64,000 nucleotides of DNA from Takakia lepidozioides (Eukaryota; Plantae; Bryophyta), in assembly GCA_030704615.1 (NCBI GenBank), contig CM060732.1:5084001-5148000 (forward strand), written 5' to 3'. How positions within the stretch are numbered: position 1 is the first letter of the stretch; each line of letters opens with the position of its first letter. The notes under the pieces were generated by a model that ran no database searches, had not been told where the DNA came from, and worked only from the letters and a program-made list of their open reading frames with translations. Below are positions 1-64,000 of this stretch, piece after piece. The translations under genes and the position numbers were made by a program.

Positions 1-1433
1 AGGTATGTCACAAGCATTATCGGTTGCTCTGTGTAGCTTGGTACAGGGAGGGGGAGCTGCTTCCTGTCGCGTGAATCCTCTGATTCAGGCACTCTTGCAT
101 GTGCGTACTAAAGGTAAGGTATGTGTGCTTCTTCTGTATTTTAGTGTTCTGTTATTATGTCGCAATCTATTGCAATCTTTTTACAATCTTGCGGTTATGT
201 CAGAATGTTAGGATAGTATTACAGCCTACGGTTTGAATGCGAACCCAGTACGACCAACGGATTGTTTATTCACCCACATCATATCAGTTATATGAATCTC
301 ATCAATATATGCATCTGTCAGTTTCGTCTGTGGGTTGAACTGATGATCTTGAGAGCGATCGCTGCATCTGTGAGGCGCGGTTAGTAGTATGTACAAACAG
401 AAGTGCACAATTATATTAGAGGTCTCATCAGGAAACACCCTGATCGATGGAGGCGTGTTCCTTCGTGGAATATTATAGGCTTGTAGGTCTCCAGAGATTT
501 CATGCTGGGTACGTATATCCTCTGATTTGAGATGGAGTTGCGGTGCATTGTTTGTTCTGATGTCGAGTGTAGTATCATCAGTTGCACCAAGGAAAGTATA
601 GCCAGTGCACATGTACAGCACTGGCGGGAGGGCCAGATGCAGTTTACTACGGACTTGGAGCCTGATTTGGACCTCATTTGGACCAGACTATGTGACGTCG
701 AAAATGCCACCCTCTTATGTAGTATAACACAATATCATGCACTCTGAAAATGCGATTGATCTCATGAGCCACAGACATGCTCAGCAGAAGTGAACACCAC
801 TAGTCGAACCCAAGCAGAAGCTGCAAAACTTTGTGCATGCACGAACGGAAATTTCCCTCTGAGGCATGGAAAAGTGGGGGAAAGTTACAGTATTTCACGG
901 ATTCTGTAGTCTCACTTATTGACAGTGCAGACATGTCTGTTTCAATAACGTATAAGTGAACAGAATATGGAATTTTGATGTCACATGAGAAATGAACCTG
1001 GAAGATGATGCAAAACCAACGAAGCGTTGCTGTTAATTTTGCTCCTACCGTGCCAAGTAACAGTAAGCGTGGTGCTACAGGTTGATTTTCGATGATAGAC
1101 TATATATACACAGGCTTGTTATTACGCAACACGGATTCCTCCATATGTGCTTGATCATGTGGACTTCATTTACAACCACATGCACATGCAGCCACCGTGT
1201 AAAATACCACCAGCTAAACAAAGGCAACCGAATATAGTCCATAATTACTAGGAATGTCAACAAATTTAGCAGATCAGTGAGCTGGGACGCCATTGTTTCT
1301 CCCTGCATGTTCTTCTGTCGATCTGTGAGCTGGAAGGTAAGGACGACTAACAGCTACCCTAGTCCGTGAGGAACAACTCAACCGTTGTGCGTAGGTTCTA
1401 CTAACTTAGATTTGCTCAATTCAACCTCATTTC

Positions 1434-1692
1434 TTTTTTATTTTTCTTTTTTTTATTTTTTTTCTTTTTTATTTTTTTGTAAAGGGAAACACCTGGGAGC
1501 GACAGCTCACAAATCAGGCCCCTTGATAGAGAGAGGAGAAAAAAACCTCTCGGTAACCTCGCCGTAAGGCTTTCAGATGCGACACCGCGCAGGGAAGGGG
1601 GAGAAGAGCACCCGTGAAGTAGCAGGATTGGACCCCAGGGTCATCCGGATGGCACTCAGTACACTTTACCAACTGAGCTACTGACTGTTGGT
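1434..1692 (-). mobile_element. tRNA-derived SINE with A-rich tail and 10-bp TSD
   Basis: The minus strand begins with a Pol III A box (TAGCTCAGTTGG) and a B-box-like GGTCCAATCC, followed by a non-tRNA body and an A-rich tail (T-rich on + at 1434-1480). The direct repeat ACCTCATTTC flanks it at 1424-1433 and 1693-1702. Confidence 0.85.
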
Positions 1693-2520
1693 ACCTCATT
1701 TCAACTCAACTCCTGTCCAGAATATCTGGTGCAGCGGGCTTTGCTAGAAAATATTGGTGACAAGGTCTGTGATTGAAATGGCCCTGTCATTTGGTGTAAT
1801 CAATAGGGAGACGCAGCCCGACGCAGACAGAGATAGGCTGCACGGGTTGTAGGCGGTGGCTGGCCGGCCCCCCGGTCACCTGCTCGCCGATCCCCACCTT
1901 GGGAGGTGGGGTCCATTTCCGCCCTGGCCCGGTCAGTTGCGGATTAACTTAGGCGACGGGTTAACTGGGGACATAGATTCCCAGATTTTGACCCGCAACT
2001 AAATAACCGGAGATCAGCCCCAACCCATACGATTTGGCCTGTGGTAGCCGTCATATGTTTGCAAACGGAAATACAAGCAATAAGGGTACTCTTGCATCAA
2101 TAAGATCATTAACTCTTGGAAAATTAGGGGCACTAGGGTAGCCTGGGCCGTTGGCCCAAGTGTCAAGTGTCATCTAAGCCCAAGTGCAATCTCCTATGTA
2201 TGCAAGCGCGTGACAGTGAATGCTCAATCGGTGCATTCGTCTAGCGAGATGGTACGTTCAATCGGAACTGTAAACGCTCCCAAGGTTGTTTTGCTCTTAG
2301 TCGGTTTGTCCTGTTTGCACGCTCAGCGTGAAGTCTGACCAGCTTGGGCTGTGCCATTGTGTGTACTTCGCTTGGATGCAATCCCTGTTTGCACATTGGC
2401 AACTGGTACCTGCCAACAAGGATGGTGAAATTAAAAGTTTATAAAGCAGTTACCTCATTACATGTTTCACTGTAGTACAGTTTAATGTAATGTCAACCTT
2501 GTAGGGTCTCCCTTGGTGAC

Positions 2521-3016
2521 GCTGCAATGATTACTGAACTTCAAGACTTTCAAAGCCCTTAGTGAGGGCGGTGAAGAGATGAGTATTCTGAGCAGCTTCC
2601 TCCTTCCCCTTTTTAAGAACAGAGATATTGGAAGTATTTGGAACTTGCTTTATCGAAAGTTATGTTGTCAATTCTGCAAGTACGAGCTTATGCCGAGAGT
2701 CTATTGGAAAAGCTGCATTCTGAGCGCCACGCGATCAACCTTCTTGAGAGGTCGGTTCTTTATAGGCAACTAGCACATGAATCTTCCTCGTCTTTGAAAC
2801 CAAGAGAATCTGGTTGCATGACTCTAGCAAGCTTTCGTTTGCCATGCTTTTGTTTTAGGGGTTCAGAGGCAATCGACTCCATTTGAGATGAATGTTTGAT
2901 GGAGAGCATGCTCCCTTGGTAATGCTGCAATGATGACTAAGGAAGCTTTTGGAGCCCTTTAAGAGGGCGGTGAAGAAATAATGGGTTTTTTGAGCAGCTA
3001 CCTCCATACTCTTTTT
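2521..3016. repeat. Degenerate ~400-bp-spaced direct repeat
   Basis: GCTGCAATGA...GAGGGCGGTGAAGA...TGAGCAGC..CCTCC occurs at ~2521-2612 and ~2924-3016, with a partial third copy at ~3081-3160. Confidence 0.5.
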
Positions 3017-3499
3017 GCAACGCAGATGAGCATGTACGTTGGAACCACTTGGACGTCAGGTTAGGCTAGGTCGTTGAATGGCTGCAATGATGAGCTTGTG
3101 GTTCACGAACATGATTCTAAGTCAATCTAAAGACAATGAGAATTGTTACATTCTGAGCAGCCGGGAGTGATGGTTGGCTGAATGAGGCTTACCAAAGAGC
3201 ATGTGAAAGCGCGGCCTAATCCGTCGATTAGGCAACACTAGAGCATGCTGTGTGACAGAGGGGGATGCGAGGAAGAGCGTCGCTGTGGGCGAGGGTATGG
3301 TGGAGTGACGCTTCTGACGTTGTATCTCTCTTCAGTGCTTGGCTTGGCATGAGCTTGTGTGTGGTGTGGATCTTTTGATTGCGTTTGCAGATGTCAGTTT
3401 TTTATGCTGCTTCCTGTCTGTTTGGATTCCTTGTTGCGGTTTAGGTGTCATAAACCTTAAGCTATTTTAGACCTCGCACCACCTCGCACTTCTGGAGGT

Positions 3500-4340
3500 G
3501 GTGTAGTGGTGATTGCCTTCTTCGCATCCAAACCACCAAATCCTTTGGCGAGGGAAGACGCTACTGGAGAAGTTCAAAGAAAGAAGAATTGTCCCCATGC
3601 AAAACTAGATCCGCTGATCGCTGCAGAAGCACTCTTACAAAGAGAAGGAACCAGGACTCTTTTAGAGAGGGGAAGCACCCCACATGAAATTTCGCATCGT
3701 GGTTTTGATTCTACCCAGCAAATTAGAGCCCGGGGACCACACAGATGAAAACCAAATACAAGCTAGCAAGATTTGATTGAGAACCAGCGCAAAACCTGCT
3801 AAGGACAGCATGACCGAACTCCAAAAGGCCAGCTTGGTGCGGAGCTTCAGGAGATTTGGTTCAAACCTTTGTTCTTCAGAGAGCCCGATACCAACTTGAG
3901 AGTGTGCGCCGAACCTGGCGAGAGCCATCTGAGGCCCAGATCGTGTCCCCAGGGCGGCCCATGCTGCCTTGAAGCATTGGGAGGCAGCTCCGTGAGGAGC
4001 CCCACCGATTTGCTCCAATTGACCCTTAGCCCATAGGGTCAATTTAGCCCTAGTGATGTTGGAGGAATCTTCATTGCTCAATATAAGCATGGCATTGTCC
4101 GCATACATGGATATTTTAAAGGAAGGCCCCTGCAACACCTTCAGACCCACAATATCTTGTCTAGAGCTAAGGAAGTGCCTAAGGGCATCAGCTGCTATGA
4201 GGAAGAGGTAAGGGGCCAAGGGGCATCCTTGTCTTACTGACATGTGAAGGGCGAAGGATTTGGAAATGGCACCATTAACGGTCACTTTACTGGACGCGGA
4301 GCTGAGAAGCAACTGTACCTATCTAGAGAAAGATTCAGGC
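3500..4340 (-). mobile_element. Non-LTR (LINE, L1/Tx1-like) reverse transcriptase fragment, decayed
   Basis: ORF 3662-4312 has VRQGCPLAPYLFLIAADAL and YADN (YADD-like), then the LSLAGFALVLNQILLA motif. It is truncated at ~4340. Confidence 0.85.
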
Positions 4341-4445
4341 CAGCGTAGCTACGGCGTGAGCCCAGCCCCGTGAGCGTGGGAGCTGAGCTCACGTTGTAGC
4401 TGCAAAGCATGAGCTGAGCTCACGCTTCAGGGAAGCGTGAGCGGC
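4341..4445. repeat. Cluster of (G/C)TGAGC short repeats at the LINE breakpoint; candidate terminus of the large element
   Basis: GTGAGC / CTGAGCTCACG / CATGAGC motifs repeat starting exactly where the LINE RT reading frame stops. Confidence 0.4.
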
Positions 4446-4758
4446 ACAAATCTGCTGGAGAAGCAGGTCCTATAGGCGAGGATTGCAGGAAGAGGGCCTA
4501 TTACCGTGGACAAAACAAAGGGGGCACCGTGCACCATGTCTGCAATGCCTGCACAAAAAGAGGAATATGAAAATATGGCAGATTTGAGCTCAGAATGATT
4601 GACACACTTTATTTCAATTCACAGATAGACGCTTACACTGAATGGCATGTGCATTTGCCCTGGTTCCGCGAACGAAATGTATGTGTTTGTCCTAAATGCA
4701 AAGTCTTTACACGGTAACCTAGAAACCAGCATGGGAAGCGGGCATGGCTCGTATGTAT

Positions 4759-7700
4759 TCAAAGAGAATTTGGCGGAGCCCTACGTGAGGTGTCCCGCTG
4801 TAGAAGGGTGATTACTTCTCCGTAGCCTAGTGTGGCTTGGTGAATGAATTGGTCTCTCTTACCGTCGCAGCACATAATTACAAAGTATATGTAATATTGA
4901 TGCTTGCAGGGGACCCACTTCCCTCTCATGCCGAGAGCGCCCTCACGCATCGTTACAAAATCCGGACAAGTGCACGTAGGGAAATTCCCCACGGTAATCT
5001 GATATTCTTTGCCATGAAGAACTGAGCCAATAGACAGCACTGTGTAAATCCGTCCATACCCCGGGGTAGGGACTTCGGTGATACGAGTCACCCGAACCTG
5101 CAAAATTTTAGCCGATTCCATCTTGCATTCGTGATCTGCACCCGAAGCGACACGGCGCACTGTTTTTCCATCTCTTTTTGTTGGGTGGGAGTTGGCACCG
5201 GGTGGAGCCATTGCTGGAGCATGTGGCACATCTGTGCCAACAGTGCATGAGGGCACCACCCGGGACTGTGCAAGACAGAACCCTCCCTCCTCCAGCATGT
5301 TTATCTCGGTTGATGACAGCGACGTCCCAAGTTTCACAAGCCAAATTGCGAGGGGAGGGGGCTTCATTATCACCGAAGGACGAACTGTTCCCTTGACGCA
5401 TCGTGCCATATCGTCTGGTCATTTGACTCCCCACTATGATAAGGTCGGAACAACCGTGTGAATGTTGGAGCTGGAGTTCCTCTGGAGCCTTTGCATATTT
5501 TTTATTTGCATTTCTTGAAAGAAGGGGTCCGAATTGCCATGCAAGCCACTCTAGATCCTGGTGGGGTGCGTTCTATATGCCACTCACTATCAATGCAATC
5601 AGATTCATGCACCATGGCCACCACCTCCTCCAATGGGATTCCTGCTGCTGTGCTTGCATGATCTGCACCTGCTCCACTGGAGGAGGACCCACCTGGGAAG
5701 GGGCGGGCACACGACTTAGTCTGCACTGGAGACACCCTTGGTACAGAGAAATTGACCCTGTCCGGCCGATGGGAATCTCCATCCGACCCTGGAGGAGTGT
5801 TCAATATCCTTTTGCATGATCCAAATCTTTCCTCGCCTTCCAAATGGGGGAGCCTGGATTGCAAAGGGGAGCCTTCAGTGCACCTGTTCAGAGCTCTGGC
5901 CATCTTCGATGGGTCTCCAGACCTACTCGCAGCCCTTAGCATCAACAAAGTTGTATCAGGGCCCTTGCCTCCGCCCCGTCCCATCAGAAAATTGCGGTAC
6001 TTGGTTTGTTGTGTAAGTGCCCGCACCATGTCATCAGCAGTGGCCACATACAAGTCACGTCCTGCTTTGGTAGACTGCTGCATCCAGGCGTTGTGAACAG
6101 TCTCCGCCAAATTACAGGATGGTATGTCGGCCAAGTCCTCCAAGGACATGTCCTGCAGGAGGCATTGCATGGAAATGTGAGGAACGAAAGGAAATGGAAG
6201 ACGTTCTGCGAGTGACAATCCAACAACCCCAAATGAAAAGACATGGTGCAAAGTGAAATTTGTATTTCTGGGATTGAAGAGGCTTACCGTCGTCATGAAA
6301 GCTCCCCACTGTCTGTACCTGAAGTGCCAAAAAACCAACCAGTCATCCAACTCCTTCAGGTGGATACCAGTAGCAGCACCAGAGGAGAACCACCAAGCCC
6401 GGATTGCTTGGTAAGTGCTCTCAGCTTCTCCCATTGAGGTGACATTTTTGTACTTGAGGCAGAGCCTTCTGTGCTCCAACTGAAGGTCAGGGCGAATGCA
6501 GCGCTTTGTATGACGTGCCAGAGATTGACTCCAATGGAAGAGGCATGTGCGCTCCTTATTTTCCATTGGGACCTTAGGATCCCCCAAACCAAACACGCGC
6601 CGCACTGCATTGAAATTTGCCTGTGCACTATCAGCCATGAAGCCCGCAAAATTTGTGTTCTGTATTCCATTGCGCTGCATGACGGCCAGGAGCGAATTCC
6701 ACATGAGCATCTGGGATTCAGTGTCCTCCGACTGCATATCACACATTGTTATAGAGAGCACACGTTGGTACGCTAGATCGTACACATGGCACGCCATGGT
6801 TGTCCAACCCTTCACCCGTTTGCAGTGATCAAACATTAACCAACATTTTGCCAAATCTCCTCCAGGTTGCATTCGGCGGACAATGCTCGCACCACTGCCT
6901 TCGCCCACTGTGGACATCTTAAACAAATACACCTTGGACGAGCCCTGGCCAGGGAAGATACTATTTTGAATGAATTCATAGCGACTCCTCGTTTGAGGTC
7001 CATAATGTTGTCCATGAATCCAGCAGTGCATGTGCCCATTTTGCCCATTTTAAGTGCATTCACTGGTTTCGAATATTGGGAGAGCTCAAACTACGAAAGA
7101 ACGATAGAAATATGTCCATCACTGCCTCAAGACAAATCTGATCCAGCATTAGTTGTGTCGCATCCCCTTCACCCAGTATGTGTTTTTCCAGGAATGCCTT
7201 GCTAGCTGCAAGCGCTATAGCAGAAGGTGTTGCACAAGGGGCATTGTGGAACTCCTACTTCAGCATATTTCTAGCGATCTCCACGCTATCCTGCAACTCC
7301 TTTGGACACATGGACACAGATGCTCGTTTTGTACCCCATATGAATGCAGGCACGAGTCATTGTTTTGCATCGGTGTGCGCCACCTAGTACATACGAGCGT
7401 GGCACACAGAAACACAAGACGGGGAAAGTTTGCAGAACCTCAGCACACTATTGGTCTTGGGAGGGGCAAGCCCTGGGGTTGAAAGGATTCAGGGGCACAC
7501 CTTCCCACTCACTTTTGTTGGTTCCCCCCTTTAGCGCTGTTTCTCAGGCTGAGGGCAAGAAATATCACCCACTTACAATGCCCAACGCAGACCGACCTCG
7601 AAATTTCAATCCATGTCATTGTGGACATTCGACGGTTTTGTCCGGCACCAAGGGTGTCCGTCATGTTTCTTGTCCATGCCCTGCAGAAGCCCAGATAGTC

Positions 7701-7900
7701 CAAGAAGAAAACATGGGAGGGTTGAGCTCAACACACATTTAGATGGCCCATAATCAAATCGCTGGCACGATTGTAACCCGTTTGCAAACGACCCCCCCAG
7801 GGACTCCCAATCACAAAAACGCAGCTGCTCTTGCACCCCACGGATCCCTGCGAGGGCTTTCAATTTCGAATGATCACTCGTATAGCTCCTGCCTAACTTG
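4759..7900 (-). pseudogene. GCM-like DNA-binding domain + MULE (Mutator)-type DDE transposase + C-terminal SWIM zinc finger, with stops/frameshifts
   Basis: GCM-like pieces GMDKKHDGHPWCRTKPSNVHND, RSVCVGHC and MTRACIHMG (7330-7700). MULE motifs FMADSAQANFNAVRRVF, CLFHWSQ (CxxH) and PSCNLAETVHNAW (catalytic E) in ORF 5502-7031. SWIM CTCPDF...CKH in ORF 4759-5409. 5' exons may extend to ~8500. Confidence 0.75.
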
Positions 7901-9669
7901 TCATGTCATCCAAGAATGGAGTCTGCATTGGCGGAGGAATTTCACCTAAACATCCTCCTGAGGACGAGTCTGAAAGAGTGTCCAAGATAGTGTAGTGGAT
8001 GTTGCTCTAAATCTTGTGTTCACTAGTTTCATGAACTGTCAGCGTAACTACTGATCCTGTATGTCTTCTCTCCTTCCAATTTGCCCGGACGCTGCTCCCC
8101 ACTCCTTCCACACTCGCCAGCCCTCGTTTCCCCCAGGTGCCCAGAATCCAAATTCCCATCCTCGTCCTACACCTCTTTTTGAACAAGCAGAGAACCCAAT
8201 TCCAGAGGGAACACTGTAACCAGCTCATCCTCATGAACAACTGCAAACCCATCGTCATCTACAGTGGCAGTCAGTGGAAGACTACCTGCATTGGAATGAA
8301 ATCGAGCGAGTCTATCTCGCTCCCTGGACATGTTTTCGTACATTGACAGAAAGTTGCGATTCACAGAGGAATCCCCGAACTGATAGCCCGTAATTCTCGT
8401 AAGGGGATCCACCCCAAACAAACTGAGGTAAAAAAAGGTAACACTGACCCAAAGACTACGGGCGATGCATGCAAAGGATGTAGGAATGACATGCACCGAA
8501 CTTTGCAGACAGCCACACTGAGAGACACCAACCAGAAAAACTGTTTTCTAAGACAAGAAGCCACAAGAAGTCGTGCTGTATTTGGATGAAAAACAAACCC
8601 TGAACATGACATAAAATCATCCATTATGGAAAGACGGCAACAACCCTGGAGAGCAGTAAAGAGGAAGACCCCGAATCTAATGAGGTTGTGTTGTGCCAGA
8701 AGAGCACAGCACAAACACTGACACTTCGGGAGACACCTCGCATGAGTGTGTGCAACACATGACCATTGTCGACACAACCCTTTATACCGAATGACCCCAT
8801 TGCGACGGTGACGGCGAAATGCAAACCGTAGGGTAGGCAGTACAACACACATGGACGCATTTGTAAAGCATAACAATTATTGCGAATCTGCAAGTACTGC
8901 TCGAAATCGAACTAGCATTAGATTTTTACGGCACTTCCGAATTTCAAAGAATGCAAGAAGGCTGCCATGTATTGGCAGGCGACGAAGTACATCTGACATA
9001 TATCACAAGTACATGCAACGGATCTACTTTTTTTCCACCACTTTATTTCTTAGATAATACAAAGACGCCGAAATGGATGAATTCCGTTCGCACACAATGA
9101 TGACACCCGCATCCAAATACGGTTAACAATGTCCAATTTTTACTTTTGTTACATGCCATAGCAATGCTTGTTGCAAACGTCACACTGAAGAGCTCCAGAG
9201 GCAGCGTGGGGAGCCCTTGTTTCCAACGGAGGAGGAAGAGAAGGAAGACGTTATACTTCACGAGCACTAGGGACAGGAATAGAGCCAGATATAGAATGAG
9301 GATGGAAAGAGTAGACGAAGAGGAAAAGGAGGAAGAAGAGGGCAAAGAGGAAAGTCTAGCGATGGAAGAGCAGGAATCTGGAGAAGAACAGCAGCCCGCC
9401 ATACTTCCAAGAACATGTGAGGAGGAGACTGAATCTGAGGGAGAGACGGACACCGAAGATGATATTGATGCTGGCCTCAGGAAGAATCAGATAGTGGAAA
9501 AGAGGATGGGGGAGATGCTCTAGAACATGCTCGGCGTAGAGAGCAGTCCGAAGCGCAAAGGGTCTCCGGCGATTGGGGAGTCTTTTGGAGCAGCAAAAAA
9601 AAAGGTATAATGTTTGAGACCAACCTTTGTGCTTCATTGGTGATGTGAACCCCAGTTGTGCTTGTATTT

Positions 9670-10121
9670 TAAATGGGGGGCTCAAACAGTGTGCGGTGCC
9701 GCACACTGTTTGAGCTTCCAATTCGGGGTGGATTCAATCTGCCATAGTGGCCCTATGTGGCCGTTTTGAACATGAAAAAACAAGCAAAATGGGGGGCTCA
9801 AACAGTGTGCGGTGCCGCACACTGTTTGAGCTTCCAATTCGGGGTGGATTCAACCTGCCATAGTGGCCCTATGTGGCCGTTTTGAACATCAAAAAACAAG
9901 CAAAATGGGGGGCTCAAACAGTGTGCGGTGCCACACACTGTTTGAGCTTCCAATTCGGTGTGGATTGAACCTGCCATAGTGGTCCTATGTGGCCGTTTTG
10001 CACATCAAAAAACAAGCAAAATGGGGGGCTCAAACAGTGTGCGTTGCCGCACACTGTTTGAGCTTCCAATTCGGGGTGGATTCAACCTGCCAAAGATGCC
10101 GTGTATAGGCGGTTTTCATAT
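9670..10121. repeat. 116-bp tandem repeat, left block (4 palindromes)
   Basis: GCTCAAACAGTGTGCGG-TG-CCGCACACTGTTTGAGC (or close variant) at 9680, 9796, 9912 and 10028; period 116. Confidence 0.95.
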
Positions 10122-10966
10122 CACTACAACAGATCGCGGTAGTTATGACTGCCAAACCATGGTAGTCATGGTTTTCATGACTTTGACCATGACTGCACCA
10201 TGTTTTTATATGAAATTGACCTCCCGCAGTCGTTCATACGACTGTAGTCATATGAACGACTATCTAAATAGTCGTCTGTATGACTACATGGCTCTGGAAT
10301 GGGCGGAAGGCTGGTCAACGGCAATTGACCAGATTTAGCTCACCATTCATAGTCATTTCCATGACTACAGTGTACATGGATGAGGTTACATAGTCATGAT
10401 GACTACTGGGGATTTTGTAATTTGGTGTGTATAATACAATTAAAACACCATATGATCATATGAATGACTAATGGGTGTATTGGTTAACAAGTAGTGAACT
10501 ATAATTCTTACAGTAAAGAGGTTGCAGGTTCAAACTCCTCTAAGTATCAAATGGATAAGATGGCCCTAGGGTTAGTAGGTGAGCTAGGGATAGCACGTGG
10601 TGCCCTAGATGGACTGCCACGTGGTTTTTTCATTATTATAAAATGCATTATGCCACGTGGCACAATGCGGTGCGACGCGGCGTTTGACATATGTTTTCAT
10701 TTTCTTAGTTTTTTTAATTTAATTTAATTTTTTAAATCAATTGCGCCTCACCACGTGGCGCGGCGGCGACGGCTACAGTATGGTATATATGACTGCAGTG
10801 AGAGATATCACTTGGTTCATATGACTGTAGTCATCCGGACCGTACCATCCTGTACTCATTGTATTGACTTGGTTTGCACGACTTACAATCATAGAAGTCA
10901 TATGTACCGTTTATGACTGCAGAATAGTTATATATACAGTTATAAATACCGCGATCTGTTGTAGTG
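10122..10966. mobile_element. Non-autonomous CACTA element
   Basis: Perfect 20-bp TIR CACTACAACAGATCGCGGTA (10122-10141 / 10947-10966) and many subterminal ATGACT/AGTCAT motifs. Flanking triplets TAT / AAT do not match. Confidence 0.92.
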
Positions 10967-10974
10967 AATTATAT

Positions 10975-13130
10975 GCTTGTTTTTTTATGTTCAAAACGGC
11001 CACATAGGGCCACAGGTTCAATCCACCCCGAATTGGAAGCTCAAACAGTGTGCGGCACCGCACACTGTTTGAGCCCCCCATTTTGCTTGTTTTTTTATGT
11101 TCAAAACGGCCACATACGGCCACTATGGCAGGTTCAATCCACCTCAAATTGGAAGCTCAAACAGTATGCGGCACCTCACACTATTTGAGCCCCCCATTTT
11201 GCTTGTTTTTTCATGTTCAAAACGGCCACATATGGCCACTATGGCAGGTTCAATCCACCCCGAATTGGCAGCTCAAACAGTGTGCGTCAACGCACACTGT
11301 TTGAGCCCCCCTTGTGCCTTGTTTTTTGGTGTGGAAATGGTGCACACAGGGGCCTCTCTATCTGGTTCAATCCACCCCTAATTCAAAGCTCAAACGGTGT
11401 GCGCCAACGCACACTGTTCGAGCCCCCCTTCTCACTGTTTTTTTCATAATAAAATCGTCCAGACAGGGTATCTCTATGAGGTTCAATCAACAATTTCCTG
11501 GCATCTCCAACAGTGTGCGTCAACGCACACTGTTTGAGCCCACCTTGTCATTGTTTTTTTCATTTGAAAATCGGCCACTTAGGGCATCTCTTTGAGGTTC
11601 AATGCACACTTACCTGGCAGCTCAAACAGTGTGCTTCAACGCACACTGTTTGAGCCCACCTTGTCATTGTTTTTTCATTTGAAAATTGGCCACATAGGGC
11701 ATCTCTTTGAGGTTCAATGCACACTTACCTGGCAGCTCAAACAGTGTGCTTCAACGCACACTGTTTGAGCCCACCTTGTCATTGTTTTTTTCATGTGAAA
11801 ATCGGCCACATAGGGCCAGTCTTGCAGGTTCAATGCACACTTACCTGGTAGCTCAAACAGTGTGCGTCAACGCACACTGTTTGAGCCCACCTTGTCATTG
11901 TTTTTTTCATGTGAAAATCGGCCACATAGGGCCAATCTTGCAGGTTCAATGCACACTTACCTGGCAACTCAAACAGTGTGCGTCAACGCACACTGTTTGA
12001 GCCCACCTTGTCATTGTTTTTTTCATGTGAAAATCGGCCACATAGGGCCACTCAGGTAGGTTCAATCCACCCCGAATTGGAAGCTCAAACAGTGTGCGCC
12101 AACGCACACTGTTTGAGCCCCCCTTCTCATTGTTTTCTTCATAATAAAATCCTCCAGACAGGGTAACTCTGTGAGGTTCAATCCACACTAACCTGGCAGC
12201 TCAAACAATGTGCGTCAACGCACACTGTTTGAGCCCCCCTTGTAATTGTTTCTTGAATGTGAAAATCGTGCACACAGTGGCCTCTCTCTAAGGTTCATTC
12301 CACCCCTTTTTGGAAGCTCAAACAGTGTGTGGCATTGCACACTGTTTGAGCCCACACTTGACATTATTTTTTCATTTTAGAATCGACCACAAAGGTCATC
12401 TCTGTTAGGTTCAATTCACACTTACATGGTAGCCCAAAGAGTATGTGTCAACGCACACTGTTTGAGCCCCCTGATTTGCTTGTTTTTTGACATGAAAATT
12501 GTGCACCTAGGGCCAGTCTGGCAGGTTGAATCCACCCCAAAATGGAAGCTCAAATAATTTGCGGCAACGCACACTGTTTGAGCCCCCTTCACTGACTTTT
12601 CTTTTATTTCAAAATCGGCCACTCATAGCCACTATGCCATGTTAAAATCACCCCTTGTTGCAAGCTCAAACAGTGTGCGGCAACGCACACTGTTTGAGCC
12701 CCCTTGTCTGCTTGTTTTTTGTTGTGAAAATCGGGCACCTAGGGCCACTCTGGCAGGTTGAAACGAACCCTTATTGGAAGCTCAAACAGTGTGCGGCAAC
12801 GCACACTGTTTGAGCCCCCTCTCTGCTTGTTTTTCTATGTGAAATTGGGCCAAACAGGGCCAGTATGCATGCTCAAAACACCCATAGTTGGTAGCACAAA
12901 GAGTGTGCGGCAACGCACACTGTTTGTGCCCCCTTTTTGGCCCCCTCTCTACCTGTTTTTTTTGTGGAAATGTGCCACATAGGGCCAAATATCATGTTCA
13001 AAACACCACTATTTGGAAGCTGAAACATTGTGCGGCAACGCATAGTATTTTCGGCCCCCACACTGCTTGTTTTCTGATGAGAAATTGGGCCACATAGGGC
13101 CTGTCTGCCATGCTCAAAACACCATCGTTT
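10975..13130. repeat. 116-bp tandem repeat, right block (~18 palindromes), opposite orientation to left block
   Basis: Palindromes at 11039, 11155, 11271, 11388 ... ~13018. The linkers are the reverse complement of the left-block linkers and diverge progressively rightwards. Confidence 0.95.
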
Positions 13131-16100
13131 CATGCCTCTCTCTTATATCAATTTGAATGAACAACTCTGCAGGAGAAGATGCAAAGTGTGGCGGATGGGA
13201 TCCCTTCGGGGCAGGGGAAGGAGATCATTGTTGATGTGGACGATGAGTTCTATGAAAGCAAAGCTGCTGAGATGTTGGGGGGTCAGAAGGTAAACTCTCA
13301 GCTTGTGGTGCAAAGTATGCTTGCCCCGGGTGGGAGGTTGAAGATTCCCCTGTGTATGTTCGTTTCCATGCCCGTCGTTCGTCCACCCCTCATTAAGGAC
13401 ATCCTGAAGCTGGAGGCCGAGTTTGTTCATGGGTATTTGGATGGATCCGCAGTCTCTTACGTTTCTACAAAGGATTCCAGAGGCAATGAGCTCCTTGTGG
13501 ATGAGTCAATCGTGGACTCCTGGGATCCCATTTGGAGACAGGTGAACGAATCCTTCGAACTTCTTCTCTCCAAGAAACCTTCCACCCAGGCATTCTCAGG
13601 GAAGATGTTTCACGTTTGGGATGGCAACCACCGGTTGCTTGCATGGATGGCTGTCATTGGGAGGCTGCACTCACAGGAGAAAGAGTGGCATTACTCTGTT
13701 CGATCGATGGTGCTGGATTGTGACGGGAACATGATAGGTCTTCTGACGGCAATGAATGATGTGAACAGTTTGGTTTCTCATTCTGCATGTTCCACTTGTG
13801 GTTCCGTGGTTCTTTGGTTCCAGTCCTCTGTTGACGGTCCTTGAATTTCATTCTAACTTTCACACATCATTCTACAGAGGGACGGAGACATCGCATGTCA
13901 AAACGAGTGTGGTTCACACACTGTACAGGATACAAAGGATCGGGCAGATGCCCTTGACCAACTTCAAGACCATCCTTTCAGCAGAGACATACAAGAAGTG
14001 CGAAAGCTCCAAGACATCAGAAACGTGGTACTCGTCGACCCGTGAGGCTTTCATGGAGTATATGTACGTGGTGAGATACATCTTCCATCATCTGGCCTTT
14101 CGATATTTCTGCTTCCACATGTTTGTTTTTGTTTGTTTCCCTTGCCCTTGGGTTGATGCAACTCTCGTGCATTCCCTTGCAGCAAGACATTGCAGATGCA
14201 GGAGAGCGTGGCAAACTGGAATACTACAGCTCTACCCCTGAGGAGAGAAGGACAACAAAGGGTGTTGAGAGTCACATCCAGAAAGAGATGACCGCCACAA
14301 GAAGGACTATTATGAGTGCTTTTGTGAAACAACTGAGAATTGCAAACCCAACCTTCGGACCAGAGTTCCTTCAAGAGGTGAAAAACCATTACAACAAGCC
14401 AGGCAAGCCGGAGATGGCCCAGGAGAAGTTACACAGGTTGTCTACTGCCGTTGTGTCTTCAGAACAGAAGGTGAAGTGGCTACAGATATGGAACTCCGAT
14501 CCCACTGTTAGGGATACCCACATGTTCCCCAGGCCGGAGAAAGAGAAGAAGACCCAGCGTGTCATACCTGTCAGTGACAATGTGCTGGACACATGGCTTC
14601 ACAAGGCCACTTACTGGAGCCAGGTATGATGTCCTTTGCTGTGTCACTTTCTTTTCGCTTTTTCTGTCATTCTTTTTCCATGTTACATTTTTCCATACAC
14701 TTTTTCTATGTGATTGTTTTTGTGTTCATTCTTGCTTCTGTATTGGTCTGCACTTGGAGGAAAGGGCCCGGTCGGTTCTACATACGCAGCTAGCTGACTA
14801 TGGGATCACCATGACAGAACCGAAGGTCTCCTTCCAAGCATACATGAGGAAATGGAGTGCCACAGTGTGGCAATCTTGTTTCTTCAGAGAGTTCAGCAAG
14901 GATGCTGGCATCAATCGAACAAATGAGCTTGACCAGCAAGAGAAAGGAGAGGAAGCCTAGAAACGATGCCTTTACAGGTGCAAAATGGACTATGCTTCTT
15001 TGTTTTGTATAGACACAATCTCCTCCATCCAACGTCTTTTTGGCTGGCTCATATGAGTTTGTGGTGGAGTGTAATGTGTCGCATACTCTTTTAGGGGGTC
15101 TTCGTGATGGGGTGGAAAAGCTGGGAGACAATATTTGCATTGCATAATGAGGTTGTCTCTGTTCCTGCAGGTACATAAAGTATGTTCTCATGGCAGAGAA
15201 CTGCTTGGACAAACATCCTGATTTCGTGGACCTTTGGCTTGTCCCTGCTGGCAACCAGACCATGTTTACTACGGGGATCTTGCATGACTGGGGCCCAGAC
15301 CATCTTTCTGCTTGTGGTTGGTATTTGGATTACCCTGCTTCAGAGACCCCAGCTCAGGAGGTTTCTTTGAGGAGAGAGAATGAGCGTATAGTAGCTACCA
15401 CCGCAGCAGCCGACCTCGACATTCATGAGAGAAATTTGAGGACTCTTGCAGAGAATGAGCCTCCCGCTCAGGATACACCGGGTAAAGGTAGAAAGGCAAA
15501 GGGAAAGGATGTTGCTAGTGGTGTGGGGAAAGGAAGGGGTAGGGGGAAGGGGGCACAAGGGCAGGTAGGTGGGCAGGGAAGTGTTGTAGATATTGGCCCT
15601 CTGGTGGTTGTCCAGCAGACTCCACCGCATGGTAGGGGATCCGGGAGAAAGAACAAGGGGGTGGTTGATCCCAAGGACCCGTACCATGCAGTGGAGTATC
15701 CCACGAGGGTCATTCACCCTACCAGGTTGGAGATGGCCAACGTCGGGTTCCTTGCCATGATGGAGTCCAAGAAATTTGATTACAAAGGCGAACCATCACC
15801 AGTGTGGGAGAGGATTGTGGAGTTCCTCGGCACGGTGCATGTTGTCTTTTGCTTCTTGTCTGTTGTGTGCATGGATTGTTTCAATCCTCTTGAGCATTCC
15901 ATTACATGCTTGTTTGCAGGCTAAAATGACCAAATCTTGGGTGAACGGGAAGGAGAAGCCATATGCAGCCGAACTCATCATCTTGGACATCCCTGATGGG
16001 TTACCAGTCCCGGATGTCCCTCCATCGGGTGCTTGTCCAGGTTGGAATGCTTTTGATGAGCGCTACTGGCGGTGGATTTTCTCCTTTTACAATTTCTTTC

Positions 16101-17875
16101 TATCCGATGCAGGTGTTTTGGTGCTCATCCAGTCCATCGACCTTCGCTGTCGCCGTGCACTTGCCAGCTATTTGAAAGCCTCCGGTATGAGGGTCGTGAA
16201 GACATGGAATTGTGTGAACAGCATGTACCTGACAAAGGGGGATCGTCCCAGAGAGATGGTAAATCTGCCTTCTTATTCCTCTTCTTGGTGGTTCTCGGAT
16301 GGAGTTGCATAAGTCGCTCAAATGAATATGTAGGGGCCTGGTTTTCAAGCTTCTTAGTTCCTTGTGTATGTCCTGTTCGCAGACTTGTTTGTTTGAAGTT
16401 GTTTGTCTCGTCCGAGTGCATCCACCTACGACTCCAGCCGTCATTAGGGAGTTCGCCATCACTCATGGGGGCAAGTTCATAGACGAGAGGACAGATCCTC
16501 CCACGGATGACATGCACCACAACTACGTGGACATCAACGTGTGCTTGCGAAGGGGGAATGGGGTTCCTTGGAGAGGGGCCAGGGAGAGGAGCCCGGTTTT
16601 CATTCAGACGATTGTGGAGTGCTGCACCTACACAGACGCCAAAGTTCTGGATTTGTCAATGGGCACAGGTTCGTCTCTTCAACATTCACATTTTGTGAGG
16701 TTTGTTTGACCTTGCACTTTCAGCTCTTCCCACCGTTCCAAATGTGTCTTCAATGTCTGTTTCCTTCATTGTATTCCACTGCAGGTGCCTCGTACCACGC
16801 TTGCAAGGCCAGTGCGCGACATCTCTTTGGGATTGAAGGGGATGCCGAGATTTACAAGAACCTCATAATGGGTTTGGGTGGACACACTTCTCAAGTCTTT
16901 CCGAAGCCCCTACCCGTTGATGTTGATACAGGGGAGACTTCCGACAAGGAGCAGGATGACGACTTTGCCTGTGAGCAAGTTCAACCTGTGGATGCTTGCA
17001 TTGTTGTTTCAATACCCAGAATCACTGTTCTTAAGGCAAAGTGCACATGGGAGATATCCTCTTCGTTGGACTTGTGCATTGCATCATTGAGTTCAAAATT
17101 GGTTTTTGTCCACTTGTGCAGGAGTCCGCGTGCTTCCACTGACCCTCCAGGGCTATCACACATTTTTGGACTTTTTTCAAGTCATCCTCAGTCTTACGTC
17201 CTACCTGTCTATGCGGAGGCACTCGCAGCAAGCATGTCCATTCATGGCACTCGCAGTCCAACCATCGACGGCCGTGGTAGAAGACGTGGTGTTGGGGCCG
17301 GAATCTTTGTGGATGACATAGTACAGGAGGTCGATACTGATTCTGATGACTGTAACACTTGATATGAAGTTTTCTTTTGCTTTCATTCGGGGCCAATTTT
17401 GAAATGGGATGGTTGTGTGTCCTCGTTGTCATGTTTGCAATGTGTGCGTGGGATGCAAATTCATAGGAACAAACTATCGTTGGAGATGGGGGTTGCATGG
17501 ACTGCGCGGGTTGTTCCTTCAATCTATTTAGTGTTTTGCGGAGCTCACAGGCTTGTGTGCATTGCAAAAACAAACAAACGTCTTTGGTTCGGGTAGAGCA
17601 TTCTCGCATCATTTGCTCGTTGGTCTCCAAACCATTCCTGCTAGAAGAATGCTTGGTAAATCCATCATGATAAAGTCCACATGATCAAAGAGCGTTTAGG
17701 CATTCTCAATTCTGGTGAGCATCCATGATGCTCCCGCACATACCTGGCATGTTTGCAATCCTGGGTCTAGGATGTGGCCCAGATTCTATGAACTCTGGTT
17801 TACTGGCTGTACAGTATTGATGTTGAAAGGTTTGATCTGGGGTACAATACCTTTCCTATTGACAAGAGAAAAAGT

Positions 17876-20800
17876 TCAAAAGAGAAGAGACAAGAGAAAA
17901 AGAGTGTGTCTGTATTGGAAAGTACCTGACTCAACATTCACCGGCTCTCTAGTTGAATTTGACACATCCTCAGGCTCTGATACTGCATTTGGTACCCACC
18001 TGCTTCCCTTACGAGTGCATTTTGCTCTCCATAGCTCACTATGTGCTGCAGCACTGGATCTTAGGGAAGCTTCACGTCTTGCGGCTATCGCTTCCTCGCC
18101 TCGCAATGTATCAAATTCTGATTCGTTTGTAAAGTTCTCTTTGTTTCTAAATCTGTGTGCGATTATCCTGTACCAGTGCTGAAACGTTTGAACTAGTGGA
18201 CTTTTCTTATTTTTGCCACCGGAGTGTTGTGTGTGCCTTTGATAGGCAGTCTTCGCAGCGTGATGCGAGTTCTCCATGCCCTGGCAGACCACACTGCAAG
18301 GCTTCCATATCAATCTACAAAGTACGGAGCATGTCGAACAAGCACATGCTGCCAAAGACACAAATTTTGTCAGTTGTGAGCTCACAAACAACCAAATCGA
18401 TTTCACCAAATTCAAACATAAATTGAAATGACGGGATCCAGAGTTCACTTGCCATGTAATGTGTAACATGATGCTCTCCAAAACATTTGATGTAGAGTCG
18501 GCCCCATTGTTCCACCTTCTCTTTGAAATCTGCAACCGATTGATCGACACCAAATCTGAGACCATTGAAATAGGGCCGCAGTCGATCCAAGGCATGCCAC
18601 TGCTCCAATCTCTCTCTTCGTACTGCTCCATTATTCATTCTGTTCTTTTCTGCATTCACGACATCCACATATAACTTCCGAGGCTCTATGGCAACAGGAT
18701 TGTCCTTGAAAAGCTTCAATGCATGGGCTCCACTAAAAGAGGGCTTGTTTGGGACATTGTTTGCCCTCCCAGACAAATCTTCATCCTTAAAATTTGAACA
18801 TTCCCTCCATGGGCACCCGTGAGTGACAACAACTTCTGCATCTCATCAACGGCCAATTTTTGGAGAGCTTTGTAACGAATTGTCCAAATATGAATGAAAT
18901 GCAAGTGAACAATCTTTTCAATCACTCGGTTGAAAGCATGTAGGGTGCATATGTGGACTCTGTCCAGTGGTATGGGCAAAATGGGCTTCCAACGTCCTGA
19001 AGTTGCAGCCCCTGTGAGTGGTTGCGCTGCCACTTTCCTTGAAAACAACCCTTCATTCCAAGTGTATTTGGTTCGTTTCTTTATGGTTGCTTGGGCTTGT
19101 GTAGTGGTGCCCACTACAGGCTTCGTGCGTTCTTGGTTGCAGTAGATGCAACTGTGTAAGCTATTTGCTCCAGCTCCCAAGTTGTACATCACTTTTATTG
19201 TCTTCATATCTGCCGCCATATGCCATTCCACCTGAAAGGATCCAATACCAGGGACATCCAGTGGCTGTCCTTGCTCCTGTGCTTGAATCAACGCAGGAAT
19301 GGTTTGCGAGAAGACCCAACTCAATGTTTCATAGGTTTCCCGCACCACTTGGAATGAAGCGATGGGCCAAATCTCCCTCTCTGACTAAACTGAGAAGAAT
19401 TGTTCACTGTTTGGCTCAATCGTAGTGTCCAAAGCCCGGTTCATCAGTGTTAGAGACACTCTCTCCATCTTTTGAGCGTGCACAATTTCAACTGCATCTT
19501 GATGACAAAAATAAGAGGGTGTCCCTGCAATTCTGAAACCAAACACAGCCAAATCCTCAATGCCCAGGTCCTCAATGCCCGGGTGTTTAATCAATCGATT
19601 CCTATCAGAAGCTTTACCCTACATCTCTTGCAACACTACAAAATTAAGGTGTTACCTGCGGGTGTGATGCCGTAGAGCTCGACCATTGTGCGCTGCACTT
19701 GTTCCACATCGACAAAGATGGAATTATTATGATTGAGCGCTATTCTGACAGGCTCTTTGCTCTTTGACTTGGCAGTGGCTGGAATCTCAAGGCTATTGTT
19801 GATGCAATAGTATTCGCCAACATACTCACGTAGCTTGAGATTCAACGTTTTCCGAAGCAATGACACCTTATGAGGATTTGGCAAGCAACCAATGTGAAGG
19901 CCCCGACCAGAAGCTTTGGCAGACATTTTGAACTTTTTATAGATGGCTCCATATCCATTGTGCGTTATACCTTGCCGATCACAAGTTTCTAGAATCTCAT
20001 TTGCTCCTACTTTCTCCCCAATCTTATCCAAGTAGTAGTTGGCCATATGCACACCAACTTTGCTCAACTTCGCTGATTCGCACATTGAATTAACTTCTGT
20101 CTGGGACAACATAGAGGCGAACACCTTCGCAGTCTGCACTTGTGTCTCTTTACTTCCACACAAGTGATTTCTCGTTCCCTGGGTTGCATTTGCACTTTGA
20201 ATTTCTCTCGCAATAGCTGGGGCAATGATAGCTCTTGCTAAACGCCTCAAATGTTTTGCATGACCGCCATTAGGCGCCAATTCAGCCACATCCTTCCTTG
20301 GTTTGATGACACCCCTGTACCCATAGGGTGTCCTCACCATTTTTTCCATCCTCAATTCCCGTCGCTTCAAGGTCGCCTTGGTTTTGCGTAGCTCAGAGCA
20401 AATCGAATCCAATTTTCTTTTGTGCTCTTCTTTGAGCGATTCTATCTCTATCCAAAATTCTATCTCCATTTGATCGCGCTCATCGGAGCTCAGTACATCA
20501 GCGAGCGGCCTAAACACTCCTCGTAAGATGCCTTCATGCTGTGATATTGCTCTTTCAGAGCTGATACCTCCGCTTTCAACGATTCAGTTGCTAACATAAT
20601 CTGACCATTTTCTTCCTCTACTCTTTGTCTACGAGACGTTTCTGTGTTGTTGAATTGTAAGGGTATCTCTCTATCCTCAGCTGAATCTGGCAAACTCTTG
20701 ACCAGCTCACGCAACAACGATATCTCTTTCTGAGCCTCAACGAAATTCAATTCAATTCTTGTATGATTTGCGGCAAGATTTTCAGAGTAACCCAGTAGGC

Positions 20801-21053
20801 CGCTCTTGCCATCCCTAGTAAATTCCAGAAACTCGCTCACTGTCCGAAATTGTGGACGTTTGCCGTCGACGGGGCTGTGTGGATACAAAGATCCATCCAC
20901 CCACAAATCAATATTACTCGCCCCTGCTTCTCGTCTATGAGAGAATTCTGATTTCGGAGTTTGCTCATGAAGCATGCGATTCCTTAGTACCAATGGTGCA
21001 TATTTCCCAGCTATGGTTGCTGATAATTTGTAGCTTCCCCTCTCATTAGCCAT
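17876..21053 (-). pseudogene. RAG1/Transib-like DDE transposase, intron-containing, with frameshifts and stops
   Basis: RAG1-core-like motifs occur in order: GITHNGYGAIYKKF..LPNPHKV; FCHQDAVE (D, 19496-19498); SEREIWPIASFQVVRETYETL; AADMKTIKVMYNLGAGANSLHSCIYC (D, 19208-19210; CxxC); ICTLHAFNRV; THYM|HVLVRHAPYFVD*YGSLAVWS; QGMENSHH (E, 18272-18274). Confidence 0.75.
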
Positions 21054-22189
21054 CTTTGAACACAGTCTGACAGGCTTGTTGCTACGCACAAAACATCACT
21101 GAAATGATCACGGATTTGAACTTAGATTTGGAAGTTGCAAGGAGTGCGACTCTCTAGGCTATAGATCAGTTGTTGTTCCTCATGTACAATGTTTTAGAAC
21201 GACGAGCTATGATCCTTCCACTTTCAGTACCAAAGTGGATGTGATATGTGCTGTCACTGTGGCTAGAGTACTTTGAGGCATTATTTTTTAATCAATTCTT
21301 GAGTTGTAGATATGACTGCACCGAGAAAATTTGTACATACATACATTACATTAGTGTCCAACTCTTGAACCAACAGGAAATCAATTGGCTGCAAGTACTA
21401 ACAATTGGCTGACCTCCACGTTGTATTTGTAGGGTGTGGAAGCTCCTGGACAGCTGCTGTTACTGGTATAGACACCTTATTGCTGCAGTGTTCTGGCAGT
21501 GAAGAAATGAGCACAGAAAAGCCACAGGGACTTTCAGGGAGGATTTGGGGGGGCTTGCGATAGGGGTGGTTATGACTTGAATTTTTTAGTTTGGGGCCTT
21601 TCTTTCAGTTGTTGGGTGACATTTCCTGCGAAAGGAGGTCACAAACGTCAGCACAGTAAACTTTTTCACACGAAGCTGCAAATTCATTGAAACACAGATA
21701 CCTGGCAAGTGAAATAGTTTGGGTGACTGGACTATCACAAAATGTACGAGATTGCCACCCCTAGAGAGTGTGTGCTCTGTCAGCATTTTTTGGCATGTTC
21801 AGTGGGACAGTTCCTCCGTCCACAAACAAAGGAGAAGAGAGATTTACACATACCTTTAAACCTTGAGTCACGGAGCTCTGGTGGTGCGAGCAGCAGCCCC
21901 ACGTAGATGCTTCTCTGCCAGTGCTGCCCTCCTCTTATCTTCATTGAGCCATGGCTACACCCCACATTCATCTCTCAAACCCCCATCCCTCTCTCTCTCC
22001 CTCTCATGGGCTGCCATTTCCGCACCAGTCACACCGGAATAGGGCGCTAGCTGAGAGGTCTGATTAGAAAAATCTGTCTTTAATTTTCTTTAAAAATACC
22101 TCCTGATTTGTGAAGATGTCGCATGATCATCCAACCAAAATCAAGGGAGCAATGGAAATGAGCAACTCGAGGGCTCAAGGTCTGGGGAA

Positions 22190-22503
22190 AACTATGCCCA
22201 GCTGCACCACATCTACTACTTCAAAAGTTCACCTTCTGAACAAAGGCCACATCCTAGTTAAACAAGCAGTCCATATAAGCAGCATAACCACTGAATGCTA
22301 CCACTCTTCCATACTCCATTCAAAGTGGGATCTCCACTCTCCTCTCCCACAGTCCGTTCCCACTTCACTGGAACCAATTCAGCACTTGGAATACCACCAT
22401 TCATATCAAAGGCAATCAACTGCTGCAACGGGAGAAGTTGCGGTCTCACCCACCTGGTTATGAGTTTCTGAGGCTTTTGACCCCATTTTTCTTCTGGTGC
22501 CAA
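22190..22503 (-). pseudogene. Possible degenerate FCP1/NIF-like phosphatase fragment
   Basis: QQLIAFDMNG resembles the LLILDLNG motif at ~60660, and an FEVV-like stretch lies downstream in another frame. Heavily decayed. Confidence 0.25.
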
Positions 22504-24746
22504 GTCAACAACTTCTGAGCCACAAGTGCAGATGGGTTGACAATGTTAGCCTATAGTCCGACTCTCTTAATGAATTACAGTAGAAAGAAAAAAAAAATTG
22601 AAATACTTAGAATCAGATTGTTACATGTCCAATCTGTCATCATGTTAATCATGTTAAATTTTGAATAATGTTTTATTATTTTAAATAATAAATATGTGTT
22701 GATTTAATTCGTACAGTAATATAACTTTTAATGATTCTAATAAGTTTAGGTTATGACTAAAAAGATGAATACTAAAAATAACTAAAAAATGATTAAAATA
22801 TAAAGATAAACTATCAAACCTTTTATTGCTATATACAACTCGTTCTTCCACTTAAGTCTAGACTCAAGTGGTCTGGCATCCTTCTATCTTTGATGATTTA
22901 CTCAGTCTATATTTTGTATAGTGAAGTATTTGTACAACACATGTTTGAGCACCAGGGACTCGCATTTGGACTGTTGCTATTTCCCCGGCAAAGAACATAC
23001 ATATAACCAGTAAAGTCAACCCCAGGGGTTTGTGAAGGAAGCAAGCATGTATTTCTACAAATCCACCCTTAGCCTTGGGATCTTCGTCCAAAGCACATGA
23101 TACAGGGGGCCAGATTGGATGCAGACGATCCATCGCAACATCTATTGTAAGAGGCACACAAACAGCTTTGCTCTGGCCTTCACTGCATAACTTCAATCCC
23201 ACCCCCTGCAGGGAGGAGCTGTCCCAGTCTCCAGTACAGCTGCCATCTGTTTGGCCTGATCTTCGAAGTGGCCAGTAAACTCAACTGCTCCAAACACAGG
23301 ATATAGATCAAACGGACATAAGAGTAAACAGCTCAGGTGCAGGTAGCAAGAGACAGGGAGAGTCCTTCTCAACCTATCATTAGATAGACAGTGAAGGCGA
23401 AGATTCGTCCACTCTTTGCAAAGAAAATACAGCAGCACACAAAGCGAAGTGACCAAATCTAGGAACTGCGTCCAGGCTCTAACACCCAGAGTAAACCACC
23501 ATACTGAACACAGCATACTGTCTAAAGGAAACAGAACGGCAGGGAAACTGCGTACATCTATCTTGTATCCTTTTGGTACAATAGAACTAAGTCTCTGTCT
23601 ACAAACACTACGTTGAATGTATTCAGTTCCATCATCAGCCAAAAATAGCTCCAAAAAACAGGTACAGGAACCCATGCCAAAACCAGCATCACCATCTTCG
23701 CAACCATGTATACTTACATTGGACCTGTCTTAATAGATACACAAACTACCTATTGGGGAAACACCCTACGCTATGTGAGGAAATGAGTTATCACATGGTA
23801 CTTCCAAACTCCCTTGAAAATTTCACCATAAGACTTACCCATTCTGATAACACTTACAACTCCAACAGTGAAAGAAATAATTTAGCCAACCACCATTCTA
23901 TGATACTGTCCGACAGAACACTGTAACTCTTTATTGAGACGAGAAGTTTGCAGAAGGTATAGACAATCTTCTTGTCACATTTTCACAGGTAGCCTCCTTG
24001 CCTTGCTCATTAGCTGCATGGTTTTTTGTGCTCTAAATCCGTTTGAGAAATAGCAATAGAACACCATGCCTAGGTACAGCAAATTGCCCTATATTGTACT
24101 GCCCCTTGCTGGCGCAGAACTGATCAAAGACATCTGAATTACTCGGTACCGTTGGAGCTTCAAGCTTTTCCCCTGTTTCATTTCAGTCACAACAACGCAA
24201 TCCTCAGTAGGGGGGTTTTCGATTCATAGGACTTTCCATACATTTCACAGTGAACTCAACCAGCATGCTTCAGATCATTATCAGAAATTAAGAATAAAGG
24301 TTCGCATTGTAGGCATATGACCCATACTTTACAGAAATGTAATAAAGAAAAAAGCAAAGTCCTAGGAGTAAGATCACACCCTTGTCAAAGATCGACTAGG
24401 GATTTCCGACAAACATCCTCAGTGCTCGACTGTCCTAATGATTGCCCCACCTGAGCCTGTTACATTTAATTTGTTGATAGAAAACCTGTCATGCAAATTT
24501 CAACAGTTCTTTGTTCTTAAGAGAAGACACACATTACCTGGCAGAGATTGGGAGACAGAAAATGGTGTACACTGTGGAGCCAAAAGCATTGCTGCAACAG
24601 CTGCCAGCATAGAGGGTAGACAAGCTAAAGGCCTGTACAAGTTACAATGTTCCTTCCTTCAAATATATACCTCCCTGAGGCTGTTAAACATCAAAATAGT
24701 CAGATGATCTGCCTTGCCCCAACCATGGTCTTCAGATCGGTGCATT

Positions 24747-27237
24747 CTAGTCTGGAAAATCAGTCCACAGATCTGCATCAAATTGTGCCAACACATCTGA
24801 TAATGACACTGCTCCTTCCTGGCCTCCAGTCGCTGACCTTGTCAACCCTTCCGTTCCACACTGAAAATCTTCAAATGATGCAGCCCATTCTTGGGGTGGT
24901 CCAACCAGTTCATCAAGGTTTCCACCATTTGACATTGGCATAACTTGGTTCTTTGGCAAAGGACTATCTAGGTCATTGTGGACGTGCTGGTCTACTCTGC
25001 CTGAACTAGAAATAGCGCTAGGGATGGAATGTGGAGTGGATGCAGCTTGGTGGCTGGAATGAACTGGTGCCCTATTGGTGATGGAGTTTTGTCGGTCCAC
25101 CTGAGCTGTGCCAGTATGGCTCTGACTGTTTGGAATCAAAGGTCCTAATGTTCGGGAACCAGCTTTTGCAGCACTACCCTCCACCCCAACACATGGCATG
25201 ATGTGATGGAACTCATCTGACATAGGAAGGTTAGGGGCAGGGCTGCAAGAAGGATAAAGGAGAGTTGGACAAGGCAACCCTGAAAATGAGGCAGTTGTCG
25301 GAGAGGTGATTCGAACCCTGCCACACATGGATCTTCCAGCAGCTATTATTGATGGATTGTAAAGACACAGAGGCGAAGCCATGGCAGCTTGTGGCAATAT
25401 CCTTGGTGGCCGGATTAGCTTCACGCCAAGATGGGATGCCTTTGGGCGAGGCCGTTTAGGCAACTTAATGACCAAGGATTTTAGCCGCTCACTACAGGGC
25501 GCAGCTGCTTGCAGACCCATGTGCAGCGGCCTGGGCCCCAGGGGGGTCTGCCGGTATGGTTGTTTGGTTGTCGGAGAAGCAAAGGCAGAATGTAACGGAG
25601 TTGGTAAACTTGATGGAGCTGTTGAGTTCACTACTTCCTGGCTGTGGCTCCCACACATGTCTAACCCACCTGGAGTGCTCAATTTAGTCAGTTTCTTGGA
25701 GACTGATGTACCTTACATGTCTACAAGTGGTTTGACTTGAACATACAGCTTGTGAACACTCAGTTCAAAGATAGGTCCTGTTGTATCTCTGAAAGCCACA
25801 TGATCAAGTTCAGGCATACAATATTCCAAAGGTCACAAATTGTACTCACCTGGCAGTATGGAAGCCCTTCCTACAGGAGCAGACTGCTTCGGGCTTCTCT
25901 GGCTTGTTGGCAATGTGCCAGATGAATTGATTGCGGCCATCATAGTGTGCTGACGGCCTAGTATGGCTGGCGCTGCAGGTCTTGCATCTACAGAGCCTCT
26001 GCGGCAAGGTGAAAGAATATGTGCTTTACTTGTTAAGTTAGAGATTGCTGAGGTAGGGGATCGCATGGAGGAGTGCAAAGGCAGTAATGACTTGTTTAGC
26101 TTCCTTAGGGTTTTCCATTTCACGTCCTTGTCAGATGCATGGCAATGATCACCTCCATGATACCCATCACCCCACTGACAACATGGAGCTTGCTCATCGC
26201 ACACATAGCAGTGGCACTGCATTCAACATTCACTTCATCAGTAGGTTACAAACCTCTGATTCCACAGCACTGAAAAGATATCTTCGGGGTAAGTACAGTT
26301 TGCCGCCCCTCTCAGTGACCTGATGGATGCAATCCTACATGGGGAGTACAAGGAAAAACGTCTTTGATTGAATTATTTCAATTCTGGCCTCAAACTCCTC
26401 ACAAACACTCCGGCAAGTAAGCTTTGTAATTGCAGTCCCATGGACAACCATAATAAGAATCAGATACAATCAATCACCTGTGAGCAGTACATCACATGCA
26501 GGGTACTCCTGAAGGGAAAGTGGACACATAGGTGTCTGGCGTGCGGGAAGTCCCTACATGCAACCTGCACAAGTAGAGTTTTCGAAGAGCGAAGTAAGCG
26601 ACAACAAAAACGACCGCGAAAGAAAAAAAAACCAACAACACTAAACATGAAGCACGTAGGAAAGACCAGGAGCGTATAAAGAGATTTATAGACCCACACC
26701 CACCGACTTCGTATACCAGGATATTGAGAAAGACTGACTTCATGAAGTTAAAGCACCTCTCGTGTCCAAAATTCTGTCGTCCAGGGGCATGACGGCATGA
26801 CGTACGTACATTCAACAAGTGCATACACAGCAGAGACCTAATTCTAGAGACCTAATTCTGAAGGCAGATGTGATTGTCTACTCCAAATACAACATGGAAA
26901 TATGGCCCCCCATGCTCACAGGTCCAGTTTCACCAGTCATAACCAAGTCGTCTGTGTCACAAGCAGTAGTAGCCGTGGTTGTGGTAGCCACAGTGGGGTC
27001 ACCCTCCAGGATACGGCACTCCTCATCCTCAATGTCGAAATCGACTGAAACTCTCTTGTCCCTGACCCGCTTTACAAGATCTGCAGGCTTATCAATGATG
27101 ATGACATCATCATCCACATCAACCAGCTCGGACACATTCTGGCATGGATGCAGGGCAGCGTCTTCATCGTCGTCATCACTACTTAACTCAACGACATATG
27201 GTTCGGATCCCATGCCTACAAAGGCTTGTCCCCCCAC
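24747..27237 (-). CDS. RPM1-interacting protein 13 (RIN13)-like Cys/His-rich protein, 4 exons
   Basis: Exons ~27237-26920, 26564-26478, 26216-25850 and 25711-24747 have GT-AG junctions in frame. Family motifs GETGPVACRDFPHARHLCVHFPF..H..YC.QCHCYVCD..APC..W.....HCHA are present. Confidence 0.8.
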
Positions 27238-27789
27238 CGCTGCACTTACTCTAGGGCTACACAGGCATCAAGCAAGCGCTGTGATGAACATCTGCGCAAT
27301 TCCGTCCTACTCTCAATTGAGAAATCTCCAAACGGAAATACAATAGCAGTTCACTGCACACCATTGCGCATACCGGATGCGCTATACAACGACCAAAAAC
27401 AATTTAACTGCCCCAAAAGACCATCTAGATCATCCGTCGATCTCGCAGGGGCATCTACAGTATTGCCGCATCTCCTCTTCCCATTCCCGAGTGGAACCAT
27501 CCTTGCAGCACATCTGCACGGCCAAGTGTTCTCCACAGCTACCCAGAAGAATTCACCAAGGATCCGGTATGGAGGTCCGTGACAGCATCTGCCCAGACCA
27601 TAACTCAAACGGTTCCACCCAATTTCTTCCTTTATCAATTTCAAGCGGTGGCAGGTCTGCATCCGCACAACGGAGCACGCGGTCCCGAGCGGAGACGCGA
27701 ACTTCAATCTCAGTTACTTTTAATCCTGCCTGCTTACCATCCTAATCCATTTCGCATTAAAAAATAATAATAATAATAATAAAATAAAA

Positions 27790-29030
27790 ACAGGGGACAG
27801 AGGCCCTGGCAAAATTTATTAAGGAAAGATCAAAGCAGTACAGAGGGGAGGAAAAAATAACCTCCAAGAAGGCCGTAAAAGCTTAACACGTGGGGAACAC
27901 CCAGCACTGGTAAAAATTAAGGGGGGATAAAGTGGGGAAGAGCCAACAGGAGGCAAGGTAGGAGAGCAAAGAGGGGCAGGTAGGCCAAGAAAGAAGACTA
28001 AGAAATAGGGACAGATCCTAAACAAGAGATGGCAGGAATATGCTGCCAAGCTGCAAAGGCAAGAAGAGGAAAAAAGTGGCTCTAAGCAACTGACTTAGAA
28101 CTACCCAAGCACGGCCCAGATCTCAGAGACCAAAATCGAGTTGCACTTTTGATTTGGAGCTGTGCATCTTGTTGTGCTTCCAATTGATGTCTGGAGGGTC
28201 GGACTCAGCTGACGACTTGCCAGTCCCAAGGGAGGTCCGTCATGCCAAGTGACTCGAGAGTCAGAGAGCCTAGAGCAGAGGAGGCCGCCCTTAGCCCAGG
28301 TTGAGGTCGAAATCCGCGAAAAGCTGTTGGCGCCTTCTTTCACTGCACCTGTTGGAAGCTGTTTGTAAGAAAACCCATGCCTTACGCCCCTCAGTCATCA
28401 GATCCGAAAATAACTTGTAAATGATTAATCTGATGCTGGGGCGCTTCCCCTCAAAAAGCAAACTACATCTAGCCTTCCAGATTGCCCAGAGAGCATGCGT
28501 CCTAAGGCAAGCCCAGACTGGATAGCTGGTCCAAGTAGAGCCATTATACAAATTGAGCAGCAGAAGGGGAGCAGACAAGGGTGGTAGAGACTTCCAATTG
28601 GAATGGAAGTTTGCCACAAGATGCCATGCTCTAGAGGAAAGCTGGCAATCAAACAAACAATGCTCACTGGTCTCACTTATGCCACAGTTGCAAATTATGC
28701 AGGAGGGATCATAGTCCGGGAAAGTGACAGCCATAGGTAGAATCTGGTTGGCCAGCTTCCAGAGAAATGCACTAATTTTTGCTGAACGATGCTTGGCCCA
28801 AATGTCCTTCCATACTCCATTCCAGCCTTGGAGCTGCATATCAGTATGTCGAGCGACCTCTAGGGTAGCCTCTAGCCTCTACCATTGGCCCAAGGGTCCA
28901 ATGTCATCTAAGTCCAAATGCATTTTTTTTTCCACAGAGCCTACGACAACCAGATTTGAACCGGAGACCTTTCCCGTGATATCTCCAAGTGCAATCCCCT
29001 ATATATCCAAGTGTGTCTCCTATGTCGAGG
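27790..29030 (-). mobile_element. LINE 3' portion (zf-RVT domain and 3' UTR)
   Basis: ORF 28291-28839 reads WKDIW...KISAFLWKL...CIIC...ETSEHCLFDC. The 3' UTR ends in AATAAATTTTGCCAGGGCCTCTGTCCCC. Confidence 0.85.
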
Positions 29031-29237
29031 CCCTCCCCCCCACTTCTAACTCCCTGCTTGCTCCTGTTGTGCGCTTTTCGGAGCAGAGATGTTGTCTGTT
29101 GTCTGGATTTTTCCTCTCTCCGCTTCTAGAGGTGCCCCTCGCAAGAAAAAGATTTGGCTCCGGTGTTAGCTCTAGGGGAAGAGGCAATTGGGTACGTCGC
29201 TCATCTGCCTCCACCCCGTCCTCTTTAGGACATCATC

Positions 29238-29396
29238 TTGAAAAGAATTATGCCATCTCAAATCTTTGAGGGTCTCATAACGTTAATTTTTAAGAAATGT
29301 GACAGAAGCATGATATCCAATTATCTCCCTATCACGCTTCTTAACACCACTTATAAAATTATTGCCAAAGCTTTGGCTATGAGATTGCAGCCTATT
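29238..29396 (+). mobile_element. LINE RT N-terminal fragment in opposite orientation
   Basis: GLITLIFKK.DRSMISNYLPITLLNTTYKIIAKALAMRL; cut at 29397. Confidence 0.8.
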
Positions 29397-29806
29397 TGTC
29401 GCGCACCTCACTTCGGCAATCTCCCCTTCAAGTCATAGTTACTCGCTTTGATGCGCGTGCCTAACTCCCAAACTGGCCGCCGGGCCAACTTGGAGCTTCG
29501 GCTGCTCACCGGGACATAACGGTCCCCCTTGGCTCCTCCACAAGACCCTCTCTCAATTTGGGCCTAGTGGAAATTCCCTTTGGTTGTTGGCAGTCCGGAA
29601 CAGCTCCCCACACCTTGGTCGCTTTCCGGCTCGCACGCTTACTCACTAGTTTTTGGTCACCAACAGGCTTGCACCGTTCTCGGGGTTATTACTCCCTATA
29701 TATATTTCTGTGACTGTCCGCGGGGGTTTCACAAACAACACCGTCCTTTTATGGTGAACCACCGCGAAGACCCTCCATTCCCGGTGGTGAGTCGCGGTGA
29801 GTCTTG

Positions 29807-31992
29807 CACTAGAAGAGAAACCTGCTTTTTCCACGGTTTTTTCCACACTTTTTGCTGTGGAATCAGCCGCAGTCCACACCTGCTGTGGGTGTAAGAAACG
29901 ACTAGTGCTTTCGGACACCCCGTGGACGGCCTGGCTCTCGGGTGGCCCTGTGGAAAAGTCCACATGTGGCTTTTTCCATGGGTGGCTTTTTTCACGGGGT
30001 GCATGGTGACATGGCCGCTGACATGGCCGATGGCATAGCTGACATGGCAGAGTGTGAAAAAGACCAGTGTGGCATGTTTCACGGTGGATTTCACACCTTG
30101 AACAAACCACTATGCGACACGTGTCATATTTCACACCTTCGACAAGTCACTATGCAACACGTGTTCGTTCCTGTGTGGTGGTACGCATTAATTAATTATT
30201 AATTGATTTCCAATATTAAGTTTGAATATTAATGGATTTAATTTATTGCTATTATTATGATGATGATTCTTATTATTATAGGAAAAATGGACAGTGGCCT
30301 TGATGAGAACATTATTAAATAACAAAATATTGAAATTATATTTTTAGAAATTATATTCGCTCAGATACCAAAACACACCCTTTGCAGGGAAGGAGAGTTT
30401 GCCTTAGTGTCTATGCTGAGTTGCGTCTCCTACTCTCTGTAATCTATTAGACATTCACCTTTTTCCCTCGGTTGTCCCACCCTTGACTGGGGTCAGAAAA
30501 GCATTCATTCCACAGCTTCTCCTCATCTCTGTTACATGTTTATGGATACTTTCATATTGTCACTTTGGCAGTATCATGTCAAAATCACTCCAAACTATGT
30601 ACCATCCACCCATGCAGGTTTCTTGTAGCTATCATTCCACAAGGAATCATAAGTAATCTGGAGCTTGAAATCTGGCCCTCTTGGATGACACTCTATCCCT
30701 GCTCCTTCAGCTATCCATGTCTCTGCAAAGATCATGCATACATCCTTGCATTGCTGTTAGCAGCTGACAATGGCAGCCTAGATTTGTTCCAGCAAACACC
30801 CAACTCAACTTATCACACCAGTTCTTATTCTCAATTGCACCTACTACTCTGTAATCCAAAGGCATTTACCTTCCAAGACGGTTGTCCCACCATTGACTGG
30901 GGTCAAAAAAGTATTCATTCCACAGCTTCTCCTCTTTGTTACATATTTCTGGATACTTTCCTATTGTCACTTTGGCAGTATCATGTCAAAGTCACTCCAA
31001 ACTATCAAAAGGTTCACTCAACCAGCTAACTTGCAGAATTCTTAAAACATGAAAATTTAGGGCGATTCTGATAAGAGGGGAAAACAGAGTGAAATGTGTT
31101 GAAGAAGGTGCCTTGATTAGCATTGCCTGATTTTATCAATTGTGCCGCTGCTACTGCAGCTTCCAGTTGACCATCTACCCATGCAGGTTTCTTGGAGCTA
31201 TTTTTCCACAGGGAATCACCCCTTCCCGCATCATTGCTCATAGGTCTCCAAGGCCTCCATCCGCGCCCTTGCTGTGCATCTCCTGCAATCATCGCACTCC
31301 ACGATACCACATCTCGTTCAGTCATACTGTCGAACACTTCATTTGCATCCTCGATGCACCCACATTTGGCATACATGCAGTCCACCAGGGCAGTGTTCAG
31401 AATGACATTGGGTACAATTCCAGATTTGACGATGTCACCATGGACCTCTTTGCCCTTTTCGAGAGCTCCCACGCTTGCACATGCATTACAAACAAATGTG
31501 ATGTGGTTGGGCTTCACCCCTTCGCTCAGCTGTTGCTCATAGGTCTCCAAAGCATTCCTACCACACCCAGGTTAAATCATGCCAACATTATATTCAACGT
31601 GATCAAAGTTCGTTGAGGCATTCCATTGAACACTCGGTGTGCATTCATGATGCTCCTGCACTTAATATACATGTTCACAAGGGTGTTGAGGAGAAAAACA
31701 CTTGGCGTGAATCCACTTCCTCAAACTCCCCATACACCACAATGTGGAAATTCTATGGTCCCATTTCACACATGTGTGTAACATGCCATGTAAACTAAGC
31801 CAATTCCCGCCACGCTCATGGCTGTTTTCACACCGTTCTTGCCTCGGGTGTGAATCATATGTGAGACACCCCACAGTTAGGGCATATTTTGACCCACACC
31901 TTGGCTCACTCTACAGACCCGTGATAAAAGCCGTGGAATGTGCCAGGTGTGAGATGGCAGAGCCATGGAAAAAGCCGGTTTCTCTTCTAGTG
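29807..31992. mobile_element. Pack-CACTA element carrying PPR and PDF-motif gene fragments
   Basis: 30-bp TIR CACTAGAAGAGAAACCTGCTTTTTCCACGG (28/30 match at 31963-31992) with 3-bp TSD TTG (29804-29806 / 31993-31995). No transposase inside. Confidence 0.93.
30430..31730 (-). pseudogene. Captured fragments of a PLS-type PPR gene and OSB-type PDF motifs
   Basis: PPR repeats GVKPNHITFVC..NTALVDCMYAKCGCIEDANEVFDSMTERDVVSWSAMIAG. PDF motif pieces DPSQWWDNR and HPRGPDFKLQITYDSLW. Confidence 0.85.
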
Positions 31993-32068
31993 TTGGCCTA
32001 TCCACCACGGCCCCATTGGACCGTGATGAGTCCCAAGACTCCCCACGACTCCCACCACAAAGAAGACA

Positions 32069-33880
32069 ATCGCCAGGAGGAGTGGACTGATTCTGCCATA
32101 TTCGTGTTCGGCATGTCCGTGTCGGAATCCAAGCACCACTCCTACAAGGACAGAAACAATGGTGAGGGAAAAATGGAAAGGTCCGTAATACAACGACAAT
32201 TGCAAGAAAAATTCTGGCATCATACCTCCTGCATGTACTGTCCGAACTGTCGATACTGGAAATGCCACCACCCCAACCAGCTGTGCAAGGCTCCCAGATT
32301 GGTTGTCTCTACTGCACCTGACGTGTTCCACCAAGCCTCGATGATAGCAAACTTAACCTCCGCGTCATCAAATGTGGGTGCATCCTTCCACGTCGTATAA
32401 AAGACACGGTGTTCAACTTGGAATAAGCTAACAACAAATTTGGTATTGTAGTGAGATAGACTCTGCATCCAATGGAATCCACAGGATCTCTCTTTCCCCT
32501 CCATTGGAACATTGGGGTCCTCACCGTACACACGCCGCACCGCTGCCCAGTTGGCCTGAGCGTTGTCTGCCATGAATCCCCTGAAATTGGGCTCTGACAA
32601 ACCCGCCCTTGCCATCTGCTTGTTTATGCCCTCCCACAGATGCATCTCCGACTGTGTGTCCTCCCCTTTCATCTCGCAGATTGCAATCGTCATGAGCCTC
32701 TTGGAGTGATAGTCATAAACATGCGCAACCATAGTCACCCACTGATGGTTTGTAATTCGCTTGATGTGGTCAAACATCACCCAAGCATTCGACAAGTTTC
32801 CAGTTGTCATGCGAGTGACCAAGTCGACTCCACTCGCAGGCCCACACATTGACATTTTAAAAATGTATCAACGATCGGATTCGCTACCTTGCCCTGGAAA
32901 CCTGCTACCTTGGATGTAGTCATATCCAATCCTTCGTTTCACCTCCAGGATTGAGTGCATGTCCGACCCCCGGCCAAACTCCTGCTTGCAAGATACGATG
33001 TGATTCCGCACATTCGGACTACAAACGTACGAGACGGACTCCAACAGATCAAGCATCTCCTCTTCGTTCAAGGGCACTCGGTCTGAACCATCTTCAGACA
33101 TGAATTTGCCAAGAGCAAACTTGTGGGCTGCCTTGAGCTGAATCTGCTTTGGTCTGGCTCCGGGGCTCAATTTCACCTCCTCTTTTATGATGTCGTGTGC
33201 TTCCTGCACAGCCTCCCAGATGTTGCCTCTCGCCAAGGGGTGGCAGTGGACCCCAATGTGTATGCAAGCTCTAGTCAAGTCCGGGAGCAAATGGATTACA
33301 TAATATTTCTTGGCTCTACACATGGACATGCACGTCGGTGGTTCTGGAATCAAGCGGCAGTCTTTGCGCGCAATGGAGTATTTGGAGGGCTATTACCGCT
33401 TTGAGCGAGGTGAGGGCGAGGGTCAATGCGGTCCGTGGGTCCTGAAAATTGTTGACCTCGATATACCAAGCTGGAATGGGATATCGGACAGATCACGCAC
33501 GGCCTCACTTTGGCGCTGGAACTGCTGCTAGTGGACCGGGGAGGAGGCACCGGGGAAAACTATATTCATGGAGTTCACTCCGCTCTTCCAGTGTATGGAG
33601 ACATTCGGCTGAGTTGCGAAGACGAATCGCACGGGCACATGAGGCCCACAGTGACCTTGTCAATGTATGATGGTGGTATCATTGATGGGCATGACATTGT
33701 TGTCAGCTCCACCAAGGGCACCAGAACGACCGCATTGCAGTTTACCTGGAGGTGTCGCGTCAGTAATGAGCTTGTTTTGAGGGCTATCGAAGTTCCGTCG
33801 ACTTGGTGACGCCCATGTAGAAGGCAGAAGGGCTTAGATTTGTCTGGAGTTGCTAAATGTGAGACACCGTGTTCGATCAA
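32069..33880 (-). pseudogene. Second GCM-like/MULE-type transposase, paralogue of 4759-7900, 3'-truncated
   Basis: CRAKKYYV..LTRACIHIGVHCHP, FPGQG, WVMFDHIKR, FMADNAQANWAAVRRVY, CGFHWMQSL and MPNTNMAESVHSSW. Frameshift at ~32860; cut by the LTR at 32068. Confidence 0.8.
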
Positions 33881-34084
33881 TAAAACAACCCATCGTCCCT
33901 CAATTATGTGTGTTATGTTTCATTGTGTTCAAGAACTGTTGTAATTGGCCCACTGTTCACAATTTGTGGTCTCATTTATACAATGTGTCTGTCCACATGA
34001 ATATACCAGAGTTAGCGATATCAGAGTCATGAGGTGACGGAAATCCATGTATGAGTAAAAGGAAACATCTACATGTCCAAGCTC

Positions 34085-34868
34085 GGAAATGCGGCACCGC
34101 ATTTCATTTTTCTCCATGCAGCGATTTCTGGCAGCTCCCTTTCCTCCGTTGTGGTCATAACGGAAATGCGGTACCGCATTTCATTTCTTGACATGACATT
34201 TCCATACTTTGAATTCCTAATGCGGCACCGCATTTCAATATTGGACCTTGAATTGTCCAAGCATGTCCAATCGCCAATGCATGTCCATGTCCGTTCTGGA
34301 AATGCGGCACCGCATTTCCATGTCCGTCATCAAAATTTCGTATTGGGCAATGGAATGCGGCACCGCATTTCCGTCCAGCACGATGGAATGTACTGCCGCA
34401 TTTCCGTCGAAGGGTCTGGAATTGGACAAACAAGGATGTCCGTTCTGGAAATGCGGCACCGCATTTCCATGTCCGTCATCGAAATTTCTTATTGGACAAT
34501 GGAATGCGGTGCCGCATTTCCATCGAAGGGTCTGGAATTGGAAAAACATCCATCTCCAAAATGGAAATGCGGCACCGCATTTCCATGTCCGCCATGGGAA
34601 TAACGTGTTCGACCTCCGAATGCAGTGTCGCATTTCCATTTACCTCCATGGAAGGAGCTGGCAATCGGCAAAACTTCCGTGTCGAAAACGGAAATGCGGC
34701 ACCGCATTTCTGTTCGGCCGAACGGTTTCTTATGTCCAAACCAGGAAACGAAAAAATTGTTCTTGCCCCGGTTTTGGAAATGCGGTGCCGCATTTCCAAA
34801 CGAGGTTTTTGCAGTTGCCACATTTCCGTATTTCCGTTCCGACATGGAAATGCGGTGCCGCATTTCCG
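34085..34868. repeat. Array of ~13 palindromes GGAAATGCGG-CA/TG-CCGCATTTCC with irregular spacers
   Basis: Copies near 34085, 34162, 34219, 34298, 34351, 34384, 34447, 34501, 34563, 34618, 34690, 34775 and 34845 (two are degenerate). Confidence 0.92.
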
Positions 34869-34970
34869 GTTTTGGGAAGGACGTGGTTTGGAAGATGGTT
34901 TCGTTTAGAAGAACATGGGAGAGGGGACATCAACAACGGGGAGAATTTCCTTTATAGAGGGCTGTTATTT

Positions 34971-35040
34971 CATGAGCCATGAGCCATGAGCGGCATGAGC
35001 CATGAGCAGAGTCGTAAGTGTCGAAAAAAACATGAGCATG
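34971..35040. repeat. CATGAGC short tandem repeats
   Basis: CATGAGCCATGAGCCATGAGCGGCATGAGCCATGAGC...CATGAGC. Confidence 0.8.
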
Positions 35041-37277
35041 ACTATTTTCCGGAAATGAGTGTTTGCGGGAATAGGGTTGAGGGTGTCACGGTCATAGGGG
35101 GAGAAGGACCTCCCGATGAAGGAGGTTCGGCAATGTTTTTTAGAATTACATATTGAAAGGCAATGTTTCGCGAATGGTAGGGTGGTATTGCTCTGTACAA
35201 TGGGGGCCCAATTCAGCCTACCAGCCACTTGCAAAATCCACCCACACTCCCAATCCCAAACGAAATGAGGAATGATGCATTCTGGGAACAATGGATACAG
35301 AATAGAACAAAAAGAGGACACAATGGGGTTTTATTGATCCACATGAATTGTATTTGAAGCACGTCTCTTCCTCCCTAAACCCGGTAGGTGCTTTGTGAAG
35401 GGAACAAGAGAATTGTCCCGGCTATTAGCGTCTCGGGGGTTTAGGCTAGTAGGAGCTAGTAAATAAAGAAGACTTGGATTAAGACAATTGCAAAACTAAA
35501 AACACATAAATATACCATAGGATTTAGGAATGCAACCTCGCCCTGTGAATGAGAACTTAAACTCTTCTTTGCCGGTAGAATTAAATCTAGACTAAAGACC
35601 GCCACTAGCTTACTGCGAACCCCCTGCACTAACCATAGTCGGGTGAGCAGTTCTTGAGTCCAACCCATTCCGATACACACCTCGACCCCTCCTAGCTAGT
35701 ATGTCGTCACCCTGGCCGCGCGCGTCCAAGGCTTGTCATATAAATGATGCGTCTGCCGGGAGGTGAGTAAATCGTTAGGAATATCTCCGCCATTTTCATG
35801 AATGAAGTAATGGTAATTGTACTCATCCTCGTGGCTGCTTATACCTTGCTTTATATTGCATATATGTGTTTGATTAATTGTGTTGTTATTGAAGAGCCAC
35901 ATACCAGTGAGGATTGAAGTCCCCGTATTGTGGGCTATTGTTGAAAGTCATTTTGGAGTGCTAACGTCATGGCATTTATGGAGATGTAGTATGACTACTT
36001 AGATGGACGTTCACCGCTTGTATTTGTCATTTGAGGCACGTGTTACCGGCCTCTATCGCGTCATTTCGGGGAGTCGATCCGGTGAAGTCCCAACGGAGGA
36101 CTCGATTGTCATTTGCAGGTTGATGCGAAGGCACATCCTTGACATCGCCGAGGAGTACAGAGGGTATTGGATCTCGGCCAGAGTTGGTCCATTGGGAAAG
36201 AAAGCCCTTACGGCACCCATCTCTTCATTCTTCAGGTTCAACATGCGTTGGCCTGGTTGTTATCAACCCCCATTTTTGGGGTATCTTAACGTGCAATCCG
36301 CATTGGAAGCACATCTTGCTTGGCACACTACGCCAAATCATGGTTTTTCTGACTTTTTGTTTTTGGAGAGTCATGGTTTTCATGACTCGATGTCGTCATG
36401 GTTCAAAAATGTCATGGGTGTGACTGAAAATGACCAAAAATGGTCATCTATATGCCTCTATCCCGGTCAACGTCGTTTGACTCGAATAGAGTCAGGATCA
36501 TGGGTCACGCACATGACTCTAAACAATAATGCAATCTGACTCTATATTTTTAGATTGGTGTAGTCAACTCCCTTTGACCAAGATAAGGTCATTTGCATGA
36601 CTCTTATGAAAATCCATTGATGGATGATTTCATTACATGAATGAAATTTTGATTATTTTCATTCATCAATTGGATTTGGATGATTTCATCCACCTATTTC
36701 TTTTACACAGGGACTTCGATACTTTTCAAGAATGCCTCGTTGGCACTCTTCTTCCCACTCCAAGAGCCTACTACCTTCATGGAAGAGCATCAGTATTCTA
36801 TGGCGTAGTGCGTTTCAAGTTGCTATGAGTGTCGGTATCTGTTGTTCTCTGACATTATTCGCATTTGGAAGTTTGATCCCTGAGATCTCTGGAGCCTTTT
36901 TGTCTCCGCTCCTACTATTGTTAATCCTAGCTCTTCTATGTGGGATAAGCCGTTTTTTGTCTTCGCGATCGAGAGAGCATCTGAAGGAGCATGAACAAGA
37001 GCCTCTCTCTCTCTCTCTCTCTCATAATATACATACACACATTTAATGGAACGTGATAGATTAGCTCATGGGAAGTCTAGTCAAGTGATGTTTTGGGCAT
37101 GTTGTGCCTCTTCAAGGGTAAAATGTAGGTCCAATTTGACTGAGGAATATCGTGCTATGATCTGGCATTTTCTTTATGGCTTCCCTCCCAGTGCAGACTA
37201 GCAGTCTCCGTTGAAGCCTCGGTCGTGTGTCAATCCTCAGTCTTCACCAGTAACAATTGTTTTGTTTTCATGGCATA

Positions 37278-37279
<2 letters not shown>

Positions 37280-37317
<38 letters not shown>
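37280..37317. repeat. Poly(T) tract
   Basis: 38 consecutive T. Confidence 0.9.
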
Positions 37318-37320
37318 CCC

Positions 37321-39392
37321 TGTAATAGCTCCCGCGCACTAGCTCAATACTTAGTGTGGGCGGCCAGTAAGGTGCTAAAAAAATAGAAATAAACCCAAAA
37401 TACAAAAAAAACAAACCCCCCTTAAGGTTGAAGCTTCCCCTTGCTTTTTGGGGGGGGGGGGGGTTAGTGAGTTAGTATGGCCCCTTGGCCTTCATAAACA
37501 CTAATATTCGTTGCTGGTCCTTCCTCTTTGGACCTCTCTTGCTCAAAACTTAACACCAAGCATATAAATGAAACAAACACTTGATCCTTAGAATCTATGG
37601 CTTAAGAGGCTATTTTCCACTCTTAGCCTGTATGGAGTATTCTCTCGTTTAACAAATCACCACTTCACGTCAAAACAAAAGCTCTCCTCTCATACTAGTT
37701 AGAGGGTTAGTTTTCAACATATAAGAGACAACCACTCTTGGGTTTGTCTTAAAAGCTTCACATAAAAACATCCAAAAGATAAATGACAAATGCAAATGTA
37801 AGGAGAATGGCGCATCACCCTCAAGAGCAATGTGAGCTTGGGATGCTCTAATGGCTCGATGGCGTGGTACTCTTGAGGCCCTCCTAGGTGCTCGTCAACT
37901 TGGTCCACCCACAACTCTCTACTCGTCTCCAAGTCTCTCCAATCTACTCTCTTCCCTTTTAGGTGCATTAATGTTTTGACTTTGGGTACATAGAGTACCC
38001 TATAGGGAGCAGGACACCTCATGGACAACTAAGTGCTAGAACCATGATGCAGGACGGCTAGTGGCGGGTAGTGAGCAGCACTTAGCAGCGGAGTAGACAT
38101 GCACCACTACCACGAGTAGCAGTAGTGAGTAGTGTAGTGACCGTGGGTCGTGAACCACTAGATCACACGACCATGGTGCAGAATAGGTTGAAGAGCTGCG
38201 AGGAATGCCAACACACTACCCCTTCCCAGTGCTCAACAGATATCATTATGTGATTTTCAGAGTTGTCATGTAACACCTTGCTCAATGCTTGTTTAACCTC
38301 ACAAATTTTACGCCCTCAAAATCTTGCTACAGATGTAGTGACTCCATTTCCTCGTGGGCCACTGCTCAGAATCCTCTTCCTTCCTGCTCTGGTATGGTTT
38401 CAACTCCCTACGGCTGCACACCCATACCTTTCCGTTCCCATCCTTGATCTTGCATTTCCTCTCAGCTTCCCTCCCTGCTATATGCCTTTGGGGGCTCTTG
38501 TAACCTAGGAATTCGTAAGGGCCTTCCCATAGGTTTATCATGTAGCTGTGCTTACCATGCCTAACATCATGACCATGGTAAACCAGCAACTCCTTGTAAT
38601 CTTGCTTCCCTTTGTGCTTTCTTGCATAATCCCTTGACTGCATCTGTTGTCCCTTCTCCACGTTGCTCAGCAGGTCTATCTGCAGTTTGCAATGAGCTCC
38701 GTCTTCTGCCTCATCATGCTGGTCATTGCCTCCACTGAGTCCTCTTGATAGACATCCTCCTTCAATGAGCGTGGCCTATTGTCCAGCCCTAAGCGTGGCA
38801 TCCTTCCTGTTAGCACTTGGTACGGAGAAAAACTTGGTGGTGGCTTGCACCCCCATCATGTATCCCAACAAAGCTCGGTACAAATTAACATCCCCTTCAA
38901 CCTCATTTCCCACATCTTGAGTGGGCAGACTCTGTTTGATGGATTTGATTACCCGCTCCACCATGCCATTACATTGGGGCCAATACGGGGCACTGTGATC
39001 GTGTTTGATAGCAAATCGTTGGCATGCCTGTTCAAATTCACCGGCCCATTCGGACCCATTGTCAGTAAGCACAAATTGAGGGCACCCGTAACGACTGACT
39101 ATCTCCTCTTCGAGAACCTTGCTGTGAGGGCAGATGAGTGGTCGTGTACGGGCTTTGTCTCCATCCATTTAGAAAAGTGGTCTATGACAATGAGCAGATA
39201 TTTGTTGCCCCGTGCGGTGACCGGTAATGGACCTGCTGTATCAAGAGTCACCCTATAGAGCAAATCTCCAACTGGTATGCTAGAACCTAATCTCATCACA
39301 CCTTGGTAAGACGGCTGATCTATCACTAATCTCATCCAAGTGGATGGTGGGAGGATGAGTGTTGACTGGATACATGGCAGGAGCAGCTTCAT
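37321..39392 (-). mobile_element. Ty3/gypsy remnant: frameshifted integrase plus probable 3' LTR (37321-38213)
   Basis: RVTLDTAGPLP..GNKYLLIVIDHFSKW, RYGCPQFVLTDNGSEW, PQCNGMVER and WEGPY. PPT-like GGGAAGGGGTAGTG lies directly before TGTTGG at 38213 on the minus strand. The left LTR end is uncertain. Confidence 0.8.
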
Positions 39393-40947
39393 GGCTTCTT
39401 TCCCTCTCTCAAGGGGTTATAATCGTCCTATCATTGACTAGGGTGTGTGTGCCTCATGGTGTACTTGGGGTTTTAATTTTTCCCCTTGAATAATTCCAAA
39501 TAAAGTTCCGTCGGGGCCTCCGTCCCCTGTTTTACCAAAAAAAAAAAAACCGATAGATATGGAGGATGTCAATGTTAGCATGTGGCACACCTTGTTCCTA
39601 TCATGGCTCATTCCTATTCTTTCTATTTGGGATTGTAACCATTCTTTCTTTTGAAAAAATACCATTAGAAAGCGCTTGATGTGACCCCTGCTTGATGTGA
39701 CCCCTCTTTTCGTAGTTGGAGTAATATTATTCATTAGAGTTCATCTACCTACAGCAATTTGAGGGTAAAACAAATGGGCCCATCATGGCACACAAGATAT
39801 ATTGCTCTTTTTGGTTCTTTGGATTTTAACCATTTTTTAAAATGAAGATACCATTGGAAAACTCTTACTATGTGCATCATTTTGTAGTTAGAACAATTTT
39901 CAGTAAAGTTCATCTACCTAGGATAATTTGAGTGTAAAGCGATGGGTTAGAAGGTGAATTGTGGTTCATTTCATTCCTCTTTGGGTAAAGCTTATTCGCC
40001 TATCATAGCCTGACACGTACAAAAAATTGGGGATATTTCTTGCACCATGGGCCTACTTTTGATCGCCACTGTGGGGCACATGCACCATGAAGAGGGCTTT
40101 TACCCTAGTAGAGGTGCAGATGGAGTGGCTCTGAAGTGTCCCTTTGAAAAGAGTATTGTGCATCATTCTCCCTTAGACAGTGGGAGGGACATCTCTTCCA
40201 TGGCCCTGAGTTGGAGATGGCACCTAGTAGCCTTTGAAATCCATTTCTTCGCTTCAGACAAATAAGTATATGTCAGGAATTCTGGGCTTTGGGCAGGAAG
40301 CTGATTGTGCCCAAGCCATACTCAAAATTAGAGGTATTTGCACTACAGATATTTGATACAGAATGTTGGCAGAACTTTTCACCAAATAGTAATCACAGTT
40401 CAACCCTGCTTTACCTTTCAAGATCACAAAACAGAATTGTGTGAGGCAATCAAATGATTCGAAAGTACATTAGTAAATAGTATTAGAACCATGGCAAAGT
40501 TTCTAAGACCGCCATAGCCCCACAGCCCACCATGACCGTTGCTGCAATGCACCGGGTTCCCACACCATCACCTTTATAGCACTAGTCTTCTTAAACATCC
40601 AGTAGGTACTAGTCTTCTTGAATCAAATGACTTATTCGTAAAAGAGAGATTATTTGGAGGATCCTTTCCAATGGATTCCCCCCCAAGACACCCTGCATTT
40701 TTAAAGGGTGGCTTCAAGTGATGAGGTAGAGACCTTGGAAGGCTGTGAAGGCTGCAAAGGTAGCCCTGAGCCCCTAGCTTACTGTCTCTCTCGACCCTTG
40801 GTAGCCTAGCCTTCTCTTTCCATTTTGTTCTCGTTTTTTGCCCTAGAGTCAGCCAAGGATAGTAGTTGGAGTGATAACCTCCTAACTCTCTTCACTTCTG
40901 CTTCATCCCAGAACGGTTCTCTCCTCAAAGACACAATCTTCCTCTTC

Positions 40948-43900
40948 TCAAGCTTTCATGGGGCTCATATCCATAGGATAACTGCCAAGGACTCTTAGGA
41001 AAGTAGCAAATTCCTGCATTCACATATTCAGATCCTTAGTTAGCTGTGCATCCACATTATGTAGGTCTTTAATTATTAGTCTTGAAACTCTCCATTTGAC
41101 CAGCCAGGCCACAGGCTCCAAGAAGTTGACTGGTTTGGGTAAAAGGATGGTCCTCACAACCTGAACTGTTAGAGCATAGTATAAACTCTGAATGAACAAA
41201 GTAGAAAAGTTAGATGGCTAAAAAGAAATTTTCCGACCTGTAAGTGCCCTAAAGCATTTTGTGACCGTGGGTCAGCCATGGATGCCTCGAAGTCAATGTA
41301 AAATAGGTAGTCAAAGTACCTGCCACCCATTCACTGCCCAAATCAGCACCATGGCAACCTATGAAACAAACCCAAATCCTACAAATCCTTCAGTTCAAGG
41401 TAAAAATTTGTAGATCTTCAAGCAGTGGGAGGGTTTAGCAGGAAGTAATCTCCATACAAATATCTAGATATCTCCATATTTACAATTAAAGGTAGCCAAA
41501 AAAAGTACTCAAAAGATCTGATCTACAGTTAGAGAAAGTTCTTCGAAGTAAGCTTACTTGGCGGTGCCATTGTTGCTATCGTCCACCACACGTAGAGGCC
41601 TCTTCCTTTGTGGTCGACTTTCAATCTGTGCACATTATCTCAAAGTTTAGGATCTTAACAATGATGTGCAGCCTCTGCTAGAATCAATAGTGTAAACAAC
41701 ACATCCGGAAAAGCATTAAGAAGAAAATCACCTTTGTTAAATTAATATTTCTCAGTGAAAACACTGCAAGGGCCTTGAACAAAACTCCTGGTCCCTCCTC
41801 AAGAGTAAACACAATACTGGTCTGCCACACCACAGACAATTACGTAAATCCACTGATTGTTGACAGAAGGGTCTGCAAGAGCAAACAATTCAAAACAAGC
41901 TCAAAAGAGGGGTGGCAGAGAAATTATCAACAAATCCAAACACATTCTCACATATCTTCAGCAGCTAAACACAAATAAACGATACAGCTGGTGGCAAGGT
42001 ATTGAGTCTAAAACAGTTAGTCCAAGTATTTAACTACCAACATCACACTCTTTCGTCATTACCATGGTGATACTTAACATAACAATACCTTGAATGGTCT
42101 GTCATTCCTGGGAATGATAGGCTCTCTGGCCAGCATCAGGAAGCGAGTCACATTGTCACAATCATCCTGCAACACCACAGCACTGTCAACTAACGCAGAA
42201 GTGTTCCACCCCACATAATCAACGCCTCCTGAACTCTAGACTGTTGCAGTATGTCAACAAATGAAAATCCCTTCTGTGACTCATTATATCTTGTCATCAC
42301 CAAATTCATTCCCGATTAATGATCACCTTTTCTACGCATTACTCCTATCAAAGCATTCAGAACCTTCATATGAGAAATATCCAGCACCAACACACCTGAA
42401 TGCCATCAGCAAGAATCTCAAGACCATAGATTTCTGCAGCACGAGCACTAGCAACTGCTCCCGTATCTCGGAGATTGTGCGCAGCAATAAACTGCACCAC
42501 CACCCCTTCATATCAATCACCATTATTCCCACATCAACAAAGACTGCTTCCATGAATCACCCAGGCAATGCTGATATCACCAACACAAAGTAGACATTAC
42601 ACCCTAATTACCTCGCCACAACCTAAAACAACACTACAAGCAGTGAGACGAAGCTTTATTTGAAATGATAACCCACCCCCAGCTTACACCCAAGATCATT
42701 GTTTCATAGGAGCAAAACAGCCTTGCCAATACACACAGTCTGTGCACGCACTACAACACAAAACATTTTACTCACCTGCGCAGCGCCCGCTGTGTCATCG
42801 ACAGCCTCCCGAGCAACCCCTAACTTGGATAGTGTTTGCTCACACTGTGCAAGAGCCTGTAACATGCAGGAAAATATCAGCGAACCATATCTCACAAAGA
42901 AACGGGAAGATGCAGCGCTCCTGTGGACAACAAAACTAAATGGAAAAAATGTTGATATAGAAGGAATTCACAGGAGACCAGCAAAACCTGACGTACCTGT
43001 TGATGGCTAACAACTCGTCGCAAGTCCTCCTTCTTTACACCTGGGATTCCTAACAGGCAGTGATGGACGGCTAGTTGAACTTCACCCACTATATGTAGTC
43101 GATGTCGGAGCAGGAGATCGTAATTGCGATGTATGCTTCCCCCCAGTGAATTCTCTACAGGCAGCACCGCTCTATCAACCAGCCACAGTTCCACAGCCTG
43201 GAGAAGATCATGTCAGGTGTGAGTCACACCCTCCAAACAATCAGGCACCTCCCAATAACTACAAGGAGAGCTTTACTTTTCCCACTTCAAGGATTGCAGA
43301 GCAGGCTGTACCTGAAAAGCCGCTTCAAACTGTTCACATGGAACAGCTTCACACCTAGGATATGCTTTAGCAGCTGCCGCCTCACTGTAAGCCCCAGGAA
43401 CCCCCTGCCACCACCCCCAGTAATCAACTTTCAGAAGTGTTTTGAATAAAGCATGTTTTCACTCTCTTCCTAACCCCATAGCCCATGGAACCACACCCAC
43501 AGATGTTTGCATGCCACACACACATGACAAGATCCAGCCTGGCCGAAGATACAGTTGACATACCTGATAAGCTACACGCAAGTGTGATCCGTGCCTTGGA
43601 GGCAAGGCTAAGTCTGACACTGATAATGGCTCTGTATACACAAATGGACAAGGACAACCAAGGTGCCAAATTCAGCAAAGTCCCTCCTAAAACTGTTTTC
43701 TAGCTTAGAAAAAGTGGTACTTGTTTCGAATACTGTGCATCTGTGTGCAGTATACCTCCTCTATCCTACACCTATGTACCAAAAGAAAAGACTTCGAACC
43801 ACATTTACGCTCTTTATCGCTTGATTAAAGTTGATGCGACTGAAAAGAGTCACTCACTTGGAAGGGTGACTAGATCTATGGCTGTGGTCGCCATAGCACC

Positions 43901-44248
43901 CCCATCGTTGATAGCTTGCAAATCGCCTCCGCGGTTGTCTGCCTCAAGCTCTGTGGGAGCCCACTGACTGAGAAGGACGGCACATGCTGCCTGCCAGTGA
44001 GACCCGCGGCCGGCAACCTGCTCTAAAAGAGGTCCCGACTTCGCAGGCCAAGACCCCTCGCCGACATTGTATGCTGCTGCCCTCCACTCTCCTAACGTAT
44101 GCCTCTCCGCGCTTTGACCCTGCCGTCTCAACTTAAGTTCTTTAGTTAAACACACCCCAGTGGAATCTACTCTATCCCGAATACCAGTGCCAAACAAGGA
44201 GGAGTCCAGTGAACCGAGCCTGCCGCACGAAGCCATTCTCAAGGCCAT
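40948..44248 (-). CDS. ADT: Arogenate/prephenate dehydratase (plastid-type, ~11 exons)
   Basis: Exons encode LRVAYQ|[97 protein letters not shown] and FLRVLGSYP. Stop TGA at 40948-40950; N-terminal transit-peptide-like region. Confidence 0.93.
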
Positions 44249-45240
44249 CCCCTCGCAGTCGGCTTGCCTCAGTCTCCACTGCTGGTTCTCCCAAATAGCC
44301 ACCTGAAGTATTCACGTCCGGTTCGTCCGCAACAACTTATCCCTCTTCTCTCTGTTTCTTCCTACTCCACAGTGCACCTCGACCCGTGACCCGAATCAGC
44401 TCGAGACGTCTCTCTCACTGCAATGACAGGCCTCCTCGGACATCGCCAACGCCGGTGTTTTGCAAGATGTCTTTCGATATCTAGGTTGGTGGACGGGGAG
44501 GAGATGTGGTAGCCTGTCCTGACACGCACAGACAACAGATCGAAAAGAGTGCGAGCACTTTATTGGGCTCATGATGAACTAGTCTGACTTGGAAGTTCCA
44601 TGTCCAGGACTTTGCAGGTCAAAGACTCTCCCCTTCTGACTGCGTGGGTAACACTTGACTGGGCCCCTGGCGGCCCGGTCGCCGGTCAAGCCCACTTTAA
44701 AACGTGACCATTTCGAATCATCACACTTGACAATTCAACCTCCCACCCATCCACCCACCTTCTTATTACTGTGAATCTCTCGCACTGGCATCTCCACCTC
44801 ATCGCCCCCTTGCCCTGTAGTTACACTGCGCACGAGGGTACGGGCAAGGCTGATCAGCCAGCAGATCAGCCCGGTAGGACCCGTCACCCAGCGGATGTGG
44901 GGGCGACGTCCGCCATGACCACACACACATGGGCGGATGAAAAGCCACGACTCGTCCGCTGGGGCAACACGCGCAAAATTCACCGCCGTCCTCTCCACGG
45001 CACTCCCTCTAATCACTCCAGTAGTGAGCTTTACGGACCATAGTCTGATAAACATAAATTTTGAGGAGTGGAACAAGCGAGCTAGTCGCGTAATGGTCCA
45101 CCCTAAAACTCTTAAGTTGAAAATTTCTTAAAAATATTACATTGAAATAAAATATCATATACATATCACATATTCGATTTTTTTGTTTTTTGTAAGGGCG
45201 TTGGTCGTTTACTTTATATTCGAATTATGCATAAGAGGAA

Positions 45241-45296
45241 ATTTTATTTATTTATAAAGTCGGGGACAGAAGCCCTAGCAGAACTTTATTGATGTG
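45241..45296 (-). mobile_element. Very short LINE 3'-end stub
   Basis: GGGGACAGAAGCCCTAGCAGAACTTTATT resembles the LINE 3' end at ~27793-27820 and has an adjacent A-rich tail on the minus strand. Confidence 0.5.
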
Positions 45297-45498
45297 TGAA
45301 TTAAATATGGATGTATGATATAACTGATCTTCGAATTTACTAGTTATTAAAATATTGAAATGCTTGGTGAAGAACTGGCTGAAATATTAATATACTTGCT
45401 GAAAAACTTGCTGAAATACTGAATACTAAAATACTAAAATACTGTATTCAGGCTTCAATGTCTACACAAAAAGGTGAACAACAAAAACATTCGTGTAA

Positions 45499-46250
45499 CC
45501 CTTAACTTCCTACGGATAGAGTTTTTTTGCCCTTAAAAGTTCAAACCCCTAGACAGTATAACCAAGCTACCCATCAGCCATAGTACATCCAAAAACATGA
45601 ACCTTATAAATCAGTTGCTACCTACCACATACATCCATATACGAAATTGCAAAGTATTCCACCACAAGATTTATAAGATTATAGTGCTTTGGTGGGGGTT
45701 GGTTTTTTTTGGGGAATTTGAGAAACCTACAATGTGGGGTTTGACCAAGAAATGGCAGCATCGGGTTGATTTTTGCTGGGCCCGCCACGCCCATGGCCAT
45801 ATCCTATTCCAAGGTATGCAAGCATGGACAAAATTTCATGCCAAATTGCCAAAGGATGCTACATGCTCCTTTGTATGTGTTCTTTGGGGGATTCAGATAT
45901 GGGCCAGAGTATTCAGATTCTACCATTGTTAGAAAGTGCAAGGAAATCCAAGATTTTTCTCTATCTGAGCCGTGAGAGAGTGAGTCCATATGATCCTCAT
46001 GCACCAATAGAAAGTTGACACATAGGTGGTCAACCCTGCCTGACCCATCTCCTTACCTAATCCAAGCGTTTTTGCAAAATTCTGCAAGTCAGGGTTTTAC
46101 TCCAAATGCATTCATTTCAACTTGTGGGTTTCTATCTTGTCAGCAAATTTATTGCTTCAGGAATCGCTTAATTTCACTAAAATCTCAGCAAGATATGGGC
46201 ATTTTTCTTACAGGTCGAGACCCGATTCAGGTCGCGTAGGAAGTTAAGGG
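45499..46250. mobile_element. piggyBac-like non-autonomous element (MITE)
   Basis: Perfect 16-bp TIR CCCTTAACTTCCTACG (45499-45514 / 46235-46250); flanks GTAA / TTAA. Confidence 0.75.
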
Positions 46251-46509
46251 TTAAGAATGCTACAAAAAGATTTTCATGCCTAAAAATGGAGGAACTGTTG
46301 GCAACCTTGAAATACCAACTTGAAATCTGAAGAGGAACATCAACCATTGGGGACTACATACATAAGACCTAGCTTGTGCTTCAATAACTTCCTGTATTCA
46401 GAGAGAATACCTTGGACAATGTAAAGTAAGATAGAAGAGAGGGGGAAAGAATGTACTCATAAGATGTAATGAAGCGAAGCTTCAGTAACTTGGCAAGTCA
46501 AGACTGTTT

Positions 46510-47531
46510 TTATGATGACAAAAGATGGACATTTGAGAAACAGATGGAAGAGAGAATCGTTGCAGCACTTACAATGCAGTCACGAGAGCCACCATGGCTC
46601 TCAGCATTGCAAACACACACAAACGTTATGAGGTTGGGCTTCACCCCTTTCCCCATCATTTGCTCATAGGTCTCTAAAGCCTCCATCCCGCGCCCCTGCT
46701 CTGCATACCCTGCAAGCATCGCACTCCACTTGAAAACTTGAGATAGTACCTGGATGGCTGACTCCTCCTTGACACGTTTATGAAGCTCGACATACTGGTA
46801 GTCGATTGTTTCCAGCAGCCATTGCAGATTGTTATGCAGCTCTTCATCAATTGTGTCATCACCCTAGACAAATCAAATACCAAATCAAATACCTCTACTA
46901 ATATGTTTTTATTCTCAATTGTACAGTGGCAGAGTTACACGCCAACAATTCTTGTCAGTCCACACTAAAGCCTAGTAAGTTTCACCTTGAGAATTTTGTG
47001 CTGCAACAAATGGATGATTATTATGAGTGCTGAACCCACCTTAAGGCTTGCTGTTGTGGCACCTGCCTTGCAATCAATCCATCCCCCACCATCACACCTG
47101 AGTGAATGCTTATATCACTGAAAGTTGCACATAGTTGGAAGCCTGCAAAGGCTATGATGATGGGACCATAGATACTGGTCAAATGGAGGATTGTTGTGGA
47201 ACAAAGAGATATAGTCAAACTGCAATACCAGTTGTGTGTGCAGATTGACTGCAAGATTCCACCCCATAATTCAGACCCAGGGATAGTCATAGCTGTTGGC
47301 ATTTCCTCTTCACTATTCCCAAACTAGCAAGAAGTGGCTCCAGTGAATTATAATTCAAACAGAACATCTCTTTTGCAAAATGGCCACTGTGGTGCACCAT
47401 ATCCTCACCATTGTATCCAACATTCTAGTTTTCTCTCCTAGCATAACATTTAGCAACCTACTCTTAATGTCCCTTTGCATCCTTGTTACACCCACATTTG
47501 GCATACATGTCCACCGGGGCAGTATTCATAA
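46510..47531 (-). pseudogene. PPR gene fragments (host of the retroelement insertion)
   Basis: MLAGYAEQGRGMEALETYEQMMGKGVKPNLITFVCVCNA (46510-46719) and NTAPVDMYAKCG (~47490-47527). Confidence 0.75.
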
Positions 47532-50500
47532 TATCGTACGCATACATATCGCTACACAACTACATCGTTGTCCAAAACCACACAACACATTTGCACACCA
47601 AACACTAGTCTATCACTAGTCCGCCACTAGTGCACCACTAGGCTGCCACTAGCCACCACTAGTGTAGCCACTAGTCCACCACTAGGCTGCCACTAGCCAC
47701 CACTAGTCCTGCCACTAGTGCAACCACTAGTCCACCACTAGGCTGCCACTAGTTCATCACAATGATAAAGAAGAAGAATACAAGCACACAAGCTCTCTCA
47801 AACTCACACACTTGCACATGAAAACATCACTCATATATTAAGTCGAGCCAAGTGCACCCCATGCCATGGGGAATCCACACTACGGCGCCATAGCTAGACG
47901 CGGTGAGGCTCCATTCGAGAAAGATGAGCCCACCGCGATCTGCCGTGAAATAACCACGTCAGCTGCCCAAACATATATTGGCCCCTGGATTGACACTTGG
48001 GTCAATCCCAAATGTCAATATACAAAAGCTAGCTATTTCATAGCTAACTTCACACTAGTGGTAAAATAACTTGACAGTTGTTGTACGCATACATATCGCT
48101 ACACAACTACATCGCTGTCCAAAACACAACACATATGCACACCAAACATTAGTCTATCACTAGTCCGCCACTAGGTTACCACTAGTACAGCCACTAGTCC
48201 AACCACTAGGCTGTCGCTAGCCACCACTAGTGCAGCCACTAGTCCACCACTAGGCTGCCACTAGCCACCACTAGTGCAGCCACTAGTCCAACCACTAGGC
48301 TGCCACTAACCACCACTAGTCCTGCCACTAGTGCAACCACTAGTCCACCACTAGGCTGCCACTAGTCCATCACAATCGCCCCCCTAGCTGGTGCTTAGGT
48401 CCCTCTAAGTCCAGGTAGCCACAAGATGTGATAGTGGCCATCGCCTCACTAAGTCCTCCACCACTGTCCCTACTACACTCAAACTCAATAGATCAAGAGG
48501 TCGGGTGCAAGAGTTGCCCCCATCGTTAGTCGCCGTCTTGCAACCTATGAACTTGAGCCTGAGATCTCGGGTATTGACTCCTATGAGCTTGGCTTCCCAT
48601 GTCTTGTTAGCTGTCACTAGTCATATCCACTGCCACTATCAAACAGAAGGAAATATGGTGAGAATGAGGCAAGTGATGCTTGCTTGCTAAACCTGTAGCC
48701 TATGGCTAACCAAGGTACCTGAAGATCCCAATCTCCTAGGTGTCCCTTTTGTAAGCCATACTTGCGTAATCCCCTCTTCACCGTCAACTCCTTCTATGAA
48801 CGTCACAGGGAGCTACACATGCCGGCCCTCCCCTAACTGCCATCCAGGCCTATAGGAAGCTGACTCCTCCCAAAAATCTAGGGTGAAGCCCATGGGATAC
48901 AACACTGCCCCACCAACCAGGACATCGTACGAGACCACGTCTGTCACAATGGCCTTGGCTCTACTGAGCCATCTATAGGATGATCCGCCTGTAGTCTGAT
49001 AGCCAACTCACGACATGTCATGCCCCTACCTGCTCTGATCCTCCCAGAGATGTTTGTATCTGGAAATGACAAGGCTCCATATCCGCCTTCGTGAGGCCCA
49101 AGCCTGCAATAGCAGCTCTGCACAACATCAGTGGCTGAGTTCCTGAGTCCAACAAGACTCGCACTGGCCGGTACCTCTTGCTTGCCGGTCCACTCAAACA
49201 GAAAATGCCATCTTGGTTGTCTAACATGACAACTTCAGGTGTCACCATGGCGCGCTCAATGGCTGGCTTAGTTGGCAGCTCTGCCAACCTGGCAGTTGCA
49301 GCTTGCTATGGCGCCGCCGTGGCAGTCTTGACCCTCACATCCGAGGACCCCTCCGGCACTAAACCTCCAACTATCTCCGCAGAAGCTGAAGTAACCTCCC
49401 CACTCTCACAGAGTATAGCTGCCAGCCTAAACACTTCAGCTGGTCTTACCCCTGGCGTAGCAATCATGGTACAATGGTACAATGGTACCTAGCTGAGAAA
49501 AATGGAGCCTGACACACAAATGCGGCCGCCCCCAGTAGCACACTAGTTGCTGTAGCCTTGGCAACAGCACTAGGTAGTGGTGATGCCCGTGTAGCTCTCC
49601 CCAATGGCATAGTAACCTTCACCTCGGTAGCAGTCGGGTGAGAACTAGGTGCCATGGATGGCGTTGATACTGTCTCCGCCAATGTGAATGACTGAGGAAG
49701 CCTAGCCTGACGACTTGCCTCCCCTCGTTGTGGATCCAACTCCACCTCTGCACCTCGTGGCTCAGGAACTCATGCTGCTCCTCGAGTCACGGCAGCAGCA
49801 GACTCCACATGCACTAGTGGTAGTGCTGCCCCGCACATAGTGGTAGTGGTAGTGTTGCCCTACACTAGTGGTAATGGTGCTCCACCCATAGTGGTAGTGG
49901 TAGTGGCTCCTCTCACTAGTGGTAGTGCTGCCCCGCACATGAATCCCATGCCTCCCACGTCTCCTCCCTCAGGAGCAGAAGGTGGACCATCCGGCCTTGG
50001 GGCCGGTACCACCTGAGCTGTGGCCATGGCAGCAAGCCTCTGCTCTAGCTGCTGAAGCCGGTTGGCCATGCCTTGGTCAACACCCTGACCTCCACGTCCC
50101 TGGCCATGTTGAGCTTGCCATTGGCCTACACCTTGTGCCTGACCACCTCGTCTTATCTGGGCTGCTCCACCTCGCCCCCGACCACCATTGTTCCCTTGGA
50201 ACTCGCCTGGGCGCAACTCAGGATGCAAACCATAGCATTGGGCTTCTCCATGCCCGTACTTGCCACAATGCCCACATTCAACTGTGCAGGCTCTACCGGT
50301 GCCAACCCATTGTCTCCCTCTGGGCAATCCTTCTTGACATGGGGTCCTCCACATGTCCAACACACCACATCCGCCGGTTGTTGGCCTACAAATGAAGGGA
50401 GAGACCCCTGCATCTGAGATCCTCTCTATCCTTCCATGGGCTTTACCTTAGCCCCCTTGTTGCCTTGAGCACATTGGGGTAGTGGCTGGCCAGGAACACC

Positions 50501-53500
50501 ACTACCCCGTGGTGTCTCCTTAGCAAATCCCACCATGACCACTCGTTCCTCCACCATGTTGAGCTCTATCCACTCTGCCAGCAAAAACATATTTACTAAG
50601 GTGGGTTGGGCTGCTTGTAGGAGAGTTGCATCCCGCACCCTTCTCCTTAGCTCCTTGTCCAATATCCCATACCAGAATTGGACTGCCTGAGCCTCCGTAA
50701 CCCCTTGGGTTACATTTATCAAGCGCCTCATGCGAGTGAAAGCCTCCCTTAAGCTCTCAATAGGCTTCCGTTGGAACTCTTGCAAGCTCCGTAACTTCTC
50801 TGTCCTCGCCCCTTGGTAGTTCTTTCTCAACTCTTCGAAGAACTCCACAACTGGGTTGAAGGCAGACACGGGTACTGGTGCTGGTGTAGCAGTGGCTTGG
50901 GTGGACGTCGTAGCTTCTGTACCACTAGTCCCACTGCTGCTTGTGGAAGCTGCCGGTGTGGCTGCTGCCCTTGTCCCTCTAGTGCCTCTAGTGATGGAGA
51001 CATAGTGGGTGACCAGTACATCCTCCACTCCTCGATCTCAACATCATGCCCCCTCCTAAACTCATGGTAATCATCCATGGGCGGCCCCTCAAGGTGCTGA
51101 AACAGCCCCTTCCATGCCACAAAAAGCGTAAACAGTTGTGGATTGCGCATTTGCTGCAAGTCACACCAACTATCAAACTCTTGAATGAAATCATCCAACT
51201 CGATGGTGCCCACCGCCCCAGAGTACCTTCGTGGCCCCTTGGTAGCTCCATACATCTCCTCCATTGTGTCCCACAACAATGACAAAGAAGTTTTCTTGCA
51301 CCGCCGGTGTGAGTCCTTCTGATTCACAATCCGAATCAGAACCTTCCGTAGAAGACACAGGAGGTGAAGGTGGCCTAAACCACACACCTCGTCTCGTGTA
51401 CCCGCTAGTATCGCTAGTGCTCGTACCGGCACTCTCCCTAGCAACTAGTGGCACCTCCTTGTTGACAAACTGACACTCAACCGGTCATGAACCTGTCCCT
51501 AACCCCCTCTCCACAAGGTATCCGGGTAGAGAACCTAATGCGGCTTATGATTTGGAATACTAGGTTCCTAATATAGCCTGCACGTGCACCTGCATCCACC
51601 GCAACCCAGCCTCACCATCGACAGCATGCTCTAGGGTTGGATCGACGATCAAGCCCGAGTCAACCACCTATAAAATCAAGCGCCCACACAAAGCTAACAT
51701 GGCGCACAATCAAACATGCCGGTGTGGAGGGGATCCAAACACAAGAATGAAAACAACAACTCCCCCACACCAAAAACAACTCCACAGTGTCGCTCCTGAA
51801 AGGACACCCCAGCCCAAACCCGGACTGACTCTTGCCTCCACCACGGAAAGGTCTCGGCCTACAGAGAAGGTGAAAACCTATGAGGAATGGAAGTAAAGCA
51901 ATGCCTATCCCCAGCACACTCTCATCCCAACACCTTTTTTTTCCTCTCTTCTCTCACTTGTATGACCAGGGAGCATCCTGTAGACACTCCTCAAACTGCC
52001 CTCCACGAGTTTATCAAACTTGGCCTCCAAGGCCCCATGCAAGCCTCCACAGGGTCTGCCAGTGCCTCCTTACGTCCATCAGCCATTCCTCAGAATGGAA
52101 CCACCTCAGGAAACTGCGCCATCCACTGAAGGTTCAAAAATGGAGCAAATAGAGGTACATATAGGCCCCAACAACATTCTGTCCAAAGGAATTACCTGCA
52201 GGCTGGTCTCCCCCATAGTTAAGAATTGGGCTGAAACCCGAAAAGATTACCTGCAGGGAGGTAAACCCCCTTTGTCAAAATGCAACAGGGAGGCAATTCC
52301 GACTTTTCTGCCAGATCAGCTAGCTCAAAACCGTTGTTCTTCAGAGCCCAGCCTCCCCATCAAGGTCCCACGAAACGAGTGAAAAAAGATTTATTTATTT
52401 ATTTATTTATTTTATTTTTCACTCTGCCTGTTCGCGGCCTTCCGTGGCTCTAACCGCCACGACTTCCCACGCTTCCCGGCCACGGCCTGCCATAGGCACG
52501 AACCGGCCCCAAACGCCTCCCGTGATACCCTCGTGGTATCACGACCACGACCCCTCAACGGCCACTACCACGGCTTGGGTTCGTGGCATCCCGTGGCACC
52601 ACGACCACGACACGGCCACGGTCCACGGTCCACGACCACGGCCACTGTTCATGACCACAACCAGGGCTCGTGATATCTCATGATACCGGCACCACGACCC
52701 ATCACGTCACGACCACGGCCACTGTTCATCTGCGTTCCCAGGAACTCGCCACAGTTCCCAAGGCGTTCCCACGCGTTCCCGAGCTCTCCCCGAGCTGGGG
52801 TGTGCTCCTGCACCTACTGCCGATGAGCTATGGCTTCTGCGAAGCCACCAGACCTGCTGCCATGCTCTCTTGGGCTCTCACAGCCCACCAGAGGCGCCCC
52901 CAACTCACCAAACAAGCTCTTGGCTCTCCAACAAACTCTCTTGCTCCATGAAACTCACAAAATGAAGCTGAAAAATACACACATTTGCCACCTTGGTGCA
53001 CTTGCATCTCTCATGCATATTCCCTGGCTCTAGGGCGCCTCGTTGTTGCCCTTCCAGCCCCACTCTTGCCACTCCAAGAGCCCTAGTGCTAGAGTTTCAG
53101 ATTGAAACTTCCAACTCAAGCACATGCTTCACAAGTGCACTGATTTGCACAAAAGAAGAACCAGCCCTCTCGCTTGGTCTGGAACTCTTCCACACCATGA
53201 TCATACCTGCAGATCGTGGGCCCCAAAGCGAGTGCTTTAAGGTCAGCAACCAATGGCCCTCATACCGTTGCCAACCTGCGATGCAATGACGGGTTGTGCT
53301 GCAGTAGCTTCTCCATGCACCGCCCACATTTCTGCAGCTCCTCAACTCAGCCTGCAGCTGAAGAAGACGACCACAATTCGCCCACTCGTGACCAGCATCT
53401 CCTCCGCTTCACACTGAATCGCATACTCAGTTGCCATAGCGTTGAGCTATGCAACACTGACCGCCTCTCTATCCATTTCAAACCTGCAACCTGTTCGCCT

Positions 53501-53953
53501 TCGCATTCTATCCGATTTATATAGGCTCATGCATGGATCCCTGCACTCTAGGTTGAACTGCTTTTCATGATCTGAAAACACAAGTGCTACAACTAACTCG
53601 AACCTGGCACTCACAGACTCGAGCTGATCTTTCTCGAGTGATAAAGAAGAAGAATACAAGCACACAAGCTCTCTCAAACTCACACACTTGCACATGAAAA
53701 CATCACTCATATATTAAGTCGAGCCAAGTGCGCCCCATGCCATGGGGAATCCACACTACAGCGCCATAGCTAGACGCAGTGAGGCTCAATTCGAGAAAGA
53801 TGAGCCCACCGCGATCTGCCGTGAAGATAACCACGTCAGGTGCCCAAACATATATTGGCCCCTGGATTGACACTTGGGTCAATCCCAAATGTCAATATAT
53901 AAAAGCTAACTATTTCCTAGCTAACTTCACACTAGTGGTAAAATAACTTAACA
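47532..53953 (-). mobile_element. Non-autonomous gag-protease (gypsy-like) retroelement with split direct repeats
   Basis: Repeat A at 47532-47761 and 48079-48374; repeat B at 47763-48076 and 53639-53953. PPT complement CGCCCCCCTAG at 48377-48387. Imperfect 4-bp TSD ATAA / AGAA restores TTCAGAATGACAT, as seen in the paralogue at ~31397. Confidence 0.8.
48720..51454 (-). pseudogene. Gag (two CCHC knuckles) and aspartic protease, frameshifted; no RT/RNase H/integrase
   Basis: LQEFQRKPIESLREAFTRMRRL, CWTCGGPHVKKDC, CGHCGKYGHGEAQC and VRVLLDSGTQPL. Confidence 0.85.
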
Positions 53954-54376
53954 AGAATGACATCTAATAACCTGACGTGCATTCACCTTTTTGCCTCGGT
54001 TGTCCTATCAAAGAAAAGTATTCCTTCCACAACTTCTCCTCAATTATGCTACCTATTTTTGGATACTTTCCGGTTGTAACATTGGCAGTATCATGTCAAA
54101 GTCACTCCAAACTAGATTCACTCAACCAGCTAACTTGAAGAATTCAACATGGAAATTTAGGGCCGATTCTGATACGGGGAAAAACAGGGTAAAATGTGTT
54201 GAAGAAGGTGTCGTCATTAACAGTGTCTGATTTTATCAATTGTGCCGCTGCTGCTGCGGCTTCCAATTGACCATCTACCCATGCAGGTTTCTTGTAGCGA
54301 TTGATCCACAGGGTTTGGATGAATCAGGACCCACACTCTATCCCTGGTCCTTCAGCTATCCATGCCTCTGCACAAA
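53954..54376 (-). pseudogene. PDF-motif gene fragment (continues at 63202 after the CACTA)
   Basis: Similar to 30600-31200 (YKKPAWVDGQLEAAAAAAQLIKS). Joining 54376 to 63205 restores CTCTGCACAAATCATGCATACATCC, like 30721-30746. Confidence 0.8.
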
Positions 54377-55199
54377 CACTACAAGAGATGAGCGTTTTTA
54401 GGACTACGGGTTTGGCGGAGTCATAAAAACTGCACTAGGTATATGACTACAGAGCGCTGAAATGCATTACAGTTTTAGTTTTATGACTTTGTAGTAATGG
54501 ATATCACTACATGACTCCGGAAAGTTAGGGAGCATTGGTCAAACATTGTTGACCATGATGACAGGGATGGTTTATATGACTAGTGTGATATGTTTGACTA
54601 CACGTGGACGACGTTTCATGGAATCTTATGACTCCATGACTGAAGATGGTTTCAGAGCTCTATTTATACGACTACATCACTACACGTGTCATTTTGAAGG
54701 CACATATAATGCAAATAAGGTTGCCCATTAGGTTTAAAAAAGTTAAAAAAATTGCTAATAAGGTTGCCCATTAGTGTAATCGTGAACAGAAAGGAGGGCT
54801 GGGACTTGGCGTCTTTTTGTCTCCTGCGCCACACCACATAGCTGAGGGATGGAACGCGATGATAGTAGGATATGCAGGGCCGTGGGATGGAGGCGTTGAG
54901 CAAATGATGCACGAAGGAGAAGAGGAGGAGACGAGACGAGGACAAGCGAGCTCGCCGTTCTTGGGAGAGTCAGCTTGGTCTTAGCAAGCGTGTTTCAATC
55001 TCTGACTACTCATCTACACCGTAGTGGTTCGATCTGACAGACCAATCCAACATTACCTGACTACATACACAAGCAGCACACACAAGAGGTCATCGGTCAA
55101 ATCCTCCATGGGTCAGGACAGGTCAAGGACAATGTGCTAGGGCACCTTCTTCTTCAACCTATTTCAGCCTGTGTTGCCCTCTCATCAGACTCGGCCGCA

Positions 55200-55660
55200 A
55201 GATGCATATTGAATTCTGTAAGTTAGGTCGTTGGGTACATCTGTGGTGGTTTGGAGTGACTTTGGCAAGTTACTGCCAGTGTGGCAGCAGGGAAGTATCC
55301 AAAAACATATAATAGAGGTGAGGAGAAGCTTTGGGGTGAACACTTTCCGACCCCAATGGTGGGACAATGGAGAAAAAAAGGTGAATGCCTGTTGGACTAC
55401 AGAGAGAAGCAGATGCATTTCAGATTGTGATAAGTAGGGTTGGGGTGTTTTGGGGAAGAACTCCACACCAGTATGGTTGGGGTGTTTGCTGGTAGAATTG
55501 TAGGTTGTCAGAGGCATGGATAGCTGAAGGAGCAGGGATAGAGTGTGGGTCCACATTCATCCAAGAGGGCTGGATTTCAAGCTCCACATTACCTATGATT
55601 CCCTGTGGAAGGATAGGTACAAGAAACCTACATGGGTAGATGGTCAACTGGAAGCGGCAT
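55200..55660 (+). pseudogene. Captured PDF-motif fragment inside the CACTA
   Basis: PQWWDNGEKKVNA and IHPRGLDFKLHITYDSLWKDRYKKPTWVDGQLEAA; inverted homologue of the flanking host DNA. Confidence 0.8.
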
Positions 55661-55681
55661 GCTGTACTATATGTCATTACT

Positions 55682-56950
55682 GTACTATATGTCATTCCAG
55701 AGACTGTCATTGTTGGTCCATGTGTTTTACAACAATGCTATCAATATAAGATTCCCGGTTCGCATTGGAAGCTCAATCCCTGCAAGTTCATTGTGTGTGA
55801 AGCTCAAACTTGCGATTTGAAGGATCTTGTAGCCAAGTTCATTCAACCGGAAAGGAGAAATTCTGAAAGCTCCCAAATTTGATGTGGGCAAGCTTATGGA
55901 GGTATGACTTAGCTTCCCTCCTCTAATGTAAATGTTGGATAAGTTTCATTTAGTGTCGACCTTCACTGCATATATTGGCTCTTTTCTTGGCTGGTTTCAT
56001 ATTTTCTTGGCTGGTATGCTGTTGGTTGGCTTCTTTCATTTCACGTGTGTAGTGGAAGGGGAGAAGTACTTTCCTAAGTTCTGCTGCAACAAAGTCTTTT
56101 TCCAGCCTAGATGTTTTCGATGGATACAAATTGAAGTGCTTTGAATGTTGCTGCAATACTATAATAAAGTGGAGGGTGCTGAATGCAGTTGGCCTTGCTT
56201 CGTGCAGGCATAATCCAGGGAAATGTGGACATAGCTGAAACCCCATGATAGCATTTCCAGAGGACGGTGTGGATGGCCTCACAATCCAGCATGCAAAATC
56301 CATGACAATGTGGAGCTGGCTGAATGGGCAAACAGGTTAAGTGGCGAACAAGCCACGTCACTGGTACATAGTTGCATGCTTACATAGTACATGAAAGCGT
56401 ACTATATGTCATTCCCAAAATTGACCATGTTGGTCCATGTATTTTACAACAATGCTATCAATAAAAGACCAATGGTTCGCATTGGAAACTCTATCCCCGT
56501 AAGTGGCTTGTGCGTGATGCTCAAACTTGTGATTTGAAGGATCTCATACCCCAGTTCATTGCAGAGGTCATTGGAAAAGACATTGAGAAGGCAACAGCCG
56601 TTATCTATAATCTACAGATCCCCTTCAATTTGATGTGGGAAAGCCGGCTGGCTGGAGGTCTAGTCTCACTTTCACTCATCTAATGTCAGTGTTGTATCCA
56701 TTGCAATGTGGAGATGTTTGAAACAACATTGGAGCATTTCCAGAGGATGGTCTGGATGGCCTTTCGTGGCGTGTGCCGAATCCATGGCAAGAAAACATTG
56801 CAGGCAAAACCCATGGCAATGGTACCAGCACGGGTTGGTCCAAAGCCAATTGCAACAACAAATGAATAAAGGGTGCTGAAAGGAAAGCACTCCATAATTG
56901 ATCATAAAATCCAGTGTCCAAGCATGATATCTTAATGGGAATGCGAAGGG
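55682..56950. repeat. Diverged tandem duplication, ~715-bp unit
   Basis: GTACTATATGTCATTCC...GTTGGTCCATGT.TTTTACAACAATGCTATCAATA...GCTCAAACTTG.GATTTGAAGGATCT at ~55682 and ~56399. AGCATTTCCAGAGGA.GGT.TGGATGGCCT at ~56250 and ~56733. Confidence 0.8.
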
Positions 56951-57011
56951 AGTGTTACCACCTTAAACTATCATGCATGGTCTATAACTGGAGTGCACAA
57001 ATCGCGCATAT

Positions 57012-58400
57012 CTAATCTTCATCATCCTTATCTATGTCTGGCTCACTACATGTATCACTGTCTTCATCACAGACTTCATCTTCTCCAAGGGTTGGCTGAA
57101 CATCATCACCACGTATACGGGGTGCTCGGAGGTACAAGGAGGCCACCTGCTCTGGAGTAACCGGTACCGCTCGGCTGCATGTTGGGCCATCAGTAACCAC
57201 ACTCTCCTCTAGTCTTTGTGGGGCTAACAATCCTTCCACTTCCGCCACATCATCATTATCAATTGATATGTCGCAGACCACTCTACGTGCTCGAGGGCTC
57301 TTCTCCAGGACGACTTTCCACCCCGGCTCCTTCACACAATCAGAAAAAAACACTTGATCAACCTGGCCAGGAAACACAAAAGGTTGCTCAGAAGGTGGAA
57401 GCATACGGTTAAAATTGACAAGTGTGAAGCCAGCATCATCCTGCTTCATTGACATAGATTGACGACCCACACGACTCGCCCGTACCCACGAACACAAAAA
57501 CACTATAGGTTGTGTTTGGCCATAGTCAATTTGCAAAATCTCCCTTATAAGACCCACATATCTTGTAGGTTCCTCCATGTCATTGCCTGAATTGTTGGTA
57601 ATGGGCTGGTGCTGGAAAACAGATGAGACTCCACAATCAAAAGACACCATACTTGTTGTGTTCATGCCGGGGGATGTAACCCTGTAATGGTTACCATACG
57701 TTGTTATACTCTTGAATGACAGGGCAGTAAATAATGGAGGCCTTGAAAGATCCAGTAATTCCTCACGTGTTGTAGGATCAAGCCCATCTGATTGAATTGA
57801 GAGATGATCCCGTACACCTTGAGGGAGCCAAACAGCAAATGGAGGACAAGGATGCAAATTAGGAGGGTACTGAATTGCCGTGGGATTGCTCATGCCTTCC
57901 AGCCCTTGCTCCTCACGAAACAAGCGTCGTCTGGCTTCTATCCGTGTGGACTCTGCTTCATATATCCTGTCACAATCCGAGGGTCAGCCAGGAGATCAAC
58001 AGAGGTGGCGTGGGAGATTTGAAAAGACGCCATATGCCAACTAATGATAAATGACTAAAACTTGGAAATATGAATGTCAATGAAGTAGATTTCTTACCCC
58101 AACATGACTGATAGACGAGGATGGTTCTGAATGATGTACTCATGTACAATATCACACAGGTCATTCAATTTTCGGGCTTTAGAACTTCCTTCCACAACTT
58201 CACGTTCCACAGATTCTGCCTCATCTGCATCCCACACCTGTATCTGCACCTGCATCCACTGCAAGCACTCATATGGTCTGCTGGTCATCAACCCAGCCTC
58301 ACCATAAGGATACCAATTTGAAGAAGCATTGGGTTTTTGCACAGAGTATATGGCAGGATTTGATGGAAGTGTACGAAGGGAGTTCAAATTCTTTGCCCCA
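57012..58400 (-). pseudogene. CACTA TnpD-type transposase C-terminal part (DUF4216-like), 5'-truncated
   Basis: VHEYIIQNHP; YGNHYRV...DCGV...YVGLIREILQIDY...VFLCSWV...DDAGFTLVNF...EQPFVFPGQVDQVFF....PGWKVV. Confidence 0.88.
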
Positions 58401-58772
58401 TGAAACCAACGTCCTGGTACTAAGCTACAATGGCTACTTATAGAGATACTTGGGTTACTTATGCACCCAGAATATCAGTAAAACTTGGAGGGATACTTCT
58501 CATGGACCCATCAGGTTTGTCCATTTGAATTCTTGCTATGGATTTCAGGAACACCCCATACCTAAGAGGGCTCAAAAATGTACTGGGAGGACATCATTGG
58601 GGCCAATCAAATTTGGGAGATTTACTGCCCAAGATCATACTGAGTTTTGGGTAATCTTGTCCTTACAAATGATATGTGCTTCCAGTTTGTTTTGCCTGAA
58701 TTCAAGGATTTGCTGCTTGCTGCCTATATGTATGTGTAATCACCCACATTGTACTGGGGGAATTTCTTTTCA

Positions 58773-61700
58773 GGGCAAGCACAAGCGCACTGGATCCACG
58801 ATCCCTGCTGCTAGCAATGGAGATGGCGCCCACAAGAATGCAGGAGGTGGCCCTAACTCTCCCAACGTTATGGGTTCTGTGCCACCAGTACCCCCACCTT
58901 ATTATGGTATGCCTCAGTACCCACAGTCTGGCACTCAGTATGGTCAGGGTCAATATGGTGCTCCTCCATATGGGCAGTATGGGCAGTATCCTCCTCCACC
59001 ATATTTGCCACCCCCTAATAGCTATGGGGGTGGCAGGCCACCGGAATATCCTCCTGCTTATGGACAGTATGGCCAGTATGGTCCTCGGCCTTCGGGCCAA
59101 CAACCATGGCCACCAGTCCCTACTTGGCAGGATCCTGCTTTGAATTCTCCTGAGCGCACGGAGGTCTCTGAAGGAGGGGAGGGTGCCGTTTCAAAGAATG
59201 ATAGAACCAATGCTTTAAGGAGGGCTAATAGCTCAGCCAAAATTGAAGCTGCCAAGGTCAAGGAAGAGAGAATAGCTACAGGTCTTCCTCCCACGGTGAT
59301 TTTGACGAACCTCAAAGGAGCCCCGTATGGTCAGACCCGGAATGTATGGCACGCTGCCCTTAAAGGACAGGCTTATCGCAAGCTAGATTGTTCCCTTGCC
59401 ATCAACAACCAACCTGATGAAGTTGTATACGAAATCAGAGATCACCTGGCTAAGCTATTTTCATATACGCCGCACGAGTTAAAAGACTTCCACCTAAAAC
59501 AAACAATTGGCAGAATAATGAAGAGCCAGCGTTATGAAGCACACACTGCGTGGTTGGGTGGTAAGGGGAAACCCATTACTGTATCTGACGAGGTTTGGAA
59601 CAAGCTTGTAAGTTACTGGCAGACAGAGGTGTTCCACAAAGTGTCGGGCAACATGAAGAAGGCAAATGGTGCAATTCTGAATCCTACCAAGACTGGCCGT
59701 GGTGGGGAGGCAATGGTGGAAGCACGCTTGGTAAGTGGCATCATCACGACTCTGTATTTTGTTCCTCATTGAATTGCTATGTGTATATAGTCAGCCCTCA
59801 CATTGCTTACTGACTTGTGGCATGGGTTTGTTTGTGGCATGGATTAATTTGTAGGAAACACTATCAGGGTGCCCTCCTACATTATATGAAATTCAAGAGG
59901 GTTCAGTGTCACGGTTGTCAGCTGGGAGTGACAGGCGGGTAAGTGTGTTTTCCACGTTTGCTAGAGTGGTTGCTGCATCATAGGTTGCTAGGGTTTTTTT
60001 CATGGCTTTTGGCCTGGGTTTTCTTTCCAATGGTTGTTCATGCTAGGTTTTTTTGGTTTGATTCATACTTGGGCAAGTTTTCATGGATTGGCAGGAGGGA
60101 AGTCTCGCATATTCTACAGTAGTTGGCAGGATGGATGGCTTGGACAAACAGGTGGAATCACAAGGACGTGACATGGCAGAATTAAAATTACAGATGCAGA
60201 GTATGATTGAGTACCAGAAAGCCATTGTGACCAAATTGGGGATTAATCTACCAGGCGCAGGACCAGTGACATCTACGATGGATATGTCTGCTGTGACAGT
60301 ATCAAAATGTTTGGAATCCCAATTTCAGACGGTAACTGGTGCTCACTCTAAGCCCTTATGTCTTCCTGTCACTGATGATCTTTTGAATTTGACCGAGCAG
60401 CAGCAGGATACAGGGAAGGCCAGCTGTGAGGTACACGTGGAAATTCAGCCCTTGCCACGTACAAAGGCAGTAACAGTCCAGGGGGCAATGGTGACAGAGC
60501 CGCCGGGCACACCGGATTCTGGTATGCAGGTATGTGGGAGTTTAGATGGGGAGGAAGATGCAGACGGGGACAAAACAAACAAGCAGGTTGCTTTAATTTC
60601 TCCTGCTCACATGTTGAAGCCAAATGTCAGTTTACTTCCTGGACCAACGAGGAAGCATTTACTAATTCTGGACTTAAATGGTCTGTTATGTGAATCTTTT
60701 CATTCTGCTAATGGGCCTGCATCCCTTCCCAAAGGTTTTGTGGGGAAGATGTGTGGCAAGAAGATGGTAGTTTTGAGACCACGCTGTTATGACTTTTTGC
60801 AAAAGTGTTTTAAACACTTTGAGGTGGCGGTGTGGTCTTGTTGCCAAGCTCGCAACTTCTTCCCAATGGTGGACTATATTTTTGCAGCCCACACTAACCT
60901 GGTTTTCCAGTGGGATGCCCTTCACTGTGACGAGGATCCAGTCCTCCCATGCCATAAGGGGTCTGATTCAAAGCCATTATATTTCAAGAACTTGTCTACA
61001 GTGTGGGCAGACTGGCCAGAATGGACTTATGAGGACACTGTTCTTGTTGACGACACACCAAGAAAGGCGGCAAACAATCCTCCCTTCAGTGGGATTTTTC
61101 CAGAGCCATGGAAGGTGCAACCAGATTCACCAACTGATGAGTATCTAACAGAGGTGTTGTGGCCTTTCTTGTGGAAGGCATCGAAAGCTGCCAGTATTCC
61201 CAAGTTTTTGGAGTCTCAACCTGTTTTCGGACAACAACCATACAACACTGCTACTGTGAAGGTACAAACATTCTGACAGTGCTCCAGAGGCTACATTTTT
61301 GTGGATTCATTCATTGCATTGCTTTCCTGGATGCTTCTCCTCGGTTGTTTGATTAATGCTAGGTTTTCTTTGCAGCTTTTTATGTTGGCTTTTTTTGTTT
61401 GATTCATACTTGGATTTTGTTTCTATTCACTATTCATGTTTGCTCATTGCTTTCCTGGTTGATCTCTGGTCTGTGACACAGGAACTTGTGACAAACAAAG
61501 GTGATATTGTCGACAAGCCGGTACAGACGAGGGGCAAGAGTGTCGACCCGGCGAGTAGCCCCCAAAAGAGGTCTCACCACCACTGGAGACTGCAAATGGA
61601 GTAAGTCCAGGCCATTGTCTTGTCTGTTATATTTTTTCCAACCTTGGGGCTCTCTTTAACTCGCAAATGTTGAGTGTCCTAGTCGTGTGTATGTCATGGG

Positions 61701-62024
61701 TTTTCACATCGTGTTCTTTTTTGTGTGGAGTTGGGATCACAGTTCAGGGTGGGTGACGAGGTTCGGCTGTTGGATGTGAACTCCAAACGCAAGAAATGTG
61801 GAGTAGGGCTGATTGTTGCTCTTCAAGGTGCTGTGGTGGGTTACGGGTACCCTGCTGTGCCCCTTGATTATGCCTATGTGTACATCAAAGAGGCATGTGT
61901 TAGTAACACCCCTCTACCATATGTGAATGGTGTTAGGAAACAGACCGAGTTGGGGCAGGTGGTTGGCCAGACAACACTTTGGAGTCTAAAGTTACTGAAA
62001 CTTATGGAGCTGCGGAAGGGATAG
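58773..62024 (+). CDS. CACTA TnpA-like accessory gene: Pro/Tyr/Gly-rich region, PTTA-like domain, FCP1/NIF HAD-phosphatase-like domain, C-terminal Tnp1-like domain (multi-exon, integrity uncertain)
   Basis: WNKLVSYWQTEVFHKVSGNMKKAN..GRGG (PTTA-like). LLILDLNGLL..LRPRCYDFLQKCFKHFEVAVWS..YFKNLSTVW..TVLVDDTPRKAANNP (FCP1-like). VPLDYAYVYIKEA....PLPY....LGQVVGQTTLW at the C-terminus. Confidence 0.7.
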
Positions 62025-63201
62025 TCAGTATTGCACTGTTTAACAGACTTATTGATTCTAATAGCACTAGAACATACTAGCTACAATAATTCAGCCCATG
62101 TGTGGGCTTGCTTGTTTTTGGCTGGGCCTTTTGAGGCATGGATTTTTTGACCTTGTGGCTTTTGAGGTGTCCATTGGGATATTGGTCTCATTTGGATTTT
62201 TGTAATGTGATTTATAGGGCTTGTATTGCCCTGTAGTTGACTATTTTCATTCTCCTTGTGGTTGATAGTATGCAGGAGGGATCCATTCTGTTTTCATGTT
62301 GGAATTTCACCATGTAATGAAGATTTTAAATCATTTAATTCACTTTCATTTTAAATAATAATATTAAAAATAATACCATTAAAAAAAAATCCAAGGCTGC
62401 AATCTCCCTGTTCTTTTAAATATTAAATGAAAACTAAAAATTAAAATATGAACATTTAAAATATAAACTATTTCGGAAAACAATCTTGATGACACGTGGC
62501 ATCACTCTTGCTCAAACCAGAACACGTGGCAGTATATGACACGACATTCTTTATCCATATTTTCACCACGTGTAAAGATCCGTAGTCATATATGCTAGTC
62601 ATATATTTTGTCTGTGTGCCACATGTCACATCTCAAGTGCAACAGGTGTCCCGCTAATATCTCTCCATGTAGACATCCCTGTAGTCATATGAGCGAGTCA
62701 TGTAGTCACCATGTGTGAAATCTGCCATAGCACACGTGTCTCGCTAGCGCCTCTCCATGTAGGCATCAATGTGCAGACATGTAGTCATATGATCATGGCA
62801 AGAAGTCGTGACATGTCAAATTCGCAGTGGCGCACGTGTCCATCCGTCGCCTCTCCATGTAGGCATCACTTTGCAGACATATAGTCATATGATCCCCTGA
62901 CGAATGCATGACGTGTCGCTTGCGCAGTGGCACACGTGTCCCGCTGAAGCCTCTCCATGTAGGCAGCGCTCAACAGACAATGTAGTCATATATTAGTCAT
63001 ATAGTTGTGACTGCAACCCTCTCTGCAGCAGGACTCCAGGTGCCACGCAAGCAGTCATGGATATGACTTGCAAAACGCAGTCCTAAAGACTAGTTGCTAT
63101 GACAGGGTTTTTTTCACTACAGAGTGATGTAGTCATGAACGCATATAAGACTGAAAAAATAGTCATATGTGAAGTCATAAAAACGCTCATCTGTTGTAGT
63201 G

Positions 63202-63745
63202 AAATCATGCATACATCCTTGCCTTGTTGCTAGCAGCTGACAATGACAGCCTAGATTTTTTCTAGGAAACACCCAAACCCTACTTATCACACTAGTTCCT
63301 ATGCTACTTGCGTCTGCTTCCGAAAATGCATTCACTTTTTTGCCTCGGTTGTCCCACCATTGACTGGGGTCAAAAAAGTATTCATTCCACAACTTCTCCT
63401 CGTCTCTGTTACCTGTTTTTGGATACTTTTCTGTTGTCACATTGGCAGTATCATGTCAACGTCACTCCAAACTATCAAAGATTCACTCAACCAACTAACT
63501 TGCAAAATTCAAGATGAAAATTTAAGGCCGACTCTGATAACAGGGGAAAAAATGGTGAAATGTGTTGAAGAAGGTGCCTGGAGTAGCAGTGCCTGATTTT
63601 ATCAATTGTGCCGATGTTGTGGCTTCCAGTTGACCATCTACCCATGCAGGTTTCTTGTAGCTATCCTTCCACAGGGAATCGTAGATAATATGGAGCTTCC
63701 CCTCTTGGATGAATCTGGACCCATACTCTATCCCCACTCCTTCAG
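63202..63745 (-). pseudogene. PDF-motif gene fragment
   Basis: EEKLWNEYFFDPSQWWDNRGKK and YDSLWKDSYKKPAWVDGQLEA. Confidence 0.8.
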
Positions 63746-64000
63746 CACGGCGTGAAGTTCTTCCAGCAAACATGGAATGCGGATGAATCGTGAATGGAAG
63801 TTGGATAAAAGTTGGATAAAAGTTTGGTGGATGGTGGAAGATCAATGAATGAATGTCGGATTGATTTGAGATGTATTTTGGATGAAGTCCGGCACACCGA
63901 TGGAACTCGATTTTAAATAAATCTAGACTTTCCAAAGTCCAGGAATAACATAGATATTGATTTATTGATTTATTTAAATTGAATAAAAATTCACTATGAA

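Follow-up and report, generated by a model that had tools for sequence, protein, structure and literature searches.

Gene and feature content of the window

The window, by which we mean the whole stretch of 64,000 nucleotides that was analysed, contains three decayed genes for DNA-acting proteins in close succession. A Mutator transposase gene lies on the minus strand, a ParB-methyltransferase (ParB-MTase) fusion gene on the plus strand, and a RAG1-like transposase gene on the minus strand. Both this arrangement and the domain calls (GCM domain with Mutator fold, ParB-like, N6_N4_Mtase and RAG1 fold) agree with a preliminary description of the same DNA. Spliced gene models were searched one exon at a time rather than joined. 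Most window ORFs were without a match in Pfam scans, and PDB sequence searches were likewise blank.

The window also contains several features outside the three genes. A tRNA-like SINE with an A-rich tail and, by eye, an apparent 10-bp target site duplication (TSD) is present at 1430-1700 on the minus strand, where ARAGORN finds no tRNA. Probable host genes, again judged by eye, occupy 22400-27300 and 41500-44300 on the minus strand (a Cys/His-finger protein and an arogenate dehydratase-like gene). An LTR retrotransposon at 47763-53953 has LTRs of 315 bp with 97% identity to each other; its left end carries a tandem repeat of 11 bp and CACTAG type. CACTA-type genes (DUF4216 and Transposase_24) are found at 57012-62024, adjoined by an ORF for a NIF/FCP1-like phosphatase (60083-61276, E 1e-16); a weak NIF match near a transposon is also seen at L088 8151-8594.

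The Mutator transposase and its conserved end

The first gene (~8331-4759, minus strand) encodes a decayed Mutator (MULE) DDE transposase with a GCM domain and a C-terminal SWIM finger, and has 235 homologs. The coding sequence is broken by stops at 8169 and 5504, its frames are scrambled between 7066 and 7677, and an intron is present at ~6159-6287. The DDE triad and CxxH motif are intact in the window (D at 6830, D at 6632, CxxH as CLFH at 6545-6536, and E at 6104), and the D, D, C and H residues are invariant across 43 aligned homologs. The predicted model of one homolog, P0004, has ISCth4 of the IS256/Mutator group as its top four matches (E 4.6e-4 to 2e-3) and also matches the GCM domain 1ODH with a probability of 0.99. 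The SWIM finger gives a weak Pfam match (E 0.083), and the Pfam scan of the transposase found no MULE or GCM match above the cut-off. An intact transposase copy, with ORFs of 721 and 461 aa, is present at locus L087. Scans of viral contigs with the Mutator and RAG1-like transposases were both negative, and 16 single 17-mer matches in viral contigs were taken as chance.

Downstream of the transposase gene, positions 4341-4445 (minus strand) form a terminus of GCTCAC repeats ending ...TAGCTACGCTG, which aligns with 11 homologous ends and is near-identical to the end at L050. Homologous loci have in common GCTCAC repeats downstream of the transposase and a closing motif resembling TAGCGTCGTTG, after which their flanks are unrelated, and the window agrees exactly with these ends at 4341. 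Because the homologs share this end and differ in their flanks, we take 4341 to be the true element end. The adjoining flank, outside the element, is a LINE reverse-transcriptase fragment (3400-4340, left limit approximate, minus strand; RVT_1, E=1e-4). The block of genes had previously been said to start where this reverse transcriptase is cut. The reverse transcriptase does stop at 4340, but the homologs identify 4341 as the element's own terminus. Neither the upstream half of the LINE nor a repeat of the 9-bp flank was found on the right side, and a 5'-truncated LINE or a deletion would explain the missing half equally well.

No TIR pair or TSD was found, as the preliminary description had also reported. 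None of the loci, among them the window, L087/L089 and L006/L090, showed a second end, a TIR pair or a TSD, and none of them is a complete copy. The 19 kb upstream of L087 and the 16 kb downstream of the L006 MTase likewise contain no paired end or TSD. Two candidates in the window were rejected: a right terminus at 17543-17564, which has a chance-level score and falls within PPR-homologous sequence, and a 10-bp inverted match at 21078-21087, which is attributable to chance. End-like sequences are present past unrelated third ORFs in L064 and L090 and could belong to other elements. Judged from these sequences, full elements may span 15-21 kb with variable extra cargo. Elsewhere in the window, six TGAGC repeats are clustered at 34957-35037, starting GGCTGTTATTTCAT, and resemble the end-like sequences at L064 17842 and 18283; this cluster may be the end of another element.

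The ParB-methyltransferase fusion gene

The second gene (13173-17362, plus strand) is positioned head-to-head with the transposase gene and has exons with AG acceptors. A ParB/Srx-like exon (13173-13770, plus strand) has 524 relatives and bears a DGNHR motif, a candidate signature of the GxxR type, with G155, N156, H157 and R158 conserved among them. Middle exons at 13878-15835 (plus strand) encode helical and basic low-complexity regions, contain a TAG at 14958, and are conserved in L002, L006, L028 and L086. The exons at 15920-17362 (plus strand) resemble a beta-class amino-methyltransferase, with motif IV (DIPD) followed by motifs X and I (DLSMGTG) and an acidic motif II. This motif order (IV...X, I, II), the circular permutation of beta-class N6A/N4C enzymes, is present in both the window and L006 exons.

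The ParB exon matches PHROG 1033 (ParB-like) in 9 of 46 aligned members, weakly and below the curated cut-off (best E 0.0027), and is without a match in Pfam and PDB searches. Positions 172-218 of the L006 homolog match Pfam N6_N4_Mtase (PF01555) at E 0.0014, below the cut-off, and the accessory exons match no other Pfam family. ParB and MTase motifs are joined in single ORFs in the relatives P0198, P0233 and P0204, which supports the fusion. The catalytic pattern (D/N/S)PP(Y/F/W) is replaced by DIPD in the window and by DGPN, DCPM, DMLE and DVLS in linked copies. The catalytic aromatic residue of motif IV is missing from the window and most linked copies, and P0233 (DVPF) is the only one to keep it. 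Since motif IV is degenerate in the window, enzyme activity is uncertain. The MTase motif-IV exon retrieved no homolog when used as a query, although its length was limiting and absence is not implied. A weak MTase-like match at 36173-36250 was not confirmed by profile.

A palindrome array upstream of the ParB exon

A palindrome array of 22 units with a 116-bp period lies 5' of the ParB exon, bearing out the earlier report of such an array. It consists of arm A, with 4 units of 116 bp (9671-10121, minus strand), and arm B, with 18 units of 116 bp in the opposite orientation (10977-13130, plus strand). Every arm B unit has a palindrome, at most 36 bp long, whose centre is CGG-CA-CCG or a decayed version of it. 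In the window as a whole there are 16 occurrences of CGGYRCCG, where 0.68 would be expected. The two arms are separated by a non-autonomous CACTA element (10122-10966, an 845-bp MITE to which no strand is assigned) that has a 20-bp perfect TIR and no matching TSD. Because the MITE sits between the arms, and the arm A units are closest to the first two arm B units, its insertion was probably the cause of the local inversion. The preliminary description placed the array within an intron. In the window as in L002, a splice acceptor is indeed present 3' of the array. The candidate upstream exon, an acidic first exon proposed from sequence at 9165-9604 (plus strand), is nevertheless interrupted by a stop and out of phase, and we could find no homolog of it. 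An intronic position is plausible.

Across homologous loci the array is found with the ParB exon. A decay-tolerant pattern for the CGG-YR-CCG core, derived from the loci that were counted and imposing no position relative to ParB, has 22 matches in 42 kb 5' of ParB exons and none in 158 kb from other parts of those loci. Upstream of ParB-less transposases it has 2 matches in ~106 kb. The strict palindrome pattern has no match in 5 of 12 ParB loci. At L028, ParB is on the opposite side of the transposase, and so is the array.

Two further arrays were observed beside Mutator transposases. In the window, a second GCM-Mutator paralog at 32073-34900, 41% identical to the first, has its own palindrome array with a 116-bp period and no ParB; the core of this array is CGG-CA-CCG, its arms are unlike those of the first array, and the element is interrupted at ~34957. 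An array of 182-bp period with a different palindrome (GCGC-YR-GCGC core) is present at L087 6300-8400, with no ParB within 19 kb.

Linkage of the transposase and ParB-MTase genes

The head-to-head gene pair recurs at 11 distinct homologous loci (L001, L002, L006, L038, L039/40, L057, L063, L074, L080, L086 and L084), a count that includes L006, which was picked via ParB, and L084, which has the MTase exon and array only. The ParB-transposase distance is 2.8-5.1 kb in the 10 loci that keep the ParB exon and 4.8 kb in the window. The two best transposase matches both have ParB exons in head-to-head orientation with palindromes in between. L028 and L077 have other layouts. ParB is absent from 12 transposase loci with at least ~6 kb of upstream sequence, including the intact copy at L087, where 19 kb were searched. 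The transposase tree has ParB carriers on each of its two main branches, with 10 changes and no clustering, a scatter that fits an old linkage with repeated loss. ParB and transposase identities, pooled from three separately aligned exon pieces set side by side with X at stops, correlate with one another (Mantel r 0.42, p 0.02), a correlation confounded by host and weak among the JGI loci alone (p 0.07). The JGI Ga01162xx samples are, we presume, Sphagnum microbiomes.

Other ORFs lie beyond the MTase at some of these loci. Within one subfamily, an ORF is positioned tail-to-tail with the MTase (L084 228-2607, L077 5270-7550 and L064 18940-20590); it is not RAG1-like and has no Pfam match. Coiled-coil and Cys/His-finger ORFs at L090 7129-8222, followed by five GCTCAC repeats, are located ~9 kb past the L006 MTase.

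The RAG1-like gene

The third gene (21053 to ~17880, minus strand) encodes a decayed transposase of RAG1/Transib fold with 73 homologs, and is collinear with L091 at 53-68% identity. It is broken by a TAG at 19385-19387 and by frameshifts near 20500 and 18790. The predicted model of homolog P0301, which is 60% identical to the window exon, has a pLDDT of 79 and matches RAG1 at E 1.7e-5. Its top 42 PDB matches by Foldseek are all RAG1 or RAGL, followed by HzTransib.

ParB, MTase and Mutator sequences are absent from all five RAG1-like loci, namely L003, L004, L005 and L094, with flanks of 8-10 kb, and the short L091. No RAG1-like gene is present downstream of the MTase in ~16 kb at L006/L090, nor in ~4.5-5.5 kb at L077 and L084. 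Three RAG1-like loci share a convergently oriented partner ORF, conserved at 35-49% identity (L004 11932-13692, L091 5237-6283 and L094 12357-13660), which is absent from the window. The partner has a weak BAH match (E 0.11) and no kelch match in Pfam; by eye, its C-terminus is ubiquitin-like. No CAC-heptamer TIRs or 5-bp TSD were found in the window, L003, L004 or L005, where the copies are all old or truncated. CATTA(C/G)A starts upstream of the RAG1-like genes in L003-L005 were rejected for want of a matching right end. A DUF7869-containing element occurs near RAG1-like loci on differing sides (L003 10784-13507 and L004 1-2500) and is probably an unrelated abundant repeat.

Probably two elements side by side

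We conclude that a large DNA transposon of the Mutator superfamily, belonging to non-seed land plants, has probably left a decayed copy at positions 4341 to ~17400, and that its accessory protein would have a VANC-like anti-silencing role. PPR remnants and the sources of the relatives suggest that the host is a non-seed land plant. It is very likely that this is a two-gene element in which a GCM-DDE-SWIM transposase and a ParB/amino-methyltransferase-like fusion are divergently transcribed. For this element we demonstrate linkage of the genes, one conserved end, the transposase folds predicted from a homolog, and attachment of the array to the ParB gene. The window copy is broken and hence presumably inactive, and its right end is probably missing by truncation. 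The RAG1-like gene derives from a different, unrelated transposon with two genes, a piece of which adjoins the Mutator element. Between the two lies a PPR-gene remnant (~17520-17760, minus strand), 70% identical to 31488-31664, which is beside an ORF with Pfam PPR matches.

The preliminary description had suggested that all three genes may form one mobile unit. That proposal holds for the Mutator gene, the ParB-MTase gene and the array, which recur together at 11 distinct loci and have a conserved end at 4341, but fails for the RAG1-like gene, which at five loci occurs independently of ParB, MTase and Mutator sequences, an outcome that the preliminary description had itself named as a refutation. 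The similar decay of the three genes, which had been put forward in its favour, is qualitatively real but says little about common origin. A single three-gene element, with the RAG1-like gene as captured cargo of this subfamily, would account for the short distance of ~600 bp between the MTase stop and the 3' end of the RAG1-like gene and for the failure to find a right terminus between these genes. Moreover, in L084/L077/L064 and L006/L090 the MTase faces other ORFs tail-to-tail, beyond which end-like sequence rich in GCTCAC is found, and thus a variable third slot may exist. The complete lack of linkage at the five RAG1-like loci, three of which have a different conserved partner, the Mutator loci with no RAG1-like match, the intervening PPR remnant, and the failure to find a GCTCAC end or a repeat of the flank rightward of 21053 together make a three-gene element highly improbable. 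It is scarcely more probable that the ParB-MTase gene and array are a mobile unit of their own, or a domesticated gene, and have repeatedly landed beside a transposase gene. Around half of the transposase loci are without ParB-MTase, L028 and L077 are arranged differently, and relatives without introns exist (P0198, P0204 and P0233), but such repeated landing sits poorly with a constant orientation and a spacing of 2.8-5.1 kb at 10 loci that represent several assemblies and both branches of the tree, and with the absence of a terminus between the two genes.

The identity of the protein that binds the array was also considered. The GCM site is ATGCGGGT, and ATGCGG/GTGCGG half-sites in the window arrays resemble it. 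A real two-gene element might therefore have its array bound by the GCM domain of the transposase, in autoregulation or synapsis, with the ParB-MTase inactive or otherwise employed. The second window element, with transposase and array and no ParB, would fit this explanation, as would the different array of the ParB-less L087. A precedent is AtMu1, whose transposase itself activates cognate copies according to 10.64898/2026.08.24.746577. Set against this, the CGG-YR-CCG core tracks the position of ParB at L028, loci without ParB have almost none of it, and the array arms in L001 and L002 are unlike the GCM site. The second window element may also have lost its ParB, given its interruption. We consider binding by the GCM domain unlikely, and on the analogy of ParB with parS and of VANC with its motifs we lean towards the ParB-MTase as the array binder, with a regulatory role.

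A possible mechanism

In the mechanism we propose for the two-gene Mutator element, the GCM domain of the transposase would read the terminal GCTCAC repeats, and the DDE enzyme, as in Mutator biology generally, would cut and paste the element. ParB proteins bind parS; by analogy, the accessory protein might load on the array of CGG-YR-CCG palindromes situated 5' of its own gene. The connection between ParB function and the array is one of positional association, and CTP-dependent loading is putative. Once bound, the accessory protein could shield the shared divergent promoter from host 5mC silencing, much as VANC does for VANDAL. Such protection might come from an N4-C or N6-A mark placed on the CG/CCG-rich sites or, in copies with a degenerate motif IV, from occlusion of these sites by the bound protein. 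Judged by its motifs, active methylation by the ParB-MTase is doubtful. The fullest version of this picture, a land-plant Mutator lineage with an active ParB-loaded amino-methyltransferase that places 4mC/6mA on its own array and so blocks 5mC silencing, beside an undescribed RAG1-like two-gene transposon, is equally tentative.

Few transposon-encoded anti-silencing systems are known, VANC and TnpA being examples, and MURB-type is another. Our literature search, whose coverage was incomplete (few subscription papers and no Repbase), found no anti-silencing system that uses a DNA-modifying fold and no published description of a Mutator/ParB-MTase or RAG1-like element of this kind. The ParB-MTase and its matched array offer a direct test of whether a selfish element writes or mimics a non-5mC mark in plant chromatin. 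They also suggest a possible route into plant genomes for bacterial amino-methyltransferases such as the enzyme that Marchantia uses in its sperm. Separately, the presence of RAG1-fold transposases and a convergent partner gene on plant-associated contigs would extend the RAG/Transib lineage beyond its known range.

Comparison with known systems

Mutator/MULE elements mostly have long TIRs, which are degenerate in the VANDAL type, and TSDs of 8-11 bp. The transposase described here resembles IS256/Mutator transposases (ISCth4) and GCM 1ODH in the predicted fold of P0004, in its DDE triad with CxxH, and in its C-terminal SWIM-like finger. It differs from those families in that no above-cut-off Pfam MULE or GCM match, TIR pair or 9-bp TSD was found. 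The RAG1-like gene has the predicted fold, acidic triad and equivalently ordered zinc ligands of RAG1, ProtoRAG and Transib, and its relatives share the convergent two-gene layout of RAG1L/RAG2L pairs (PMC8355894). In contrast to RAG1, ProtoRAG and Transib, however, these loci are plant-associated, the partner has a weak BAH rather than a kelch match, and a CAC-heptamer TIR and 5-bp TSD were not found.

The accessory protein has parallels in phage and prophage methyltransferases of ParB-terminase loci and in eukaryotic group-1 N6A/N4C methyltransferases (PMC4738411), in which ParB-like and circularly permuted amino-methyltransferase domains are likewise linked to mobile DNA. The ParB fusion in that survey is an HTH on a chlorophyte-type Dam, and a land-plant transposon-borne ParB-MTase fusion is not among the systems given in the available part. 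Motif IV is degenerate in the window protein. Marchantia MpDN4MT1 (10.1101/2021.02.12.428880) indicates that 4mC writing is possible in a land plant and, like bdelloid N4CMT (PMC8885841), is a bacterial-type amino-methyltransferase in a eukaryote. The likeness is at the family level, since MpDN4MT1 is a host gene with TSPPY and the window protein is transposon-borne with DIPD and a ParB domain.

The closest comparison is with the VANDAL elements of Arabidopsis (VANA/VANB/VANC; PMC5735166), whose introns and upstream regions contain motifs that have been amplified in tandem; VANC binds these motifs and removes silencing. Both are large multi-gene Mutator elements with an accessory gene and tandem short motifs in non-coding regions or introns. 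No VANC or VANB was recognised here in the Pfam results. The accessory protein is instead a ParB/amino-methyltransferase-like fusion, the motifs are palindromes built on a CGG-YR-CCG core, a GCM domain is present in the transposase, and anti-silencing is a putative function. The element would work in a VANDAL-like manner, yet it is not a VANDAL.

Follow-up and report, generated by a model that had tools for sequence, protein, structure and literature searches.

The window (the whole stretch of DNA analysed, 64,000 nucleotides) carries on its minus strand, from 21053 to 17876, one fragmented gene in whose translated reading frames the motifs D, D, CxxC, HxC, HxxxxH and E follow in order. Structural models of relatives support the reading that its product is a DDE transposase whose core has the RAG1/Transib fold, with a C2H2 zinc-ligand pattern. 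The copy is dead: broken by four frameshifts and two premature stops, it is unable to make a protein and thus inactive. On balance, we lean towards seeing it as the transposase of a dead, flank-truncated cut-and-paste DNA transposon of the CMCT clade, most likely Lanisha or adjacent to it and not Transib proper. It is probably not a new kind of element, its hallmarks being common to a known wider transposon group that includes the moss element Lanisha.

When relatives are mapped back onto the window (tblastn), homology is confined to 21035-17936. The parts of the gene, in the direction of translation, and the repeat next to it are:

20493 to 21053, minus strand: coding block 1, with the ATG at 21053-21051 and a conserved FLEF..DG..GLLGY, then a coiled coil; it reaches a stop via a frameshift near 20500.
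19656 to 20517, minus strand: coding block 2, in a different frame, which terminates in ..ELYGITPA at the border of intron 1.
19533 to 19655, minus strand: intron 1, 123 nt, GT..AG, phase 1; the relatives P0008 and L001 are also interrupted by an intron here.
19496 to 19532, minus strand: start of the catalytic core, ELQGHPLIFVIK, followed by a frame break and then by the codon of the first acidic residue (D1), GAT, at 19498-19496.
19385 to 19387, minus strand: premature stop TAG, at the Q of the FSVQSE motif of relatives.
18719 to 19348, minus strand: longest intact core ORF, with the second acidic residue (D2) at 19210-19208, CxxC at 19150-19148 and 19141-19139, and H-x-C-x2-H at 18955-18938, between CxxC and HxxxxH.
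18453 to 18793, minus strand: core block after a frameshift in a T-run near 18790-18793, in another frame, FKDEDLSG ... GEHHVTHYM.
18349 to 18452, minus strand: intron 2, 104 nt, GC..AG, phase 0, immediately 3' of THYM.
18272 to 18348, minus strand: HxxxxH-to-Glu block, with His codons at 18348-18346 and 18333-18331, a TGA at 18312-18310, a frameshift near 18285 and Glu at 18274-18272.
17876 to 18271, minus strand: C-terminal tail, with the stop codon at 17878-17876; it aligns to residues 198-297 of P0069 and to exon 4 of L001.
16900 to 17758, no strand assigned: very high-copy repeat bordering on the gene, 118 nt downstream of the stop codon, and lying outside the transposase unit.

An earlier note on this DNA had described the gene as interrupted by introns. 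This holds for two interruptions, introns 1 and 2, while the other breaks are the four frameshifts and two premature stops. The three strings that the note had set against RAG1 were all recovered from the minus-strand translation, colinear and where it had placed them. AADMK contains D2, with the cysteines of CxxC 20 and 23 residues further on, and the second histidine of HxxxxH precedes the glutamate by 20 residues; both spacings are kept in relatives. One assignment had to be moved: WPIAS..ETYETL, aligned in the note to RAG1 LADESD, does not hold D1, which lies about 40 residues upstream at the GAT codon listed above, and is instead the strand-helix unit that follows the D1 strand. We take D600 of mouse RAG1, within CDGMGD, to lie about 55 residues upstream of LADESDHETL, which is consistent with the upstream D1 found here. 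The window codons for D1, D2, the cysteine pair, HxxxxH and E were verified against the motif set of the CMCT clade.

The state of the copy was assessed with contigs from four public runs of the same organism, aligned over 16900-22890 and about 99% identical to the window. Run contigs span 20397-20622 and 18190-18654 gap-free, covering the frameshifts near 20500 and 18285, respectively; both frameshifts are therefore real and not assembly errors. At 19497, run contigs carry four extra letters and two substitutions that give an intact ..IKLDEAEIVHA..; as they restore KLDEAE there, the frame break before D1 is private to the window's sequence. It is highly improbable that the gene is intact or domesticated and only seems broken through errors of assembly or introns that went unrecognised. 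The 4-bp gap before D1, missing from the run contigs, fits such a view, but the two other frameshift regions are crossed gap-free, both in-frame stops sit within motifs conserved among relatives, and the stretch, looked up in public runs, is absent from RNA runs. When the window ORF was sought by exact match among public assemblies, no record was returned. The transposase region is low copy in the run contigs, at about 1-3 copy equivalents at a likeness of at least 80%. Among the differences between run contigs and window, C>T and G>A prevail, as expected for methylated repeats.

The ends of the transposon copy have probably been lost, since unrelated repeats adjoin it at 17758 and near 22500. 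Over 16900-17758 the contigs sum to a depth of 2,700-47,000, roughly 100-fold above the 27-830 of 17900-22500, loose contig ends gather at 17758, and in the run contigs a second repeat begins near 22500. Around the gene we found no convincing terminal repeats or target duplication: neither a flanking pair of CAC-type (RSS-heptamer-like) terminal inverted repeats nor CMCT-type 5'-CA..TG-3' termini were seen at this flank-truncated copy, and L001 and L002, which are more intact copies, were likewise flanked by no convincing inverted repeats. The high-copy repeat was sought beyond the gene as the mark of an insertion, and the loose-end sequence is not in the window; self-comparison of 15000-23500 with the window gave only weak copies of a repeat at 17559-17742. 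A 24-nt inverted pair at 15803-15826 and 22328-22351 (TGTGGG..CCCACA, 88%) was weighed as a candidate for the terminal repeats and dismissed, as it has no target duplication and its left part is separated from the gene by a repeat with about 100 times the copy number of the right end.

The earlier note had reported neither a RAG2-like gene nor an RSS-like TIR pair, and none emerged from our searches of flanking ORFs and inverted repeats. No Pfam domain was detected in the ORFs of 15776-17359 and 21248-22460, and a RAG2-like (kelch/PHD) neighbour was not found among them; no large ORF lies up to 1.4 kb upstream of the gene, and no recognisable partner gene was found beside the window copy or beside L001.

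All searches and folds used single exons or natural proteins as queries. A word search with the 210-residue ORF (18719..19348) matched 32 unnamed proteins at 37-68% identity, and a profile of these relatives retrieved 508 proteins in an exhaustive search, 91 of them at E ≤ 1e-30. Most of the 508 are single exons called on contigs of eukaryotes from metagenomes and run assemblies. A hypothetical protein of the fern Adiantum nelumboides belongs to the family and was the sole named protein when full-length relatives with a name were searched for; protist transcriptome sets contributed short members of one cluster at 90% identity. No Pfam family matched the transposase family above threshold, and five window pieces had no Pfam match.

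The motifs of the window copy are conserved across this family. The residues of D2, CxxC and H-x-C-x2-H are invariant in an alignment of 16 sequences (A1). Among 90 members (alignment A3), D2 is kept in 54 of 61, the two cysteines in 55 of 65 and 54 of 66, and H-x-C-x2-H in 65-68 of 68-71 (middle His, 65 of 68). D1 is an aspartate in 34 of the 37 members that cover the site, within LIFV(L/I)KLDEAE. HxxxxH is present in P0069, P0090, L001 and the window. Block 1 is homologous to N-terminal ORFs of L001, L002 and P0186 (tblastn), and block 2 aligns with P0008, P0034 and ORFs of L001/L002. L001, a more intact copy on a 298-kb metagenome contig, has an identical exon order, and its block HVLVKH..GSLSVWNCQGMEKS is uninterrupted, which confirms the reading frame that the earlier note had followed across the stop and the frameshift of the window copy. 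Directly after THYM, more than 20 fragments of the family run into an intron. This junction is continuous in P0069, P0090 and a divergent subgroup (P0106, P0111, P0126, P0154, P0204 and P0205), which is intronless and retains all three acidic residues, D, D and E, but has neither the CxxC nor the HxxxxH ligands.

The likeness of the HxxxxH/QGMENS string to RAG1, pointed out in the earlier note, goes beyond chance. phmmer searches with P0069 and P0090 against 177,635 PDB sequences gave 15 matches each, all to RAG1 (E 0.0024-0.019), in ungapped alignments onto RAG1 928-965 that place HxxxxH..E on H937, H942 and E962. The sole Pfam family matched by these two proteins was RAG1 (PF12940; E 0.003, below the gathering score, profile positions 553-593). 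In an ESM feature search with P0021, RAG1 clusters came top (0.96), and the ten best named matches were all RAG1. Among the queries, only P0069 and P0090, which are continuous C-terminal relatives, reach RAG1 in PDB sequences; window pieces and profiles A1 and A2 found no RAG1 there, exon 4 of L001 alone had no Pfam match, and no family query matched HzTransib at the sequence level.

To the extent that a predicted structure of a relative can be carried over, the likeness covers the whole core. P0106, a complete natural relative, was folded with an 88-sequence alignment (pLDDT 82.5, pTM 0.78). The Foldseek comparison proposed in the earlier note was run on this model and listed RAG1 first (E 7.5e-12), then HzTransib (2.9e-8), BbRAGL (9.1e-8) and Hermes (6e-4). 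VIA-align superposed model residues 18-517 onto RAG1 479-1008 (Z 22.4, rmsd 3.5 Å, 409 residues), with HzTransib at Z 21.2 (414 residues) and BbRAGL at Z 20.4. In the same comparison the next family was the P element transposase, at Z 12.9 versus 22.4 for RAG1, and Hermes and ISCth4 scored Z 9.4. D1 sits on the first long strand of the model and D2 behind strand four, an arrangement that the RNase H fold leads one to expect. The model of P0021, an exon product of the window's own subfamily (pLDDT 84.2), matched only RAG1 and RAGL chains above noise. In the ESM Atlas, the nearest shapes were unnamed clusters, commonest in Rotifera or Mucoromycota (TM 0.67-0.69), with RAG1 at 0.60-0.62. The predicted structures and the alignments together show a DDE core of RNase H fold, conserved family-wide, with RAG1-type inserted helical and zinc modules.

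To our knowledge, solved structures among CMCT lineages exist only for RAG1, RAGL and Transib, and we know of none for CMC or Lanisha. A CMC or Lanisha enzyme would thus also be expected to match RAG1 first, and the RAG1 match shows kinship at the level of the clade, not membership of Transib.

The CMCT clade comprises CACTA, Mirage, Chapaev and Transib and includes Lanisha; C2C and H(3-4)H motifs are common to it (Kojima 2025, PMC12730594). Its members mostly have 5'-CA..TG-3' ends and target duplications of 2-5 bp, and another of its lineages, ESTA, has been linked to RAG1 by HHpred (PMC12730594). The window codons and the conservation in the family display the DDE and C(2)C/H(3-4)H motifs of this clade. 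RAG1-core homology, DDE and CxxC/HxxxxH ligands, expected of a Transib-type element, are likewise present; because the whole clade has them, they are necessary but insufficient for Transib. The earlier note's description of a RAG1/Transib-like transposase therefore stands for the DDE residues, the fold and the zinc ligands, but Transib membership is unproven, since the motifs are clade-wide and Lanisha has been described from a moss. The note had also assumed that such elements are not typical of land plants, a weaker premise than it seemed: it was in the moss Ceratodon purpureus that Lanisha was described, as a new superfamily of cut-and-paste elements (PMC8245031). A 2022 paper reports 39 'Transib-like' plant proteins, those in the accessible part of the source being from angiosperms (PMC9435367).

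Identity with Lanisha is a probable reading on circumstantial grounds, those of description and host type. In the published CMCT tree, Lanisha stands next to Chapaev, with weak support, and apart from Transib and RAG1. The tree contains a Lanisha family coded RhIr (the code is unexpanded in the file), which we read as Rhizophagus irregularis, a Mucoromycota fungus. This family, together with the structurally nearest clusters, commonest in Rotifera or Mucoromycota, speaks for Lanisha. Against it, the sole detectable sequence similarity outside the family is to RAG1, which would fit a lineage nearer Transib/RAG1, and no terminal character backs any lineage.

Does the gene truly belong to the Transib superfamily, either inside the group from which RAG1 arose or as its sister, and represent an intron-bearing plant and algal branch? 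We consider this unlikely. RAG1 is the only sequence-level match in PDB and Pfam, the D2-CxxC and HxxxxH-E spacings are within one residue of those of RAG1, the whole core matches RAG1 and HzTransib structurally (Z 21-22), and no CACTA family is matched. Yet the motifs are clade-wide and not Transib-specific (PMC12730594), and there is no CMC or Lanisha structure to compare. HzTransib is also unmatched by sequence and missing from the matches of the P0021 model, unnamed clusters rich in Rotifera and Mucoromycota are structurally nearer than RAG1, and CAC-type terminal repeats, a 5-bp duplication and a partner gene were not found. Equally unlikely, in our view, is a plant and algal branch of Transib/RAG1 type that is nearer to RAG1 than to CMC or Lanisha and has spliceosomal introns at conserved positions. 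As for CACTA itself, its Pfam families Transposase_21 (PF02992) and DUF4218 (PF13960) were found in none of the 90 members even at E ≤ 1, and CACTA Pfam families in none of the window pieces; a CACTA catalytic fragment sought within the window for motif comparison yielded only DUF4216 and a weak Transposase_24 match.

The gene could also belong to an undescribed, separate CMCT lineage, neither Lanisha nor Transib, spread across plants, algae and other protists; we think this doubtful. Hundreds of relatives are all unnamed in their sources and lack a Pfam family, the fern protein and the protist transcriptome fragments are among the members, and the divergent intronless subgroup lacks the zinc ligands. 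Lanisha, however, is just such an unclassified, EnSpm-like moss family bearing C2C and H-H motifs, so that the same family is the simplest assumption, and the missing names reflect databases without Repbase entries.

In intact relatives, the three acidic residues would cut at the ends of the element. By analogy with RAG1, the four zinc ligands (CxxC and HxxxxH) would hold one structural zinc and would anchor the helical insertion on the catalytic fold. If they work like RAG1 and HzTransib, intact members would bind element ends as dimers and then nick, and the flanking DNA would probably be left with hairpins.

Accounts of how RAG1 arose usually lead through the Transib and RAGL elements of animals. 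Our models predict with high confidence a complete RAG1 core, from the pre-RNase H region through the RNase H fold and zinc modules to the C-terminal helices, for a transposase family found in genomes of plant type, in a fern and in marine protists. The published view that the RAG1 architecture belongs to a wide and ancient transposon clade, and not to animal Transib alone, gains support from this, and the family provides a tractable sequence set for CMCT-clade phylogeny. Should the placement on the Transib/RAG1 branch be true, land plants would have their first documented resident elements of Transib type, and the RAG1 core architecture would be pushed back to early eukaryotes. The window copy itself, dead and without ends, adds little.

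Among known systems, CACTA/EnSpm, Mirage and Chapaev have the same kind of DDE core, in which C(2)C and H(3-4)H motifs occupy the interval from D2 to E (PMC12730594); unlike CACTA, none of the 90 family members matches a CACTA Pfam family. Lanisha (MT647524; Repbase Reports 2020, 20:2521), compared by its description, is likewise a cut-and-paste element of a non-seed-plant host, unclassified by Pfam, and bears the CMCT-clade motifs C(2)C and H(3-4)H; its published description stresses similarity to EnSpm, whereas outside similarity is detectable here only to RAG1. In contrast to Transib, the family shows no sequence-level match to it, and the CAC repeats and 5-bp duplication that define Transib were not found at this truncated copy. 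The family nevertheless resembles Transib in being a single-gene DDE transposase without a RAG2 partner, and shares the core fold of HzTransib (6PQX, 6PQN; Z 21.2 over 414 residues). From RAG1 it differs in sequence, with an identity of only about 13%, and the window gene is without a RAG2-like neighbour, a RING or an N-terminal RAG1 domain; it has spliceosomal introns, a different, coiled-coil N-terminal region and a plant-type host. What it has in common with RAG1 and RAGL (mouse RAG1 4WWX and 6XNX; BbRAGL 6B40) is the whole core fold, predicted at Z 20-22 over 409-435 residues, with HxxxxH and E falling on H937, H942 and E962 of RAG1 and CxxC 20 residues after D2.

The transposase gene of the window, a dead minus-strand copy (21053-17876), lies between repeated sequences, and two further stretches of the window carry matches to other transposon domains. 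The features are as follows.

16900-17758: very high-copy repeat by summed contig depth, with a sharp edge at 17758
22500-22890: second repeat of raised depth, its onset about 1.4 kb upstream of the transposase start codon
57015-57923, minus strand: DUF4216 match (E 2.8e-07, slightly above gathering score)
58450-59769, plus strand: weak Transposase_24 match (E 9.5e-04, under gathering score)
60083-61273, plus strand: ORF matching the NLI-interacting-factor-like phosphatase domain (E 1.3e-16)

Over the repeat at 16900-17758, summed contig depth exceeds that of the adjacent transposase gene by a factor of about 100, and weak copies of this repeat recur at 31488-31664 and 46604-46678. The ORF at 16541-17362, which the earlier note had assigned to a ParB-methyltransferase gene model, falls within the high-copy repeat ending at 17758. 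The DUF4216 and Transposase_24 matches are likely CACTA/EnSpm remnants, and the phosphatase-like ORF is probably an exon of a host gene.

A 24-nt inverted pair (15803-15826 and 22328-22351, 88%, TGTGGG..CCCACA) flanks the transposase gene. Since no target duplication was found at this pair and copy numbers on its two sides are mismatched, the pair is probably due to chance.

At 19491-19497, contigs from public runs of the same organism show two substitutions and four additional letters behind 19497, and with these differences the first catalytic Asp motif stays in frame. Two readings fit this difference, a polymorphism at the site or a paralogue of very recent origin.

Three further observations concern relatives of this gene. 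L004 (JGI 3300017171, 1-2966), a transcript-like contig of 3 kb, carries the whole protein across three consecutive ORFs in three frames and lacks the intron that follows THYM in the window gene. Asn replaces the second catalytic Asp in 6 of 61 family members at that column of the family alignment, and these sequences may form a catalytically dead, perhaps domesticated, branch. In a divergent intronless subgroup (P0106, P0111, P0126, P0154, P0204 and P0205), the CxxC and HxxxxH zinc ligands are lost, D, D and E are retained, and the match to the RAG1 fold persists in predicted structure (Z 22).
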